Assembly: GCA_036172245.1 (NCBI GenBank)
Contig: JAYWIR010000026.1
Coordinates: 2,666,001 to 2,730,000 of the forward strand
Direction of reading: 5' to 3'
Length of the DNA: 64,000 nt
Source: Raillietiella orientalis
Taxonomy: Eukaryota
Numbering within the stretch: position 1 is the stretch's first letter; every line of letters starts with the position of its first letter. The notes below the pieces were generated by a model, which saw only the letters and a list, made by a program, of their open reading frames with translations, had not been told where the DNA came from and made no database searches. Below, one piece after another: positions 1 to 64,000 of this stretch. Position numbers and translations under genes: made by a program.

Positions 1-1940
1 CATCCACCTGTTGAGGACGCGAGCGAATGCTTGTCTCAGTTAGCAGCTTTGACTGCGATTTCGTTGCTGCACACCTCGCCTAACGCCAGGCGATCCTCCC
101 AGAGAAAGGAAGAGCGAGCTCCTTTCGGAGGAACGTCCACTCAACCCATCCTCGATTGGTGAGAAACCCAAAGCCTCGTCAGCATGGTTTGAGTGAGCCT
201 TGTTCGTACTCCGCGGAGAGCCACGTTTGTGGGATCGGAAAGCGATTCTCCACTTGTAGATCGGAAGGGCTCCTTTCCGCCCACCGAGCTGCGACGTGCG
301 CAGGAAACCGAATGAAGGAGCGTTTTGTATTGCTTTTGCAAAACGATGCGCTGTGAGATCCGCTGTTATAGCACGGAGCCACTGAATTGCTGAGGACGCA
401 CTCAAACCGTTCGCGGTACATAATCACTCCGCTTGCACAATAACCTGCAGGCAATGAAGATTTCTCCACGCAAAGTAGTTGATGTAGAATTGCTTCGACG
501 CAACCGGGGTGGAAGACGGGTGGGTTCACCTCTTTACTATCTGCAGGCAAAGTCTTCCAGTGTCGAGCCGACCAGGTTGCACCAGACCAGCGAACTGCCG
601 ACTTCGTGCGAGGCGACCAAAACTCTGCGCGATTTATCGTGCCTGGCCAGACCATTTTCCAAGATCGCTTCATCGTCCAGAGTCTTACTGGAGGCTGCAC
701 TCTGAGCGCTAAAGTGAAAGATAGCGTCGACACTGTTGTTTTCGCCACTCCCAACTTTCCAAAGAACTTTACAGCGAACACAACTTGCACTTTGGGTCTT
801 CTGGTAAGCAGCGGAGTTTGTGGTAGGGACGATCCACAACTTCCATTTAGCCAAACGACATGCGGAAATCACCGGAGAACGTCTTTGGGAGGTTTGATAC
901 CCGCTTCGAACTGGGAGAAGGAGGCATTCTGACTTTTGAGGACATCTTGCGCAGGAGAGAGTAAGATCCGTGTGTACCCATTCCTCGCTGCTGCCTGCTC
1001 GCTGCGTCCTGCTGGACCGCCTGCAACGCGATGGCACGCATGTCACTTGTGCTCCAAGGCCGCTCTCCGGAGACCTTTTCAGAGTCCGGGTTCAAGGAGA
1101 TTTGCCGACGTTTCCGTACGTGGAGCTGTTCCTACCCGCGACGATCACCTTCCAGGGTGCTGCACCCGCGCGTGGCTTCCAGCTCACCATGTGCAAGGTG
1201 CCCAACGCCTTCCAGGTTTCGTCGGATATTATGCTGGAGGCGAAAACGATCAACCCCGTCCTCGTAAAAGAACTGGCGGTTCCACAGAAAATGCTTTCCT
1301 TGCTCGTACGGGTACGTGGTGAGCGCATTCGCTGAACCGAATTGTGGTCACCTCGCTGGGTGTCCCTCGGGCGGAGATCCGCGGGCCCGCTGGAGAGAAG
1401 CTTCCGGTGGGCGCCTCCCCGCGCCGTCGCGGTCATTTAAACTTCAGCTGACGGACAGCCGAGAGGTGGTTCGCGCGCCTTGGGTTTCCAGCAACGAGTT
1501 CTCGCGTCGGCTCTTCTTTCTTCAAGAACCTCGTTGGTTGGGAAGTGCGTTCGTTGCTTCGCGCCTGGGTGCTGAAACTCGCTCTACGAGTTAATAGCGT
1601 CCGGTGGGCGGCGGTGTGGCCCTACTGCGATGCATTTCCATCTTCCGACTGAAATGACAGAGTGAGGGGCAATCACTTCTCTTTGTAGAAGTCGACTGCA
1701 TGCCGAGTTGTCATCGTCACCTTGTTCGACGTAAACATTAATTCCCACGAGAAGGTATCCATCGGCAAAAATGGGCAGAATCTTCCGCCCAGGGACATAC
1801 AGACCATCTCCGGTCCAAGCGAGGCCATCGTCACCGTGGTTTCCAATCAAGAGAAAGACATAATCTTGTTCTACTACACGGACAACAACGTGCGAGGAAT
1901 AGAAGGAAGCTTCACATTAGTGTACTCCTGCAGCGACTGA
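1..1940 (+). CDS. Secreted CUB-like domain protein, paralog A (multi-exon, 5' part outside the window; possibly a pseudogene)
   Basis: Exons homologous to copies B-D: AILPEKGRASSF.., ..CTLSAKVKDSVDTVVFATPNFPKNFTANTTCTL, ..ITFQGAAPARGFQLTMC, last exon ..IILFYYTDNNVRGIEGSFTLVYSC-SD-stop(1940), AATAAA at 1964. 'SPNFP.NY...C' and 'F.TD....GF...Y' are CUB hallmarks. The acceptor of a 35-nt intron reads TG (1345-1346) where the other copies have AG. Confidence 0.7.
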
Positions 1941-1963
1941 GGTTAACCTTAAGGATAGATCTC

Positions 1964-1969
1964 AATAAA
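1964..1969 (+). terminator. Polyadenylation signal AATAAA of CUB-like gene A
   Basis: AATAAA about 24 nt after the stop; present at the equivalent position in all four paralogs (14103, 52542, 63218). Confidence 0.7.
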
Positions 1970-2949
1970 GAGCTCCACGTTTTTATTTTAGGCCTAAGCA
2001 GGCTTAAAGGTTCAGTTTACTTCTCTAGCATTTTCGTAGAGGGTAGAGTTGCTTACGTCAAGTTGCTATGGAGACATGAGACAGGAAGGGGACTTTCGTG
2101 ATCTTTGTTCGCTCCACGGACATTTTGAGGAAGGCGCCAGAGGATTCCCCTAGGTGCAAAGCTCATGGGGTGATTCGTGATACCTTCGCCCGGCACTTTC
2201 CAAAGAGAAAAGCTGGGCTGTAGGACTGAGACCAACGATGGAGCCTCCAGCTTATTTCCTTCGGCATCCACGGATGAAGCAGCCATCCAAACGTTGCTCC
2301 TGTTTTGCAAGGTGTCCGGCCTCTCCATCACATGGCCTGCTAGCATTGTTCTTTCTTACTGGTAATAGGAGACCAGTCCAGATCTCCAGTTGCCATCGTT
2401 GTGGAAATCCGGCTACAGGGTGGTCTTCCCTAGGAATCCGTTCGTAAAGAATATTGCATTTGTTCCTTCGAAAGTGATCTGTGCAGCAAGCCCTCTGGTT
2501 AGGAGACGATGCCTTCCTGAAGGAGGAAAAGAAGGAGATGACCGGCATGCATAGCAAGTTGATGGATGGTTTGGAACGATGCCGCAGCGGTCTTTGTCCG
2601 CACTTTGCTTATCTTCATTTTGATTCCGCACCCTCATTTCGCTCCGTAACTTTCATGGTGCATTTGGTTTTCATCCCGGTGCACAGCAAGAAAAACCAAA
2701 GATCGCTATCTCTTTCCACTGCTGCCTGGTGTGCAAATGGGGCCAAGTGGCTGGCCTTCGAAGGCAGCGGATGGTGGAGAGGATGGCGCCTTTGCCGCTC
2801 CGACCTCGTTCGATCACGCTCCAAGCAGAAAAGGGCTGCTGACGATGCGGCTGGGGGCGAAGGAGCTTCAAAGCGCCCCTGGGATTGCTCCATGGCGTCC
2901 GCGGGGTCGTCATAAAAGCGCTCCAACAGGGGTCAGAGGGAAACAACAT

Positions 2950-5000
2950 CCCAAGAATCCAAGAAGGGTTCTAGAGGAACGAGCAGGGAGCCCCGAAGGA
3001 AACCTCTTCTTCCATGTTCTCTACTGGGAAAACGCCCCAAGGGGGAACGCTCCTCGTTTCTCCTCCCAAGGAAACCCGAAAAGGGTCCAGTGCTGGAGTT
3101 TCCTTTCCGAAGAGAACCCGCCAGAAAACCTTGGAGGAACGCTTCCCGTTTTTTCTGAGGGGCGCTTACCGATGGAAGCAGCGGGTTTCTTGACATTCTG
3201 GAAAGGCAACTCTCGAGGGAATAGCTCCACTGGCAGAACCAGAGAAGAACAACGAAGGGGTCAATGGTTCCAGGAAGGACCCCGAGGAGACAACTACCAC
3301 CCAGTCAACGGAAGTTTACGTGTTCCACTAGTGGCGCAACTGGAGCCCTAAAGGCTAACCAGAGTCATGCTGCAGGTGTGGCTCGAGGCCCTACCCCCGA
3401 TGCCCACTACTTCCCTCCCTTTTCGGCGTTGATCCTACCCCTGGCAGGATTCGAACCAGCGGCACGTGGCACCGCAGATATACGGCACAGACTACGGGCA
3501 GCCTCAATGGCGAGAAACTTGGGGTAGCGGCGCCTGTGAGTTGACGCTTCGTCCAGCCACATGGAGGTATTGTGGAATCAGCTTCACAGGAGACCTCCAA
3601 TCCTGTAAATGGACGACTGCCAGGTGGGTCCCTCACAGGAAGAAAAAGGAACGCTGCGGAAAGAGAGGTCCTTCATGCCCAAGAAGCCGCACCGTTCTCT
3701 CTGGTCATGGGGTAGACAGAGATCAAAGGCAAGCAGTTGATCCAAAAGAAGCCGGCAGGGTCACGCGATTCACAGGCAGCAGGCGGAGAGGAAAAACGTG
3801 TCGCGCGCGCAACGGCTGCGTGATCCTCGTGTATTTCGGCTTCTTGCAGCCGATCCCGGTTCGCCGATGGCATGACGCGTAGGGCGGCCGGGTGGTCCGG
3901 CGTCGGGAGGGCGCGTTGCGCGAAAGGTGAGAGCCGCTTGAGAGACCGTCCGGTTCGCCACCTGGGAGACGGAGCGCGAAGTCCACTTTCGTCCTTCCCG
4001 CGCGCATTCAGAGCGGCACATCCCCGCGGTCTGCGCGGAACGATGCCTGCGAACGTCCACGCAAGGCGCAGAAGTGGCGTAGCTGCTTACGTGCGCGAGT
4101 CTCTGGCCGGGGGCGTCGCGCGCTGCCGACGGAACGGAGACGCCGTCGCCTTCGGCACTTGGAAGCGTTCCTATGCAGCGTATCCTGACTACGCGCAATG
4201 GACGCGTATGCGTGTGCTCTGTAGTGTCCGCTGGCGCTGTTCCGCCTTCCAGTCGACCAGGGGTTTCTCCGTGCCCACTGCTGTGTAACCCGGAAGCTCG
4301 GCAGGTCGATCTGTGGCTCGCACCTGTGTGAGGGGACTGCTGCGGCGAGGCACGTGACTGTCCCTGCGTACGGCATTGTGGTCACAAACCTTGGATGTTG
4401 CACGGATCGGGTAGTGTTGAGTTGGAGGGAGAAAAGCAATAGGGTAAAGGAACGAACTGCACGACCTGCGCGTCCACGCACCCACTGCTAGGTGCTGGCG
4501 CTTGCAGACCAGCTGGACGATCTACGTTTGCCCCGCCAGGAGGTGACCTAGCTGACGCTAGGCAGAACTTGAGACCCTCACACGTTCGGGGCCCACTACT
4601 CTTTAGGAAGACATCTGCCGCTCCAGACGCTCCCAGGAAAATCTACCAGGTACGCTTCGCTGAATTATGGGTCATCGATGTCCTTCACGGCCAAATGCTC
4701 AGGGAGACCCCAGCTCCCTACGGCATCTCGCGAGAGATATCCGCCTAGCGTGGCGACATCTGATAGAAGATGTTCCGACGGACCCGCCACGTGAATTCCA
4801 TCTGCAACCAAGACGCTGACGTTAAGTGCACGTGGTGTTCCTTGGAGTGTGTCCGTGCTGTCTCGGTGCCGATGGGAGGAAAATCACGCCCATCCTCCCG
4901 CTGGTTGATCATGGGGACCCGCACACCTGTGAGAGACTCAGCGGCATCATCAGAGAAGCGCCCGCGTGACTGAGTAACTCGAAGGGCACCTCCCTCTCAT
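2950..5000 (+). mobile_element. Decayed, internally deleted non-LTR retrotransposon (L1/Tx1-like)
   Basis: In order: ~40-bp 5' monomers (2980-3125), degenerate ORF1 knuckle (RPATWRYCG..SC), endonuclease-like RRRSGVAAYVRESL (~4065-4105), C-terminal LAWRHLIEDVPT..SICNQDADVK..ECV resembling the zf-RVT finger (~4745-4860). Many stops and frameshifts. Confidence 0.5.
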
Positions 5001-6589
5001 TCTCAGAAAGGAACCACCGGACAAATGGGATCACGTTTCTTCTTCAGCCTTCCCTTCCCAACAAACATGAGAAGCAGCGCACCACGGGGCCGTACGGACC
5101 TTTCCCATCTCAAGGGCCTGAAAAGTGCTCAGGGGACTCCTGGGTGGGATGGTGTGCGGTTCCCTCCCAGAAGGACTACCGTGGGTGCAGCAGACCAGAG
5201 TTTCCATGCTTGCGCCCATACGTCCGCCCGATGCGATTGCTCAGAGCACCGGAAGTTAGTGCGAACTATTCATCTCTGGACCGGTTGATTGCAGGGGTTG
5301 CAGTTCCTTTGAAATCTTCCCGTTGCCTAGGTCGCGAGAAATGCTGCTACCACAGTTGGCGCCGGCGTGGACACTGGCGTCGCAGAGGAGGTGCACTCGG
5401 TCAAGCTTTTGTTTGTTTCTCTTCTTGAAGGGTGACAGGGACGAGCAACCCCTCCGAAAGAACGGGTACGGAGAGCGGAACCCCTCACCGGTGAACCGCC
5501 TCCGTTTTGAAGATGGAGCAGGAGCCCTCACGGGCACCTCTCCAGTTGTTCAAAAGAGGGGACCCCCCTGTTGCGGAGGTCCCTTTAAGTCGTCGCCTCT
5601 TCACAGAGTTCACAAGGAGGCAGGCGAGAGAGGTTCCCTGGGGGAAGCTGCAGAGTCCCTTTTGAGTTTCGGGAGCGTCGCTTCGGGGTTCTCTTCAGAG
5701 GAATGAGCAGGAGCGGTTCCCTTGCGGGTTCCCTCCGGAGAAGAAATTCCTAGAAGCGGATCCTTTCCGGGTTCCCTTCGTAGACAACCAGGGTGATAGG
5801 TGCGATCCCCCCCTCCGGAGGGATCCCTTCCCAAGCGTGAGAGGAACAGGATCGGAGACCTTCCTGGATTCATAGGGCGGACCCCCATTCCGCCATGCTG
5901 AAGAATTACACGCCCCCTGAGGGTTGCCGCGAGCGGAGAGGCGTGAAAAAAAAAGTGTGTTAATGTTTTAAAAGATACATGTGCTCCGCGAGGCACGCGA
6001 CCGGCTCTGAAGTACTTAGCGAACCAAAAAAAAGGGAACTCTTAAAAAGAAAAGCTGGAAGGAAAACAGTGAAGACAGAAGAAAAGGAAGAACCCAAGGA
6101 TTTCCATCGTCCTAAAAAAAGAAGAACAATTTCGTGGAGTAGCGCGAGGTTGCGGTCACCTAGCATCAACGGCGAAGGTCGGAGGCTGGGAAGATGACCC
6201 CGCGGAAGATTGGCGCTCCCGGTGCTCCGTCGTCTCTCTATCCGATTTGCTTCACGGACCGCTGTCACGTTGGGCAGTATCTCATAAGCCGCATGCTCAG
6301 AGGGTGGCTGGGAAACGCCTCTCCGCAGACGCCCATTTTCGGGAGGAGCGGGTTGCTACCGTTCCTTCTTGGCGAGCGCGGCTAGAACCGATCTTAGGGT
6401 CAGCAATCCGACAGGATGTGGAGGTTTCTGAAAGGTGGTCACTGTGTAGACCCGGACAAAGAGACTGCTCCGGAGAGTTGCATCGCGCGTTCAGGCAGGT
6501 CCTGGTTTCCCCCCTCAGGCATGAACGGAGCGTTCCACGGCGACCTGGATGGGTGCGGCCTGGAAAGACGAACTAACTCGATCTGAATT

Positions 6590-7240
6590 GCACCTGAGAG
6601 AGAATTCCGAAGGGAGCTACTATCTTGTTCCTTGCAGGAGAACCACCGGGTTTGTCGAGTTCGCTCCAGATTTCTTCTTTGGAGGGACTTCCCAGAAAGG
6701 ATCGCTGCTGGTTTCCTCTTCTGAGGAGAACCCAGAAGGGACGCTTGCTCATTTCCGTGAACGGCGCTCACCGAAGGGGGCAGCGCGCTCCTTACACTCT
6801 GCAGAGATAACGGCTTCATGGATCGCGATGGAGAGTCCCCCTGCTTTCTCGAGGACAGATGCGGCTGCAATTGCACAAGCGGGGTGTCAACTTCCAATCA
6901 CAGTAAGTCACGGCTCCTACCAATGCCAGTTTGGAGGCCGTGGGTCAACAGCGTCATCCTGCAGAGGTTGACTCGAAACTGCGACGTACCCTACCCGACG
7001 TACCGGCGTCGATGCTTCTCCGAACGGTCTTTGAACCCGCGACTTGTGGTACGACCGACGCCACACAAGCGCGCAGGCGCAAGGAACTTTCTCAACGCTT
7101 GCGCTCGATCCTGGGACGAGCCGCGGGTGTTGCAGGTGCTGGAGGATCGAATTTCCCCGGTGCCAAGCGGTAGACCGCCGTGCTTTCCGGCAAACGTGAT
7201 GGTGGCCAAGTGCAGCTTCAACGATCCTGGACCCTAACAT
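6590..7240 (+). mobile_element. Decayed LINE 5' end/ORF1 fragment
   Basis: Same ~40-bp monomers, then sequence alignable by eye to 3290-3500 and 16225-16570. Translation EPRVLQVLEDRISPVPSGRPPCF..VAKC resembles the Tx1-type ORF1 'P..L.V...I.V..GRPP.C..C..GH.AK.C' region. Duplicated at 44505-45152. Confidence 0.45.
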
Positions 7241-7263
7241 CCATCTGGCGAAGATCCGGTTCT

Positions 7264-9293
7264 CTAGGTCGGCATCTCGGCCGCGAGTGAGTTAGAAATC
7301 CTCCAGTAGCACCCTGCTGCCGACGGTGCCTCACAAAACTTATCGCATTTGAACTGCGGCTGGACGGCACACGCAGCTGTCAACAGGTTACACAAAATAA
7401 AAGGACCACAGATGCAGAAGTGCCGTACGAGAGGCACCTTCGTCGCGAACGAGTTCCTCGATGTACGCAGCTCGTTTTCGGACAGCATGTGCATGTCCAC
7501 TCGTTGAGCAACAGCTCACTGAGTTCCAAAGGGATGAGAGCACGTGACGACTACTTCCAGTAGCTGGCAGAGATTCCCCCAGGGAAACGCGATCCAGGTG
7601 GTACCCCGTTCGTGTGCAGTAGGAAGGTTAAAAGTCTTTTGCGTGTTTTTCGACAGTTCATCCGGTCCATAGATCTCTATGTCATGGTCCATCCCTGCAG
7701 CAGCCATTCTTGATCGCGGTACGAACAGCAAACAGAGACTGCATCCTCCATGAGAAGCCCGCTCACGAAGGTAGGAGGACGTCGAGGAGCACATGTAGGA
7801 TCGCAAGGAAGACCCGCTAATCGGATTTCTCACCCTTCACCCTCCGGTCACGCCGAGACGTTTGTTCAGAAAACAACAAACCCACACGAAAGAAGTGGTA
7901 GATCAGGTGATCCCACCACGGTTACTTTTACACGGGAAGGCTACCGTGGTGCCCTTGTGGGGAATTGGGAGAATTAAGAGAATTAAAGATGAAATGGAAC
8001 AAAAAAATGAAAAAACACCGATGGGAACGGGATGGAACCACAGTCTGCCTGGAGGCTTCCACAGGATCTCTTCTAGGAGGGCAGCAAATACCAACTATAT
8101 CTTGTTGCCGGATGGAGCAATCTGGATGCCAATCGCGGGAAGCGAACGGCGGACTGGCAAGCATTCCTTCCGTCTGGTTCCAGGATCTCACTGAGAGAAT
8201 CGGTGCTGCTGTGCCATGATGTCGTCTCGAGCACCATGAGCATCCAAAAGATCGGACTGTAGCTGTAGTTCCGAAATTTAGACTTCTTGAGCCAAATTGA
8301 GGACTAAGTCATGGACCCGTCAGTGGCGTGCTCCCGCTCTCCACTTGCTCTGCCCGGGAGCATAGAAATCCTTTCGCCGCAGCCGCGCTGCGGGCAGAGG
8401 ATGGCTGATCTCGGATACTGCCTGAGACATCCTCTCCACAGCCCTCTAAAAACATCCTTTGATCTCCCGCCTCCCACAAAACTGGGATGACTGGAAACTG
8501 CACTCATTAGGGCCCTTGGTCCCCGTTCTCGAAGTGCTCACCATGGAGTGAAACTGCATGATGGCTATGCTAGAGCAAGGCCTGTGCGTTCATTCACTTT
8601 GGCCGCTTATGGCCTCAGCTAATGTGATATATCAACGTAGTGGAACGCAACATTTCCTGGAGACGCAATTCATGGTTGTCCATCCAGGAACGAGTTGTCA
8701 CAGTAGGAGAGCACTGCAGCTGCAAAGCGTTTAGAAGTGCCTCACAAGACACTGCAATTTGGATGTGTTCGAGTAATCACTGCGAAGCTGGTGAAGACCT
8801 GGGCGTTAGTCCAATCGTTGTGCGAAGACGACGTCTCGCTGGCGCTCCTTGAACGGTTAGAAGTCTCTTATTTCTGAGTGGCCAACCCAGAAAAAACAGC
8901 CACGTATATCTGGTCAATGATCCAGACACATAGCAGTACCTTCCCGAAGGCGTGAAGCATTCGAATGGAAACATTCGAAGAATTTGCACAGGAGAAGGAA
9001 GCCGTTCCACGAGAACAGAGACCGAAAGTCAAGCAGTAGGTTGTAGAAGACGCAACTGGAAAATAGTAACTTGATGGCCGTCGAGAAGGCATTGCCGGAA
9101 CGTAGCCAGCCGAGGAGATTGACAGATGGCCCAAACGGCAGACGTCCCGGCAGATGCAGTTGGTGTGCGGAAGGTGTTCGACCACGTCAACCAAGAATTC
9201 CATCGGAAGCTCCAACAGGTTTTGTGACTTCCGAAGCATTTGCCATGACGTCGATCTTTGGCTGGTGCACGCGTTCAACGAGGTTGCCTCCAT
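7264..9293 (-). CDS. F-box-like protein with possible beta-propeller/WD-like C-terminal exons, copy 1 (multi-exon)
   Basis: ATG at 9293 gives MEATSLNA..NLLELPMEFLVDVVEHLPHTNCICRDVCR, matching the F-box pattern L..LP.E.L..I...L....VCR. Downstream exon AAGMDHDIEIY..LPTAHERGTTWIAF is WD-like. Exon structure and 3' end only partly resolved. Confidence 0.5.
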
Positions 9294-11537
9294 CTGTCGC
9301 CACGAGCGCGCCGCATCCGAGTGAAGCGAAATACTGCAAGGAAGGCCACGCTCTCCCACGGTCTTTAGCATTTTATAGAGATGCTAAACTGTCAGATGGG
9401 ACCATTTGCGGAGCCCCCTCTGCTCCACGTGAGCTTCGGTGGCATTCGTAAAGGACCCGCTTCTCCTGCTGCTTGTGATGACGGTTGTGCCGGCACTCTG
9501 GACATTCCACGGTTGATGTCCCTGAGAGCAAAATAGCTCGCAGACGGAAGGAAATCCGAGCGCTGCCATCGGCAATCCCTGTCAACTCTGTGGCCAGCGC
9601 AGGTGTTTTTGCAGAAAGTGACTGCGAAGCTTTCCTCCGAGAATTTTCTCGTGTGGGCGGAAAAACTGCGGGCAGAGAAAACTGCAGACTTTCTGCAATG
9701 CAGGGCATTGCAACCTTCTGAATCGACGAGGTGAAGGTGAGTCGCCACTCATCAGGGAATATTGCCACGGACGCGTTCCGTGCACAGGCGGAGCCTTTGA
9801 CTTCGCTCAAGGTTTCACTTCACGCTGTGCCTGTACGCCACAGGCCTTTTTCCTGTGAAAAGAGACGTTGATCAGAATGTCAAGCTAGAATCTGGCCAGG
9901 AAGCCCGCGCACTCCTGGAGTTCGAGAAGAATGTCCCTTTGGACCCACTTCGAAGCGTAATGAGGGTGGAATGATATCTTGAGGGGCCTTCGCTTGTCTT
10001 GTACATCCACTACGCGAGTAGAGGAACGTGAAACTTCCGTCTCTCGAATTCTACACCTGAGTGCCTCTCGAAGAACATACAGCCAAAAAAAAGTTTCTCT
10101 CTCGGACTCCAAAGAGTACAGCAAAGACACGCTGCGGATTGAGGATGAATGGTGCCATCCTTCGGGATCGTTCAGCTCAGAGTTTCAATAGCAGCTGTTC
10201 ATCAGATCTTCACACAGCTATCAGACGCGTTCTGCTCACTTTTCCGTGTGTCACCTTCGTAAAGGAAGAGACGCACCCTAGCTGATAGGAAAGAGAAGGG
10301 CGCGTCTCGTGTTTTAAGGATCAGAGAAGCGATGGTCAGCACAGAAATGTAAGCTCTGCCACGAAGTGTTGATGAAATTCCGCGTGCGGTGCTTCAGGAT
10401 TTCTTGAATTCCCCACAGGAAAGACGTTGTGGACGATGCGGGGCTGGGATATGGTTTTGCCGATACGTGGGACCCCCAAGGATGCCAACCAAAAACAGTG
10501 CTTTCGGACTTGCAGAGCTTGCAGGGCGTGCGTCGAACCGTTCCCAATATGGCTTCCTCCATGCGTCCACCGGAAAAAGCCCAGAAAGGAACGGAGAGCG
10601 CGCGCGCGCAGGATGGGCGCGAGAAGGGAACGGAAATCGCTCTCCCCTGCTGATGCTGGCCGTGCAGAGCTGCTCCTTCCCTGCATTGCTGGTTGGCATG
10701 GGCGCTTCATCACATGAACAGTCTGCACGGAAGGGCGAAGTGGGAGGAAGAGTGAGGGCCCTCTTGTCCCTGGAAGCGCTTTTCTCCAGGAAACCATAGT
10801 CGCGCTCTTCCGTGGATGCTCGTGGAGACCCGGAAGCTCCTGCAGTACGGAGGGATGCCGACGGTGAGATCTCGGGCACACGAGGGGGGATCTTGTCCAC
10901 CCTCATCCAGTAGACTCAGCGCAATGACGGTGGATCCTGGTCCGGCCGACCGAGACCTCGAATACCTTGAGGACGCTTGGTGGATACCGCGGCGCAACAA
11001 GAAGGCTTGTGAAGAAGATGACCCCGTTAAGCCGGTGCTGCTGTTCGGGAACACCAAGCAGTCGGCGGCGGAAGAAATGCATACGGCTGTCTGCCGAAGA
11101 GCGGCCGGAACGCGAAACGAATGGTTTCGGCGTGATATTTGCAAGTATGGAATTTTCCTCGCAACGTAAGCCTTGAGATGACATCTGGTGCCATTCCAAA
11201 AAAAGATGTTATCCGTACGAGTAAGGAGGGAAAAGGTTCGTCAGAGCCCTTGGAATACCAACACGCAAAGCAGACAGGTGATCTTGTGCAGTAAGTGTGC
11301 ACATCCCGAAGAGGCGGGATATCTTTGATTGCTACTTCTGCCGAAGACCGCTGCCAGGCAAAAGCATCCACCATGCGCACGGTTTGCCAAGGCGCGACGC
11401 CTAATAACGGCTGTCCCACACGCTAACCACGTTTCGAAAATATTTATAAATCTCGGCAATGTTTTCAGCTCTGAAGTGAAATGCAGTTCTTTTCTGTGCA
11501 TTCCAAGGAAGTTGGTGCTGTGTGGAAAGGCGGCGAC

Positions 11538-14091
11538 ATGGTCCTCTCGGCGCAGCGGTGGATTCTCGGAATCCTTCCACTATTGTATTTGGTATCTGAG
11601 ATTTCAATGATTTTGATGATTTGCGTTAAAATTTCTCCACGTCGTGCCCGGGATTTAGCGAGTCGCCTTCGGTAGAGTAGGCGGTCACTGTTGCCCGGGT
11701 TGGCTCTCTGATGAATTGACGCGTAAAGAAGGACATGGTCCACTGTTTCGCAGCATCGGTTTCAATCCAGCTATACGATTGAAGATGTTGGCTGCTGATT
11801 AAGATTTTTTTTTCCTCTCGTGATTCGAAGAGAAAGGCGAAAACACATATGAGCCGAGAATCTCCTTCTATAGAGCCCCATGCTCGAGTTTTCTTTCTTC
11901 CGTATTGGGTGCAGCGAAAAGTAGTGGCTGCCGCATAGGTTCTCACGGAGCTGCAGCCTTCTCCACGAGGACATCCCGTGGAACGAATAGTGCGGGATTC
12001 TATAGCTCTCGACCTTCGAGGCGTGGTTGCGTTTGCGTGCGTCGTGGAAGCACACGAGACACGCCGCTTCGTTGCTCCCGTAGGACCGGCTATTCTGGTG
12101 ACCCGATGACCCAAACCAGAGCAGCAAAGGGATTCCTGCATCCACCTGCTGAGGACGCGAGGAAAAGCTGTTCGTGTTTTAACGTCTGACCACCATTTGT
12201 GCTGCTTCACTCCTCGCCTAACGCCAGGCGATCCTCCCAGAGAAGGGCAGGGCGACCTGCTTTCCGAGTAACGTCCACGCAACCCTTTCTCGATTGACGA
12301 GAAACCCAACGCCTGGGTGGCAGGGTTTGTGTATTCGCCTTGTTCGTCCTCTGCTGAGAGCCACCTTAGTTGCTACGGAAAGCGATTCGTCACCTGGAGA
12401 TTCTAAGCGATCGTTTCCTCCCACCGTGCTGCGGCGTCTGCTGTAAGGCGAAAGAAGGAACGTTTTGTGGTGCTTTTGCAAAACGATGCGCAGGGCGATC
12501 CGCGGATATAGCACGGTGTCATTGATTTGCTGAGGAAGCACTGAATCCGTTCCCAGTACATAATGCCTCCGTTTGTACAGTGCCCTGCAGGCAATGAAGA
12601 TTTCGCCACAAAGCGGACTCTTTACTGAATTGCTTCGAGGAAATCGTGGTGGAAGACTGGAGGGTTCACCTCTTCGCTATGTAAAGGCAAAGTGTTCCAG
12701 GGTCGAGCCGATCAGGATGTAGCTGACCAGCGAATTCCTGACTTCGTGTTAGGCGACCAAAGCTGCACGCGCTTCATCGTGCCTGGCCAGGCCATTTTCC
12801 AAGATCGATTCATCGTCCAGAGTCTGACTGGAGACTGCACTCTTAGTGGCAAAGTCGGAGGAAGACTCGATACCGTTGTCTTCACCACTCCTAACTTCCC
12901 GAACAACTTTCCTGAGAACACATTTTGTTCTTTGGCTCTTCAGGTAATTAGCGGATTTGCAGCTGTGGACTATGCACGACTTCCAATTAGCCAAACGACA
13001 TCGGGGCATCTCCCGAGAACGTCTTCGGGAGGTTTGACAACCGTTTTGCACTGGGCGAAAATGGGAATCTGACTCTTGAGGACATCTTGCGCATGAGAGT
13101 GTAAGATCCGTATGTACCCATTTCGCGCCGCTGCGCGCACGCAGGATCGTGCTGGACTGCCGGCGCAGCGAAGACACGCACCTCATGCTGGCGCCAACGC
13201 CGTCTAACGGAGTGACTACCTTTCAGAGTCCAGGTTCAAGGAGATTTGCCGACGTTTCCCTTCGTGGAGCTGTTCCTACCCACGACGATCACCTTCCAGG
13301 GGGTTACACCCGCTGGTGGCTTCCAGCTCACATTGTGCATGGTGCCCAACGCATTCCAGGTTTCGTCCCGATTCCGCACGCAGACGAAAACGATCTCTCC
13401 TGCCCTGGTGAAGGATCTGGCGGTTCCACAGCAAATGCTTTCCTTCCTCGTACGGGTACGTGGTGAGCGCATTCGCTGACTGGACATGAGGTCACCTTGC
13501 CGGGTGTCCCTAGGCCGGAGATCCGCGCGCCCGTAGGGGCGCATCTTCCGTCGCGCACCTCCTCGCACCGGCGCGGTCATTTTGAGCTCAGATGAGGAAC
13601 AGCCCACAGGGTGTTCGCGCTTCCTGGGTTTCCAGTGACGAGTTGTCGGGTCGGTCTTCCTGCCGGAGGGAACCTCGTTGGTCCGCATGCGCGTTGCTGC
13701 GTGCCTGCGTGCTGAAACTCGCTCTACGAGTTGGCAGCGCCCGGGGACAGCGGGGTGGCTCTGCAGCGACGGACTTCCAGGATCCGATTTGAAGGATGGT
13801 GTGAGGGGCAATCATTTCTATTTGTAGCCGTCGACACTTTGCCGATTCGTCACCGTCACCTTGCTCAATGTAAACATTCTTGCCAACGAGAAGGTGTCGA
13901 TTGGTAAAAATGGGCAGAATCTTCCGCCCATCGACATCCAGACGATCGTCGGTCCAAAAACTACCGGCCTCACCGTGGTTTCCAATCAAGGTAAATCCTT
14001 GATGTTGTTCTACTACACGGATAACAACCAGCGAGGAATACAAGGAAGCTTCAGCGTCGAGTTCTCCTGCAGGAGCCGAGGTTCCTCTTAA
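11538..14091 (+). CDS. Secreted CUB-like domain protein, paralog B (multi-exon; possibly a pseudogene)
   Basis: ATG 11538 MVLSAQRWILGILPLLYL followed by a GT donor (signal-peptide-like, conserved in B, C, D). Exon RGHPVERIVRDSIALDLRGVVAF differs from C/D mostly at synonymous sites. CUB motifs FTTPNFPNNFPENTFCSL and LFYYTDNNQRGIQGSFSVEFSC. One donor reads GG (12130-12131) instead of GT. Confidence 0.7.
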
Positions 14092-15439
14092 GGATAGAAC
14101 TCAATAAACAGCTCCAGCGTTTTCATTTTATGGTAAAGCAGGGTTTATCTTTCAGTATCCTCTGCAGCATTCTCGTGCACGGTAGCAGCGCTGGTGTCCA
14201 GTGGTTATCGAGGAATGAGTCAGGAAGGAGGCTTTCGTGTTTTGTTTTTGCACCACGGATATTTTGAGGAAGGCAGCAGTGGACACCCATGGGTCCGGAT
14301 CTCATGGGGTTCTTCGTGTTACGTCCGACCCCTACTTTTCTGAGAGGGATGCTGGGCTTCAGGACTGATACCAGCGATTAAGTTCCCAGCCCATTTCTTT
14401 CGGCACCCACAGATAACGGAGCCATGCAAATGCGGCTCCGATTTTCCAAGGTGGTCAGCCTCTGCATTTCATGGCCCGTTGGCATTCGCCTGTGTCACTA
14501 GCAGCAGCTCAGTCTGCAACTCCTTGTGCTATCGTTGTCGAAATTTGGCCAAAGTGTGGTTCTTCCTAGGAATCTTTCGTAGAGACTGCTGCTTTTTTTC
14601 TTTCGCAGGTGTTCTGTGCAGCAGGCCCTCTTGTTACGTGACGATGATTTCCTGGAAGAGGAAAAGAAGGACATGACCGGTATGCATAGCCGGTTGAAGG
14701 ACTAATTTGAACGATGTTTCAGTGGTCTTTGTCCGCATTTTCCTTTTATTCATTTGTATTCCTCATATTCCCCACCCTTATTTCGCTCCGTAACTTTCAT
14801 GTTGCTTTTCGATTTCATCCCGGTGCACCGGAAGGAAAACCAAAGATCTCTACCTCTTTCCACGCGCTTTGTTTTTCTTTGCTGTTCCCGCTCCGAATTT
14901 CTCCTGTGCCGGCCTGTGTTCTGGTGGTCCCTCCATTTTATTTTTTGTAGTCGTCGGTCCTAGGAGCACCTAGGAACTTTGTTCATAGGTGAGACCCTTG
15001 GAATTTCCTATTCGATGGGTGTAGCATGAAGGATTCTATAATGGCTCTCTTCACTTTCAGCTGAATGGGAGATCAACGCATCCAACTTCAGCTTCTTTGG
15101 TACGTAGACCATGGACATCCTACTGACTTGACAACTGCATGTGCTCTTCTCGTTGCTCTTGCAAATGAGACGCGCGTCTGACATTCGCAGGGGCTCGCAA
15201 AACGAGCGGAGCGCGTCTCTCGTAGAAGGCGTTCCGCAGGATTTCGGTCTTCTTTTCTCCTCCTACACGTTCCCCTCCGTCGACTTATTCGACTGCAATG
15301 GCGAGGTTTCCGGTCTCCGGGAAGAGTCGGCGAAGTTTGCGGAAATTGGCAAAAATGTGACAGGGGTGTCGTCTCAAAGCTGGGGAGCCCAGTAACCCAG
15401 GCGTCTACGACCGAAGCGTCTTTTTGTAAATTTTTGTAG

Positions 15440-15813
15440 ATATCTACAGAAGGCACCAGGGAATGATGGATCTCTGCTTCCTCATCCTTCTGATGCTGGC
15501 AGTGATTGAGATGTAGTTTACGTCCGGAAGGAGTGGATAGTGCTGAAAGGCGCGGTCGAATCATCACGCGGTCGTTGACAGGATGTGGCAGTGCACTGCG
15601 AGACAGCAAAGAGCTCCCTGGAAAATGTGATTTCTGCTTGTTCATAAAGCGAGCTGTTGCCTCAGTTCTCTTGGCTTGGCACCTCCACTCCAAGGGCTCA
15701 GAAGAACGCCGTCTGAAGTCCGCGCTGCTTCCTGTCACTCGGGTGGCCACCGGAGGGCGGTGGAATGCAACGCTGATTAGATCGAGGACTCGACGTACGG
15801 GTCGGACACTCAT
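15440..15813 (-). CDS. Probable exon of an unknown gene convergent with the CUB-like gene (paralog at 53465-53820)
   Basis: About 120 codons stay open and alignable in both diverged copies (VAFHRPPVATR..RRRSSEP..LSTPS..DEEA..HSLVPSV); no recognisable domain. Confidence 0.35.
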
Positions 15814-16199
15814 ACTTTCGCGTTCGTAAGGACTTGGGGATGGTGGTGCTTTAAGCGTTTACGCCAGCTATCCTGACGGTGGTGTCCGCCCATTTGGGAG
15901 ATGTTTGCATTCGAGGGAAAAGAGCACCGCCCCTGGATAGAGTGTGGTGGAGCAAGTCAGAGAGCTTCCGGCACTTTGGACCTCCTCGCAAGCGGAGTCG
16001 CTTTTACTGGTCCCCTCCGTCTGCTAACATCCTGGCACGGGAGAATGCTTTTCCGTCGAGGGTTCTGAGCTGACGGGGCGGTTCAGGTCCTGCAATTTTT
16101 TTGATCTCGGGACGTTCTGCTCTGTGGAAGGATGTCCTGCGTGTCCATTGCTAGACTACAATCTTCACGGAATCCCTGCAGATCGTTAGAGGGAAGCAA

Positions 16200-17550
16200 G
16201 CGGAGTCCCGGGAATCCCGGAGGTTCAATTTCCAATCAAGGCCAGTCGCGGCTACCACCGGTGCCCTGCTCGGAGTCCTTGGGCTAACAGCGTCATCACG
16301 CGTAGGTGGAGTCCAAACCGCGACGCACGAGTTCTTGGTGTCGATGCTTCCCCGGGAGGGGTTCGAACCCTCGGCTTTCGGTACTACCGCAGGCACACGT
16401 ACGCGCGGACGCAAAGAGCGCCCGCACCGCGTGCGCACGGACTGGGGACAAGCCGTGGGTGTTCCAGTCGCAGGAGGATCGAATGTCTTCGGTACCATCC
16501 GGTGGATCCTTCTGCATTTCGGCGCATGTGGTGGCAAAGTCTGGCTTCCGCGTTCCCGGATCTTGAGTACGACATCTAACATTCTTGGTGCGTCGGTTCT
16601 GCGAAGGCTGTAGGTTTCTGCCACTGCAGCTCGTGGCATCCGCGTCGAGTTGGCCTATGGCGAAGCGGAGATCGGCGCTGCAAGCGATGGGGAGAAGTCA
16701 GCATAACCGGCTCCCAGCTGGAGGGGTGGTCTTACCTGGGTAAAGAAGAAGGGAGAGAAGAAGTCTTCTGCATCACACACAGTCTTCAGCAAAAGCGGGG
16801 CGCGCTCTCACCATGGCCACCCGTTTGGCTTCGGTCCTCTTACTTTTTCCTTCATCTTCTCTTCCTCTTCGCAGCTTAGTTCCTCGTCGAGCTCAGTAAC
16901 CCCTCCTCCTGGCTTCCAAAGTCGTGCATGAGCCTCCGTTTCTTACTGCCGTCGTCAGCGTTTGCCGTTATTGCTTTTCCACGTCCACTCTCGCGACAAA
17001 CGTGGTGTCCTAGGAGTGACCCTCTTTTTCTGGATTGGACAGATCATCCATCCGGGATCGACGGTTAAGATTCATGCTGCCGGAGATGGACCAACGCGTG
17101 ACTAAGGTCCGGAGAGCAAAAGGTTGATCTCTCCGTGAACAGAGTGATTGCGAGGAATAGAGGAAGTAAAAGGAAGGACTGAGAAGTAGACGGTGGACCG
17201 TCCTCGTGGAGTGGAGCACAATTTCTGAGGGTCCTCTTAAGAGGGGAGGTGCATCGGCATCGTGTTAGTCCGCTCAAGATCCTGCGGAACACCCCCCGTG
17301 CTTCTCAAGGTGCCGGTCGCAATCCTGCAAGGCACACCAAGGTCAGCAGTCACCGCAGACAAAAAGCCACCACACCGGTTCGCTCCCCTCATCCCAGGCA
17401 GCCGCGCCATTCCTTAAAAGTAACAAGTCTGATGGCGCAGCCATGGACAGAACAGCGCCGACATGCATCGGCCCGAACCCCAAAACAACACCCCGCAGAG
17501 GACGGAACTGGGGAGGAGGGGGACAATGAATAAATAAGTAGGGAGGAGAC
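16200..17550 (+). mobile_element. Decayed LINE ORF1 fragments (probably two)
   Basis: 16225-16570 is homologous to 6890-7240; basic WVKKKGEKK tract at ~16740; second knuckle-like stretch EHPPCFSRCRSQ at ~17290. Confidence 0.4.
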
Positions 17551-17599
17551 GGAGCGGACCGACTTCACGGAAGTTCACCTGATTTCTGAGGGGCCGCGT

Positions 17600-19520
17600 C
17601 GGACGGTGTCGGTTTTGTCTGCCCACGATAGCTCGGAGACTTCCCTGAGCCTCCCCTCCCTCCCCTGGAATGGGCCTTTCCATCCCTCGTCCCAGGCGCG
17701 AGGCGGTAGCGATTGCAAACAACGCCCCAGGATGTCGGCCGAGCCTCTTCCGCCATTTTGGCCGCCACCGTGGCTCGGCATAGTCAGCGAAGAGGCGACC
17801 GGTGTCAGCCTGAGGGCGTGGGCATATCTCTGAAAAGGTCCGTTGGGACCGCTCCCTGGAACCGAAGAATCTCGATGATGCGCTCCCATCCCTAGCGCAG
17901 CCACCCGCATTCCGGTGGTAGCATGCGCGGGGGTGTCGTCTCCACTATCCCGTAGTGGTGGAGTTTCTCACGTGCACTGCTTTCTCCCTCTGAAAAGTGG
18001 TGACGTCACTCGCTCCGGGGTGGGCTCCAGCAAGGTGGCGATCTGCCTGATACAGAGAAGGGAAACGGAGGAGCCTACTAGGAAGCACGGGAACTCCCAG
18101 TTTTCCCGGGGAGTTTCCAGAGATCCCGTCCGCCTCTGGAGAACCTTGAGCTCGGACTTTCGGAGTGGCCTCGTTGTCGAGGAGAGATGCCTTCCGCTGT
18201 CCAGCAGGCTCGGCGACCCCAGAGACACGGCAGGTCACTCTGCCCGTGCTGCAGTAGCATCCTCTTCCTTCCGATCCCAAGGATGGACGAACAGAGTTCT
18301 CAGGAGTCACACACCGAGGCCTGGGCAGCAGGCTGATACCGTGAGGAATCCCAGGAAGGGAAGTTTCCAGACGACTAATGGCGTTGCCCTTCAAGAAGGA
18401 TGGATTTTCTACAACGCTCGTTTACTCTACCAGCGACCCGGCGAAAAGGAGCCATCTGGAGAAGGGAAGGAGGCTGAACAAAAAGAGGGGGGAAAGAGGG
18501 GAGTAGACCAATAAAGAAATCGTGCGGATGCCTCTAGTGCTAAGATCGGCCGTTGATTGGAGAAAAAACGCTGACTCGCGGGTTGGTGGTGGATGGTGCC
18601 ACTCCACGCATTCTAGCTGCGAGGACTCCTTCAGTGGAGTAAACTTTCGAGCATGTCTCCCAGAGGCACTCGTGGTCCCTCCCCAGTGCTTGGACGAATC
18701 CGTGTTCCCGCTCTCCTGGAAGCAGTGGCGCTGCTCTTCTGCGCTGGGAATTCCAGTGCACCATCGTTTCCGCAGGGACGGCATCCCCGAACCGCTGTTC
18801 CTGGTCCTGGAGACCGCCACATCCGAGCTAGGTTCGTGACCGCGATCGCCCCTGATCGCGGTCAGGAACCTCTTTCGTGCGGAATGACTGTTACCCAAGA
18901 GGGTTGGTTGCAGCTACGGGATCAGAAGATGTTCTCAGTCAGCCGTAGGAGCGGCCGATGACCGTTCGGGGCCTTGTGGGCGCAGTCGGTTTGTTGGTAT
19001 CGCGCCCGCTGCGGCGGAACGTGGTCCATGCGTGTGCGCGGAATGAAAACGAGCCGTTCGCTGTGTTGTTTGGTACCTCGAAGACTGGGGAAAAGGGGAC
19101 GCTCTTCTCGGGGAACGAAACGAGGCATATGACGCGCTCCAGATGAACGGACGGGAGGAAGGGAGCTAGGAGGAATCTGTTCGAAATGACGGAAAATCAC
19201 TGCGACAGAGACTTCGCGGAAAGCCCTCCCGTTCTCTCGCAGACCTCCCCCCCTTCCCATTGTGCTGAGTCAGGTTCTGTGACTGTGCCTGTCCTTCAAG
19301 GAAAGGCGCTTGCGGAACCGTTCTCTCCACTGCTTTCCCTTGGAAGTATTCCTGGAGCTCGGAAGACGACCCGCCTAGAGGTGGCAACTGCGACACTGGA
19401 GGACTTCGCACGTCGTGAAGGGATGTCGGAAGGGAAAAAAGAGGTGGATGGACAAAGAGGATTTCTAATTCAGGCATTCGACCTTCGTTGCATGTCACAA
19501 CGTGACCCTCAGCACTCATC
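17600..19520 (-). mobile_element. Decayed LINE ORF2 (AP endonuclease to start of RT)
   Basis: Minus-strand motifs in the expected order: VVTCNEGRM (TWNVNGL-like), LCRSDF (GGDFN-like), RMDHV....NGHRPL (RIDY..SDH.P-like), QGSPEADGI (KSPGPDG-like). Confidence 0.5.
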
Positions 19521-19611
19521 AAATAAGGGCTCCTGACTGTCTCTACGGAGAAGACTTGTGCACTCCTGTTGTGAGCATCGGCGAGAGTGGGGGAGGGGGG
19601 ACGGGAAAAAC

Positions 19612-19617
19612 TTTATT
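19612..19617 (-). terminator. Polyadenylation signal AATAAA of the CobW-type gene
   Basis: tttatt on the plus strand, about 25 nt downstream of the predicted TGA at 19644-19642. Confidence 0.6.
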
Positions 19618-19641
19618 TACTGCCATCTCTGGTCGGCTTTT

Positions 19642-22600
19642 TCAGTCACTCAGGTCATCAAGATTCAAGATGTCGTCGAAATCCTATGATGAGGTGAAGT
19701 GAACCTGCTCTCCAAACGCCTTGAATGGCCATACTTTATCCAGCTCTTCAGACCACTGTGGGAAAGGATCCACGTAACCAAGCCAGGAGTGGCATCCTTT
19801 GGAAAATTCCTCCTCTGTCACAAGACAGGCATCCAACAGTTTGTCGATCAGCGCGTGGTCTATTCCTTCGCCTTTCGAGGATTGGGAAAATCAGGCGGAA
19901 GGGCATGCATGGGGCGCGTACCCAAGAATATGATTTCTTGTCTCCTGTCTCCTATAGTCGGATTGTCATCAAAATCGTTCAGGACCGTCGCTGTTTCCTT
20001 TCTGTCCAAGAGCCAGTCTTCTCTCGAAATTTCTGCGTACCACTGGCCGCCGTAACCCAGGTTCGAGATCCGACCTGGAGTCGTCGAGTTTTCGCAGGGA
20101 CCCGCCGCCGCCAACCAAGGGAGGAGGAGGAGGATGCCACCTACCTGCTTGGCACCAATCCACAATCAGGCGGTTCCTCGAAGCGATCCAAGCGAACCCT
20201 TTGCTCCTCACGATGAGACCTTCGCCGCACCCAAAGCACTCCTTTATTTGCGAGTTGAAGAGCCTTTCCGGGTGGAAAGGCCTCCTCCGGCTGTAGATGT
20301 AGCTGCTCGCTCGCAGGGTCTGAGCGTCGTCTCCTGAAACCGCAAGGCGTCGCTGCGTTCTGCGCCTGCGGCCGTCTTCGCGCGTGAGAAGGAACGAACG
20401 CCCCTGTGGGTTCGCATCTGCTCCCACCTCGCTGTTTGGCAAGGAATGGACGGGAGACGGTCTCCAGTTCGCCGAAGCGCCCCCCTTCCGCATTGCGGGA
20501 GTTCTTTGCGTTGCTTCAGCAGCGACGCACAGGATTCACGGCGTTCTGGAGCGCCCCGAAAGCGCCCCAGGGGAACAGGTGAGCACAAACCTTTCGGGTT
20601 CTGGAGCAGCCTGAGCCATGTGGCGTTGAGCATGCACGTCTGAAACTCGAACTCTCCGGTGTGCAACACTGCCTCTACGGGAATCTTCACACGCGCTGCC
20701 ATTAGTCATTGGGCACACGGGCGGACGCGCGCACGCCGCGCGGATCGAGCTGGCGCGCTTTCATCCCAGGCGCACGGAGCCGCCAAAGAGAGACGAGGGT
20801 GCCACTTTTCGTGCTCGCTGCTCCGGATCGCATCGCTGCCAGGGCAAGCGCTGCTTGCGAGTGATCCCGCCAACCATCTCCTACGTGTGGTCCGGGATCT
20901 ACTCCAGGGTGTGTATGTGTGCGTGCCGTCCTTGGACGACACCCACCATGATACCCCCCTTACCCACACTGAATGACGATGACGGCAGCGGATGCCGCGC
21001 GACTTTGCGACTAAGTCGCCCGCGTGGAGTTTCGCTCCAGGGAGAATGGGAAAGAGGCGCACAAGCAAACGCCCACCGCCCCTTTGGTGCCGAGCCCGCT
21101 CGACGGCTGGCACCAAACGACCGAGACCGACTTGCCTCACGCTGCAATTTCACTCCCTTGGCGAAGCACCGTTCAGCGCTTGGCAAACAACCTTCCCGAG
21201 ACATACCCAACCCATCAAGACACAGGCAGCAACAGCGTTAGGCTGGGTTCCTTCCTAACCTCGCAGACATGTCTTCTACCAGCACTTTCTACACGGCATC
21301 GGCTCTCCGCCTGGGGCTTTCACGGCCTCGGTTCAACGTTTCAGAGCCCCGAAAAGGTCCCGAAAGAAAGACGGATCAACTGAGCATAGAACTCTTATCA
21401 AGGACACCAGAGAAAGTCGGCAATGCAAGAATCCCCGTCAACGCCAGTCTGCAGGGCACGGACGAACCAATGAACCCGAGAGGATGCCCGCACCCCCTCG
21501 TCTTTCCATCGACAGCAAACCGCACATGAAGGGGGGAGAGGGGAACGGGCCAGTGTAGATGCGTCATCCCTGTGGTCTTCCTGCAGTCAGACCACAACCT
21601 GTTCGCTTCCCTTCCCTCTTTCAGCTCTTTTCGTAAAGCTGCGCTCAGATGCTTGCAGCAGCTGCGTCCGCATCTCCGTCTCCACAGCGACCCCAGCTCT
21701 CACGAACACTACGGAATCACACCGAAACGCACGCGCGCGATTCTTTCATTTCTCTTTGTTATCGCTAAGGTTCGCACTTTTTCTGGAGAAATCGGGGAGA
21801 CGGGACATTAGGATCACGAGGACACTGGGAAGTTCGGGCTGATATCGAAGCATCCGCTTTGGTAGCTGCACATCAATGGGTGAATCCCTGGCGAGAGCGC
21901 GGAGGTTGAACTTCAACGCATAGAGTCAAACGGTCATGAAGATCTGAATGCGGGAAGCTGCAGCACTTTCGTCACCCGCCGTCGGCTTCCCCAGTCTACC
22001 CATTCGACCTCCGGTAGGCATTTGCAATGCCGATGCAGAAAAGCCAGAGCTTTTCCGGATACTTTACGGGCTTCTCAGGTGCAGACCTAATAAGAGCGAC
22101 CCGTGTCTTAGACCCGAGAGCACGTTGCCCGTGACACCTGCTAGACTGATTCGCTTCCAGACTCTGATCCGACCTCTTTCATACCACCGCGAACCGATTT
22201 TTCCGAAACCGAGCGGACGCTAGCTTCGAGTTTCGCTGACCACTCCCGCCAGAGAACACAGTCACGCTCACAAAGGTGCAGATTCAAAATGGAGATTCAC
22301 CTGAGAGTGCACGGCACAGATGAGACGTGCCCGTGAATTGAGAAGAGACACAGTTTTCAATATTGTGGTCTTTTCCTCAGAAGAAACCTGGTCGATTTTA
22401 TTCAAGACGATGACGTTCGCGAATTCGATCTGCAAATGCAAAAGCAGAATCCAGATGACAGTGTCAACCCTCACCAAAGCTGCTGTTTGAGCATCAAAGA
22501 TTGCGCCTTGAGAAAGAAAAAAAAAAAACCGAAGAAGGAGAAAGGCCGGAGCGCGTCCTTGGAGGATATACGGGAACACTGAAGATCGAACAGAACGAGG

Positions 22601-23507
22601 TTCGATTTTCAACTCGCAGTCAGGAGGATGCTTTGCCCTCTCTGGAAGCAGCACGGTCTGTTCAAGAGTTGAGGCTAGTGGCCTTCGCGCCGTCACATGT
22701 TTCGACTGCAGGAGGCAGCTCTTCCATTTTGACACGCAGTTTCGCAGAAGGGTGAAGGCGGAGATAAAAGGCGGGAGACCCGCGGCTGCATTTCTCCGCG
22801 ACGGAATCTTTGAGATGAAAAGAACGAGATGGTGAACAAAATTGCCTGTTCTACTAAGACCGACACCACAGGCTGATCTTCCACGGTGCCGCAGTGGGAG
22901 TCTATTTCCTTCATTTTCTTCGTGGAATTGAAATGAAGCAGGAAGGTGGAGGCGTCGACCATCGTGACAAGCGTGTCCAAGCTGCACACAGAGGACAGCT
23001 GGTACGTTTCCATTCCTACGGGTCGGGAGTGAAAGGACGGCAGCGGAACGCACGCAAACCGAATACCTGGTATCCTGGAGGTGAAAGTGTCAGCAATTGC
23101 TATCGGCTGGCTGATCCCCGTTCCTTCGATGAACAGGTAATCGAATTTCTCCCTGGACACCAGTCCCTTGACTCCGTTCAAGAGGTCCACTCTTCGAGAG
23201 CAGCACACGCAGCCATTTTCGAGACTTATGATTTTGAGATTCCTCTTATTCTCATCCCTTATGTTTTTGTCCGGCGCTTGCGCTTCCGTGTTTAGTTCAG
23301 CAATGTTGTTGACGATGAAAGCCATCTTACAGCACGTGGTGCACTGATCTTGATTCTCATCGTTTCCGCTACCTTCATTTCCTGCTTTTCCTGCATGACG
23401 TGTTTCAGGAGAGTGGTTTTGCCAGACCCGAAGAATCCGCTCACGATGCAGACAGGAAGCTTCGGGTTTCTGCCTATGGCTTCTGCTTTCGACGACGAGG
23501 AATCCAT
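19642..23507 (-). CDS. COG0523/CobW-family G3E GTPase (zinc metallochaperone, YciC/ZigA-like) with CobW_C domain; 9 exons, 435 aa
   Basis: Hand-spliced exons 23507-23373, 23325-23067, 23015-22846, 22429-22301, 20684-20591, 20333-20145, 20074-19922, 19871-19735, 19683-19642 give one open frame of 1308 nt. Motifs: LPVCIVSGFFGSGKTTLL (Walker A), NGCVCC (CXCC), IEGTG (ExxG), EQ|IEFANVIVLNKID, RRPFHPERL, VRSKGFAW, GDRRQEIIFLG, LDACLVT, DPFPQW. Confidence 0.92.
20850..21650 (+). mobile_element. Possible decayed LINE fragment inside the 1.6-kb intron 4 of the CobW-type gene
   Basis: Intron 22300-20685 is far longer than the others; it contains VIPVVFLQSDHNL (~21560-21600), similar to the SDH motif ending LINE endonucleases. 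Weak evidence. Confidence 0.25.
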
Positions 23508-25293
23508 CTTGAAAACATCGTGAACCAGGTTTTCAGGACTGCGCGAAGAAGCTGCCTCTGCTCAAAGTCGTCGGATAGGGAAGTTCGCGGAGGGTGCAGA
23601 AAGAGAGAACATGTCCGCTGCCGGCATCCCGCGCGTTTTTATCTCAGAGGGGGCACTTCATTCATCCATTTTCACCAGGGTCACGATAGAGGGAACGAGC
23701 CGAGCACCTCGCTGGAGTCCTGTCCGGAGAACAGGACTCCGGTGCGCAGCGCCGAGCCTGCAACCCCTTTCGCCATGCTCATCCGAAACCGGCTTCGTGG
23801 AGCGTTCCCTCAGGCAACCTCCGTCGACTCTTGGAAGAAAAGCGACAACTTCGAAAGCACACCCAAGAGATACGTGCGTTCCATGTCACGAGATCGTGGA
23901 AAACAGCAAGATGGCGGAAAGTTCCACGAATATGAAATTTCGCATTTCGCTCGTCATCGAAACCTCCATACGAAATTGCCCCCATGTGATATGCTGCGGT
24001 TCGCACAGGGATGACGTCTGTGGAAGAATTATCCTGGAGTCCGGAGCGTTCGTCTCCAGGTGGTGAACGTTCATGGAAGGCTGCTTTTGTTCGGAAATGT
24101 GACTTTTTCCACAAAGATTATCTTCTGCAGGCGATGCTGCACTGCCCGCAGCTGCTCGGTTCTTTGAGATGACAAGGATGCAATGCAGTCTATCAACAGG
24201 CTTGTTCGTTTCTAGGAGCAAGTGTTTTTAGATAGAAAGGTTTGCTGAAAAGCGATTTTTAAGAGCACAAGTTTGCTTGTGCACCGCTGATGCTGCTCAA
24301 CAGTTCTCCAGGGTCACCTACTCCTCTCAGACTGTCCCTGTCGTTTCGACATTCGAAAGAGCCCTTTCGGGAGGGTGCCCGATCAGAATGGTCGTTCGGT
24401 AGCATGCCAAATTCTTTTCCTGCAAGAATGTTCCACTCGGTCGACTTTTACCTTGTTCCCACCCAAGTTAGCCAACCAAGCCAACGTCCAAAGGATCTTT
24501 CTCATTTGGCAGCCTCGCTCTTTTACGTGCTAGACATCATGCTGAGAAACGTCTGGGAAGTTGCACTGCAGGCAACTGTACATCAGAAGATGTACAGTTG
24601 CAGGCAAAGCAACTTTCCAGAAGTCCTTTGTTTCTTTTCTAAATTCCTTTCGCAAGCCGGCTCCGTCATCTTGCAATATGAATACTTTTCAAAGCAGGGA
24701 CGATCCTCCTTCGTCAAACCAAGAGGTCAACGACCACACAGAACCATTGGTTCCGGCCTCTTAAGAAAGAGGCCGTATCTACTCAGCAAGGACATGCAAA
24801 AATGTACTCGAAAGCCGGCGCTCAGCTGTTGAAGCAAAACAGCCAGGACCAAAAGAAGTTCATCAGTTCCCTCTGAGTAGGAACAAAATTCTTTCGGTCT
24901 TTTGTTTGCAGTACAATCACTAGACCGAAGTACGAGAACAATGGGTGTTGTGAAATTAGGAGTTTCACACTTCTAAAATGCAATTTTTAGTACAACCTGA
25001 CGCCATAGGATTTCTTCGTAATCACTATGCCACCTATGTGGAAGTTTTTTATTATGAAACCTTGAGTAGCATGAAGATCATCTATATGATGCCTAGATCA
25101 CCATCCCGTATCAGCTATGTTCAAAGCGGAATGCTGGAGGAGAACGAGTCCTGGAAGCTCCCATTCCGAAACCATCGCCATCTCTGAGCAAGCAGATGGG
25201 TAGATCGAAGAAGTGCGCGCTCTCAGCTACGTAGATGTAAATTTCGCAGTTGTGGATGATATGCAGGGTGGCAGGATTCTTGGTCACAGAAAG

Positions 25294-25315
25294 AAAAAAA
25301 AAAAAAAAAAAAAAA
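25294..25315 (+). repeat. Poly(A) tract, 22 nt
   Basis: Direct reading of the sequence; lies in an AT-rich interval (about 24900-26400). Confidence 0.9.
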
Positions 25316-28300
25316 TGCTTCTCATCTCGTGAATCGATTGCAACACCTTAATGAAGTCTGCATACGATTCCAGTCTGAGGTGCAATCAGCCAGGAAATGA
25401 ATTACATTGCATATCTGCACGTCTATGTAAATGTCATGCCAGGTACGATGATTACATTTCAGCTGCTGAAAGTTTCATAACGTGGCTTCGATTCTCGCTG
25501 GAGTCACATGGAATCTTCCGTAGGATGAATAAAATTCCGATCCGATGCCAAAGTTCGAAATGTATCACCCCTTTTCGAAGACAAACTAAATCACAAAGAG
25601 AGCTAAGATTTTCGCTCATTTACGCATTATGGTGAGAGACTCGAATTTCAAGTCTTTCTCACTTCCTCCTCAGTTCTGTTTCTCAGGCAAAATTCCGTTT
25701 TCAGGTTTCGCAATAGCAAAAGGAAAAAAAGTCTGGTAAGCCTAGCAATAAAATCGCAGCTGAAAATGTTTTGGAAGATTGAGTTACTTGCAAGCACATT
25801 TGATAGCTCCACTAAGCAGCAACTGCATTTTTGAGAGATGGAAAGTATATATGTTAAAAAAAAAAAAAAAGAATCGTTCCACGCGGAAGCACTGTTTAAA
25901 ACACGGTTTTCAGGAAGTCACGCAGAGGCGAAAACTTCATTCAAGGATACCAAGCGCGCACCGATATGTAAATCAACATACCTCATTCCATTCGGTCCAT
26001 ACATAAGTACGCCAACATATGCTTGCATACGAAAACGATTAAATGGGGGTTCTTTCGACGTAAACTCAAATACGTGAACTTGTGCAGATATTAGCTGGAG
26101 CTATCGTGCATTGTGAATGGCGGATTTGCACGGTTTTTATCTGAACACTTGGCACCTCTTGAAAACGTCGGATCCCATTATCTTAACAATGGGACTGGCA
26201 TTCTTTCCACGGAAAAAGCAAAATTGCAAAAGAACAAAAAACAAAACAACAAGAAAAACATGAAAAACAACAAAAAAAAGACATGGGAAAACATGGGAAA
26301 GTCGGGAAGCTCAAACACCCGAAATGCACGCACCTCACCTTTGATAACAGCAGAGCAGTCTCCACGATTTTTAATTGCTCATTTCCGTTGGAAGTACCAG
26401 AACAAAAACAGAAACAAAAGGGAAAAATTCGAGATTACCGATCAGAGCCTGCGTGGAAACGCCAGCACCACCAAGAATTGAAATGCAACAATCGGTGGCT
26501 CGTTTCAGAAGCCGACAAGCACGTGGAATGCGCCAACTCTCGGTGCATTCGAGTGGCATTTCCGAATTCGGCACGGATTGCCCGATCCATTTTCATCATG
26601 GCTGCGGGTACCATGGTCAAGACACCGACGCACTCCCCTCCGGATTTCGGGGCTGTTCTCAGGAGATGACCGGGAAAATGAACCGCCGCCAGATGGCAAA
26701 GGTTTTTTGGCATTTCCTTGGTCCTCGAGTGCCGCCGTGGCCTCCTGTGCCAGAAATGGGCCGAAATCCGAAGAGCCAGGCATGGGAAGGGCCAGCCATC
26801 GCTGGCGAAAGGGAAACTCAAACGGATATTCCGAGTCTGAGCCACCGTTCGTTTCCTGAAATTATGGGCAGAGCGAGGAACCGATTCCGCTTGGTGAGGA
26901 AGATTAAGGAGGAGAATGATGACGGAAATCAGTGGCGAAACGCTCTTCCATCAATTTTTTTTCTGGAATCGTCTGTCGGCAAGCATTTCCTGTGTACTCA
27001 CGAGTGTCGCAGCATCACGACGTTTCCAGAGGGAAAAATTTGCAGCACAATTCAGTGTCTTCTCAGAAGGCGCAGGTGTTTCGGCAAGAGAAGTCGATGA
27101 AATTGGAATGCTGAATGACAAGCCTCTTCTTCCCACAGCAGCGTCCTACCCATTATTTATGACGAAAGGAAACTCATTACCCACTCCCATGTGACGATGA
27201 TTGCTTTAGCTGAGGCCTTGGATTCCATTTTTCTGAATGACAGTAACATCAGTGGAGTAGGCCACGATGTGCATCAAAGCGGTTTCGCTCACGTCATTTC
27301 TCTGCTTGTTCGAGGAACCGCATGGCGCCTATGCAATTCGCATGCTGCTGAAAGAATTCTATCCTGTGCAACTGCAAGGAATAAGAAAGAAAAGGAAAAA
27401 ATCGCGACCTCATATAAGAAAGTGGTCCCAGTGGGCGAAACTCAAGACAATTTACAATGCCGGGTCACAACCTTGACCTGGCATCGTCGTCACAACCTTT
27501 TTTTTACAATTTATTTGCTGCTCCTCCCCTCCCATTCCGGACTTTCCTAAAACCATCATGCGTGTCGGTGGACATTTTCTGTGAACTTGTTGTTGCTGCT
27601 TTGTACCTGCACTCAAGGTCACCTGATTTGTGGATTTTCATTTTGGAAACTCAAGAGGGGAGACAACAGCTGTTTGAAGAGATGTGTGGGAAAAAGATGC
27701 GAAAGTTCCAAGAGCTTCTCTTAGCTAGGAGTCAGGAAAAGTCTTGCTGGACCATTCTGCAATGACTGCTCTGCTCCGAGGAAAGTCCGAGGCCAGATTG
27801 CTCGTCGCCAAGCTATCTCACTGCCTGCAAGAATGCTTCTTCTTCCCGGGAACGCGTGATTCCCATCTGCAGCCACGTCTCAAAAATTTTGCAAACAGCA
27901 AAGACCGACTAAAGCGTCGTCTGCAGATGCGCCGCAGCCACGGAAACGAGAACAAGCCTGGATCATGGGCAGTCGTATTGCCGACTCCTTTCCAGGTCAC
28001 AAGGGAGAGAGGGTTTGGTCTCAGTTACTTTGAGGAGAGAATCAAGAAGTTCATTAAAAATCCAATGTGCTTAATCCTGGGGACGAGATCCCTCTGGGTG
28101 CATCCCGGAACGGTCCTCTTTCTGAGTTGGATCCATAACGGATATTCGAAATTGCATAAGAAGCGAGATGATGAATCTTCCCGAACCTATTGGGATCCAT
28201 GCGCATTGCGCCTACCTGCATCGGCCAACTCCCGAATAATCACCGACAATGGGGATTCCAATTCCCTTCATGGTTTCAAATGGGGCGAGAAGGGTCAACG

Positions 28301-28738
28301 GGATCAGTTACTTCCATTCACAGTTGCTCATCACAAATCAAGTCGATTCGGGGTATGAGCACGCGCTGGGGTCATTCTGAGCGCCTCCACAATATGGCCG
28401 CCTTGTATCCTTCGTGGTAGACAGAACCAATCAAAGCTAGCGACAACCGAAGAACTCGCGGGAGGTTTGCTACATCGAGGAGCTCCAGGACTCATCAACA
28501 GAAGCTGCCATTCTTCAAAACACTTACTGTCTCCATTTCTCAATGATGAAGAGTGCTACATTTGATCCAATCGTGGGAATCATCTTGTCTGATCTCCGTA
28601 ATAAAAACGACTCCCTTCGTTGTGCGGCAATTGGCGGCTCGACAAGCTACGCACAAGTTCATCTTCATTTCTGTTCGCAGGACCATATGGAAGACGGATT
28701 TGTCACCGGATACCGAGAATAACCTGCTGGTGTTTTAC

Positions 28739-29750
28739 CAAGGATGAATTCTGAGTAGCTCCTGACTGAAGCATTGGACTACTTGCAGCAGCCAAGAGGA
28801 GCTCTTCAAGGGAGATAGGGAAACCCAGATCCACGTTTCCACCTTCCCGACGCTGCTCCAGGATTAAACAAGGCTGAAGAAGGTTACCGGCCTACAGACT
28901 GTAAAGAAGATGGAGATCTTGGAGGAAATGCTTGGAGGAGACGGGGACGTCCCTCGATACAATCCCATGTCTTCGCACCACCATCTCCCTCTTTATCACG
29001 AGCATCGTGAAAAGAAGGGCAAAGATGAGGAGCACCGGAGCCACAACGCCCACCACGACCTTCATCCAAGGAGTCATCAAGAGGGAGATAGGTGGCAGAA
29101 TACCCTCCCGGACTTACCTCTACATCTTGAAAAAGATGGTGGAAGTGGCTCAAGTGAGTGCAGGAACCACTTGGAAAAGTGGCTGTAACAATGCGTTATT
29201 GTTACTGTTAATTCAATGACGTTTAATTAATCCCCCCACCGCTTGTCGGATCTGAGGAGAACCCAGTTCATCTTCCGCTCATTCTAAAATTACGCATAGT
29301 CTGCATCTTGGGGATCGCGTACCATTTCCTAAGGTGCACCGCGCCTTTCCAAAGACCGCTTTGTGAGTTTCCAGGGCGACCGGCGGGTAAGCACGGAAGA
29401 CACAAGTGGTCCACATCACAACCTAAAACAGGATTCTCTCATTGGAACCGTCTTCGCCCACCACTCGGCAGTCCCTCGATAGCAGCGATCCTCCGCACCA
29501 GCCGTATTGCAACGAGATTGCAGGAGGCAGCATCCCCTTTTGCTGGAGTTGCTGGCAGCCTGGAGCCTACTGACTCTCAAGGCTTGGAGATGGACTCCGG
29601 TTTTGCTGGGTATCGGTATGTATTGTACGTATCCGTCAACTAAAAATGCGGCCCACGGACCGCCTAATTTCCATGATTCTGCAATGAGTGCCATTCTCGG
29701 ATCTCCACAAGACAAAGAATTCGGAGCAATTAGCTTTGTGCTGACGAATA
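28739..29750 (-). CDS. Internal exons of a GPS/GAIN-motif transmembrane protein (polycystin-1-like or adhesion-GPCR-like); gene ends not resolved
   Basis: Phase-consistent GT-AG splicing of exons (..29575), 29422-29323, 29182-29118, 29059-28896, 28855-28739 gives ..VVMWTTCVFRAYPPVALETHKAVFGKARCTLGNATFPSGSCTHLSHFHHLFQDVE-VVVGVVAPVLLIFALLFTMLVI-KRE....FSQELLRIHPW. Confidence 0.6.
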
Positions 29751-31049
29751 AATGAAGGATCAGTCAGTTGTGGAAATCCCTAGCTACCAAAGACTGTTGC
29801 AGATGTCGCATCTGGGCAGATCCGTGGTGGTGCGCAAACCGGAACTTCCGTATTCTTTTTCTCATGTTCACGTTGCTCAGCCTCCTTGATTCTGATTCAG
29901 AGGCGTCGCTTGGGCAGCAGCGATGGGTCAATGGGTCTGGAGGCGCTCCTTTCAAGCGAAAATCAGAAAGAAGCAGAACGCAATGGAGTCTCAGATTTCA
30001 GGACGAACATGCTCGGGGCAATGCGGCTACTGTATAGCTGGAGACACCGGTTGCGTACGGAGAAAGCAACGACACAGATTCCGGTGCTGTCTCTGCGCTC
30101 CACTCTTTTGCGCAAATGAGGCTTTAGCATTAAGCACAGGCAGAGATGCAAACTGAATGTAGCAACTAACGGCGTGCTGCAATCTGGAACATTTGGCTGA
30201 ACTATCGATCCGAGGTGTCCTCCAAATCCCCTTGGAGGGAATGGAGATAGCTAAGATGTTTTTGACAGTTCGGTGCTTCCCCTAGCATGGCAGGCTTCGT
30301 GGTTGGGCCTGCTGTGCTGGGTTATCCCATGCAACGCACGCCTCCGTCGGTAGGGAGGGATGGTCCCAGAATGTGCCATATGAGATTCAATAGAAATCTT
30401 CCCACACCTGATTTTCACCCAGTCACGCGGGGGCGTTTATTTTATATGAAAAATAAGCCAGTCGTGAACGCGGTTCCCAGTCGCATACAGGGGGGTTCAA
30501 GAGGAGGGTCCACCGACACTCAGGCTGAGAAAACAGTTTCAGGAACAAAGAGGGAATAGAGAACAACAAAAGAAAATTGAAATAAGTCGAGTGGGATGGG
30601 GCAGAAAACTTTGGGTTCTCTCCGTGCGTACCGGGAACAAAACAAAAAACACCAAGAAAGTTACGGAGCAAGTGGGATTTAGGAATGAAAAAATAAATAA
30701 AAATAAAGAGTGGGAGAGAGGTCACCGTGGTCGGCCGTTCCTATCTGTCCATCAGCCAGCGCAGGATGCCGGCGATCTCCTCCTTCATCTCCTCTTCCAG
30801 GTGAGGCCATCGGGCAGCCGTCCTAATGTAGCCAGTGGCCATTCTGGTGACCTCCTCCCTTTGCTGCATTGTGATTTCCAGCACCTGCGGGCCGTTACGA
30901 CGGCACGGAAGCCACCCATGGTTGCGATCACAGCACCCCGTCGGTCAGACGTGCATCGGCGCGCTCCGCGAGTTTGGTGAGTGATTTGGCGTGTGGTTGT
31001 GTTCGGCCAGATGGCTGGAATGCCAAGTGGCCCTGCCAGTAAAGTCCAG

Positions 31050-32920
31050 GGAGCATGAGCGAAAGCTCTAGCGCCCATGGTGGCGGAGGAGACGCCCGTT
31101 TCTTCCTCAGAAGAATCGACATCCCCCAGGAGGAGTTGTGGAGGTCTGTGGCTGCGGCACCTTCGCGGCCGCGGTAGAGGCTAAGACCTACCTCTCTTCG
31201 GGCTACAACCCGTGCCTGAGGTACAGGGTAGGTCAATTGTGAAATCCAGCAGCAGCGCTCTCCTGCTCGGAGAAGCTACACAAGCTGCAAGTCAAACAGG
31301 AGGAGCTCGTCGCCCTTTCCATTCTGAGCGGTGGGCAGACAGTCGAGGTAGCTTTCAAGGAGGCGAGCCTTGCCCAAAGACTAATGCACACACTGATCAC
31401 AATCGAAGGGCGCAAGATCTTCTTAGTGACGGGGGACCGCTCCAAGGTCGTGGGTTACGGTGAGGATGACCAAGGAAGCGGTCGTCCGCTCACTGCAACA
31501 GCACGGGACGGTCCACGCACTGTGGTCAAAGCCCAACGTATTTCCCTACTTACAGGTAATAATTAGAGGGCTAGCCGGAGCGCGAGTGGCTGTCAGGGAA
31601 GGAAAAGAGCTTCCCCACAGACTGGAAGTCAGCCCGTCGACCTCTGGTACGCGGGGAAGGCAAAGATCCGCACACATTGTGGCAAGTCGTATCACCTGAA
31701 TAGAAGGTGCCCCGACAGTATATGCTACAGATGCGGAAGAGCGGGCACATGAAATTCTTCTGTCCCCTCAGACCCGGCAGACCTTCCAAGAGCGCTCTGG
31801 AACGGGAAAAAAATAAAAAAAATAAAAATAAGAATAAGGACAAGAGATCGCGCATGATTCCCCTAGGAGGAGGAAAACAGGCGGGGAATGCCAGCAAGGA
31901 GGTTCCTTCCCCCGATGCAAGCGAGGTGAGTCCTAACGACGCCGAGGCAGCACAGGAGGAAGAAGGCTGGACGGTGGTGACCCGCCGAAAAGAAAAAAAA
32001 CAAAAAAGCATACAAACAAAAGAAAAAATCCTGCGAATTTCGACGCCTAAGGCTCCGAAGACCGCGAAAGACGCTATCGATTGCGCTGTTAGTCAGGTTG
32101 CGGAGGTCGTTGTCACCGAGATCAAGGACCTCGGAAGTAACAGCGCGATTGATAGGCTGCACCCAACGGCGCCGCATCGAACGCTGCGATTGCGAAGCTG
32201 TTAACCGTCGGAGGCATAACAACGCGCGCGGCCGCAAAGGCCGGCTGGAGGGGAATCTGGAGACCCGAAGAGGGACCTCCCCAGGGTTCGTTGGAATCCC
32301 TAGTCGATACCGTGAATTCTCGCCCTGAGACGGAGGCTCGCCACTCGACATTGAGGAAGGCCAAAGCGGCTAGAACGCTTCAGGCCCAAGTCGAGCAGGA
32401 GGAAGCCTCCGAACTAGAAGGATTCAGGAAGGTTCGCATGGATCCTCAGTGGAGGCCGCCCTGCCAACCCCTGCACAAAAAAAAGGGATGGAGGGAGGGA
32501 ATATGGTTCAGGTTCCCCTTCCCCGCCCAGACAACGCGCCGGCAGAGAGCCGGGAGGGTGCTGCGCCGGCAGATTGCCTGCAGTCATGCATGAAGTCGCG
32601 TTCTCCCGTCGCTTGCGCGTGACCGTTTGGAACGTGAACGGCCTGCGCGACCTCGGGAAAAGAAGCGACAAAGCTCACACCCTACGAAACTTCGAATTGG
32701 CGCTCCTCCAAGAGATCCATGTGACCTCGCACGAGAATGCCGCAGACTTCGAACGGATCGCGTGCGGAAAGCTGCATTGGTGGTGTGGCACCCGCAACTC
32801 TAGGAAGGTGACCTTCCTGATACAGTCCACCATCATGCGTACGGTACATAGTGTGCGGTTCGACGTTGCCACCCGGTCAAGCAGGAGCATTCATTGCAAA
32901 CTGACAACAATTGCAGTATA
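31050..32920 (+). mobile_element. L1/Tx1-like LINE 5' half: ORF1 (gag-like, CCHC knuckle) and AP endonuclease start; disrupted
   Basis: EAVVRSLQQHGTV..ELPHRLEV, frameshifted CYRCG..GHMKFFC knuckle (31723-31763), EEEGWTVVTRRK, then LRVTVWNVNGLRDLGKR..LALLQEIH (32574-32921). Confidence 0.85.
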
Positions 32921-33019
32921 AGGCCCCTCTGCGGCCAATACGACAGGGGACCTTCCGGGTCGTCGGTGTGCAGACCGACTTGACTCTCCACGGCAGCGGA
33001 GGGGGATGGAGAAACAACC

Positions 33020-34925
33020 AAAAAAAAATAAAATAAAATTGAGAAAACAATAGTAATCTGAAGGGTCGGGAAGGGAACACTGTCCGCTTGTTGGAGGTTC
33101 CATCCTCTGCAGGATGCCGACGAGGTCCTGCTGCGTGTTTCCCAGGTGGGGCCATCGGGTTGCTATTCGCAGGAAGCGAGCTGCATACTCCATGACATCC
33201 CTGTCGTTTGCATCTTCTACTTCGGAGCAGCCAATGCCAATTTTGTTTGGAGTGTATACGTCCACTCCAGACCGCCACAATACCGCAGTTGCAGCTGAGC
33301 GCTGCTACGGCTGCGGCTGGTTGCAGGGCGTCCTGCACGAAGAGGAGCCGAAAAACTCTCTGGGAGGGCTGCCCACCGTTATCCCTAGGGTCGTCCCGAA
33401 ACGCTCACAAAGGGGCCGGAGGGCAACATAGTCAACTATCAGGTGCGGGAGGGATTCCCGTTACCCGCACCTGGCACAGTTTGGATTCACTCGCCCCCGT
33501 GTCCAGTGGTGGTGGCGCGCGTTGCAGGGGAAACCCCAGTGCAACAGCATAAGCGCCGACTCCTGCTACTTAAGAGGCAGGATCCTAAATTCATTCATCA
33601 CCGGGGACCACTTCAGCTCATCCATCGGGATGGCGAGCAGCTCACCCCATTTCAGTAGTCCCCACGGCTGGGCGCTCGGGGTCGTTGCGTCCGCGAGTTG
33701 TCCCATGGTCCAACCGCTCATCAACTTTTCTTTGCCTGCAATACGTCAGGAGACTTCCCACCTCGGCGTCCGGCTGCTGACGAGGGCCCTTCATAGGAAG
33801 GGCAGTGCTGTAGCTAGGCAGGTCGTCTCCGCCCACGTGCTCCTGGCGGGACACTCCAGAATGGTCCGCAGGGTGCAGCAAACGTGGGTGCTGAATCGCA
33901 GTCAGTTCCAGTTGTCACTTCTCTGAGCATTTAACTTCTCCACGTTTTAACAGATTCCTCTAGCCATGCGGAGGAGTTGTCGGGCTGCATACCATCCAGC
34001 CGTTCTCCTTGGCCAGTTTAGGCATGCGTCCCAGGAGAAGGCAGCATCTTTTGATCTTCCGGCCACGGCACAGAAGATACGACGCGAGTCCTTGCGTTCG
34101 GGATACAAGGCTAGCTAGGAGGCGGGCCGGAAAGCACCAAGGGATGATTCACAACTTTGCTGCGATGAATATGGTGCGCCATCGCAGCTGAATTTCCAGG
34201 CGCTCCAGAGTCGGGATACCAAGACCGCCGTCCCGACGCGGAGCGCACAAGTCCTTCAAAGGCACTCGGGGCATCCAGTTGCCCCACAGGGCGAAACGGA
34301 GGAGGTCTTTCGTCCTTTTCTTTATATACACGGGGACGGGGCAAACAAAAAGCAGGGGGCAGAGCCGCCAACGCGTTCCACGAACCGCGGCCTATTCCGG
34401 CAAGAGCCTTCCAGGAACGGGCTGATCACCAACTCTAGCTTCTGGAGACGACCTGACCAGGCTTCTGACGGGCAGAAGTTCCCCAACGGGACGCCCAGGT
34501 ATTTCAGGTACCCTCCTTCAGGATGCAAATGGACCTCGAAGGCATCCTGCGAAGGATGGGCCCTCCTCCCAGTGGGCAGTGATCCCTTCCTGGCCCTCCA
34601 AACTCTTTTTTTTTTTTTTTTATTTTTGTTTTTTTTTTCTCCCCCATCCCCTTCCACTGCCGAAGAGAGTCACACCGGGCTGCGTCCCGGCGTCCCGGCA
34701 GGTCCGGTGTTGCTTGACCGTTAGTGGGGCCACGTTTTGTGTTGACCATGCAAGAGTTTTTAAATAAACGTCCCAGCGTATCCGGGTGGCATCGCCAAAT
34801 CCGGTGGGTAGGCGATACATGGAGAACTCCTCACAGAACACGCGGACTGAGTCCTTGAATCGGCCCCAATCCGTGAGATTCTTGAGGCTGACCAGAGCTA
34901 CCCTGCAGAGCTCGTGCCCCGGCAT
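33020..34925 (-). mobile_element. L1/Tx1-like LINE 3' half (RT to 3' end), inverted, disrupted
   Basis: GFGDATRIRW..GTQPGVTL (RT), YLKYLGVPL, DLCAPRRDGGLGIP, AAAVAALSC C-terminus, then a T-rich tail; homologous to the plus-strand copy at 34925-36650. Confidence 0.85.
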
Positions 34926-36650
34926 GCCGGCCGAGTCGGCCTATGCAGATGATCGCTTGCTGCTGCTCCCTATGACTGCCCCTACAGACGCACTCAAGGA
35001 ATTTTTCGAGCTATTAAGCAGAGGAACAGGCATGAAGGTGAACAGAGGGAAGTCAAGCGTGTGTCCTGTCGGCGCGATGTGGACTGAGCAGTTGGACTGG
35101 GTGCGCTTAGGAATCCCCACGGTTCGGTACTTAAAGTACTTGGGCGTGCCGGTACGGAATGTTTCTTCTACGAAAGCGTGGTTCGGTTGCCTCCAGAAGG
35201 CAGAGTCGGTGTTCGGCCTGTTCGATGAAACTTCTGGTTGCCGGAACGGGCCGCCATTTGGAACACCTTTGTAACCCCTGTCCTCCGACTTATGCTTTTT
35301 GTTCGCCCCGCCCCACTCGGCATGGTGAAATCAACAAAGGATCTCCTTCAAAAAGCCCTCTGGGGCAATGGAAGGTCCTGAGTCCGATTAAAAGACTTGT
35401 GCGCTCCTCGTAGCGACGAAGGACTTAAACACCTGACATTGGAGAGCATGGAAGTACAACTGAACTTCCGAAGAGTGACAAATTCCTTCGTGGCACAGAA
35501 CTAAGCCATCCATTGGTGCGCCTCTGTACGTTTGCACTCCTAGCTGGCGGTCGGTGGTGAAGGATTTGCAACCCTGTTTGCGTGTCACCACCTCTGGATC
35601 CCAACCTGCGGCTTCCCTCTACGGTATCCACGTGTTTGCTCCCGTGAAAACAAACACGTGGATTTGCTGCCGCCCTGCGAACACTCCAGCCTGGAGGCAG
35701 GAGAAAGTGAGGAAGTGGGCCCAGCCCACCCGAACTTCGTCGGAAGTTACCCGTTGCCGAGAGTTTCAGAAGAACAGCGGAAGAGCACTGGGGGCGCTGG
35801 GTAGTGAGCTGACTATGTTGGCCTATCTACTAGCCACCCCCTTCCCCGCAGAGGTGTTTTCTTCTGTAGCGACTGCCTTCCAACGAAATGGGAGGTTTCC
35901 AGCAAGATCTCGGCCCGCAGGAAGTATATCGGTGACTGGACTCCGCGTCAGTTGGTTGACGCAGAAGCAGCAAGAACCGCCTCCAGAGCACTGGAACGTT
36001 GGGGAGAGCTCTTCTCCGTTCAGTCCGAAGAGTTGGAAGTGCTCCCGTGTTTATGAACAGAACAGTGCTTCCCCTCAAGTGGCAGCAATCCGCGCTGCTG
36101 ATACGAGCATTCACTGGGATCTCCCGTGCAATGTGTGCCGGCACCACTGGACGAGGGGAAGCGCATCGCCGAACTGTGCCAGGTTTGAAGAGAAGGAGAC
36201 CTTTCCCCACCTCATAGTGCAGTGTGTCGCCCTCCGGGGCTTGTGGGAACGTTTCTCTGCGCCCCTTTCCCACCCCATGCACGATCCCAGAGACTCTTTG
36301 AGGCCCCTCTTGGTGTGGGATGGCATGACGCCCGCAGCCGCAGTCGCAGCGCTGTGCTGCGTACGCGGTGTCGTCGTGACCAAGTACGACGCCAACAGAG
36401 TCTGAAGCGACGGGGAGACTCCCTTGCACGCCATCCGCTTCCTGCAGACGTCCCCACTTGGGAAAAGAGAAGGAAGAGCTCGCCGGCATCCTTCAACGGA
36501 TGCAGAGGCCTCATCAATCATCCATCATGAAACGTGATCCCTTTTCTTCCTCTCGATTATTGTTTTCTTTGTTTTGTTTTTGTTTTTGTTTTGTTGTTGT
36601 TGTTCTGTCAATCTTCAATTTTTTGTTATAGGCTATTTTTTTTTTGTTGA
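34925..36650 (+). mobile_element. L1/Tx1-like LINE 3' half (RT YADD to zinc finger and T-rich tail), disrupted
   Basis: SAYADDRLLL, GMKVNRGKS, YLKYLGVPV, C-terminal PNCARFEEKETFPHLIVQCVALRGLW (zf-RVT-like), T-rich tail 36560-36650. Confidence 0.88.
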
Positions 36651-38479
36651 AATTTTGCTTTATCCCCCTTCTTCTTCGTGCACGTGATGGGCTTCGCCGA
36701 CTCCCCCTCTTTTTCCCTGATGTAAGATTGGAATCGGTGAGCCTTTTGGCTCCATCGATTCCTGCAAGAGGAATAAACGCCTCGGCGCACCCGGATTTAA
36801 AATCACAGCGCCTGTTAAGAGTCACTCTCTGAGTCGCTCTCAGCTCCCTTCTTCCGCAGGGTCGTAGCGGCGGAAAGCTGCGATGGAGGCCAGACGAACA
36901 GGGACGCCTTTCCGATAGTAATCTCCTTTCTAAGGATGATCGTGAGATGGCCGCGTCTCTCTCTGCAAGAAGAGAAACTTGCCAATATCCTACGAATGAC
37001 TCAGAGGACGCCAGAGAGGCCTCTGCTTCCTTGCCTTGCCCTGCAACGCTTGGACCTTTTTTGGTTGAATATTTATTTTTTGTATTTATTTCCCTTTCAC
37101 CTCAATTTTCCCTGTTTTTACTCCTTCCAGAAAACTGCTTCTGAGCAGTGGCTTACTTCGGGAATCGCCGAAGTAACAGGATTGCCCTCCTGCTGCGGAT
37201 GAATGGCCTCTTCTTTCATCTCGACTGCTGCATATATTCGTTCACAAGAAACACCATGGTATAACCTGGTAAAAATGCACTCCAAAAAGAAACATCCAAG
37301 CAACAGATGCAAGAAGATTTCCTTTACCCACCTAGCACACTCTGGAGGCCACCCCTGCCCTGGTCCAGTAGCAGAGGCGTGAGTTGCAGAAGGTAGCCCG
37401 ATGCAGCCGTCGCAACGCCGAGTCCTGCCACTCCAGGGGAAGGAGGAAGCTGTTTAAGAACAATGCGGGGATCTCCATTTCATCCAAGGAAATTTGAAGG
37501 AGATCCCCCAGGAGATAGATGGGCACAGCGGGGTGAAAGAGTCAGCTAGCTGACGTCGTTCAGCAACCCAACCGTTTTCTTCGTCCCAAGATCTCAAAAG
37601 ACAACTGCCGCCAGCTTGCCAGCTCGTCACTGTCACTGCTGCCCCGAAGGGAGGACAGCGCTGCAGCAGATGGATTTCTTGAGACCACGGCGCCTTCCTG
37701 GGCACTCCACAATCTCCTGCGGAGATCATCGATCTTCGTTACCGTGAAATTGCTCAGACGCTGCGTTTGTTCCCGGCTCGCGCCCTTTGTCTTGGCTTAA
37801 TTCAGATCCGCCGTTGTGCATCTCTCCTCACACCATTCTGTTATTCCTCAGAGGCGGCGCCAATCTGCAAAGAGAATGGATTAACCTGACCTTCACCAAC
37901 TCGATGGGTTCAGCGTTCAACTAGAGCACCCCCAGAACCAAGAACGCTTCTTTGGATCGATCGTTCAACCGGTACGGGAATGTGCCGTTCGCCGCAAAAT
38001 AATAGCGCGGGTTTGACTTTGGAAAACTAGCAAACTAAATTTGAGATAATGAGGACAATTATCTTTCTCCTCATTGCTTCCTCGTGTTGAATTTTTGCAT
38101 ACAGGGGTGTAAGAATATTCCATACAACTGAAAAGAGCTACCAACGTGCATAGCAGAGCGCACGCACACCATCCACCCACCGTAACCGAGCGTAGCAGCC
38201 TCTCGTGACACCTGGCACCCCGGCAAACATCCAGCTGCTTTCGGGGAAGAAAAGGAAGGAGACGCCTCCCGTGAAGAAAAGCGCGCCGGGAAGCCTCCCA
38301 ATGTTTAACTCACGCAGCCGCGGAGTCCTTTAGCACGTAGCAAAAGTCACAGTCCAAGAGGATTACCGAAAACTCCGATGAGTTGGCGAGGGACGTTGTG
38401 ATTTGCAGCCTCCGATAATTGAAGAACGAGTGTTCATTTGATGAGTACAAAAAAAAAAAGAAATGTAATGTCGCTCGAG

Positions 38480-39210
38480 ATCAGTTCCGGAATCCCGTGA
38501 GGGCAAGTGCGAATCGGATGATCTTGCCCTTCTGCCAACTATTTCGCGGACCGTGCAAGTCAGGAAGGGCTCCTGTTTCGCCGCTGTCCACCTCCGAAGG
38601 AGGCGAGTAGCCTTGGCGAGTGACTGCTGCCGATGCGCAGGCAGCCCGTTCGTTAAATGCGAGGCCTCCACACGCCAAGGGTGAGGGCAGCCTCATCCTC
38701 CGAGTTGCATTCCTCGACGTCTGCTTCGATAGGAGTGTAGGACGGGAGAGCTCGTGGATGCTGTGATGCCAACTACTCCACCCCATGGACTTTTGCGCTG
38801 GGGCAAGCTGCTGGATGTTCCATTGGAACACCTGTAGTGGCCACCGGTGCTCATGGACGTCCTTGAAGTGGCAGGAGTCGGCGCTGCTGCTGCTGCACTG
38901 GGACCTCCCGTGCAACGCCCTCCAGCATTACTGGGCGCGGGAGGGAGGGTGAGACCCAAACTGTGCAAAGTACGAGGAGTGGGAATCCCTCCTGAATCTC
39001 CTAATGGACTGCGCTGTGCTCCGGCTCCTTTGGGGACGCTTTGCCGCGACCCTAGGAGCCTTCGGCAGCAATCCCAGGGACTCTCATCCGCGATGCACTT
39101 CGGCCGGCAGTCTCGCTTGCAGCTTTCTGCTGTCTACGCAAGATCTTTACAGCCTGGAGCTATGCTGAAAGAGGACATAGCGACAGGGATGCCATCCACT
39201 TCGCCGTCCG
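38480..39210 (-). mobile_element. Decayed LINE RT fragment
   Basis: Minus-strand degenerate motifs in order: RRSGWHPCRYVLF (QG.PLSP.LF-like), CIADE (YADD-like), LHSLGLTL (YLG-like), LPSPLACGGLAF (P..GGLG-like). Confidence 0.5.
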
Positions 39211-39211
39211 T

Positions 39212-39250
39212 TGCATAGGGATGGCAACGCGATGATGCCATCCCTATGCA
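39212..39250. repeat. Perfect 15-bp inverted repeat with 9-nt spacer
   Basis: tgcatagggatggca-acgcgatga-tgccatccctatgca. Confidence 0.95.
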
Positions 39251-39449
39251 GTTATTTCATTCATCTTTTATTTTTGTTGTTTTCTTGTTTGCTTTTTCCC
39301 CTCTGCTGCCGTGGCAGACCGTGCCGGCCTGCGAACCAGTGACCCGGCTGGCTCCCGTTAAATTGCGCGTGGTTGAACCACTGATCCAGCCACAGATTTT
39401 GTAAATGTTTATTTGTTTTTTATGAATAAACACCCCGGCGTACCTGGGT

Positions 39450-40180
39450 GTCCGCTTCGAAGAGGCGCATGCATGGAGGCTTCCGGACCGCCCGCTTGCT
39501 GGCGGTTCGCGCAAGCCGCCGCTCGCAGTCCCGCCATTTGCGGTTTGCGCGCGGCAGTCGGTCTCATCGCCGCTACCCCCGGCACTCCTTGTGTGCTACC
39601 AAGTACTCCTTGTGCGCAGGTGCTACCAGCACGCGAATGGTTCCCCTAAAAGTCGGGATTCGGGACTCTCGGCACAAGCGACGAGGAGAGCTCCTGGTTT
39701 CGCCAGGGACCAAAGACGCGGCGAGACTAGCGCGAACTGGCAAGTGGTTTGAGTCGTCCAGAATGCTCGCAGCAGAGTTCACAGCGACCGGAGAAAAAAG
39801 CGAGGGAGCACCGGGAAGAGGATAATGGTGTCCCGATACCCGTGGGCGCTGGAACCGTCCGCGAGTGCACGGTCGAGGGAGGTCGTCTGATGACCTCGTG
39901 GGAGGGAAATGGACAAGCATCATGGCGTTAGGAGATGGGACAAACGACCCTCGCTACCCACCAAGTCCCACAGCCTGCCGATTTGTGAGCCAACGTTTCA
40001 CTCGGGTGCGCCAGACATTCCTGTAGAGGAAAAAGAAACTCTCACTGCAGAAGAAGCTATGCCTTGCTCCCCTTAGAGCCAGGGAACGAAAGGACCTGCA
40101 GAGGGTCTCCTGATCAGCAGGGGGTAAGGGGAAAAAACAAGCGAAAGGAAAGTAAAACGGAAATACATAAAAAAGGGAAA
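39450..40180 (+). mobile_element. Possible decayed LINE ORF1 fragment
   Basis: RYPPSPTACRF knuckle-like stretch (~39955) followed by basic GVRGKNKRK; weak. Confidence 0.3.
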
Positions 40181-43100
40181 ACCCTTGGAGGATGTTGGGG
40201 AGGGGTCACATCGTGCAGGAAGCGCCCTTACCGTCCTTCCAAGGTCGCCGACAAGTTTACTGCTGCCTGGTGCCCAGGTGGGGCCAACTGGATGACCTTC
40301 GAAGGAAGCGGATGGCGGAGAGGACGGCGCCTTTGCCGCTCCGAACTCGTTCGACCACGCTCCAGGCAGAAAAAAGCTGCTGACGATGCGGTTGGGGGCG
40401 AAGGAGCTTCAAAGCGCCCCTGGGATTGCTGCATGGCGTCCGCGAGGTCGTCATAAAAGCGCTCCAACAGGGGTCAGAGGGAAACAGCATAATCCAGAAG
40501 CGGGAGCGAACGGGATTCACGTTCCTCGCGCCTGCTGCAGCTCGGGGACTCACCCAGCCCCACCCGACCCTCACAAGTCCGACTATGTCAACGGGAATCA
40601 CAGTAAAGATCCCGGAGTAGCAGCGGAAGCGCCTGCCACTGCCTCTGAGAAGGGAGGGTAGGACCACCCAAGAGCGCCAGGGGCAGCGCCAGATCTTGGA
40701 AAATCTCCAGCAGCTCGGTTCAATTGCCTCGATTCGACAGAGGGCGGAAGAACCGCTCACCTCCACAGAAGGCGCTCACAGAGATCTTCAGCGATATTCT
40801 GCTCCACCCCCGAGGATACATGTCACTCTTCGAGTTAGTCACCCGAAGAGACCATCCCAAGAATCCAAGAAGGGTTCTAGAGGAACGAGTAGGGAGCCCC
40901 GAAGGAAACCTCTTCTTCCATGTTCTCTACTGGGAAACCCCCCCGAGGGGGAACGCTCCTCGTTTCTCCTCCCAAGGAAACCCGAAAAGGGTCCAGTGCT
41001 GGAGTTTCCTTTCCGAAGAGAACCCGCCAGAAAACCTTGGAGGAACGCTTCCCGTTTTTTCTGAGGGGCGCTTACCGATGGGAGCAGCGGGTTTCTTGAC
41101 ATTCTGGAAAGGCAACTCTCGAGGGAATAGCTCCACTGGCAGAACCAGAGAAGAACAACGAAGGGATCAACGGTTCCTGGAAGGACCCCGAGGAGTCAAC
41201 TACCACCCAGTCAACGGAAGTTTACGTGTTCCACTAGTGGTGCAACTGGAGCCCTAAAGGCTAACCAGAGTCATGCTGCAGGTGTGGCTCGAGGCCCTAC
41301 CCCCGATGCCCACTACTTCCCCCCCTTTTCGGCGTTGATCCTACCCCTGGCAGGATTCGAACCAGCGGCACTTGGCACCGCAGCCATACAGCACAGACTA
41401 CGGGCAGCCTCAATGGTGAGAAACTTGGGGTAGCGGCGCTTGTGAGTTGACGCTTGGTCCAGCCACATGGAGGTATTGTGGAATCAGCTTCACAGGAGAC
41501 CTCCAATCTTGTAAATGGACGACTGCCAGGTGGGTCCCTCACAGGAAGAAAAAGCAACGCTGCGGAAAGAGAGGTCCTCCATGCCCAAGAAGCCACGCCG
41601 TTCACTCTGGTCATAAGGTGGACAGAGGTCAAAGGCAAGCAGTTGATCCAAAAGAAGCCGGCAGGGTCACGCGATTCACAGGCAGCAGGCGGAGAGGAAA
41701 AACGTGTCGCGCGCGCAACGGCTGCGTGATCCTCGTGTATTTCGGCTTCTTGCAGCCGATCCCGGTTCGCCGATGGCATGACGCGTAGGGCGGCCGGGTG
41801 GTCCGGCGTCGGGAGGGCGCGTTGCGCGAAAGGTGAGAGCCGCTTGAGAGACCATCCGGTTCGCCACCTGGGAGACGGAGCGCGAAGTCCACTTTCGTCC
41901 TTCCCGCGCGCATTCAGAGCGGCACATCCCGGCGGTCTGCGCGGAACGATGCCTGCGAACGTCCACGCAAGGCGCAGAAGTGGCGTAGCTGCTTACGTGC
42001 GCGAGTCTCTGGCCGGGGGCGTCGCGCGCTGCCGACGGAACGGAGACGCCGTCGCCTTCGGAACCCGAAAGCGTTCCTATCCAGCGTATCCTGACTAAGC
42101 GCAATGGATGCGTATGCGTGTGCTCTGGAGTGTCCGCTGGCGCTGTTCCGCCTTCCAGTCGACCAGGGGTTTCTCCGTGCCCACTGCTGTGTAACCCGGA
42201 AGCTCGGCAGGGCGATCTGTGGCTCGCACCTGAGTGAGGGGACTGCTGCGGCGAGGCACGTGACTGTCCCTGCGTACGGCATTGTGGTCACAAACCTTGG
42301 ATGTTGCACGGATCGGGTAGTGTTGAGTTGGAGGGAGAAAAGGAATAGGGTAAAGGAACGAACTGCACGACCTGCGCGTCCACGCACCCACTGCTAGGTG
42401 CTGGCGCTTGCAGACCAGCTGGACGATCTACGTTTGCCCCGCCAGGAGGTGAGCGAGCTGACGCTAGGCAGAACTTGAGACCCTCACACGTTCGGGGCCC
42501 ACTACTCTTTAGGAAGGCATCTGCCGCTCCAGACGCTCCCAGGAAAATCTACCAGGTACGCTTCGCTGAATTATGGGTCATCGATGTCCTTCACGGCCAA
42601 ATGCTCAGGGAGACCCCAGCTCCCTACGGCATCTCGCGAGAGATATCCGCCTAGCGTGGCGACATCTGATAGAAGATGTTCCGACGGACCCGCCACGTGA
42701 ATTCCATCTGCAACCAAGACGCTGACGTTAAGTGCACGTGGTGTTCCTTGGAGTGTGTCCGTGCTGTCTCGGTGCCGATGGGAGGAAAATCACGCCCATC
42801 CTCCCGCTGGATGATCATGGGGGCCCGCACACCTGTGAGAGACTCAGCGGCAACATCAGAGAAGCGCCCGCGTGCCTCAGTAATTCGAAGGGCACCTCCC
42901 TCTCATTCTCAGAAAGGAACCACCGGACAAATGGGATCACGTTTCTTCTTTAGCCTTCCCTTCCCAACAAACATGAGAAGCAGCGCACTACGGGGCCGTA
43001 CAGACCTTTCCCATCTCAAGGGCCTGAAAAGTGCTCAGGGGACTCCTGGGTGGGATGGTGTGCGGTTCCCTCCCAGAAGGACTACCGTGGGTGCAGCAGA

Positions 43101-45178
43101 CCAGAGTTTCCATGCTTGCGCCCATACGTCCACCCGATGCGATTGCTCAGAGCACTGGAAGTTAGTGCGAACTATTCATCTCTGGACCGGTTGATTGCAG
43201 GGGTTGCAGTTCCTTTGAAATCTTCCTGTTGCCTAGGTCGCAAGAAATGCTGCTACCACAGTTGGCGCCGGCGTGGACACTGGCGTCGCAGAGGAGCTGC
43301 ACTCGGTCAAGTTTTTGTTTGTTTCTCTTCTTGAAGGGTGACAGGGACGAGAAACCCCTCCGAAAGGACGGGTACGGAGAGCGGAACCCCTCACCGGGGA
43401 ACCGCCTCCGTTTTGAAGATGGAGCAGGAGCCCTCACGGGCACCTCTCCAGTTGTTCAAAAGTGGGGACCCCCCTGTTGCGGAGGTCCCTTTAAGTCGTC
43501 GCCTCTTCATAGAGTGCACAAGGAGGCAAGCGAGAGAGGTTCCCTGCAGGAAGCTGCAGCGTCCCTTTTGAGTTTCGGGAGCATCGCTTCGGGGTTCTCT
43601 TCAGAGGACTGAGCAGGAGCGGTTCCCTTGCGGGTTCCCTCCGGAGAAGAAATTCCTACAAGCGGATCCTTTCCGGGTTCCCTTCGGAGACAACCAGGGT
43701 GATAGGAGCGATCCCCCCCTCCGGAGGGATCCCTTCCCAAGCGTGAGAGGAACGGGATCGGAAACCTTCCTGGATTCATAGGGCGGCCCCCCATTCCGGG
43801 GTTTCCCCTATCCTGAAAAATTACACGACCCTCTGCAGGTTACCGCGAGCGGAGAGACGTGAAAAAAAAAGTGTGTTAATGTTTTAAAAGATACATGTGC
43901 TCCACGAGGCACGCGACCGGCTCTGAAGTACTTAGCGATCCAAAAAAAAGGGAACTCTTAAAAAGAAAAGCTGGAAGGAAAACAGTGAAGACAGAAGAAA
44001 AGAAAGAACCCAAGGATTTCCATCGTCCTAAAAAAAGAAGAACAATTCCGTGGAGTAGCGCGAGGTTGCGGTCACCTAGCATCAACGGCGAAGGTCGGAG
44101 GCTGGGAAGATGACCCCGCGGAAGATTGGTGCTCCCGGTGCTCTGTCGTCTCTCTATCCGATTTGCCTGAGGGACCGCTGTGACGTTGGGCAGTATCTCA
44201 TAAGCCGCATGCTCAGAGGGTGGCTGGGAAACGCCTCTCCGCAGACGCCCATTTTCGGGAGGAGCGGGTTGCTACCGTTCCTTCTTGGCGAGCGCCGCTA
44301 GAGCCGATCTTAGGGTCAGCAATCCGACAGGATGTGGAGGTTTCTGAAAGGTGGTCACTGTGTAGACCCGGACAAAGAGACTGCTCCGGAGAGTTGCATC
44401 GCGCGTTCAGGCAGGTCCTGGTTTCCCCCCTCAGGCATGAACGGAGGTTCCACGGCGACCTGGATGGGTGCGGCCTAGAAAGACGAACTAACTCGATCTG
44501 AATTGCACCTGAGAGAGAATTCCGAAGGGAGCTACTATCTTGTTCCTTCCAGAAGAACCACCGGGTTTGTCGAGTTCGCTCCAGATTTCTTCTTTGGAGG
44601 GAATTTCCAGAAAGGATCGCTCCTGGTTTCCTCTTCTGAGGAGAACCCAGAAGGGACGCTTGCTCATTTCCGTGAACGGCGCTCCCCGAAGGGGGCAGCG
44701 CGCTCCTTACACTCTGCAGAGATAACGGCTTCATGGATCGCGATGGAGAGTCCCCCTGCTTTCTCGAGGACAGATGCGGCTGCAATTGCACAAGCGGGGT
44801 GTCAACTTCCAATCACAGTAAGTCACGGCTCCTACCAATGCCAGTTTGGAGGCCGTGGGTCAACAGCGTCATCCTGCAGAGGTTGACTCGAAACTGCGAC
44901 ATACCCTACCCGACGTACCGGCGTCGATGCTTCTCCGAACGGTCTTTGAACCCGCGACTTGTGGTACGACCGACGCCACACAAGCGCGCAGGCGCAAGGA
45001 ACTTTCTCAACGCTTGCGCGCGAGCTAGGGACGAGCCGCGGGTGTTGCAGGTGCTGGAGGATCGAATTTCCCTGGTGCCGAGCGGTAGACCGCCGTGCTT
45101 TCCGTTAAACGTGAAGGTGGCCAAGTGCAGCTTCAACGATCCTGGACCCTAACATCCATCTGGCGAAGATCCGGTTCT

Positions 45179-47204
45179 CTAGGTCGGCATCTCGGCCTCG
45201 AGTGAGTTAGAAATCCTCCAGTAGCATCCTGCTGCCGACGGTGCCTCACAAAACTTATCGCATTTGAACTGCGGCTGGACGGCACACGCAGCTGTCAACA
45301 GGTTACACAAAATAAAAGGACCACAGATGTAGAAGTGCACCACGAGAGGCACCTTCGTCACGAACGAGTTCCTCGATGTACGCAGCTCGTTTTCGGACAG
45401 CATGTGCATGTCCAATCGGGGAGCAACAGCTCACTGAGTTCCAAAGGGATGAGGGCACGTGACGACTACTTCCAGTAGCTGGCAGAGATTCCCCCAGGGA
45501 AACGCGATCCAGGTGGTACCCCGTTCGTGTGCAGTAGGAAGGTTAAAAGTCTTTTGCGTGCTTTTCGTCAGTTCATCCGGTCCATAGATCTCTATGTCAT
45601 GGTCCATCCCTGCAGCAACCATTCTTGATCGCGGTACGAACAGCAAACAGAGACTGCATCCTCCATGAGAAGCATGCTCACGAAGGTAGGAGGACGTCGA
45701 GGAGCACATGTAGGATCGCAAGGAGGACCCGCTAATCGGATTTCTCACCCTTCACCCTCCGGTTACGCCGAGGCGTTTGTTCAGGAAACAACAAACCCAC
45801 ACGAAAGAAGTGGTAGATCAGGTGATCCCACCACGGTTGCTTTTACACGGGAAGGCTACCGTGGTGCCCTTGCGGGGAATTGGAAGAATTAAGAGAATTA
45901 AAAATGAAATGGAACAAAAAAATGAAAAAACACTGATGGGAACGGGATGGAACCACAGTCTGCCTGGAGGCTTCCACAGGATCTCTTCTAGGAGGGCAGC
46001 AAATACCAACTCCATCTTGCCGGATGGAGCAATCTGGATGCCGATCGCGGGAAGCGAACGGAGGACTGGCAAGCATTCCTTCCGTCTGGTTCCAGGATCT
46101 CACTGAAAGAATCGGTGCTGCTGTGCCATGATGTCGTCTCGAGCACCATGAGCATCCAAAAGATCGGACTGTAGCTGTAGTTCCGAACTTTCGACTCCTT
46201 GAGCCAAATTGCGGACCAAGTCATGGACCCGTCAGTGGCGTGCTCCCGCACTCCACTTGCTCCGCCCGGGAGCATAGAAATGCTTTCGCCGCAGCCGCTC
46301 TGCGGGCAGAGGATGGCTGATCTCGGATACTGCCTAAGACATCCTCTCCACAGCCCTGGAAGCCCATCCCTTGATCTCCCGCCTCCCACAAAACTGGGAT
46401 GACTGGAAACCGCACGCATTAGGGTCCTCGGTCCCCGTTCTCGGAGTGCTCACCATGGAGTGAAACTGCATGATGGCTATGCTAGAGCAAGGCCTGGGCG
46501 TTCATTCACTTTGGACGCTTATGGCCTCAGCTAATGTGATCCATCAACGTAGTGGAACGCAACGGTCCTGGAGACGCAATTCACGGTTGTGCATCCAGGA
46601 AACAGTTGTCACAGTAGAAGAGTACTGCAGCTGCAAAGCGTTTAGAAGTGTTTCACAAGGCAATTCAATTTGGATGTGTTCAAGTGAAGACTGAGAAAAT
46701 GGTGAAGACCTCGGCGTTAGTCCAATCGTTGTGCGAAGACGACGTCTCGCTGACGCCCTTTGAACGGTTAGAAGTCTCTTTTTTCTGAGTGGCCAACCCA
46801 GAAGAAACAGCCACATATATCTGGTCAAGGATCCAGACACATAGCAGTACCTTCCCGAAGGCGTGAAGAATTCGAATGGAAACATTCGAAGAATGTGCAC
46901 AGGAGGAGGAAGCCGTTACACAAGAACAGTGACTGAAAGTCAAGCAGTAGGTTGTAGAAGACGCCACTGGAAAATAGTAATTTAATGGCCGTCGAGAAGG
47001 CATTGCCGGCACGTAGCCAGTCGAGGAGAGCGACAGATGGCCCAAATGGCAGACGTCCCGGCAGATGCAGTTGGTGTGCGGAAGGCGTTCGACCACGTCA
47101 ACCAAGAATTCCATGGGAAGCTCCAGTAGGTTTTCTCACTTCCGAAGCATTTGCCATGACGTCGAACTTTGGCTTGTGCACGCGTTCAACGAGGTTGCCT
47201 CCAT
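45179..47204 (-). pseudogene. F-box-like gene copy 2 with a premature stop
   Basis: Homologous to 7264-9293; codon 23 is TGA (47138-47136) where copies 1 and 3 have TCA, just before the LLELP motif. Confidence 0.5.
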
Positions 47205-49453
47205 CTCTCGCCACGAGCGCGCCGCATCCGAGTGAAGCGAAATACTGCAAGGAAGGCCACGCTCTCCCACGGTCTTCAGCATTTTATGGAGATGCTAAAC
47301 TGTCAGATGGGACCATTTGCCAAACCCCCACTGCTCCACGTGAGCTTCGGTAGCATTCGTAAAGGACCCGCTACTCCTGGTGCTTGTGATGACCGTTGTG
47401 CCGTCACTCTGGACATTCCACAGTTGATGTCCCAGAAAGCAAAAGAGCTCGCATACGGAAGGAAATCCAAGCGCTGCCATCATAAATGCCCGTCAGCTCT
47501 ATGGCCAGCGCAGGTTTTTCAGTTGAAAGTGCCTGCGCGGCTTTCCTCCCATAATTTTGTTGTGGGTGCGAAAAAAGCAGTAGGAAGAGAAATCCTCAGT
47601 GTTTCTGCATCGAAGAACATTGCACCCCTCTGAATCGACGAGGTGAAGATGGGTCGTCACTCGTCAGGGAATATTGTTACGGACGCGTTACGTGGACGGT
47701 CGGCACCTTTGGCATTGATCAAGGTGTCCCGTAAGCAGTTGCGGTTTCCCTGCGCGCCTTGATTGCAATCCACAGGTGGTTGTCCAGAGAAATAAGAAGT
47801 TGATCAGGAAGCTGGCCAAGAAGCCCGCGAGCTCCGGGACCTCCAGTAGAATCTCTTTGTGGTCGCAAGGCAAAGAGTTATGATGGTGCTATGATGACCT
47901 AAAGAACAGGGGCTCGCCTTGGACACCCACTACGCGAGTAAGCGAGCGTCAAGATTCCGAGTAACGTGTTCTACACCGGAATGTATCTGGAAAAACCTGC
48001 AGCCGAAGAAAAGTTTGGTCCTCCGCTTTCCATAGAGTACAGCAAAGATACGCTACGGGATGATTTTTATTGGCGCCATCCTTCGGAGTCGTTCGGCTCA
48101 CGGATTCAAAAGGAGCTGGGCATCAGCGCTTGACACGGTGATCAGATTCGTGCTGCCCACTTTTCCGTGAGACTCCTTCGTTAGTGAAGAGACGCAACTT
48201 TGGGGATAGGAAAGAGAAGGGCGCGCCTCGTGTTTTATGCATCAGAGAATTGATGGTTAGCAAAGATATGCACGCTCTGTTACGAAGCATTCACGAAATT
48301 GCGATTGCGGTGCTTTACGTTTCCTTGGATTTCCCACAGGGAAGACTTTGTGGACGTCGCGGGGCTGCAATATGATTTTCCGATCAGGGGGACCCCAAGG
48401 ATGCTAACCAAAAACACAGCTTTGGGACTTGCAGAGCTTGCCGGACGCGCGTCGAACAGTTCATAATATTGCTGCCTACACGCGTCCACCGGAAACAGTC
48501 CAGAAAGGTCCAGAGAGCGCGCGCGCGCAGGATGTACGCCTCGCGCATGGATCTGCGGCTGCTCGAGAGGAAGAAACGCAAATCGCTCAACTGCTGCTCT
48601 TACCTCGCATCGCTAGTTGGCATGGCGCTTCATCAAATCAGCAGTATGCACGAAAGAGCGAAAAAGGAGGAGCAGTGAGCACCCACTTTTCCCCGGAAAC
48701 AGGCTTCTCCAGGAAACCAAAGTTGCGTCTCAAGGGGGGCTCGTAGACTTCTGGAAGCTCGCAGAGAATGGTAGGATGTCGAGGTAAGGTCTGAGGCACT
48801 GTAAGTGCGGATCACTTAAAGCCAGATCCAGTGGACTCAATGCAATGACGGTGGATCTTCCTTCTGGCTGCTGGGAACTTGGCCACCTTGAGGACGCTTG
48901 CCAATAGCACGTCGCAAAAGGAAGGCTTGTGAAGAGGATGACCCCGTAAGCCGTGGCTCTTGGTCGGAAACACCACGTCGCCGTCAATAGAAGAAACGCA
49001 GGCGGTTTCTTAGCAAAGAGAGGCCGGAACGGGAAAGGAACGCTTTCGGCGTGACGTTGGGAAACATCCAACTTCCTCGCAACGCATGCCTTGAAATGAC
49101 TTCAGCAGCCATTCCTAACAAAGAAGGTTATGCACCAGTCAGGAGAGTGAGGGTCGTCTGAGCCACACGAATGCCAACACGCAAGGCAGACAGGTGATCA
49201 CCAGCAGGAAGAGGGCACATACCGAAGAGGCGGGATATCTTTGATTGCTACGTCAGCCGAAGACCGCTACCATGGAAAAGCATCCACCAAGAGCACGGAT
49301 CGCGAAGGCGTGTCGCCTCATAACGGCCGTCCCACACGCTATCCACGAATCGAGAAAATTCATAAATCCCGGCAACGTTTTCAGCTCTGAAGAGAAAGCC
49401 AGTTGTACTCTGTGCATTCCAAGGAAGTTGGTGCTGTGTGGATGGGCAGCGAC

Positions 49454-52400
49454 ATGGTCCTCTCGGCGCAGCAGTGCATTCTCGGAATCCTTCCACTATT
49501 GTATTTGGTATCTCAGATTTCAATGATTTTGATGATTCGCACTCAAATTTCTCGATGCTGCTCCTGGGACTTACCAAGTGCGCTTTCGATCGACTTGGCG
49601 GTGACTGCTGCCCGGGTGGGCTCTCCCATGAATTGGCGCGAAAAGGACATGGTCCACTGTTTTACAGCATCCGTTTCACTCCAGCTGTGCGATTGCAGAT
49701 TGGAGCCTCTGATTGAGATCTACTGCAGCTGGCCCGATTTCTATTTTCTGTGGAGACTCGAAGTACTTCCGCTCCATCGACGAAAACACAGAAGAACGGA
49801 GAATCTCCTTCGCTAGAGCTTCATGCTCAGGTTTCTTTCTTCCGTAATGGGTGCAGCGAAAAGAAGTGGCTGCCACATCGCGTTCTCACGAAGCTGCAGC
49901 CGCCTCACGAGGACATCCCGTTGACCGAATCGTGCGAGACTCTATCTCAGTCGACCTGCGAGGCGTGGTTGCGTTTGAGTGCGTCGTGGGGGCACACGGG
50001 ACACGCCGCTTCGTTGCTCCCTCAGGGACTGGCGATAATGGTGACCGGTTGACCCAAACCAGGACAGCAAAGGTATTCTTGATTCCACCTGCTGAGGACA
50101 CGAGCAAAAGCTGTTCGAATTTTGAACCTTTGACTACGGTTTACGCTGCTGCACTCCTCGCCTAACGCCAGGCGATCCACCCAGAGAAGGGCAGGGCGAC
50201 CTCCTTTCCGAGGAATGTCCACGCATCGCTTCCTCGATTCGTTAGAAACCCAAAGTATAGTCGGCATGGTTTGAGTGTTTGCCTTGTTCGCACCGTGCGG
50301 AGAGCCACCTTCTTTGTGGCCACGGAAAGCGTTTAGCCACTTGTAGATCGGAAGGGCTCCTTTCCGCCCACCGAGCTGCGACGTCCGCAGGAAAGTGAAT
50401 GAAGGAACGTTTTGTGTTGCTTTTGCAAAACGATGCGTTGGGCGATCCGCTGCCATAGCACGGAGCCACTGATTTGCTGAGGACGTACTCAAACCGTTCA
50501 TGGTACATAATCACTGCATTTGTACAGTGCCCTGCAGGCAGCAAGGATGGCGCGCTGCTTCTTTCCAATGCTTCCGTTGCTCATTCACCGTCGAACGGGC
50601 GTTTGGGTGTTCGGAAATGTTCGATTCGGGTTGCGCGGCTCAATCCCTCCTTTCGTTCTCTGTGAATCTCTTGGTGCTGCGCAAGACGAAAGGAAAGTGA
50701 GGGGCATGAAATCACCCTACTTTTCTTTTTCCATTGACATGCTCTTTGAGGTTCCAAGGGGTGGAAGGCAGAGGCTGTTGAGTTGTTCCTTGGCGCGTCT
50801 AGGAATGTGCTCATAACGGAAACTTCGTCTGCACGAAGGTGAATGTCAGAGGGATTACGGATCACTCACATCTGGTCCTTACGACTCCACCTCGTTCTGC
50901 ACTCTAGGTCATACGGGACCTGATATTACCATCATAGGGAAAGCGAAAGTTACTTGTACAGGTCATAGGGCAGCTGAGATTAAACCTAGGAAAAAGTCAG
51001 GCAATTCCAAAGAAATCGTATCACTATCACTAATTTGCCCTTTGCGAGCACGCAACAGACTTGTTACTGAAAAGCTTCGATGATACTGGGGTGGAGGACG
51101 AAAGGGTGCACCTGCTGGTGATTCAAAGGCGAGGTCTTCCAGGCTCGAGGCGACCAGGTTGTACGTGACCAGCGAACTGCCGACTTCGTGCGAGGCGACC
51201 AAAACTCCACGAGCTTCATCGTGCCTGGTCAGACCATTTTCCAAGATCGATTCTACGTCCAGGCACTGAGTGGAGACTGCACCCTGAGCGCCAAAGAAGG
51301 AGAAAAATTAGACACCGTTGTTTTCTCCACTCCGAACTTCCCCAACAACTTTCCAGCGGGCACATTTTGTTTTTTGGTTCTTCGGGTAAGCAGCGGAGTT
51401 GCTGGTGGGGACGATCCACAGCTTCCATCTAGCCAAACAACAGCCAGACATCACCGGAAAACGTCTTCGGGAGGTTTGATAACCGTTTTACTCTGGGCAA
51501 TCGTGGCAAACTCACTTTTGAGGACATCTTGCGCCAAAGAGTGTAAGATCTGTGTGTACCGATGTCGCGCCGCTGCCGGCGCGCTGGATCGTGGTGGAAC
51601 GCAGGAGCCGCGAAGACACGCACCTCACCCGGGAAACATAGCCGTTCACCAGAAAGAGACCGTTTCAGAATCATGGTTGATTGGCAGTTGCCGACATTCC
51701 CATACGTTGAGCTGTTCCTACCCGCGGCGATCACCTTCGAGGGGGCTGCATCCGCTGTTGGTTTCCAGCTCACCTTGTGCATGGTGCCCAACGCGTTCCA
51801 GGTTTCGTCCCAACGCCAAACGCAGACGACCCTGATCTCGCGTGCCCTTGTGCAGGATCTGGCGGTTCCACAGCAAATGCTTTCCTTCCTCGTACGGGTA
51901 CGTGGTGAGCGCATTCGCTGACCGGAAATGAGATCACCTCGCCGAGTGTCCCTCGGCTGGAGATCCACGCGCCCGCAGGAGCGGAGCTTAATACTCGCTT
52001 CCTCCACCGGCGCGGAGATTTCCAGATGAGCTGAGGGACAGCCCACAGGGGTTTCGCGCTTCCTGGGCTTCCAGCGACGAGTTGTCGCGTTGGCAATTCT
52101 GCCGGCGGGAACCTCGTTGGTCCGGACGTGCGTTGCTGCGCGAGTGCGGGCTGTAACTCGCCCTCCGAGTTCGCATCGCCCGGGGATGGCGGGGTGGCAA
52201 TGCCGCGAAGGAGTTCCTTCTTTCGACTTAAAGGATGGTGTGAGGGTTCAATCAATTCTCCTTGCAGCCTGCACCATCTTGCCGATTTGTCACCGTCACC
52301 TTGATCAACGTGAACATTCTTGCCAACGAGAAGGTATCGCTTGGCAGAAATGGGCTGGATATTCAGGCAAAGGACATCCAGACGATCGTCGGTCCAAATA

Positions 52401-52546
52401 CCACTAGCGTCACCGTGGTTTCCAACCAAGATAAAGCCATAGTCTTGTTCTACTACACGGATAGCAACGCGCAAGGAATACAAGGAAGTTTCAGCGTCCA
52501 ATTTTCCTCAGTAGCCGATGATCCTATTAAGGATAAAACTGAATAA
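49454..52546 (+). CDS. Secreted CUB-like domain protein, paralog C (multi-exon; has extra Cys-rich exons)
   Basis: ATG 49454 MVLSAQQCILGILPLLYL|gt; FSTPNFPNNFPAGTFCFL; last exon LFYYTDSNAQGIQGSFSVQFS; AATAAA overlaps the stop. Not all exon junctions could be resolved. Confidence 0.7.
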
Positions 52547-53464
52547 AGAATTTCAGCATTTTGATTTAAGGTTCTAGCGGGGTCGATCGTTCAGCATACT
52601 GTGCTTCCAAACACAGCCCCTGCGCGTGCTGTGAACAGATTGATTCATCTTTATAACACTGCAGGTGCTTTGGAAAAGAGGCACTTTCGGTTGGGAGGAT
52701 TCTAGAGTGTCTCCCTTGAATTGCTTGTGTTCCCTCATCATTGCGTGGACGATTCGCCTATCTTCCTCTCCTGAAAGGAAGCCGTAGTACTCATGATGCA
52801 CTGGTGATTCCCGTCTAAGCAGCGACGGCGTGGAGGATCTGGAGGGATTGGATCTACCAACTGTACGAGGTTACGATGGACAGAGTCCATTCTGCACCTG
52901 CTCTTCAGATGAGGTGTCCTGGAGGAACTGTGGCGGGGGCTGACTGCTGCATTTTTACACTACACGTGCAGCGCCTGGGACATGCTCCAGAGGTTCTTTG
53001 CCCCGAGTGATCTCTCGACGGGCGCTCTTATTGCAGCATTGTGTTGCATGCGCGCCATCCTTGGTGCTGGACTGGTGTTAGAAACCACCACCCATCAAAT
53101 GAAGTTACCGATATCAGAGCGTTTCAAAGGGGATTTGACAGGAAGAGGAAGGGAAGAGGATGACCGACGTGCCTAGCCTGTTGATGGACGGCAAGGAACA
53201 ACGTTCCAATGGTCATTGGCCCCACTTTCCTTTTCTTCATTTTTATTTTTCATATTCCCCACCCTCATATCGCTCCGTAACTTTCATGGTGCTTTTGGTT
53301 TTCATCCCGGTGAACACGGAGGAAAACCAAAGAACTTGGTCTCTTTCCACGCGCTTGGTTTGTCTTTGTTTTCCCCGTTGCGATCTTTCTCTTGTGACGG
53401 TCTGCGTTCCGATGGACCCTTTATTTTATTTCTTGTAGTCGAGTCACTTTCTAAATATTCATGA

Positions 53465-53820
53465 CGTACGACAGAAGGTACCAGGGAATGACGTTTCGCT
53501 GCCTCCTCATCGTTGAGGAGCGGGTAGTAACGAGGAAGAGATTTACGCTCGGAAGGAGTGGATAGTTGTGAAAGGCGCGTTCGAGTCATCATCGCGTGGT
53601 GGCTGTCCGTTATAGTACCGTAAGGCCTCAAGGATCTTCTGGGAAAGTGTGATTCCTGCTTCTTTATAAAGCGCGCTGCTGTATAAGTTCGGTTGGCTCG
53701 AGACCTCAACTGCGAGGGCTCAGAAGATCGCCTTCTGTATTCCGCACCGCTTACTGTCAATCTGGTGGCCACGAGAGGGTGGTGGAATGCAACTCTGACC
53801 TCGTTGAGGACTGAACGCAC
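53465..53820 (-). CDS. Probable exon of unknown gene, paralog of 15440-15813
   Basis: Open, alignable frame VAFHHPLVATR..RRRSSEP..LSTPS..DEEA..HSLVPSV. Confidence 0.35.
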
Positions 53821-54299
53821 GATTTAGGCACTCAGAGTTCCGCGTTGGTAAGGACCTGGGGACGGTGGTGTCCGAAGCGTTTACACCAGCTATCCTGGGG
53901 GTTGTCTCCGCGCGTTTGGAGCATATTCGGTTACGATGGAAAAGAGCACCGCTCCTGGATCGAGTGTGGCCGTTCAATTCATGGCAGTTATGGCCCTTCT
54001 GCCCTCCATGCTAGCGGAGGCGCTCGTACTTACCCCCCTCCGTGTGCCTACAGCCATGCACGGATCAATCCCTTGCTACAGAGGAATCTGGACCTGTCGG
54101 GTGGGTCAGGCGCAGCTTGTTTTGCGGATCTCCTGACGTTCCGCTCTCCGTGGGTGTGTCCAGCATGTCCATTGCTCGACTCCATTCTTTACAGAATCGC
54201 TGCAGATCGTGAGAAAAATGCAACTTCCTTTGCTGTTTCCACCTTAAGATGGCGTCGATGAGACGGATGCGAGCTAGAACGCGTTACCCAGGGAAACAA

Positions 54300-57000
54300 A
54301 AATGGAACAAGGAGGGAAGGGGGAGGGGTATTTCAGGAAAAGGATAGTCCTGGATGCACAGAAGGTTTCATCGCTGGAGACCATTCCAAGGTGTGTAAAG
54401 CAGAATTTCGAGAAGAAACCTCATAAGATATGTTCATGAGTACCTCATTCAGAAATTCGCAGAAGGTAACCGTCCATTAAAAAACTCCGATGCCTTTCCA
54501 TAAGGGATCGGTGAAGACGACAGAGGTCGCGAAATGAAGTGCACGCGGTGGGCTGCACAGGAAAGGGCATGCACGTACAACCTGCGTGTTTTTAGCGTTG
54601 GAAGCAGTTCCTTCTCAGAATGCAACCTACGGTAGGAATGCGAAGAGGGAGTGGGTTGTACCACAAGTCGTCGTTTGGTAAATGATTCGTGCACTTGTGG
54701 TCTGTGAATAGTCTCTAATCCTCCTCCTCCGTCTGCAATGCCTCCGAGCAGCTGAGGAAGTGGTTCCAGAACACAGAATCTCACGTGCGGGTCCTAAGTT
54801 CACGCGTAGACTGTGAGCCTCGAAGGGAAGCACACGCCCTGTTCGGTTGCTCAGGCAAGCAAAGAGAAAAGAGAACGGGAGACCCCCAGACACCAACATT
54901 GGAAAAGCCAGCAGGCTGCAAATAGCAAAGTACGCCGAAGCCGCCTGATCAATGGAAGCATCAGTAGCCAGCGAGTTTGCAAGCGAGCATCCCAGGCGAC
55001 AGTAGATCGGGAAAGAAGGAAAGGGAAGCTGGGAAAACAGAAGTATCGCGATGCACGAACTAGAAGGCTCTGCAAAAGGTGAACATCGCGGCTGCAGTGC
55101 TGAAAAGCAACAGGCTAAGGTTGTTGTCGAGCCGGGTGCCGCAGATTACGAAAGTACGGTACACATGACTGCCGCTGTAAGAAAACGATGTTATTGGGTA
55201 GCTCCAGCAAGAGCGCAGCTAGTCCACGAGGTGTTCAAGGAGCCAGAGACGATCGAAAACCTCTAGAAGATGCTCCTAGTCAACTCACTCGAACACCCTG
55301 TGGGGAACGACCGCAACAGGCAATTCGCCCGGCATTCCCTCTTGTCGTCTACTTCTTCCAGGTTGGCCAACGGCGGCGCTTCAATACTCTGAACGGCTTT
55401 GCTGGACGACGCAGTGCCGAAGCTAAAAACGAGGTTCGCGCCAAAAGGAGGTTCGTATCCATAGGTCATCCCGGGAAGCGTATATGTTTGCTGCTCGCTT
55501 ACCAAGGAGTCGGCGATTTTTCCAGTTCGCGTAACCCTTTGCTTCCGGAACAACTTGACGTGCGAGCTCACCAGAGTGATGGGACGCCAGTTGAGCTGTT
55601 CGTTGGCAGCTGGGATTCGCTCGAGTTCCTCAGCATCCTCGACATCCAAACCGTTCTGGCATAAAGTTGTCACATACCTTACATATGAGCACAGGCCTCT
55701 TGCCATTTGCAGCACGAGACTTCAGCCCATAGGTGCGTAGCCTTAATCCGAACGCGGCAGCATCAGCGGCGACCTGAACAGATGTTCCAGAAGGCGGCAA
55801 TTCGAGTTGTGCTTTTGCTACAACGAATGGTGCCTCGCTTGGGAGCTAAACTGTGTCCACCATCTTCCAATTTTTTCGAGACATCGCACCGAACCACCAG
55901 TGAAGTTTGGCATAGTCCAGAGGGGAAGAAGCACCGTAAGGGCACGTACTTACTCGGAAAAGACGAGGCGTCGGATGGTGAATTCGAGCTTCTGGCACTC
56001 CAGAAACATGTATGATGCCCATTTCTTACGAGTATTAGATGCAGACGCAGAATCCCAGCGGTCAGCTCTCGTGAGACAAAAGACAAGACCTCGTCAAAGC
56101 AAGAGGCAGAGGAGCAACCAGCCCCCCAGATGGACAAATGAGCAGCTTCGTCCTCCCGTGACGCGATATAAAATGGCAGCAATGAAATATCCGTTTTCTT
56201 TCGAGATCTCACATACACAATTTCTGGCGATTTCCAACCGTATCCTAGTGTGGCCTGAACTTTTATCTGCACATCTGTGGTAAGCAGTCCATATAGTAGC
56301 TGCAATCCTCACGACCCCAAGTTCAGTACGACGCATCCAGTTTCGGACACGTCGACCGGCCAGCAGCCGAATGGTGTGGACCAATTCATCCGGAGGAAAC
56401 CAAAGGAGAATTCCGAATTAGAAGAATTGAATTTCGCAGGCGTAAGAAAAGCTTCAGAAGAACGGATCTCGGAATTCCCACCAACCTTTCAGGGAGCACC
56501 AACCCATGTACGCATTTCTGTGAACGGCGCATTAGAGCTTCCGAACAGCCGAACGAGCTCCAAGAGCACCCCTGAAGACGTGGCACCGGACCGCACGTGC
56601 GCCAAGTGCTGCGCGCCGATTGGGCGGTCTACCAGAAGTGTTCCTTTTCACTTACAGCGGCGTGCATGACCTGGTCACCCATTCCTGCTTTCACGGTGTC
56701 TTTAATTCCAATCATCGAAAAAGCGGAAGAAGATCAGGAAAAGGTTTCTTTCCTGATGAAGAAACACTTAGGAAGAAATAGGAAAACTCGATAGAATTGA
56801 GGAATAGGGAATAAAAAAGAGAAGACGGCACTTGCTCGGATTTTCAAAATAGAAAGAGATATAACAAGAACTGGAACTGGTCCGCTGTGGAGAACAGCTC
56901 TTCTCTGAAAGACCCTGCTTGCGCCTCGATATATTCCATCCTGTGGAAACAGCATTCGCGAAGGAGTGAGCTGCCACCTGAATCTTGGCGTCCCTACTTG
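54300..57000 (-). mobile_element. Decayed L1/Tx1-like LINE (ORF1 remnant through RT)
   Basis: SGRPP knuckle remnant (~56620), NWRPITLVSSHVKLFRKQRVTRTGKIADSLVSEQQTYTLPG (clear RT N-terminal motif, ~55590-55470), LLGGIADGGGGL (~54730). Ends approximate. Confidence 0.7.
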
Positions 57001-57539
57001 AAAGGAAATTCTCACTGTCGGAATGCTTCACAATTCGCTCAGAGAGTATCAAATTTTCAGTTCCATGCCGCGGAAACTCCCCTGAAAATTTCCGTATGGC
57101 TGTCTCTATTCGCACCCTCTGCCCACCTACAGGAGGCTGCTCAAATGTTGCCCCGTTGCATCGAGGGAGACGTTCATCCATGTGGGAGAAACATACAGTC
57201 CGTTAGCCGAAATGCGTTTCCTCTTGCATTTGCGGAACACCTCCGAATGCATTTCGCAAAGGTCCTTCCGATAATTCCGTGCCTCTTCTTACCCTTCTTC
57301 GGGTTCTTTTTCGTACAGCTAACACGCAATTTGCAAGTGTTCATTTTTGAGAAGCTGTCGACTTCTTTCATGTACTAACGAGCAATTTCGCTTTCTACGG
57401 CGATACAATCCTTCAAGGAGATCGATCATCCTTTTTTAATGCTTCCCGTGGTAGATTGAAAATTATATATTGCTTGATACGATTAATTCTCCGTTATTTC
57501 GTTTCCATGGAAAGCAATTGAACGGTAAAGTTCGAAGAA

Positions 57540-57853
57540 AGTGCACAGGAAAAGAAATGCGTTCCTCGAGGACAGAGACAGCAAGTCAAGCTGTAAGTCG
57601 TAGAAGAGGTTCCTGAAAAATCGCATTCTTTAGATGGCCTCCGAGAAGGCATTGCTGGTATGCAGCCAGCCGAGGAGAGCGACAGATGCCCGAGACGCAA
57701 GACATCTAGGCAGCTACAGTTGGTATGCGGAAGGCGTTCGACCACGTCAGCCAAGAATTCCATCGGAAGCTCCAGCAGGTTCTCTGACTTCCGAAGCATT
57801 TGACAGGACGTCGATCTTTGGCTGGTGCACGCGTTCAACGAGGTTGCCTCCAT
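57540..57853 (-). pseudogene. F-box-like gene copy 3, 3'-truncated
   Basis: ATG 57853 MEATSLNA..NLLELPMEFLADVVERLP; homology to copies 1 and 2 ends near 57530, where unrelated LINE-containing sequence begins. Confidence 0.5.
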
Positions 57854-60128
57854 CTCTCGCCACGAGCGCGCCGCATCCGAGTGAAGCGAAATACTGCAAG
57901 GAAGGCCACGCTCTCCCACGGTCTTTAGCATTTTATAGAGATGCTAAACTGTCAGATGGGACCATTTGCCGAGCCCCCACTGCTCCACGTGAGCTTCGGT
58001 GGCATTCGTAAACGAACCGCTTCTCCTGCTGCTTGTGATGACGGTTGTGCCGTCACTCTGGACATTCCACAGTTGATGCCCCAGAGAGCAAAAGAGCTCG
58101 CATACGGAAGGAAATCCAAGCGCTGCCATCATAAATGCCCGTCAGCTCTATGGCCAGCGCAGGTTTTTCAGTTGAAAGTGCCTGCGCGGCTTTCCTCCCA
58201 TAATTTTGTTGTGGGTGCGGAGAAAGCAGTAGGAAAAGAAATCCTCAGTGTTTCTGCATCGAAGAACATTGCATCCCTCTGAATCGACGAGGTGGAGATG
58301 GGTCGTCACTCATCAGGGAATATTGTTACGGACGCGTTACGTGGACGGTCGGCACCTTTGGCATTCCTCAAGGTGTCCCGTAAGCAGTTGCGGTTTCCCT
58401 GCGCGCCTTGATTGCAATCCACAGGTGGTTTTTCAGAGAAATAAGAAGTTGATCAGGAAGCTGGCCAGGAAGCCCGCGAGCTCCGGGACCTCCAGTAGAA
58501 TCTCTTTGTGGTCGCAAGGCAAAGAGTTATGATGGTGCTATGATGACCTAAAGAACAGGGGCTCGCCTTGGACACCCACTACGCGAGTAAGCGACCGTCA
58601 AGATTCCGAGTAACGTGTTCTACACCGGGATGTATCTGGAAAAACCTGCAGCCGAAGAAAAGTTTGGTGCTCCGCTCTCTGTAGAGTACAGCAAAGATAC
58701 GCTCCGGGATGATTTCGATTGGTGCCATCCTTCGGAGTCGTTCGGTTCACGGATTCAAAAGGAGCTGGGCATCAGCGCTTGACACGGTGATCAGACTAGT
58801 GGCGCCCACTTTTCCGTGAGACTCCTTCGTTAGTGAAGAGACGCAACTTTGATGATAGGAAAGAGAAGGGCACGCCTCGTGTTTTAAGCATCAGAGAAGT
58901 GATGGTTAGCAAAGATATGCACGCTCTCCTACGAAGCTTTCACGAAATTGCGATTGCGGTGCTTTACGTTTCCTTGGATTTCCCTCAGGGAAGACTTTGT
59001 GGAAGACGCGGGGCTGCAATATGATTTTCCGATCAGAGGGACCCCCAAGGATGCTAACCAAAAACAGAGCTTTGGGACTTGCAGAGGTTGCAGGACGCGC
59101 GTCGAACAGTTCATAATATTACTGCCTCCACGCGTCCACTGGAAACAGTCCAGAAAGGTCCAGAGAGCGCGCGCGCGCAGGTTGTACGCGACGCGCATGG
59201 ACCTGCAGTTGCGTGCTCGAAGGGAACGCAAATCGCTCTCCCCTGCTGTTGCTGGCCGTGCAGAGCTGCTCCTTCCTCGCACTGCTGGTTGGCATGGGCG
59301 CTTCATCAAATCAACAGTCTGCACGAAAGAGCGAAAAAGGAGGAGCAGTGAGCACCCACTTTTCCCCGGAAACAGGCTTCTCCAGGAAACCACAGTTGCG
59401 TTTCCAGGGGGGGCTCGTGGACTCTCGGAAGCTCGCAGAGAATAGTGGGATGCCGAGGTAAGGTCTGAGGCACTGTAAGTGCGGATCACTTAAAGCCAGA
59501 TCCAGTGGACGCAATGGAATTACGGTGGATCTTCCTTCTGGCTGCCGGGAACTTGGCCACCTGGAGGACGCTTGGCGGATACCAAGTCGCAAAAGGAAGG
59601 TTTGTGAAGAGGATGACCCCGTAAGCCGTGGCTCTTGGTCGGAAACACCACGTCGCCGTCAATAGAAGAAACGCAGGCGGTTGCTTGCCGAAGAGAGGAT
59701 GGAACGGCAAACGAACGCTTTCGGCGTGACGTTAGGAAACATCGAACTTCCTCGCAACGCAAGCGTTGAGATGACTTCAGCAGCCATTTCTAAAAAAGAA
59801 GGTTACGTACCAGTCAGGAGAGTGAGGGTCGTCTGAGCCACACGAATGCCAACACGCAAGGCAGACAGGTGATCACCAGCAGGAAGAGGGCACATACCGA
59901 AGAGGCGGGATATCTTTGATTGCTACGTCAGCGGAAGACCGCTACCATGCAAAAGCATCCACCAAGAGCACGGATCGCGAAGGCGTGTCGCCTTATAACT
60001 GCTGTCCCACACGCTATCCACGTTTCGAGAAAATTCATAAATCTCGGCAACGTTTTCAGCTCTGAAGAGAAAGCCAGTTGTCCTCTGTGCATTCGAAGGA
60101 AGCTGGTGCTGTGTGGAGAGGCTGCGAC

Positions 60129-63100
60129 ATGGTGCTCTCGGCGCAGCGGTGGATTCTCGGAATCCTTCCACTCTTGTATTTGGTATCTGAAATTTCAATG
60201 ATTTTGATGATTCGCACTCAAAATTCTGGATGCCGCTCCTGGGATTTTCCGAATGCGCTTTCGATAGAGTTGGCAGTGACCGCTGCCCGGGTGGGCTCTC
60301 CCATGAATTGGCGCGAAAAGGACGTGGTCCACTGTTTCGAAGCATCGGTTTCACTCCACTTGTGCGATTGCAGATTGAAGCTGCTGATTGAGATCTACTA
60401 CAGCTGGCCCGATTTCTATTTTCTGTGGAGACTCGAAGTACTTCCGCTCCATCGACGAAAACACAGAAGAACGGAGAATCTCCTTCGCTAGAGCTTCATG
60501 CTCAGGTTTCTTTCTTCCGTAATGGGTGCAGCGAAAAGAAGTGGCTGCCACATCGCGTTCTCACGAAGCTGCAGCCGCCTCACGAGGACATCCCGTTGAC
60601 CGAATCGTGCGAGACTCTATCTCAGTCGACCTGCGAGGCGTGGTTGCGTTTGAGTGCGTCGTGGGGGCACACGGGACACGCCGCTTCGTTGCTCCCTCAG
60701 GGACTGGCGATAATGGTGACCGGTTGACCCAAACCAGGACAGCAAAGGTATTCTTGATTCCACCTGCTGAGGACACGAGCAAAAGCTGTTCGAATTTTGA
60801 ACCTTTGACTACGGTTTACGCTGCTGCACTCCTCGCCTAACGCCAGGCGATCCACCCAGAGAAGGGCAGGGCGACCTCCTTTCCGAGGAATGTCCACGCA
60901 TCGCTTCCTCGATTCGTTAGAAACCCAAAGTATAGTCGGCATGCTTTGAGTGTTCGCCTTGTTCGCACCGTGCGGAGAGCCACCTTCTTTGTGGCCACGG
61001 AAATCGTTTAGCCACTTGTAGATCGGAAGGGCTCCTTTCCGCCCACCGAGCTGCGACGTCCGCAGGAAGGCGAATGAAGGAACGTTTTGTGTTGCTCTTG
61101 CAAAACGATGCGCTGCGCGATCCGCTGCCATAGCACGGAGCCACTGATTTGCTGAGGACGTACTCAAACCGTTCATGGTACATAATCACTGCATTTGTAC
61201 AGTGCCCTGCAGGCAGCAAGGATGGCGCGCTGCTTCTTTCCAATGCTTCCGTTGCTCATTCACCGTCGAAGGGGCGTTTGGGTGTTCGGAGATGTTCGAT
61301 TCGGGTTGCGCGTCTCAATCCGTCCTTTCGTTCTCTGTGAATCTCTTGGTGCTGCGCAGGACGAAAGGAAAGTAAGGGTCATGAAATGACCCTACTTTTC
61401 TTTTTCCATTGACATGCTCTTCGAGGTTCCAAGAGTTTGCCGGCAGAGGCCGTCGATTTGTTCTTAGGCGCGTCCAGGAATGTGCTCACAACGGAAACTC
61501 CGTCTGCACGAAGGTGAATGTCAGAGGGATTATGGATCACTCACATCAGCTCCTTACGGCTCCACCTCGTTCTGCACTCTAGGTCATACGGGACCTGATA
61601 TTACCATCATAGGGAAAGCGAAAGTTACTTGTACAGGTCAGGGAGCAGCTGAGATTAAACCTAGGAAAATGTCGGGCAACTCCGAAGAACTCGGATCGCT
61701 ATCACTTATTTACGCTTTCCGAGCACGCAACAGACTTGTTACTGAAAAGCTTCGATGATACCGGGGTGGGAAGCGAAAGGGTGCACCTGGTGTTCATTTG
61801 AAGGCCAAGTATTCCAGGGTCGAGCCGACCAGGATGTAGCTGACCAGCGAACCGCCCACTTCGTGCAAGGCGACCAAAATTCTGCGGGCTTTATCGTGCC
61901 TGGTCAGACCATTTTCCAAGATCGTTTCTTTGTCCAGACACTGACTGGAGGCTGCACTCTGAGCGCCAATGTCGGAGGAAGATTCGACACCGTTGTTTTC
62001 TCTACTCCGAACTTCCCCAACAACTTTCCAGCGAACACATCTTGCACTTTGGTTCTTCGGGTAAACAGCGGGGTTGCTCCTGGGCACGATCTACAGCTCT
62101 CATCTAGCCAAACGACATCCTGACATCACCGGAGAACGTCTTCGGGAGGTTTGACAACCGTTTCGCTCTGGGAGCAGGTGGCATTCTCACTTTTGAGGAC
62201 ATCTTGCGCAGGAGACAGTAAGATCCGTGTGTACCCATTCCGCGCAGATACAGGCACGCTGGATCGTGCTGGACCTTTTTCGCTGGGAAGACACGCACCT
62301 CAACCGATTGCCAAGGCCAGTCACCGGTGCAAGTATCTTTCAGAGTACGGGATCATTGGCTGTTGCCGACATTCCCCTACGTTGAGCTGTTCCTACCCAC
62401 GGTGATCACCTTCGAGGGGGCTGCAGCCGCTGGTGGCTTCCAGCTCACCTTGTGCAAGGTGCCCAACGCGTTCCAGGTTTCGTCCCAATGCCGAACGCAG
62501 ACGACCCTGATCTCAGGTGTCCTTGTGGAGGATCTGGCGGTTCCACAGCAAATGCTTTCCTTCCTCGTCCGGGTACGTGGTGAGCGCATTCGCTGACCGG
62601 AAATGAGGTCACCTCGTCGGGTGTCCCTCGGCTGAAGATCCGCGCGCCCGCTGGGGCGGAGCTTAATACTCGCTTCCTCCACCGGCGCGGAGATTTCCAG
62701 ATGAGCTGAGGGACAGCCCACAGGGGTTTCGCGCTTCCTGGGCTTCCAGCGACGAGTTGTCGCGTTGGCAATTCTGCCGGCGGGAACCTCGTTGGTCCGG
62801 ACGTGCGTTGCTGCGCGCCTGCGTGCTGAAACTCGCTCTCCGAGTTCGCAACGCCCGGGGACGGCGGGGTGGCAATGCCGCGACGGAGTCCCTTCTTCCG
62901 ACTTAAAGGATGGTGTGAGGGTTCAATCAATTCTCCTTGCAGCCGGGATCAGCTTGCCGATTTGTAACCGTCACCTTAATCAACGTGAACATTCTTGCCA
63001 ACGAGAAGGTATCGATAGGCAGAAATGGGCAGAATCTTCCGGCAATGTACATCCAGAAGATCGTCGGTCCAAATACCACCAGCGTCACCGTGGTTTCGAA

Positions 63101-63197
63101 GCAAGATCAAGCCATAGTCTTGTTCTACTACACGGATAACAACGCGCAAGGAATACAAGGAAGGTTCAACGTCGAGTATTCCTGCAGGAACCGATGA
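60129..63197 (+). CDS. Secreted CUB-like domain protein, paralog D (multi-exon; has extra Cys-rich exons)
   Basis: ATG 60129 MVLSAQRWILGILPLLYL|gt; FSTPNFPNNFPANTSCTLVLR|gt; ITFEGAAAAGGFQLTLC; last exon LFYYTDNNAQGIQGRFNVEYSCRNR-stop; AATAAA at 63218. Confidence 0.72.
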
Positions 63198-64000
63198 TCC
63201 TATTAAGGAAAAATCTGAATAAACAGTTTCAGCATTTTGATCTAAGGTTATAGTGAGGTCAATCGTTCAGCATACTGTGCTTCCAAACAGCCGATGCGCG
63301 TGCTGTGAACAGATTGATTCATCTTTATAACACTGCCGGTGCTTTGGAGAAGAGGCACTTTCGGTGGGGCGGATTCTTGAGTGTCTCCCGTGAATTGCTT
63401 GTGTTCCCTCATCATTGCGTGGACGATTCGCCTTTCTTCCTCTCCTGAAAGGAAGCCGTAGTACTCATGATGCACTGGTGATTCCCGTCTAAGCAGCGAC
63501 GGCGTGGAGGATCTGGAGGGATTGGATCTACCAACTGTACGAGGTTACGATGGACAGAGTCCATTCTGCACCTGCTCTTCAGATGAGGTGTCCTGGAGGA
63601 ACTGTGGCGGGGGCTGACTGCTGCATTTTTACACCACACGTGCAGCGCCTGGGATATGCTAAGGAGGTTCTTTGCCCCGAGTGATCTCTCGACGGGAGCT
63701 CTTATTGCAGCATTGTGTTGCATGCGCGCCATCCTTGGGGCTGGACTGGTGTTAGAAACCACCACCTATCAAATGAAGTTACCGATATGAGAGCGTTTCA
63801 AAGGGGATTTGACAGGTAGAGGAAGGGAAGAGGATGACCGACATGCATAGCCTGTTGATGGACGGCATGGAACATGGTTCCAATGGTCATTGGCCCCACT
63901 TTCCTTTTCTTCATTTTTATTTCTCATATTCCCCACCCTCATTTCGTTCCGTAACTTTCATGGTGCTTTTGGTTTTCATCCCGATGCACACGGTGGAAAA

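Follow-up and report, generated by a model that had tools for sequence, protein, structure and literature searches.

In animals, ZNG1 (CBWD) and METAP1 form the sole established chaperone-client pair of the COG0523 (G3E GTPase) proteins, and the clients of ZigA-type members of the family are still largely unknown, MchC and ZagA having been linked to GTP cyclohydrolase I (GCH1/FolE). The functional roles of the CxCC, RxKG and PETEEY motifs are well established. A signature for MchC, RxKGxx[WF]x14Gx10[WF] together with GChCCxx[KRH], has been defined (PMC12584730), and the supplement of the same paper reports the subfamily from fungi, choanoflagellates and filastereans. No animal carrier is reported in the literature covered here, which includes the distribution text of PMC12584730. 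In this study, we describe a ZigA-type gene that occurs as a single copy in a crustacean-like arthropod genome and lies in a window of 64,000 nucleotides, by which the whole stretch of DNA analysed is meant.

Gene structure and subfamily assignment

The initial annotation had proposed nine exons joined into an intact 435-aa COG0523 protein, and splicing of the window bears this out: nine minus-strand exons (23507-19642) give 1308 nt encoding 435 aa, with a single terminal stop. Exon 1 (23373..23507; aa 1-45) encodes a short N-terminus lacking the METAP1-binding motif of ZNG1 and the Walker A motif GFFGSGKT (23438-23415), and exon 2 (23067..23325; aa 46-131) encodes switch I with Asn52 (23307-23305), the putative zinc site GCVCC (23214-23200) and the Walker B ExxG (23127-23116). 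A GC donor closes exon 3 (22846..23015; aa 132-188), which is followed by intron 3 (22430..22845; 416 nt, GC-AG), while exon 4 (22301..22429; aa 189-231), with the G4 motif NKID (22402-22391), is followed by intron 4 (20685..22300; 1616 nt), of which a genome search gave no second copy. The G-domain's end and the linker's beginning are encoded by exon 5 (20591..20684; aa 232-262), and the degenerate linker DDAQTLR (20331-20311), RRPFHPERL and the arginine-finger RSKG (20208-20197) by exon 6 (20145..20333; aa 263-325). The MchC signature, interrupted by intron 6, is completed in exon 7 (19922..20074; aa 326-376), which contains GDRRQEIIFL, exon 8 (19735..19871) runs from LDACL to DPFPQW, and exon 9 (19642..19683), predicted from splice sites only, would supply a short acidic tail and the stop. 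A match to the AATAAA polyadenylation signal (19612..19617, minus strand) lies 25-30 nt past the stop codon.

Introns 1-8 measure 47, 51, 416, 1616, 257, 70, 50 and 51 nt, and seven of the eight are GT-AG; the GC donor of intron 3 is required because it keeps the invariant Gln ahead of IEFA. A downstream acceptor for intron 7, giving 433 aa, was rejected, since with the upstream acceptor the spacer regains the 11 residues that it has in the relatives (60 of the 63 with a matching pattern, among 89 examined), which argues that 435 aa is right. Read-through of intron 8 would terminate at 19684. Exon 9 and the intron 4 acceptor are putative placements made by sequence alone. Two metal-response-element cores 91 and 241 nt upstream of the gene were set aside, the background being 1.5 per kb.

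Every motif quoted in the initial annotation (Walker A, GCVCC, NKID and the C-terminal motifs) is present in the spliced protein, and the N-terminus, as had been stated, lacks a CPELVPI-like motif, no [D/E]..PxL[VI] occurring in the first 40 residues. Walker A, the ExxG Walker B and NKxD are accompanied by a CxCC motif between G2 and G3 (GCVCC, aa 83-87), and a CobW_C domain (PF07683) scores above cut-off on exon 6, with the invariant RxKG present as RSKG at aa 305. The MchC signature is matched exactly; it is also found in 82 of the 89 relatives and in none of host ZNG1, YjiA and YeiR. All six scanned exon pieces match the NCBIfam ZigA profile NF038288 colinearly (1-28, 31-111, 171-212, 252-303, 307-352 and 356-390), ZigA being the top family for five of them and MRF for the exon-8 piece. 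Their scores sum to about 250 bits against a whole-protein cut-off of 600 bits, only pieces having been scanned; the cut-off is probably not reached, and we do not count the protein among ZigA proper. Identity to the family consensus falls from 59 of 84 near-invariant columns through 58 of 123 intermediate to 44 of 188 variable ones, as purifying selection predicts. Grouping with ZigA-type proteins, apart from ZNG1 and YjiA, was supported at 93 in a 61-row tree and 99 in a 56-row tree, and was also obtained in the placement test. At the sequence level, the proposed YciC/ZigA membership is thus upheld by motifs, signature, profile and trees, and the predicted protein is confirmed as a COG0523 GTPase of the ZigA/ZagA(YciC)/fungal MchC subfamily.

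Host genome and origin of the gene

The gene's neighbourhood had been described as animal-looking, and the host is indeed an animal, its COX1 being closest to arthropods. The gene is located on a 3.0-Mb contig, which shares its GC/CpG mosaic and a decayed repeat family with the contig carrying ZNG1, and which also carries mitochondrial-type fragments and a MYST acetyltransferase. At the assembly level, the ZigA-type gene is physically integrated in the host genome. The CUB, GPS and Ly6 neighbours claimed for it were not recovered, no Pfam match being obtained among 8 + 29 + 84 ORF pieces of the window; some exons, judged by eye, look CUB-like. A stretch of the window matching locus L027 is not rRNA.

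The separate canonical ZNG1 that was to be looked for was found in the same genome, intact, in 13 exons and with the N-terminal [D/E]n-PxLV METAP1-binding motif that the ZigA-type protein lacks. Host ZNG1 likewise has one GC donor. Since the host has its own intact ZNG1, the second gene is not animal ZNG1, and the claimed distinctness of the two holds in their scores (82 bits against the host's own ZNG1 and 319 bits against the best ZigA-type protein). That the gene is an assembly contaminant, a pseudogene or a diverged ZNG1 duplicate is very improbable. Such readings might draw on the GC-rich, repeat-rich stretch in which it sits without a Pfam-confirmed neighbour, and on the ZNG1 branch surviving (p 0.27) with ZNG1 as the only outgroup, where that branch is simply the root branch; but the contig has host repeats and host composition, the reading frame is intact, the subfamily signature is absent from ZNG1, and a position sister to ZNG1 is rejected with YjiA in the tree (p 1e-5).

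The recommended BLASTP check gave a divided answer, in that the top matches are bacterial (the best full-length match has 319 bits and 40% identity over 404 aa), whereas tree placement favours fungal and protist members. No close relative beyond this 40% match was found in the protein libraries searched. No animal relative was identified among the best 150 of 2814 matches, 30 of which were looked up and included five named eukaryotes and no animals. Longer proteins were screened with exons 2-3 by word index, a weak search with 321 candidates, and gave nothing; a profile search with an exon-plus-homologue alignment brought up bacterial ZigA-type proteins of a generic kind, a PDB search only YjiA, and viral contigs no match. 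A metagenome scan with a Fusarium protein yielded 80 loci, and the 12 inspected were unbroken bacterial-type genes.

All trees were built from the 433-aa splice, two residues short. Row sets were varied (YeiR was left out after the 61-row tree, YjiA was left out of the 37-row tree and one further tree, and bacterial subsets were removed), and five eukaryotic rows carried a name, no row coming from a choanoflagellate, a filasterean or another animal. Placement was tested on a fixed backbone under LG+F+G4 with 1000 and 10000 replicates. In three of the five trees and both placement tests the window protein lay nearest to fungal and protist members, weakly and on a very long branch (2.2-2.5), in no starred group. 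In the 61-, 37- and 56-row trees it joined the rows of Fusarium and Nonionella and some unlabelled ones, with SH-aLRT values of 94 (61 rows) and 81 (56 rows), its position among those rows being unresolved in the 37-row tree; FastTree put it next to the unlabelled P0124 (support 0.16), and in one further tree it came out at the base without resolution. Of 115 positions the 17 best, and of 105 the 15 best, fell in or beside the Fusarium P0064 group, with 37 and 38 placements, respectively, surviving the test. Positions sister to the best BLAST match, L053, or to Bacilli-like rows were rejected (p 0.016 and 0.013 or lower). The signal toward eukaryotes in diagnostic columns and in a column-profile score (+41) is confounded, since divergent gut-bacterial control rows score up to +28.

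The bacterial donor first suspected is not borne out by the likelihood placement, and this placement, together with the occurrence of the subfamily in choanoflagellates and filastereans, leaves a eukaryotic donor and a vertical relic as live readings. We tentatively prefer, at a likelihood somewhat short of even, a functional host-integrated ZigA/ZagA/MchC GTPase gene that was taken up long ago, by horizontal transfer, from some eukaryotic microbe, either a fungus or a protist, and retained alongside the ancestral ZNG1. That the gene came from a bacterium in an ancient transfer, then gained eight introns and evolved fast, is unlikely. Such a history would fit the bacterial BLAST matches, the compact bacterial-like length, the lack of the acidic insert that almost all members from fungi, green algae and SAR have ahead of RxK, and the seven placements within the named-bacteria group or on its stem that survive the 10000-replicate test (p 0.05-0.09); however, short-branched sequences win BLAST ranks, the bacterial placements lie 18-28 log-likelihood units below the best, a position sister to the 30-row bacterial group is rejected (p 0.0009), and no bacterial neighbour genes were seen.

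It is rather unlikely that an MchC-type gene was present in the animal ancestor, was lost in most lineages and survives here as a fast-evolving relic. The distribution in unicellular opisthokonts, the closeness to fungal rows and the eight introns, one of which matches a host ZNG1 intron in site and phase, are consistent with such vertical descent, and the listing of UreG, another G3E GTPase, from ticks and spiders (entries in PMC10642216) indicates that patchy retention of these GTPases happens. Against this, many independent losses would be required, the best matches held no identifiable animal relative, and, by estimate, chance alone would give a shared ZNG1 intron site in roughly one case out of ten.

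Substituted residues and predicted function

The PETEEY zinc-gating linker motif is lost, DDAQTLR standing in place of PETEEYG, while 242 of 269 relatives match a relaxed PETEEY pattern. The first PETEEY Glu, which is probably the gating E258 as judged by a 35-residue spacing, corresponds to Asp265 in the alignment. Switch-I position 52 is Asn, and is acidic (Asp or Glu) in all 269 relatives; 32 of 112 highly conserved columns are changed, the median for the relatives being 1. With PETEEY eroded and Asn in place of the switch-I Asp, zinc is probably coupled to hydrolysis more loosely or more slowly.

In the mechanism proposed here, the three cysteines of GCVCC would bind Zn(II) and GTP would be bound through G1/G3/G4; the C-terminal domain would close over the nucleotide, the RSKG arginine finger would trigger hydrolysis, and hydrolysis would hand the metal over to some client that is not METAP1. 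The protein is likely a zinc chaperone for such a client, for which the first candidate would be GTP cyclohydrolase I, here for pterin/BH4 synthesis and not folate; GCH1 is present in the host on a different contig. A host search for urease gave no match (the control rang in 5), which does not show absence. We infer that the gene is expressed and its product active, and we likewise infer its donor and client. Independently of origin, it is doubtful that the protein has become a sensor, buffer or slow switch that binds Zn and GTP and is no longer a GTP-driven chaperone. The changed columns, Asn52 and the loss of PETEEY might be so explained, E258A in Acinetobacter baumannii ZigA uncoupling zinc from hydrolysis, but Walker A, ExxG, NKxD, CxCC and the RxKG finger are all retained, Asp still occupies the probable E258 position, and MigC is zinc-gated without a PETEEY-type linker.

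New features here are the PETEEY loss, with Asp at the probable gating Glu, and the switch-I Asn. As these substitutions hit residues recently tied to the zinc gating of GTP hydrolysis, the protein offers a natural mutant for the gating question. It is possible, although somewhat unlikely, that it is the first animal ZigA/ZagA/MchC member and also a variant made by nature, with PETEEY gate and switch-I acid replaced but CxCC and the arginine finger kept. If true, the animal, perhaps a parasitic crustacean facing host zinc restriction, would have a second, METAP1-independent route of zinc delivery, leading to GTP cyclohydrolase I or to some new client, and the 2026 model of self-gapping and gating could readily be tested on the protein. 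If expressed, an animal member would point either to a metal-handling gene passed from a microbe to an animal or to an ancestral gene since lost by most animals. Horizontal transfers into arthropods are common, which limits the weight of the case.

Comparison with known systems

The nitrile-hydratase activator Nha3 of Rhodococcus is, like the window protein, a COG0523 member with RxKG; we presume it to be close to the ZigA group, its sequence being outside the trees. It differs in context, a host search for nitrile hydratase alpha having given no match with its control blank, and a nitrile hydratase client is unsupported. With animal ZNG1/CBWD the protein shares the COG0523 G-domain, CxCC and the one intron site, whereas it has no METAP1-binding motif, a different C-terminal domain and 30% identity over only 213 aa.

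Acinetobacter baumannii ZigA (NF038288) and Bacillus subtilis ZagA/YciC are alike in their two-domain layout, G motifs, CxCC, RxKG finger and ZigA-type C-terminal insertion, with bacterial members reaching the 40% identity given above. In contrast to these, the window gene has eight introns and Zur regulation is impossible, the protein has switch-I Asn for Asp and a replaced PETEEY, and its branch is far longer than that of any named bacterial row, the gut group excepted.

MchC of Aspergillus fumigatus and the MchC-like proteins of fungi and protists (PMC12584730) differ from the window protein in their acidic insert before RxK, His-rich tail and length (585 against 435 aa), in keeping PETEEY and in not being set in an animal host, where a search for HPPK of the folate pathway gave no match (the control rang in 11), which does not show absence. 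They are alike in both parts of the MchC signature and in being intron-containing eukaryotic genes beside a ZNG1-type paralogue, and it is with them that the best likelihood placements were obtained.

Structure and integrity of the gene

Joined by their coordinates, the nine minus-strand exons at 23507-19642 gave 1308 nt encoding 435 residues with a single terminal stop. Introns 1 to 8 measured 47, 51, 416, 1616, 257, 70, 50 and 51 nt, GC-AG borders were found at intron 3, and an AATAAA was located at 19617-19612, downstream of the stop. An alternative acceptor of intron 7, six bases downstream (433 residues), was set aside because the upstream acceptor restores the 11-residue spacer of relatives, present in 60 of the 63 pattern-matching proteins among 89 examined. 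All six exon pieces scanned matched the ZigA model in colinear order, and exons 2-3 scored 110 bits against it versus about 30 against the CobW and YjiA models. The protein matched the family consensus at 59 of 84 near-invariant and at 44 of 188 variable columns, a gradient that argues for purifying selection. The gene, single-copy in own-genome searches, is real and apparently maintained.

The CUB, GPS and Ly6 neighbours named in the initial annotation found no Pfam support among 121 ORF pieces of the window. CUB-like exons without a Pfam match (for example 12629-13069 and 52244-52543, plus strand) belong to a segmental unit, three to four copies of which, 74-92% identical, occupy 1-16190 and 40259-64000. 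A decayed LINE-like element at 32400-39450, with an endonuclease-like start at 32418, has copies of 66-80% identity on contig C34. The repeat at 5496-6033 and 43402-43949 is 78-85% identical to the flank of an 18S fragment locus (L027, contig C23), but is itself not rRNA.

Subfamily membership

The pattern RxKGxx[WF]x14Gx10[WF], by which MchC-like proteins are defined (PMC12584730 supplement), is exact in the protein, where it spans the intron-6 junction; it occurs in 82 of 89 relatives and in none of ZNG1, YjiA and YeiR. Together with the ZigA-model matches of the exons, this upholds the original YciC/ZigA-type assignment. At 319 bits and 40% identity over 404 residues, the best full-length match came from Bdellovibrionaceae; both host ZNG1 and Escherichia coli YjiA scored 82 bits. 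A phmmer search with exons 2-3 against 1.84 billion representatives returned 2814 matches. None of them reached E <1e-30, and the best 150 of the 2814 stayed at or below 48% identity, so no close relative is present in that library. Human COG0523 has been assigned to a different subfamily (PMC2770081), and no report of an animal member of this one was found in the literature as judged by titles and abstract openings. The protein belongs to a known subfamily, for which we found no report from this host group.

Host genome and its ZNG1

The window lies on contig C26, which is 3.0 Mb long in a 210-Mb assembly. COX1 identified the host, a lineage that the initial annotation could not name, as an arthropod: the best matches were the pentastomids Armillifer and Linguatula (72-73%), with insects behind (68-71%), and a 20-row tree joined the host to three pentastomids, with which it has 24 residues in common versus 9 with insects. 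Because this set held pentastomids as its sole crustaceans and C-rich mitochondrial DNA may produce convergence, the host is placed just as a crustacean-like arthropod, possibly related to pentastomids. COX1 matches numbered 54 genome-wide, and many mitochondrial-type fragments lie in nuclear contigs, among them a nad1-like piece (L016:874-1059) on C26, some 19 kb to the left of the window. The 9.2-kb contig C282 (locus L122, 1745-2300) has about 550 bases between cox1 and cox2, including a second copy of the pre-cox2 sequence; it may represent mitochondrial DNA that was rearranged or copied into the nucleus.

A separate canonical ZNG1, whose presence had been left for checking, is an intact 13-exon gene on C34 with DEEVPELI at its N-terminus; its arginine finger is RLKG and one of its introns is GC-AG. 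The DNA around it is AT-rich and CpG-poor, and window DNA is GC-rich. Both compartment types are found on both contigs, which also have a decayed repeat family in common, and the two genes are therefore assigned to one genome. Across loci L004-L024 the two contigs, C26 and C34, form a sharp mosaic of 50-65% GC, CpG-normal DNA and 28-35% GC, CpG-depleted gene bodies (CpG o/e 0.23-0.4), a pattern expected from gene-body methylation. Intron 7 of the window gene (19921-19872) agrees in aligned glycine and phase with intron 12 of ZNG1, an exact coincidence expected by chance about one time in ten, and intron 4 lies one base off from ZNG1 intron 8. A nearly full-length peptidase M24 match (C15:556520-557464), intron-less and with five stops, has the structure of a processed or transferred pseudogene.

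Regulatory residues, predicted function and origin

The high-affinity zinc site draws three thiolates from CxCC, and G1, G3 and G4 bind GTP (PMC11672702, PMC11052692); RxKG of the C-terminal domain is described in a preprint as an arginine finger required for hydrolysis (PMC13001444). All are retained. The position following the switch-I Asn, acidic in 269 of 269 relatives and in all 79 matching frames of 80 from metagenomes, is Asn52 here; no direct test of this acidic residue was found in the literature consulted. The PETEEY linker, loosely matched in 242 of 269 relatives, is replaced by DDAQTLR. In A. baumannii ZigA, E258A within PETEEY is reported to raise basal activity and abolish zinc stimulation (PMC13001444), and by spacing E258 would be the first Glu, aligned with Asp265. 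Highly conserved columns were altered at 32 of 112 (median 1 in relatives), and unusual substitutions occupy regulatory positions. We predict a chaperone that binds zinc and GTP with altered gating; a non-hydrolysing sensor is the less likely rival.

METAP1 is an unlikely client, since the protein lacks the N-terminal motif. ZagA and MchC have been tied to GTP cyclohydrolase I (PMC12584730); the host genome has an intron-split GCH1 match and its search gave no HPPK match, which would suit a pterin rather than a folate role for a GCH1-linked chaperone. By analogy, such a link could perhaps hold here.

Five trees were built, one with FastTree and four with IQ-TREE. FastTree (90 rows) set the protein beside an unlabelled one with support of 0.16. 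In three IQ-TREE trees it fell together with Fusarium, Nonionella and unlabelled rows, away from named bacteria (SH-aLRT 94 and 81 in two; the third unresolved among those rows), and the fourth left it at the base, unresolved, beside the same rows. No starred group contained it, and its branch was 2.2-2.5 (median 0.6-0.8). When it was regrafted onto every branch of a fixed backbone, 37 of 115 positions (YjiA included) and 38 of 105 (ZNG1 as sole outgroup) escaped rejection, and in both tests the top-ranked ones fell inside the fungal group or next to it. With YjiA in the tree, a placement as sister to ZNG1 was rejected (p 1e-5); it survived (p 0.27) where the only outgroup was ZNG1, which is saturated. 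An artefact or a ZNG1 duplicate is very unlikely. Sister to a 30-row bacterial group was rejected in the 115-position test (p 0.0009), but in the 105-position test seven placements among bacteria passed, with p 0.05-0.09. The bacterial transfer first proposed stays among three remaining readings and is less likely than the best supported of them.

A vertical relic is likewise less likely. ZNG1 is described as the vertically inherited form, usually single-copy (PMC10642216). The MchC-like carriers in the supplement entries of PMC12584730 are fungi, bacteria, halobacteria, green algae, haptophytes, Discoba, Amoebozoa, SAR, Filasterea and Choanoflagellata, with animals unlisted. We tentatively favour a microbial eukaryote as the donor. 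For one unlabelled protein of the fungal group, all look-alike clusters are eukaryotic, mostly ascomycete. Diagnostic columns lean 5 to 1 toward eukaryotes, weak evidence because divergent gut-bacterial rows do likewise. Fungal MchC-like members typically carry an acidic insert, whereas the window protein has none.
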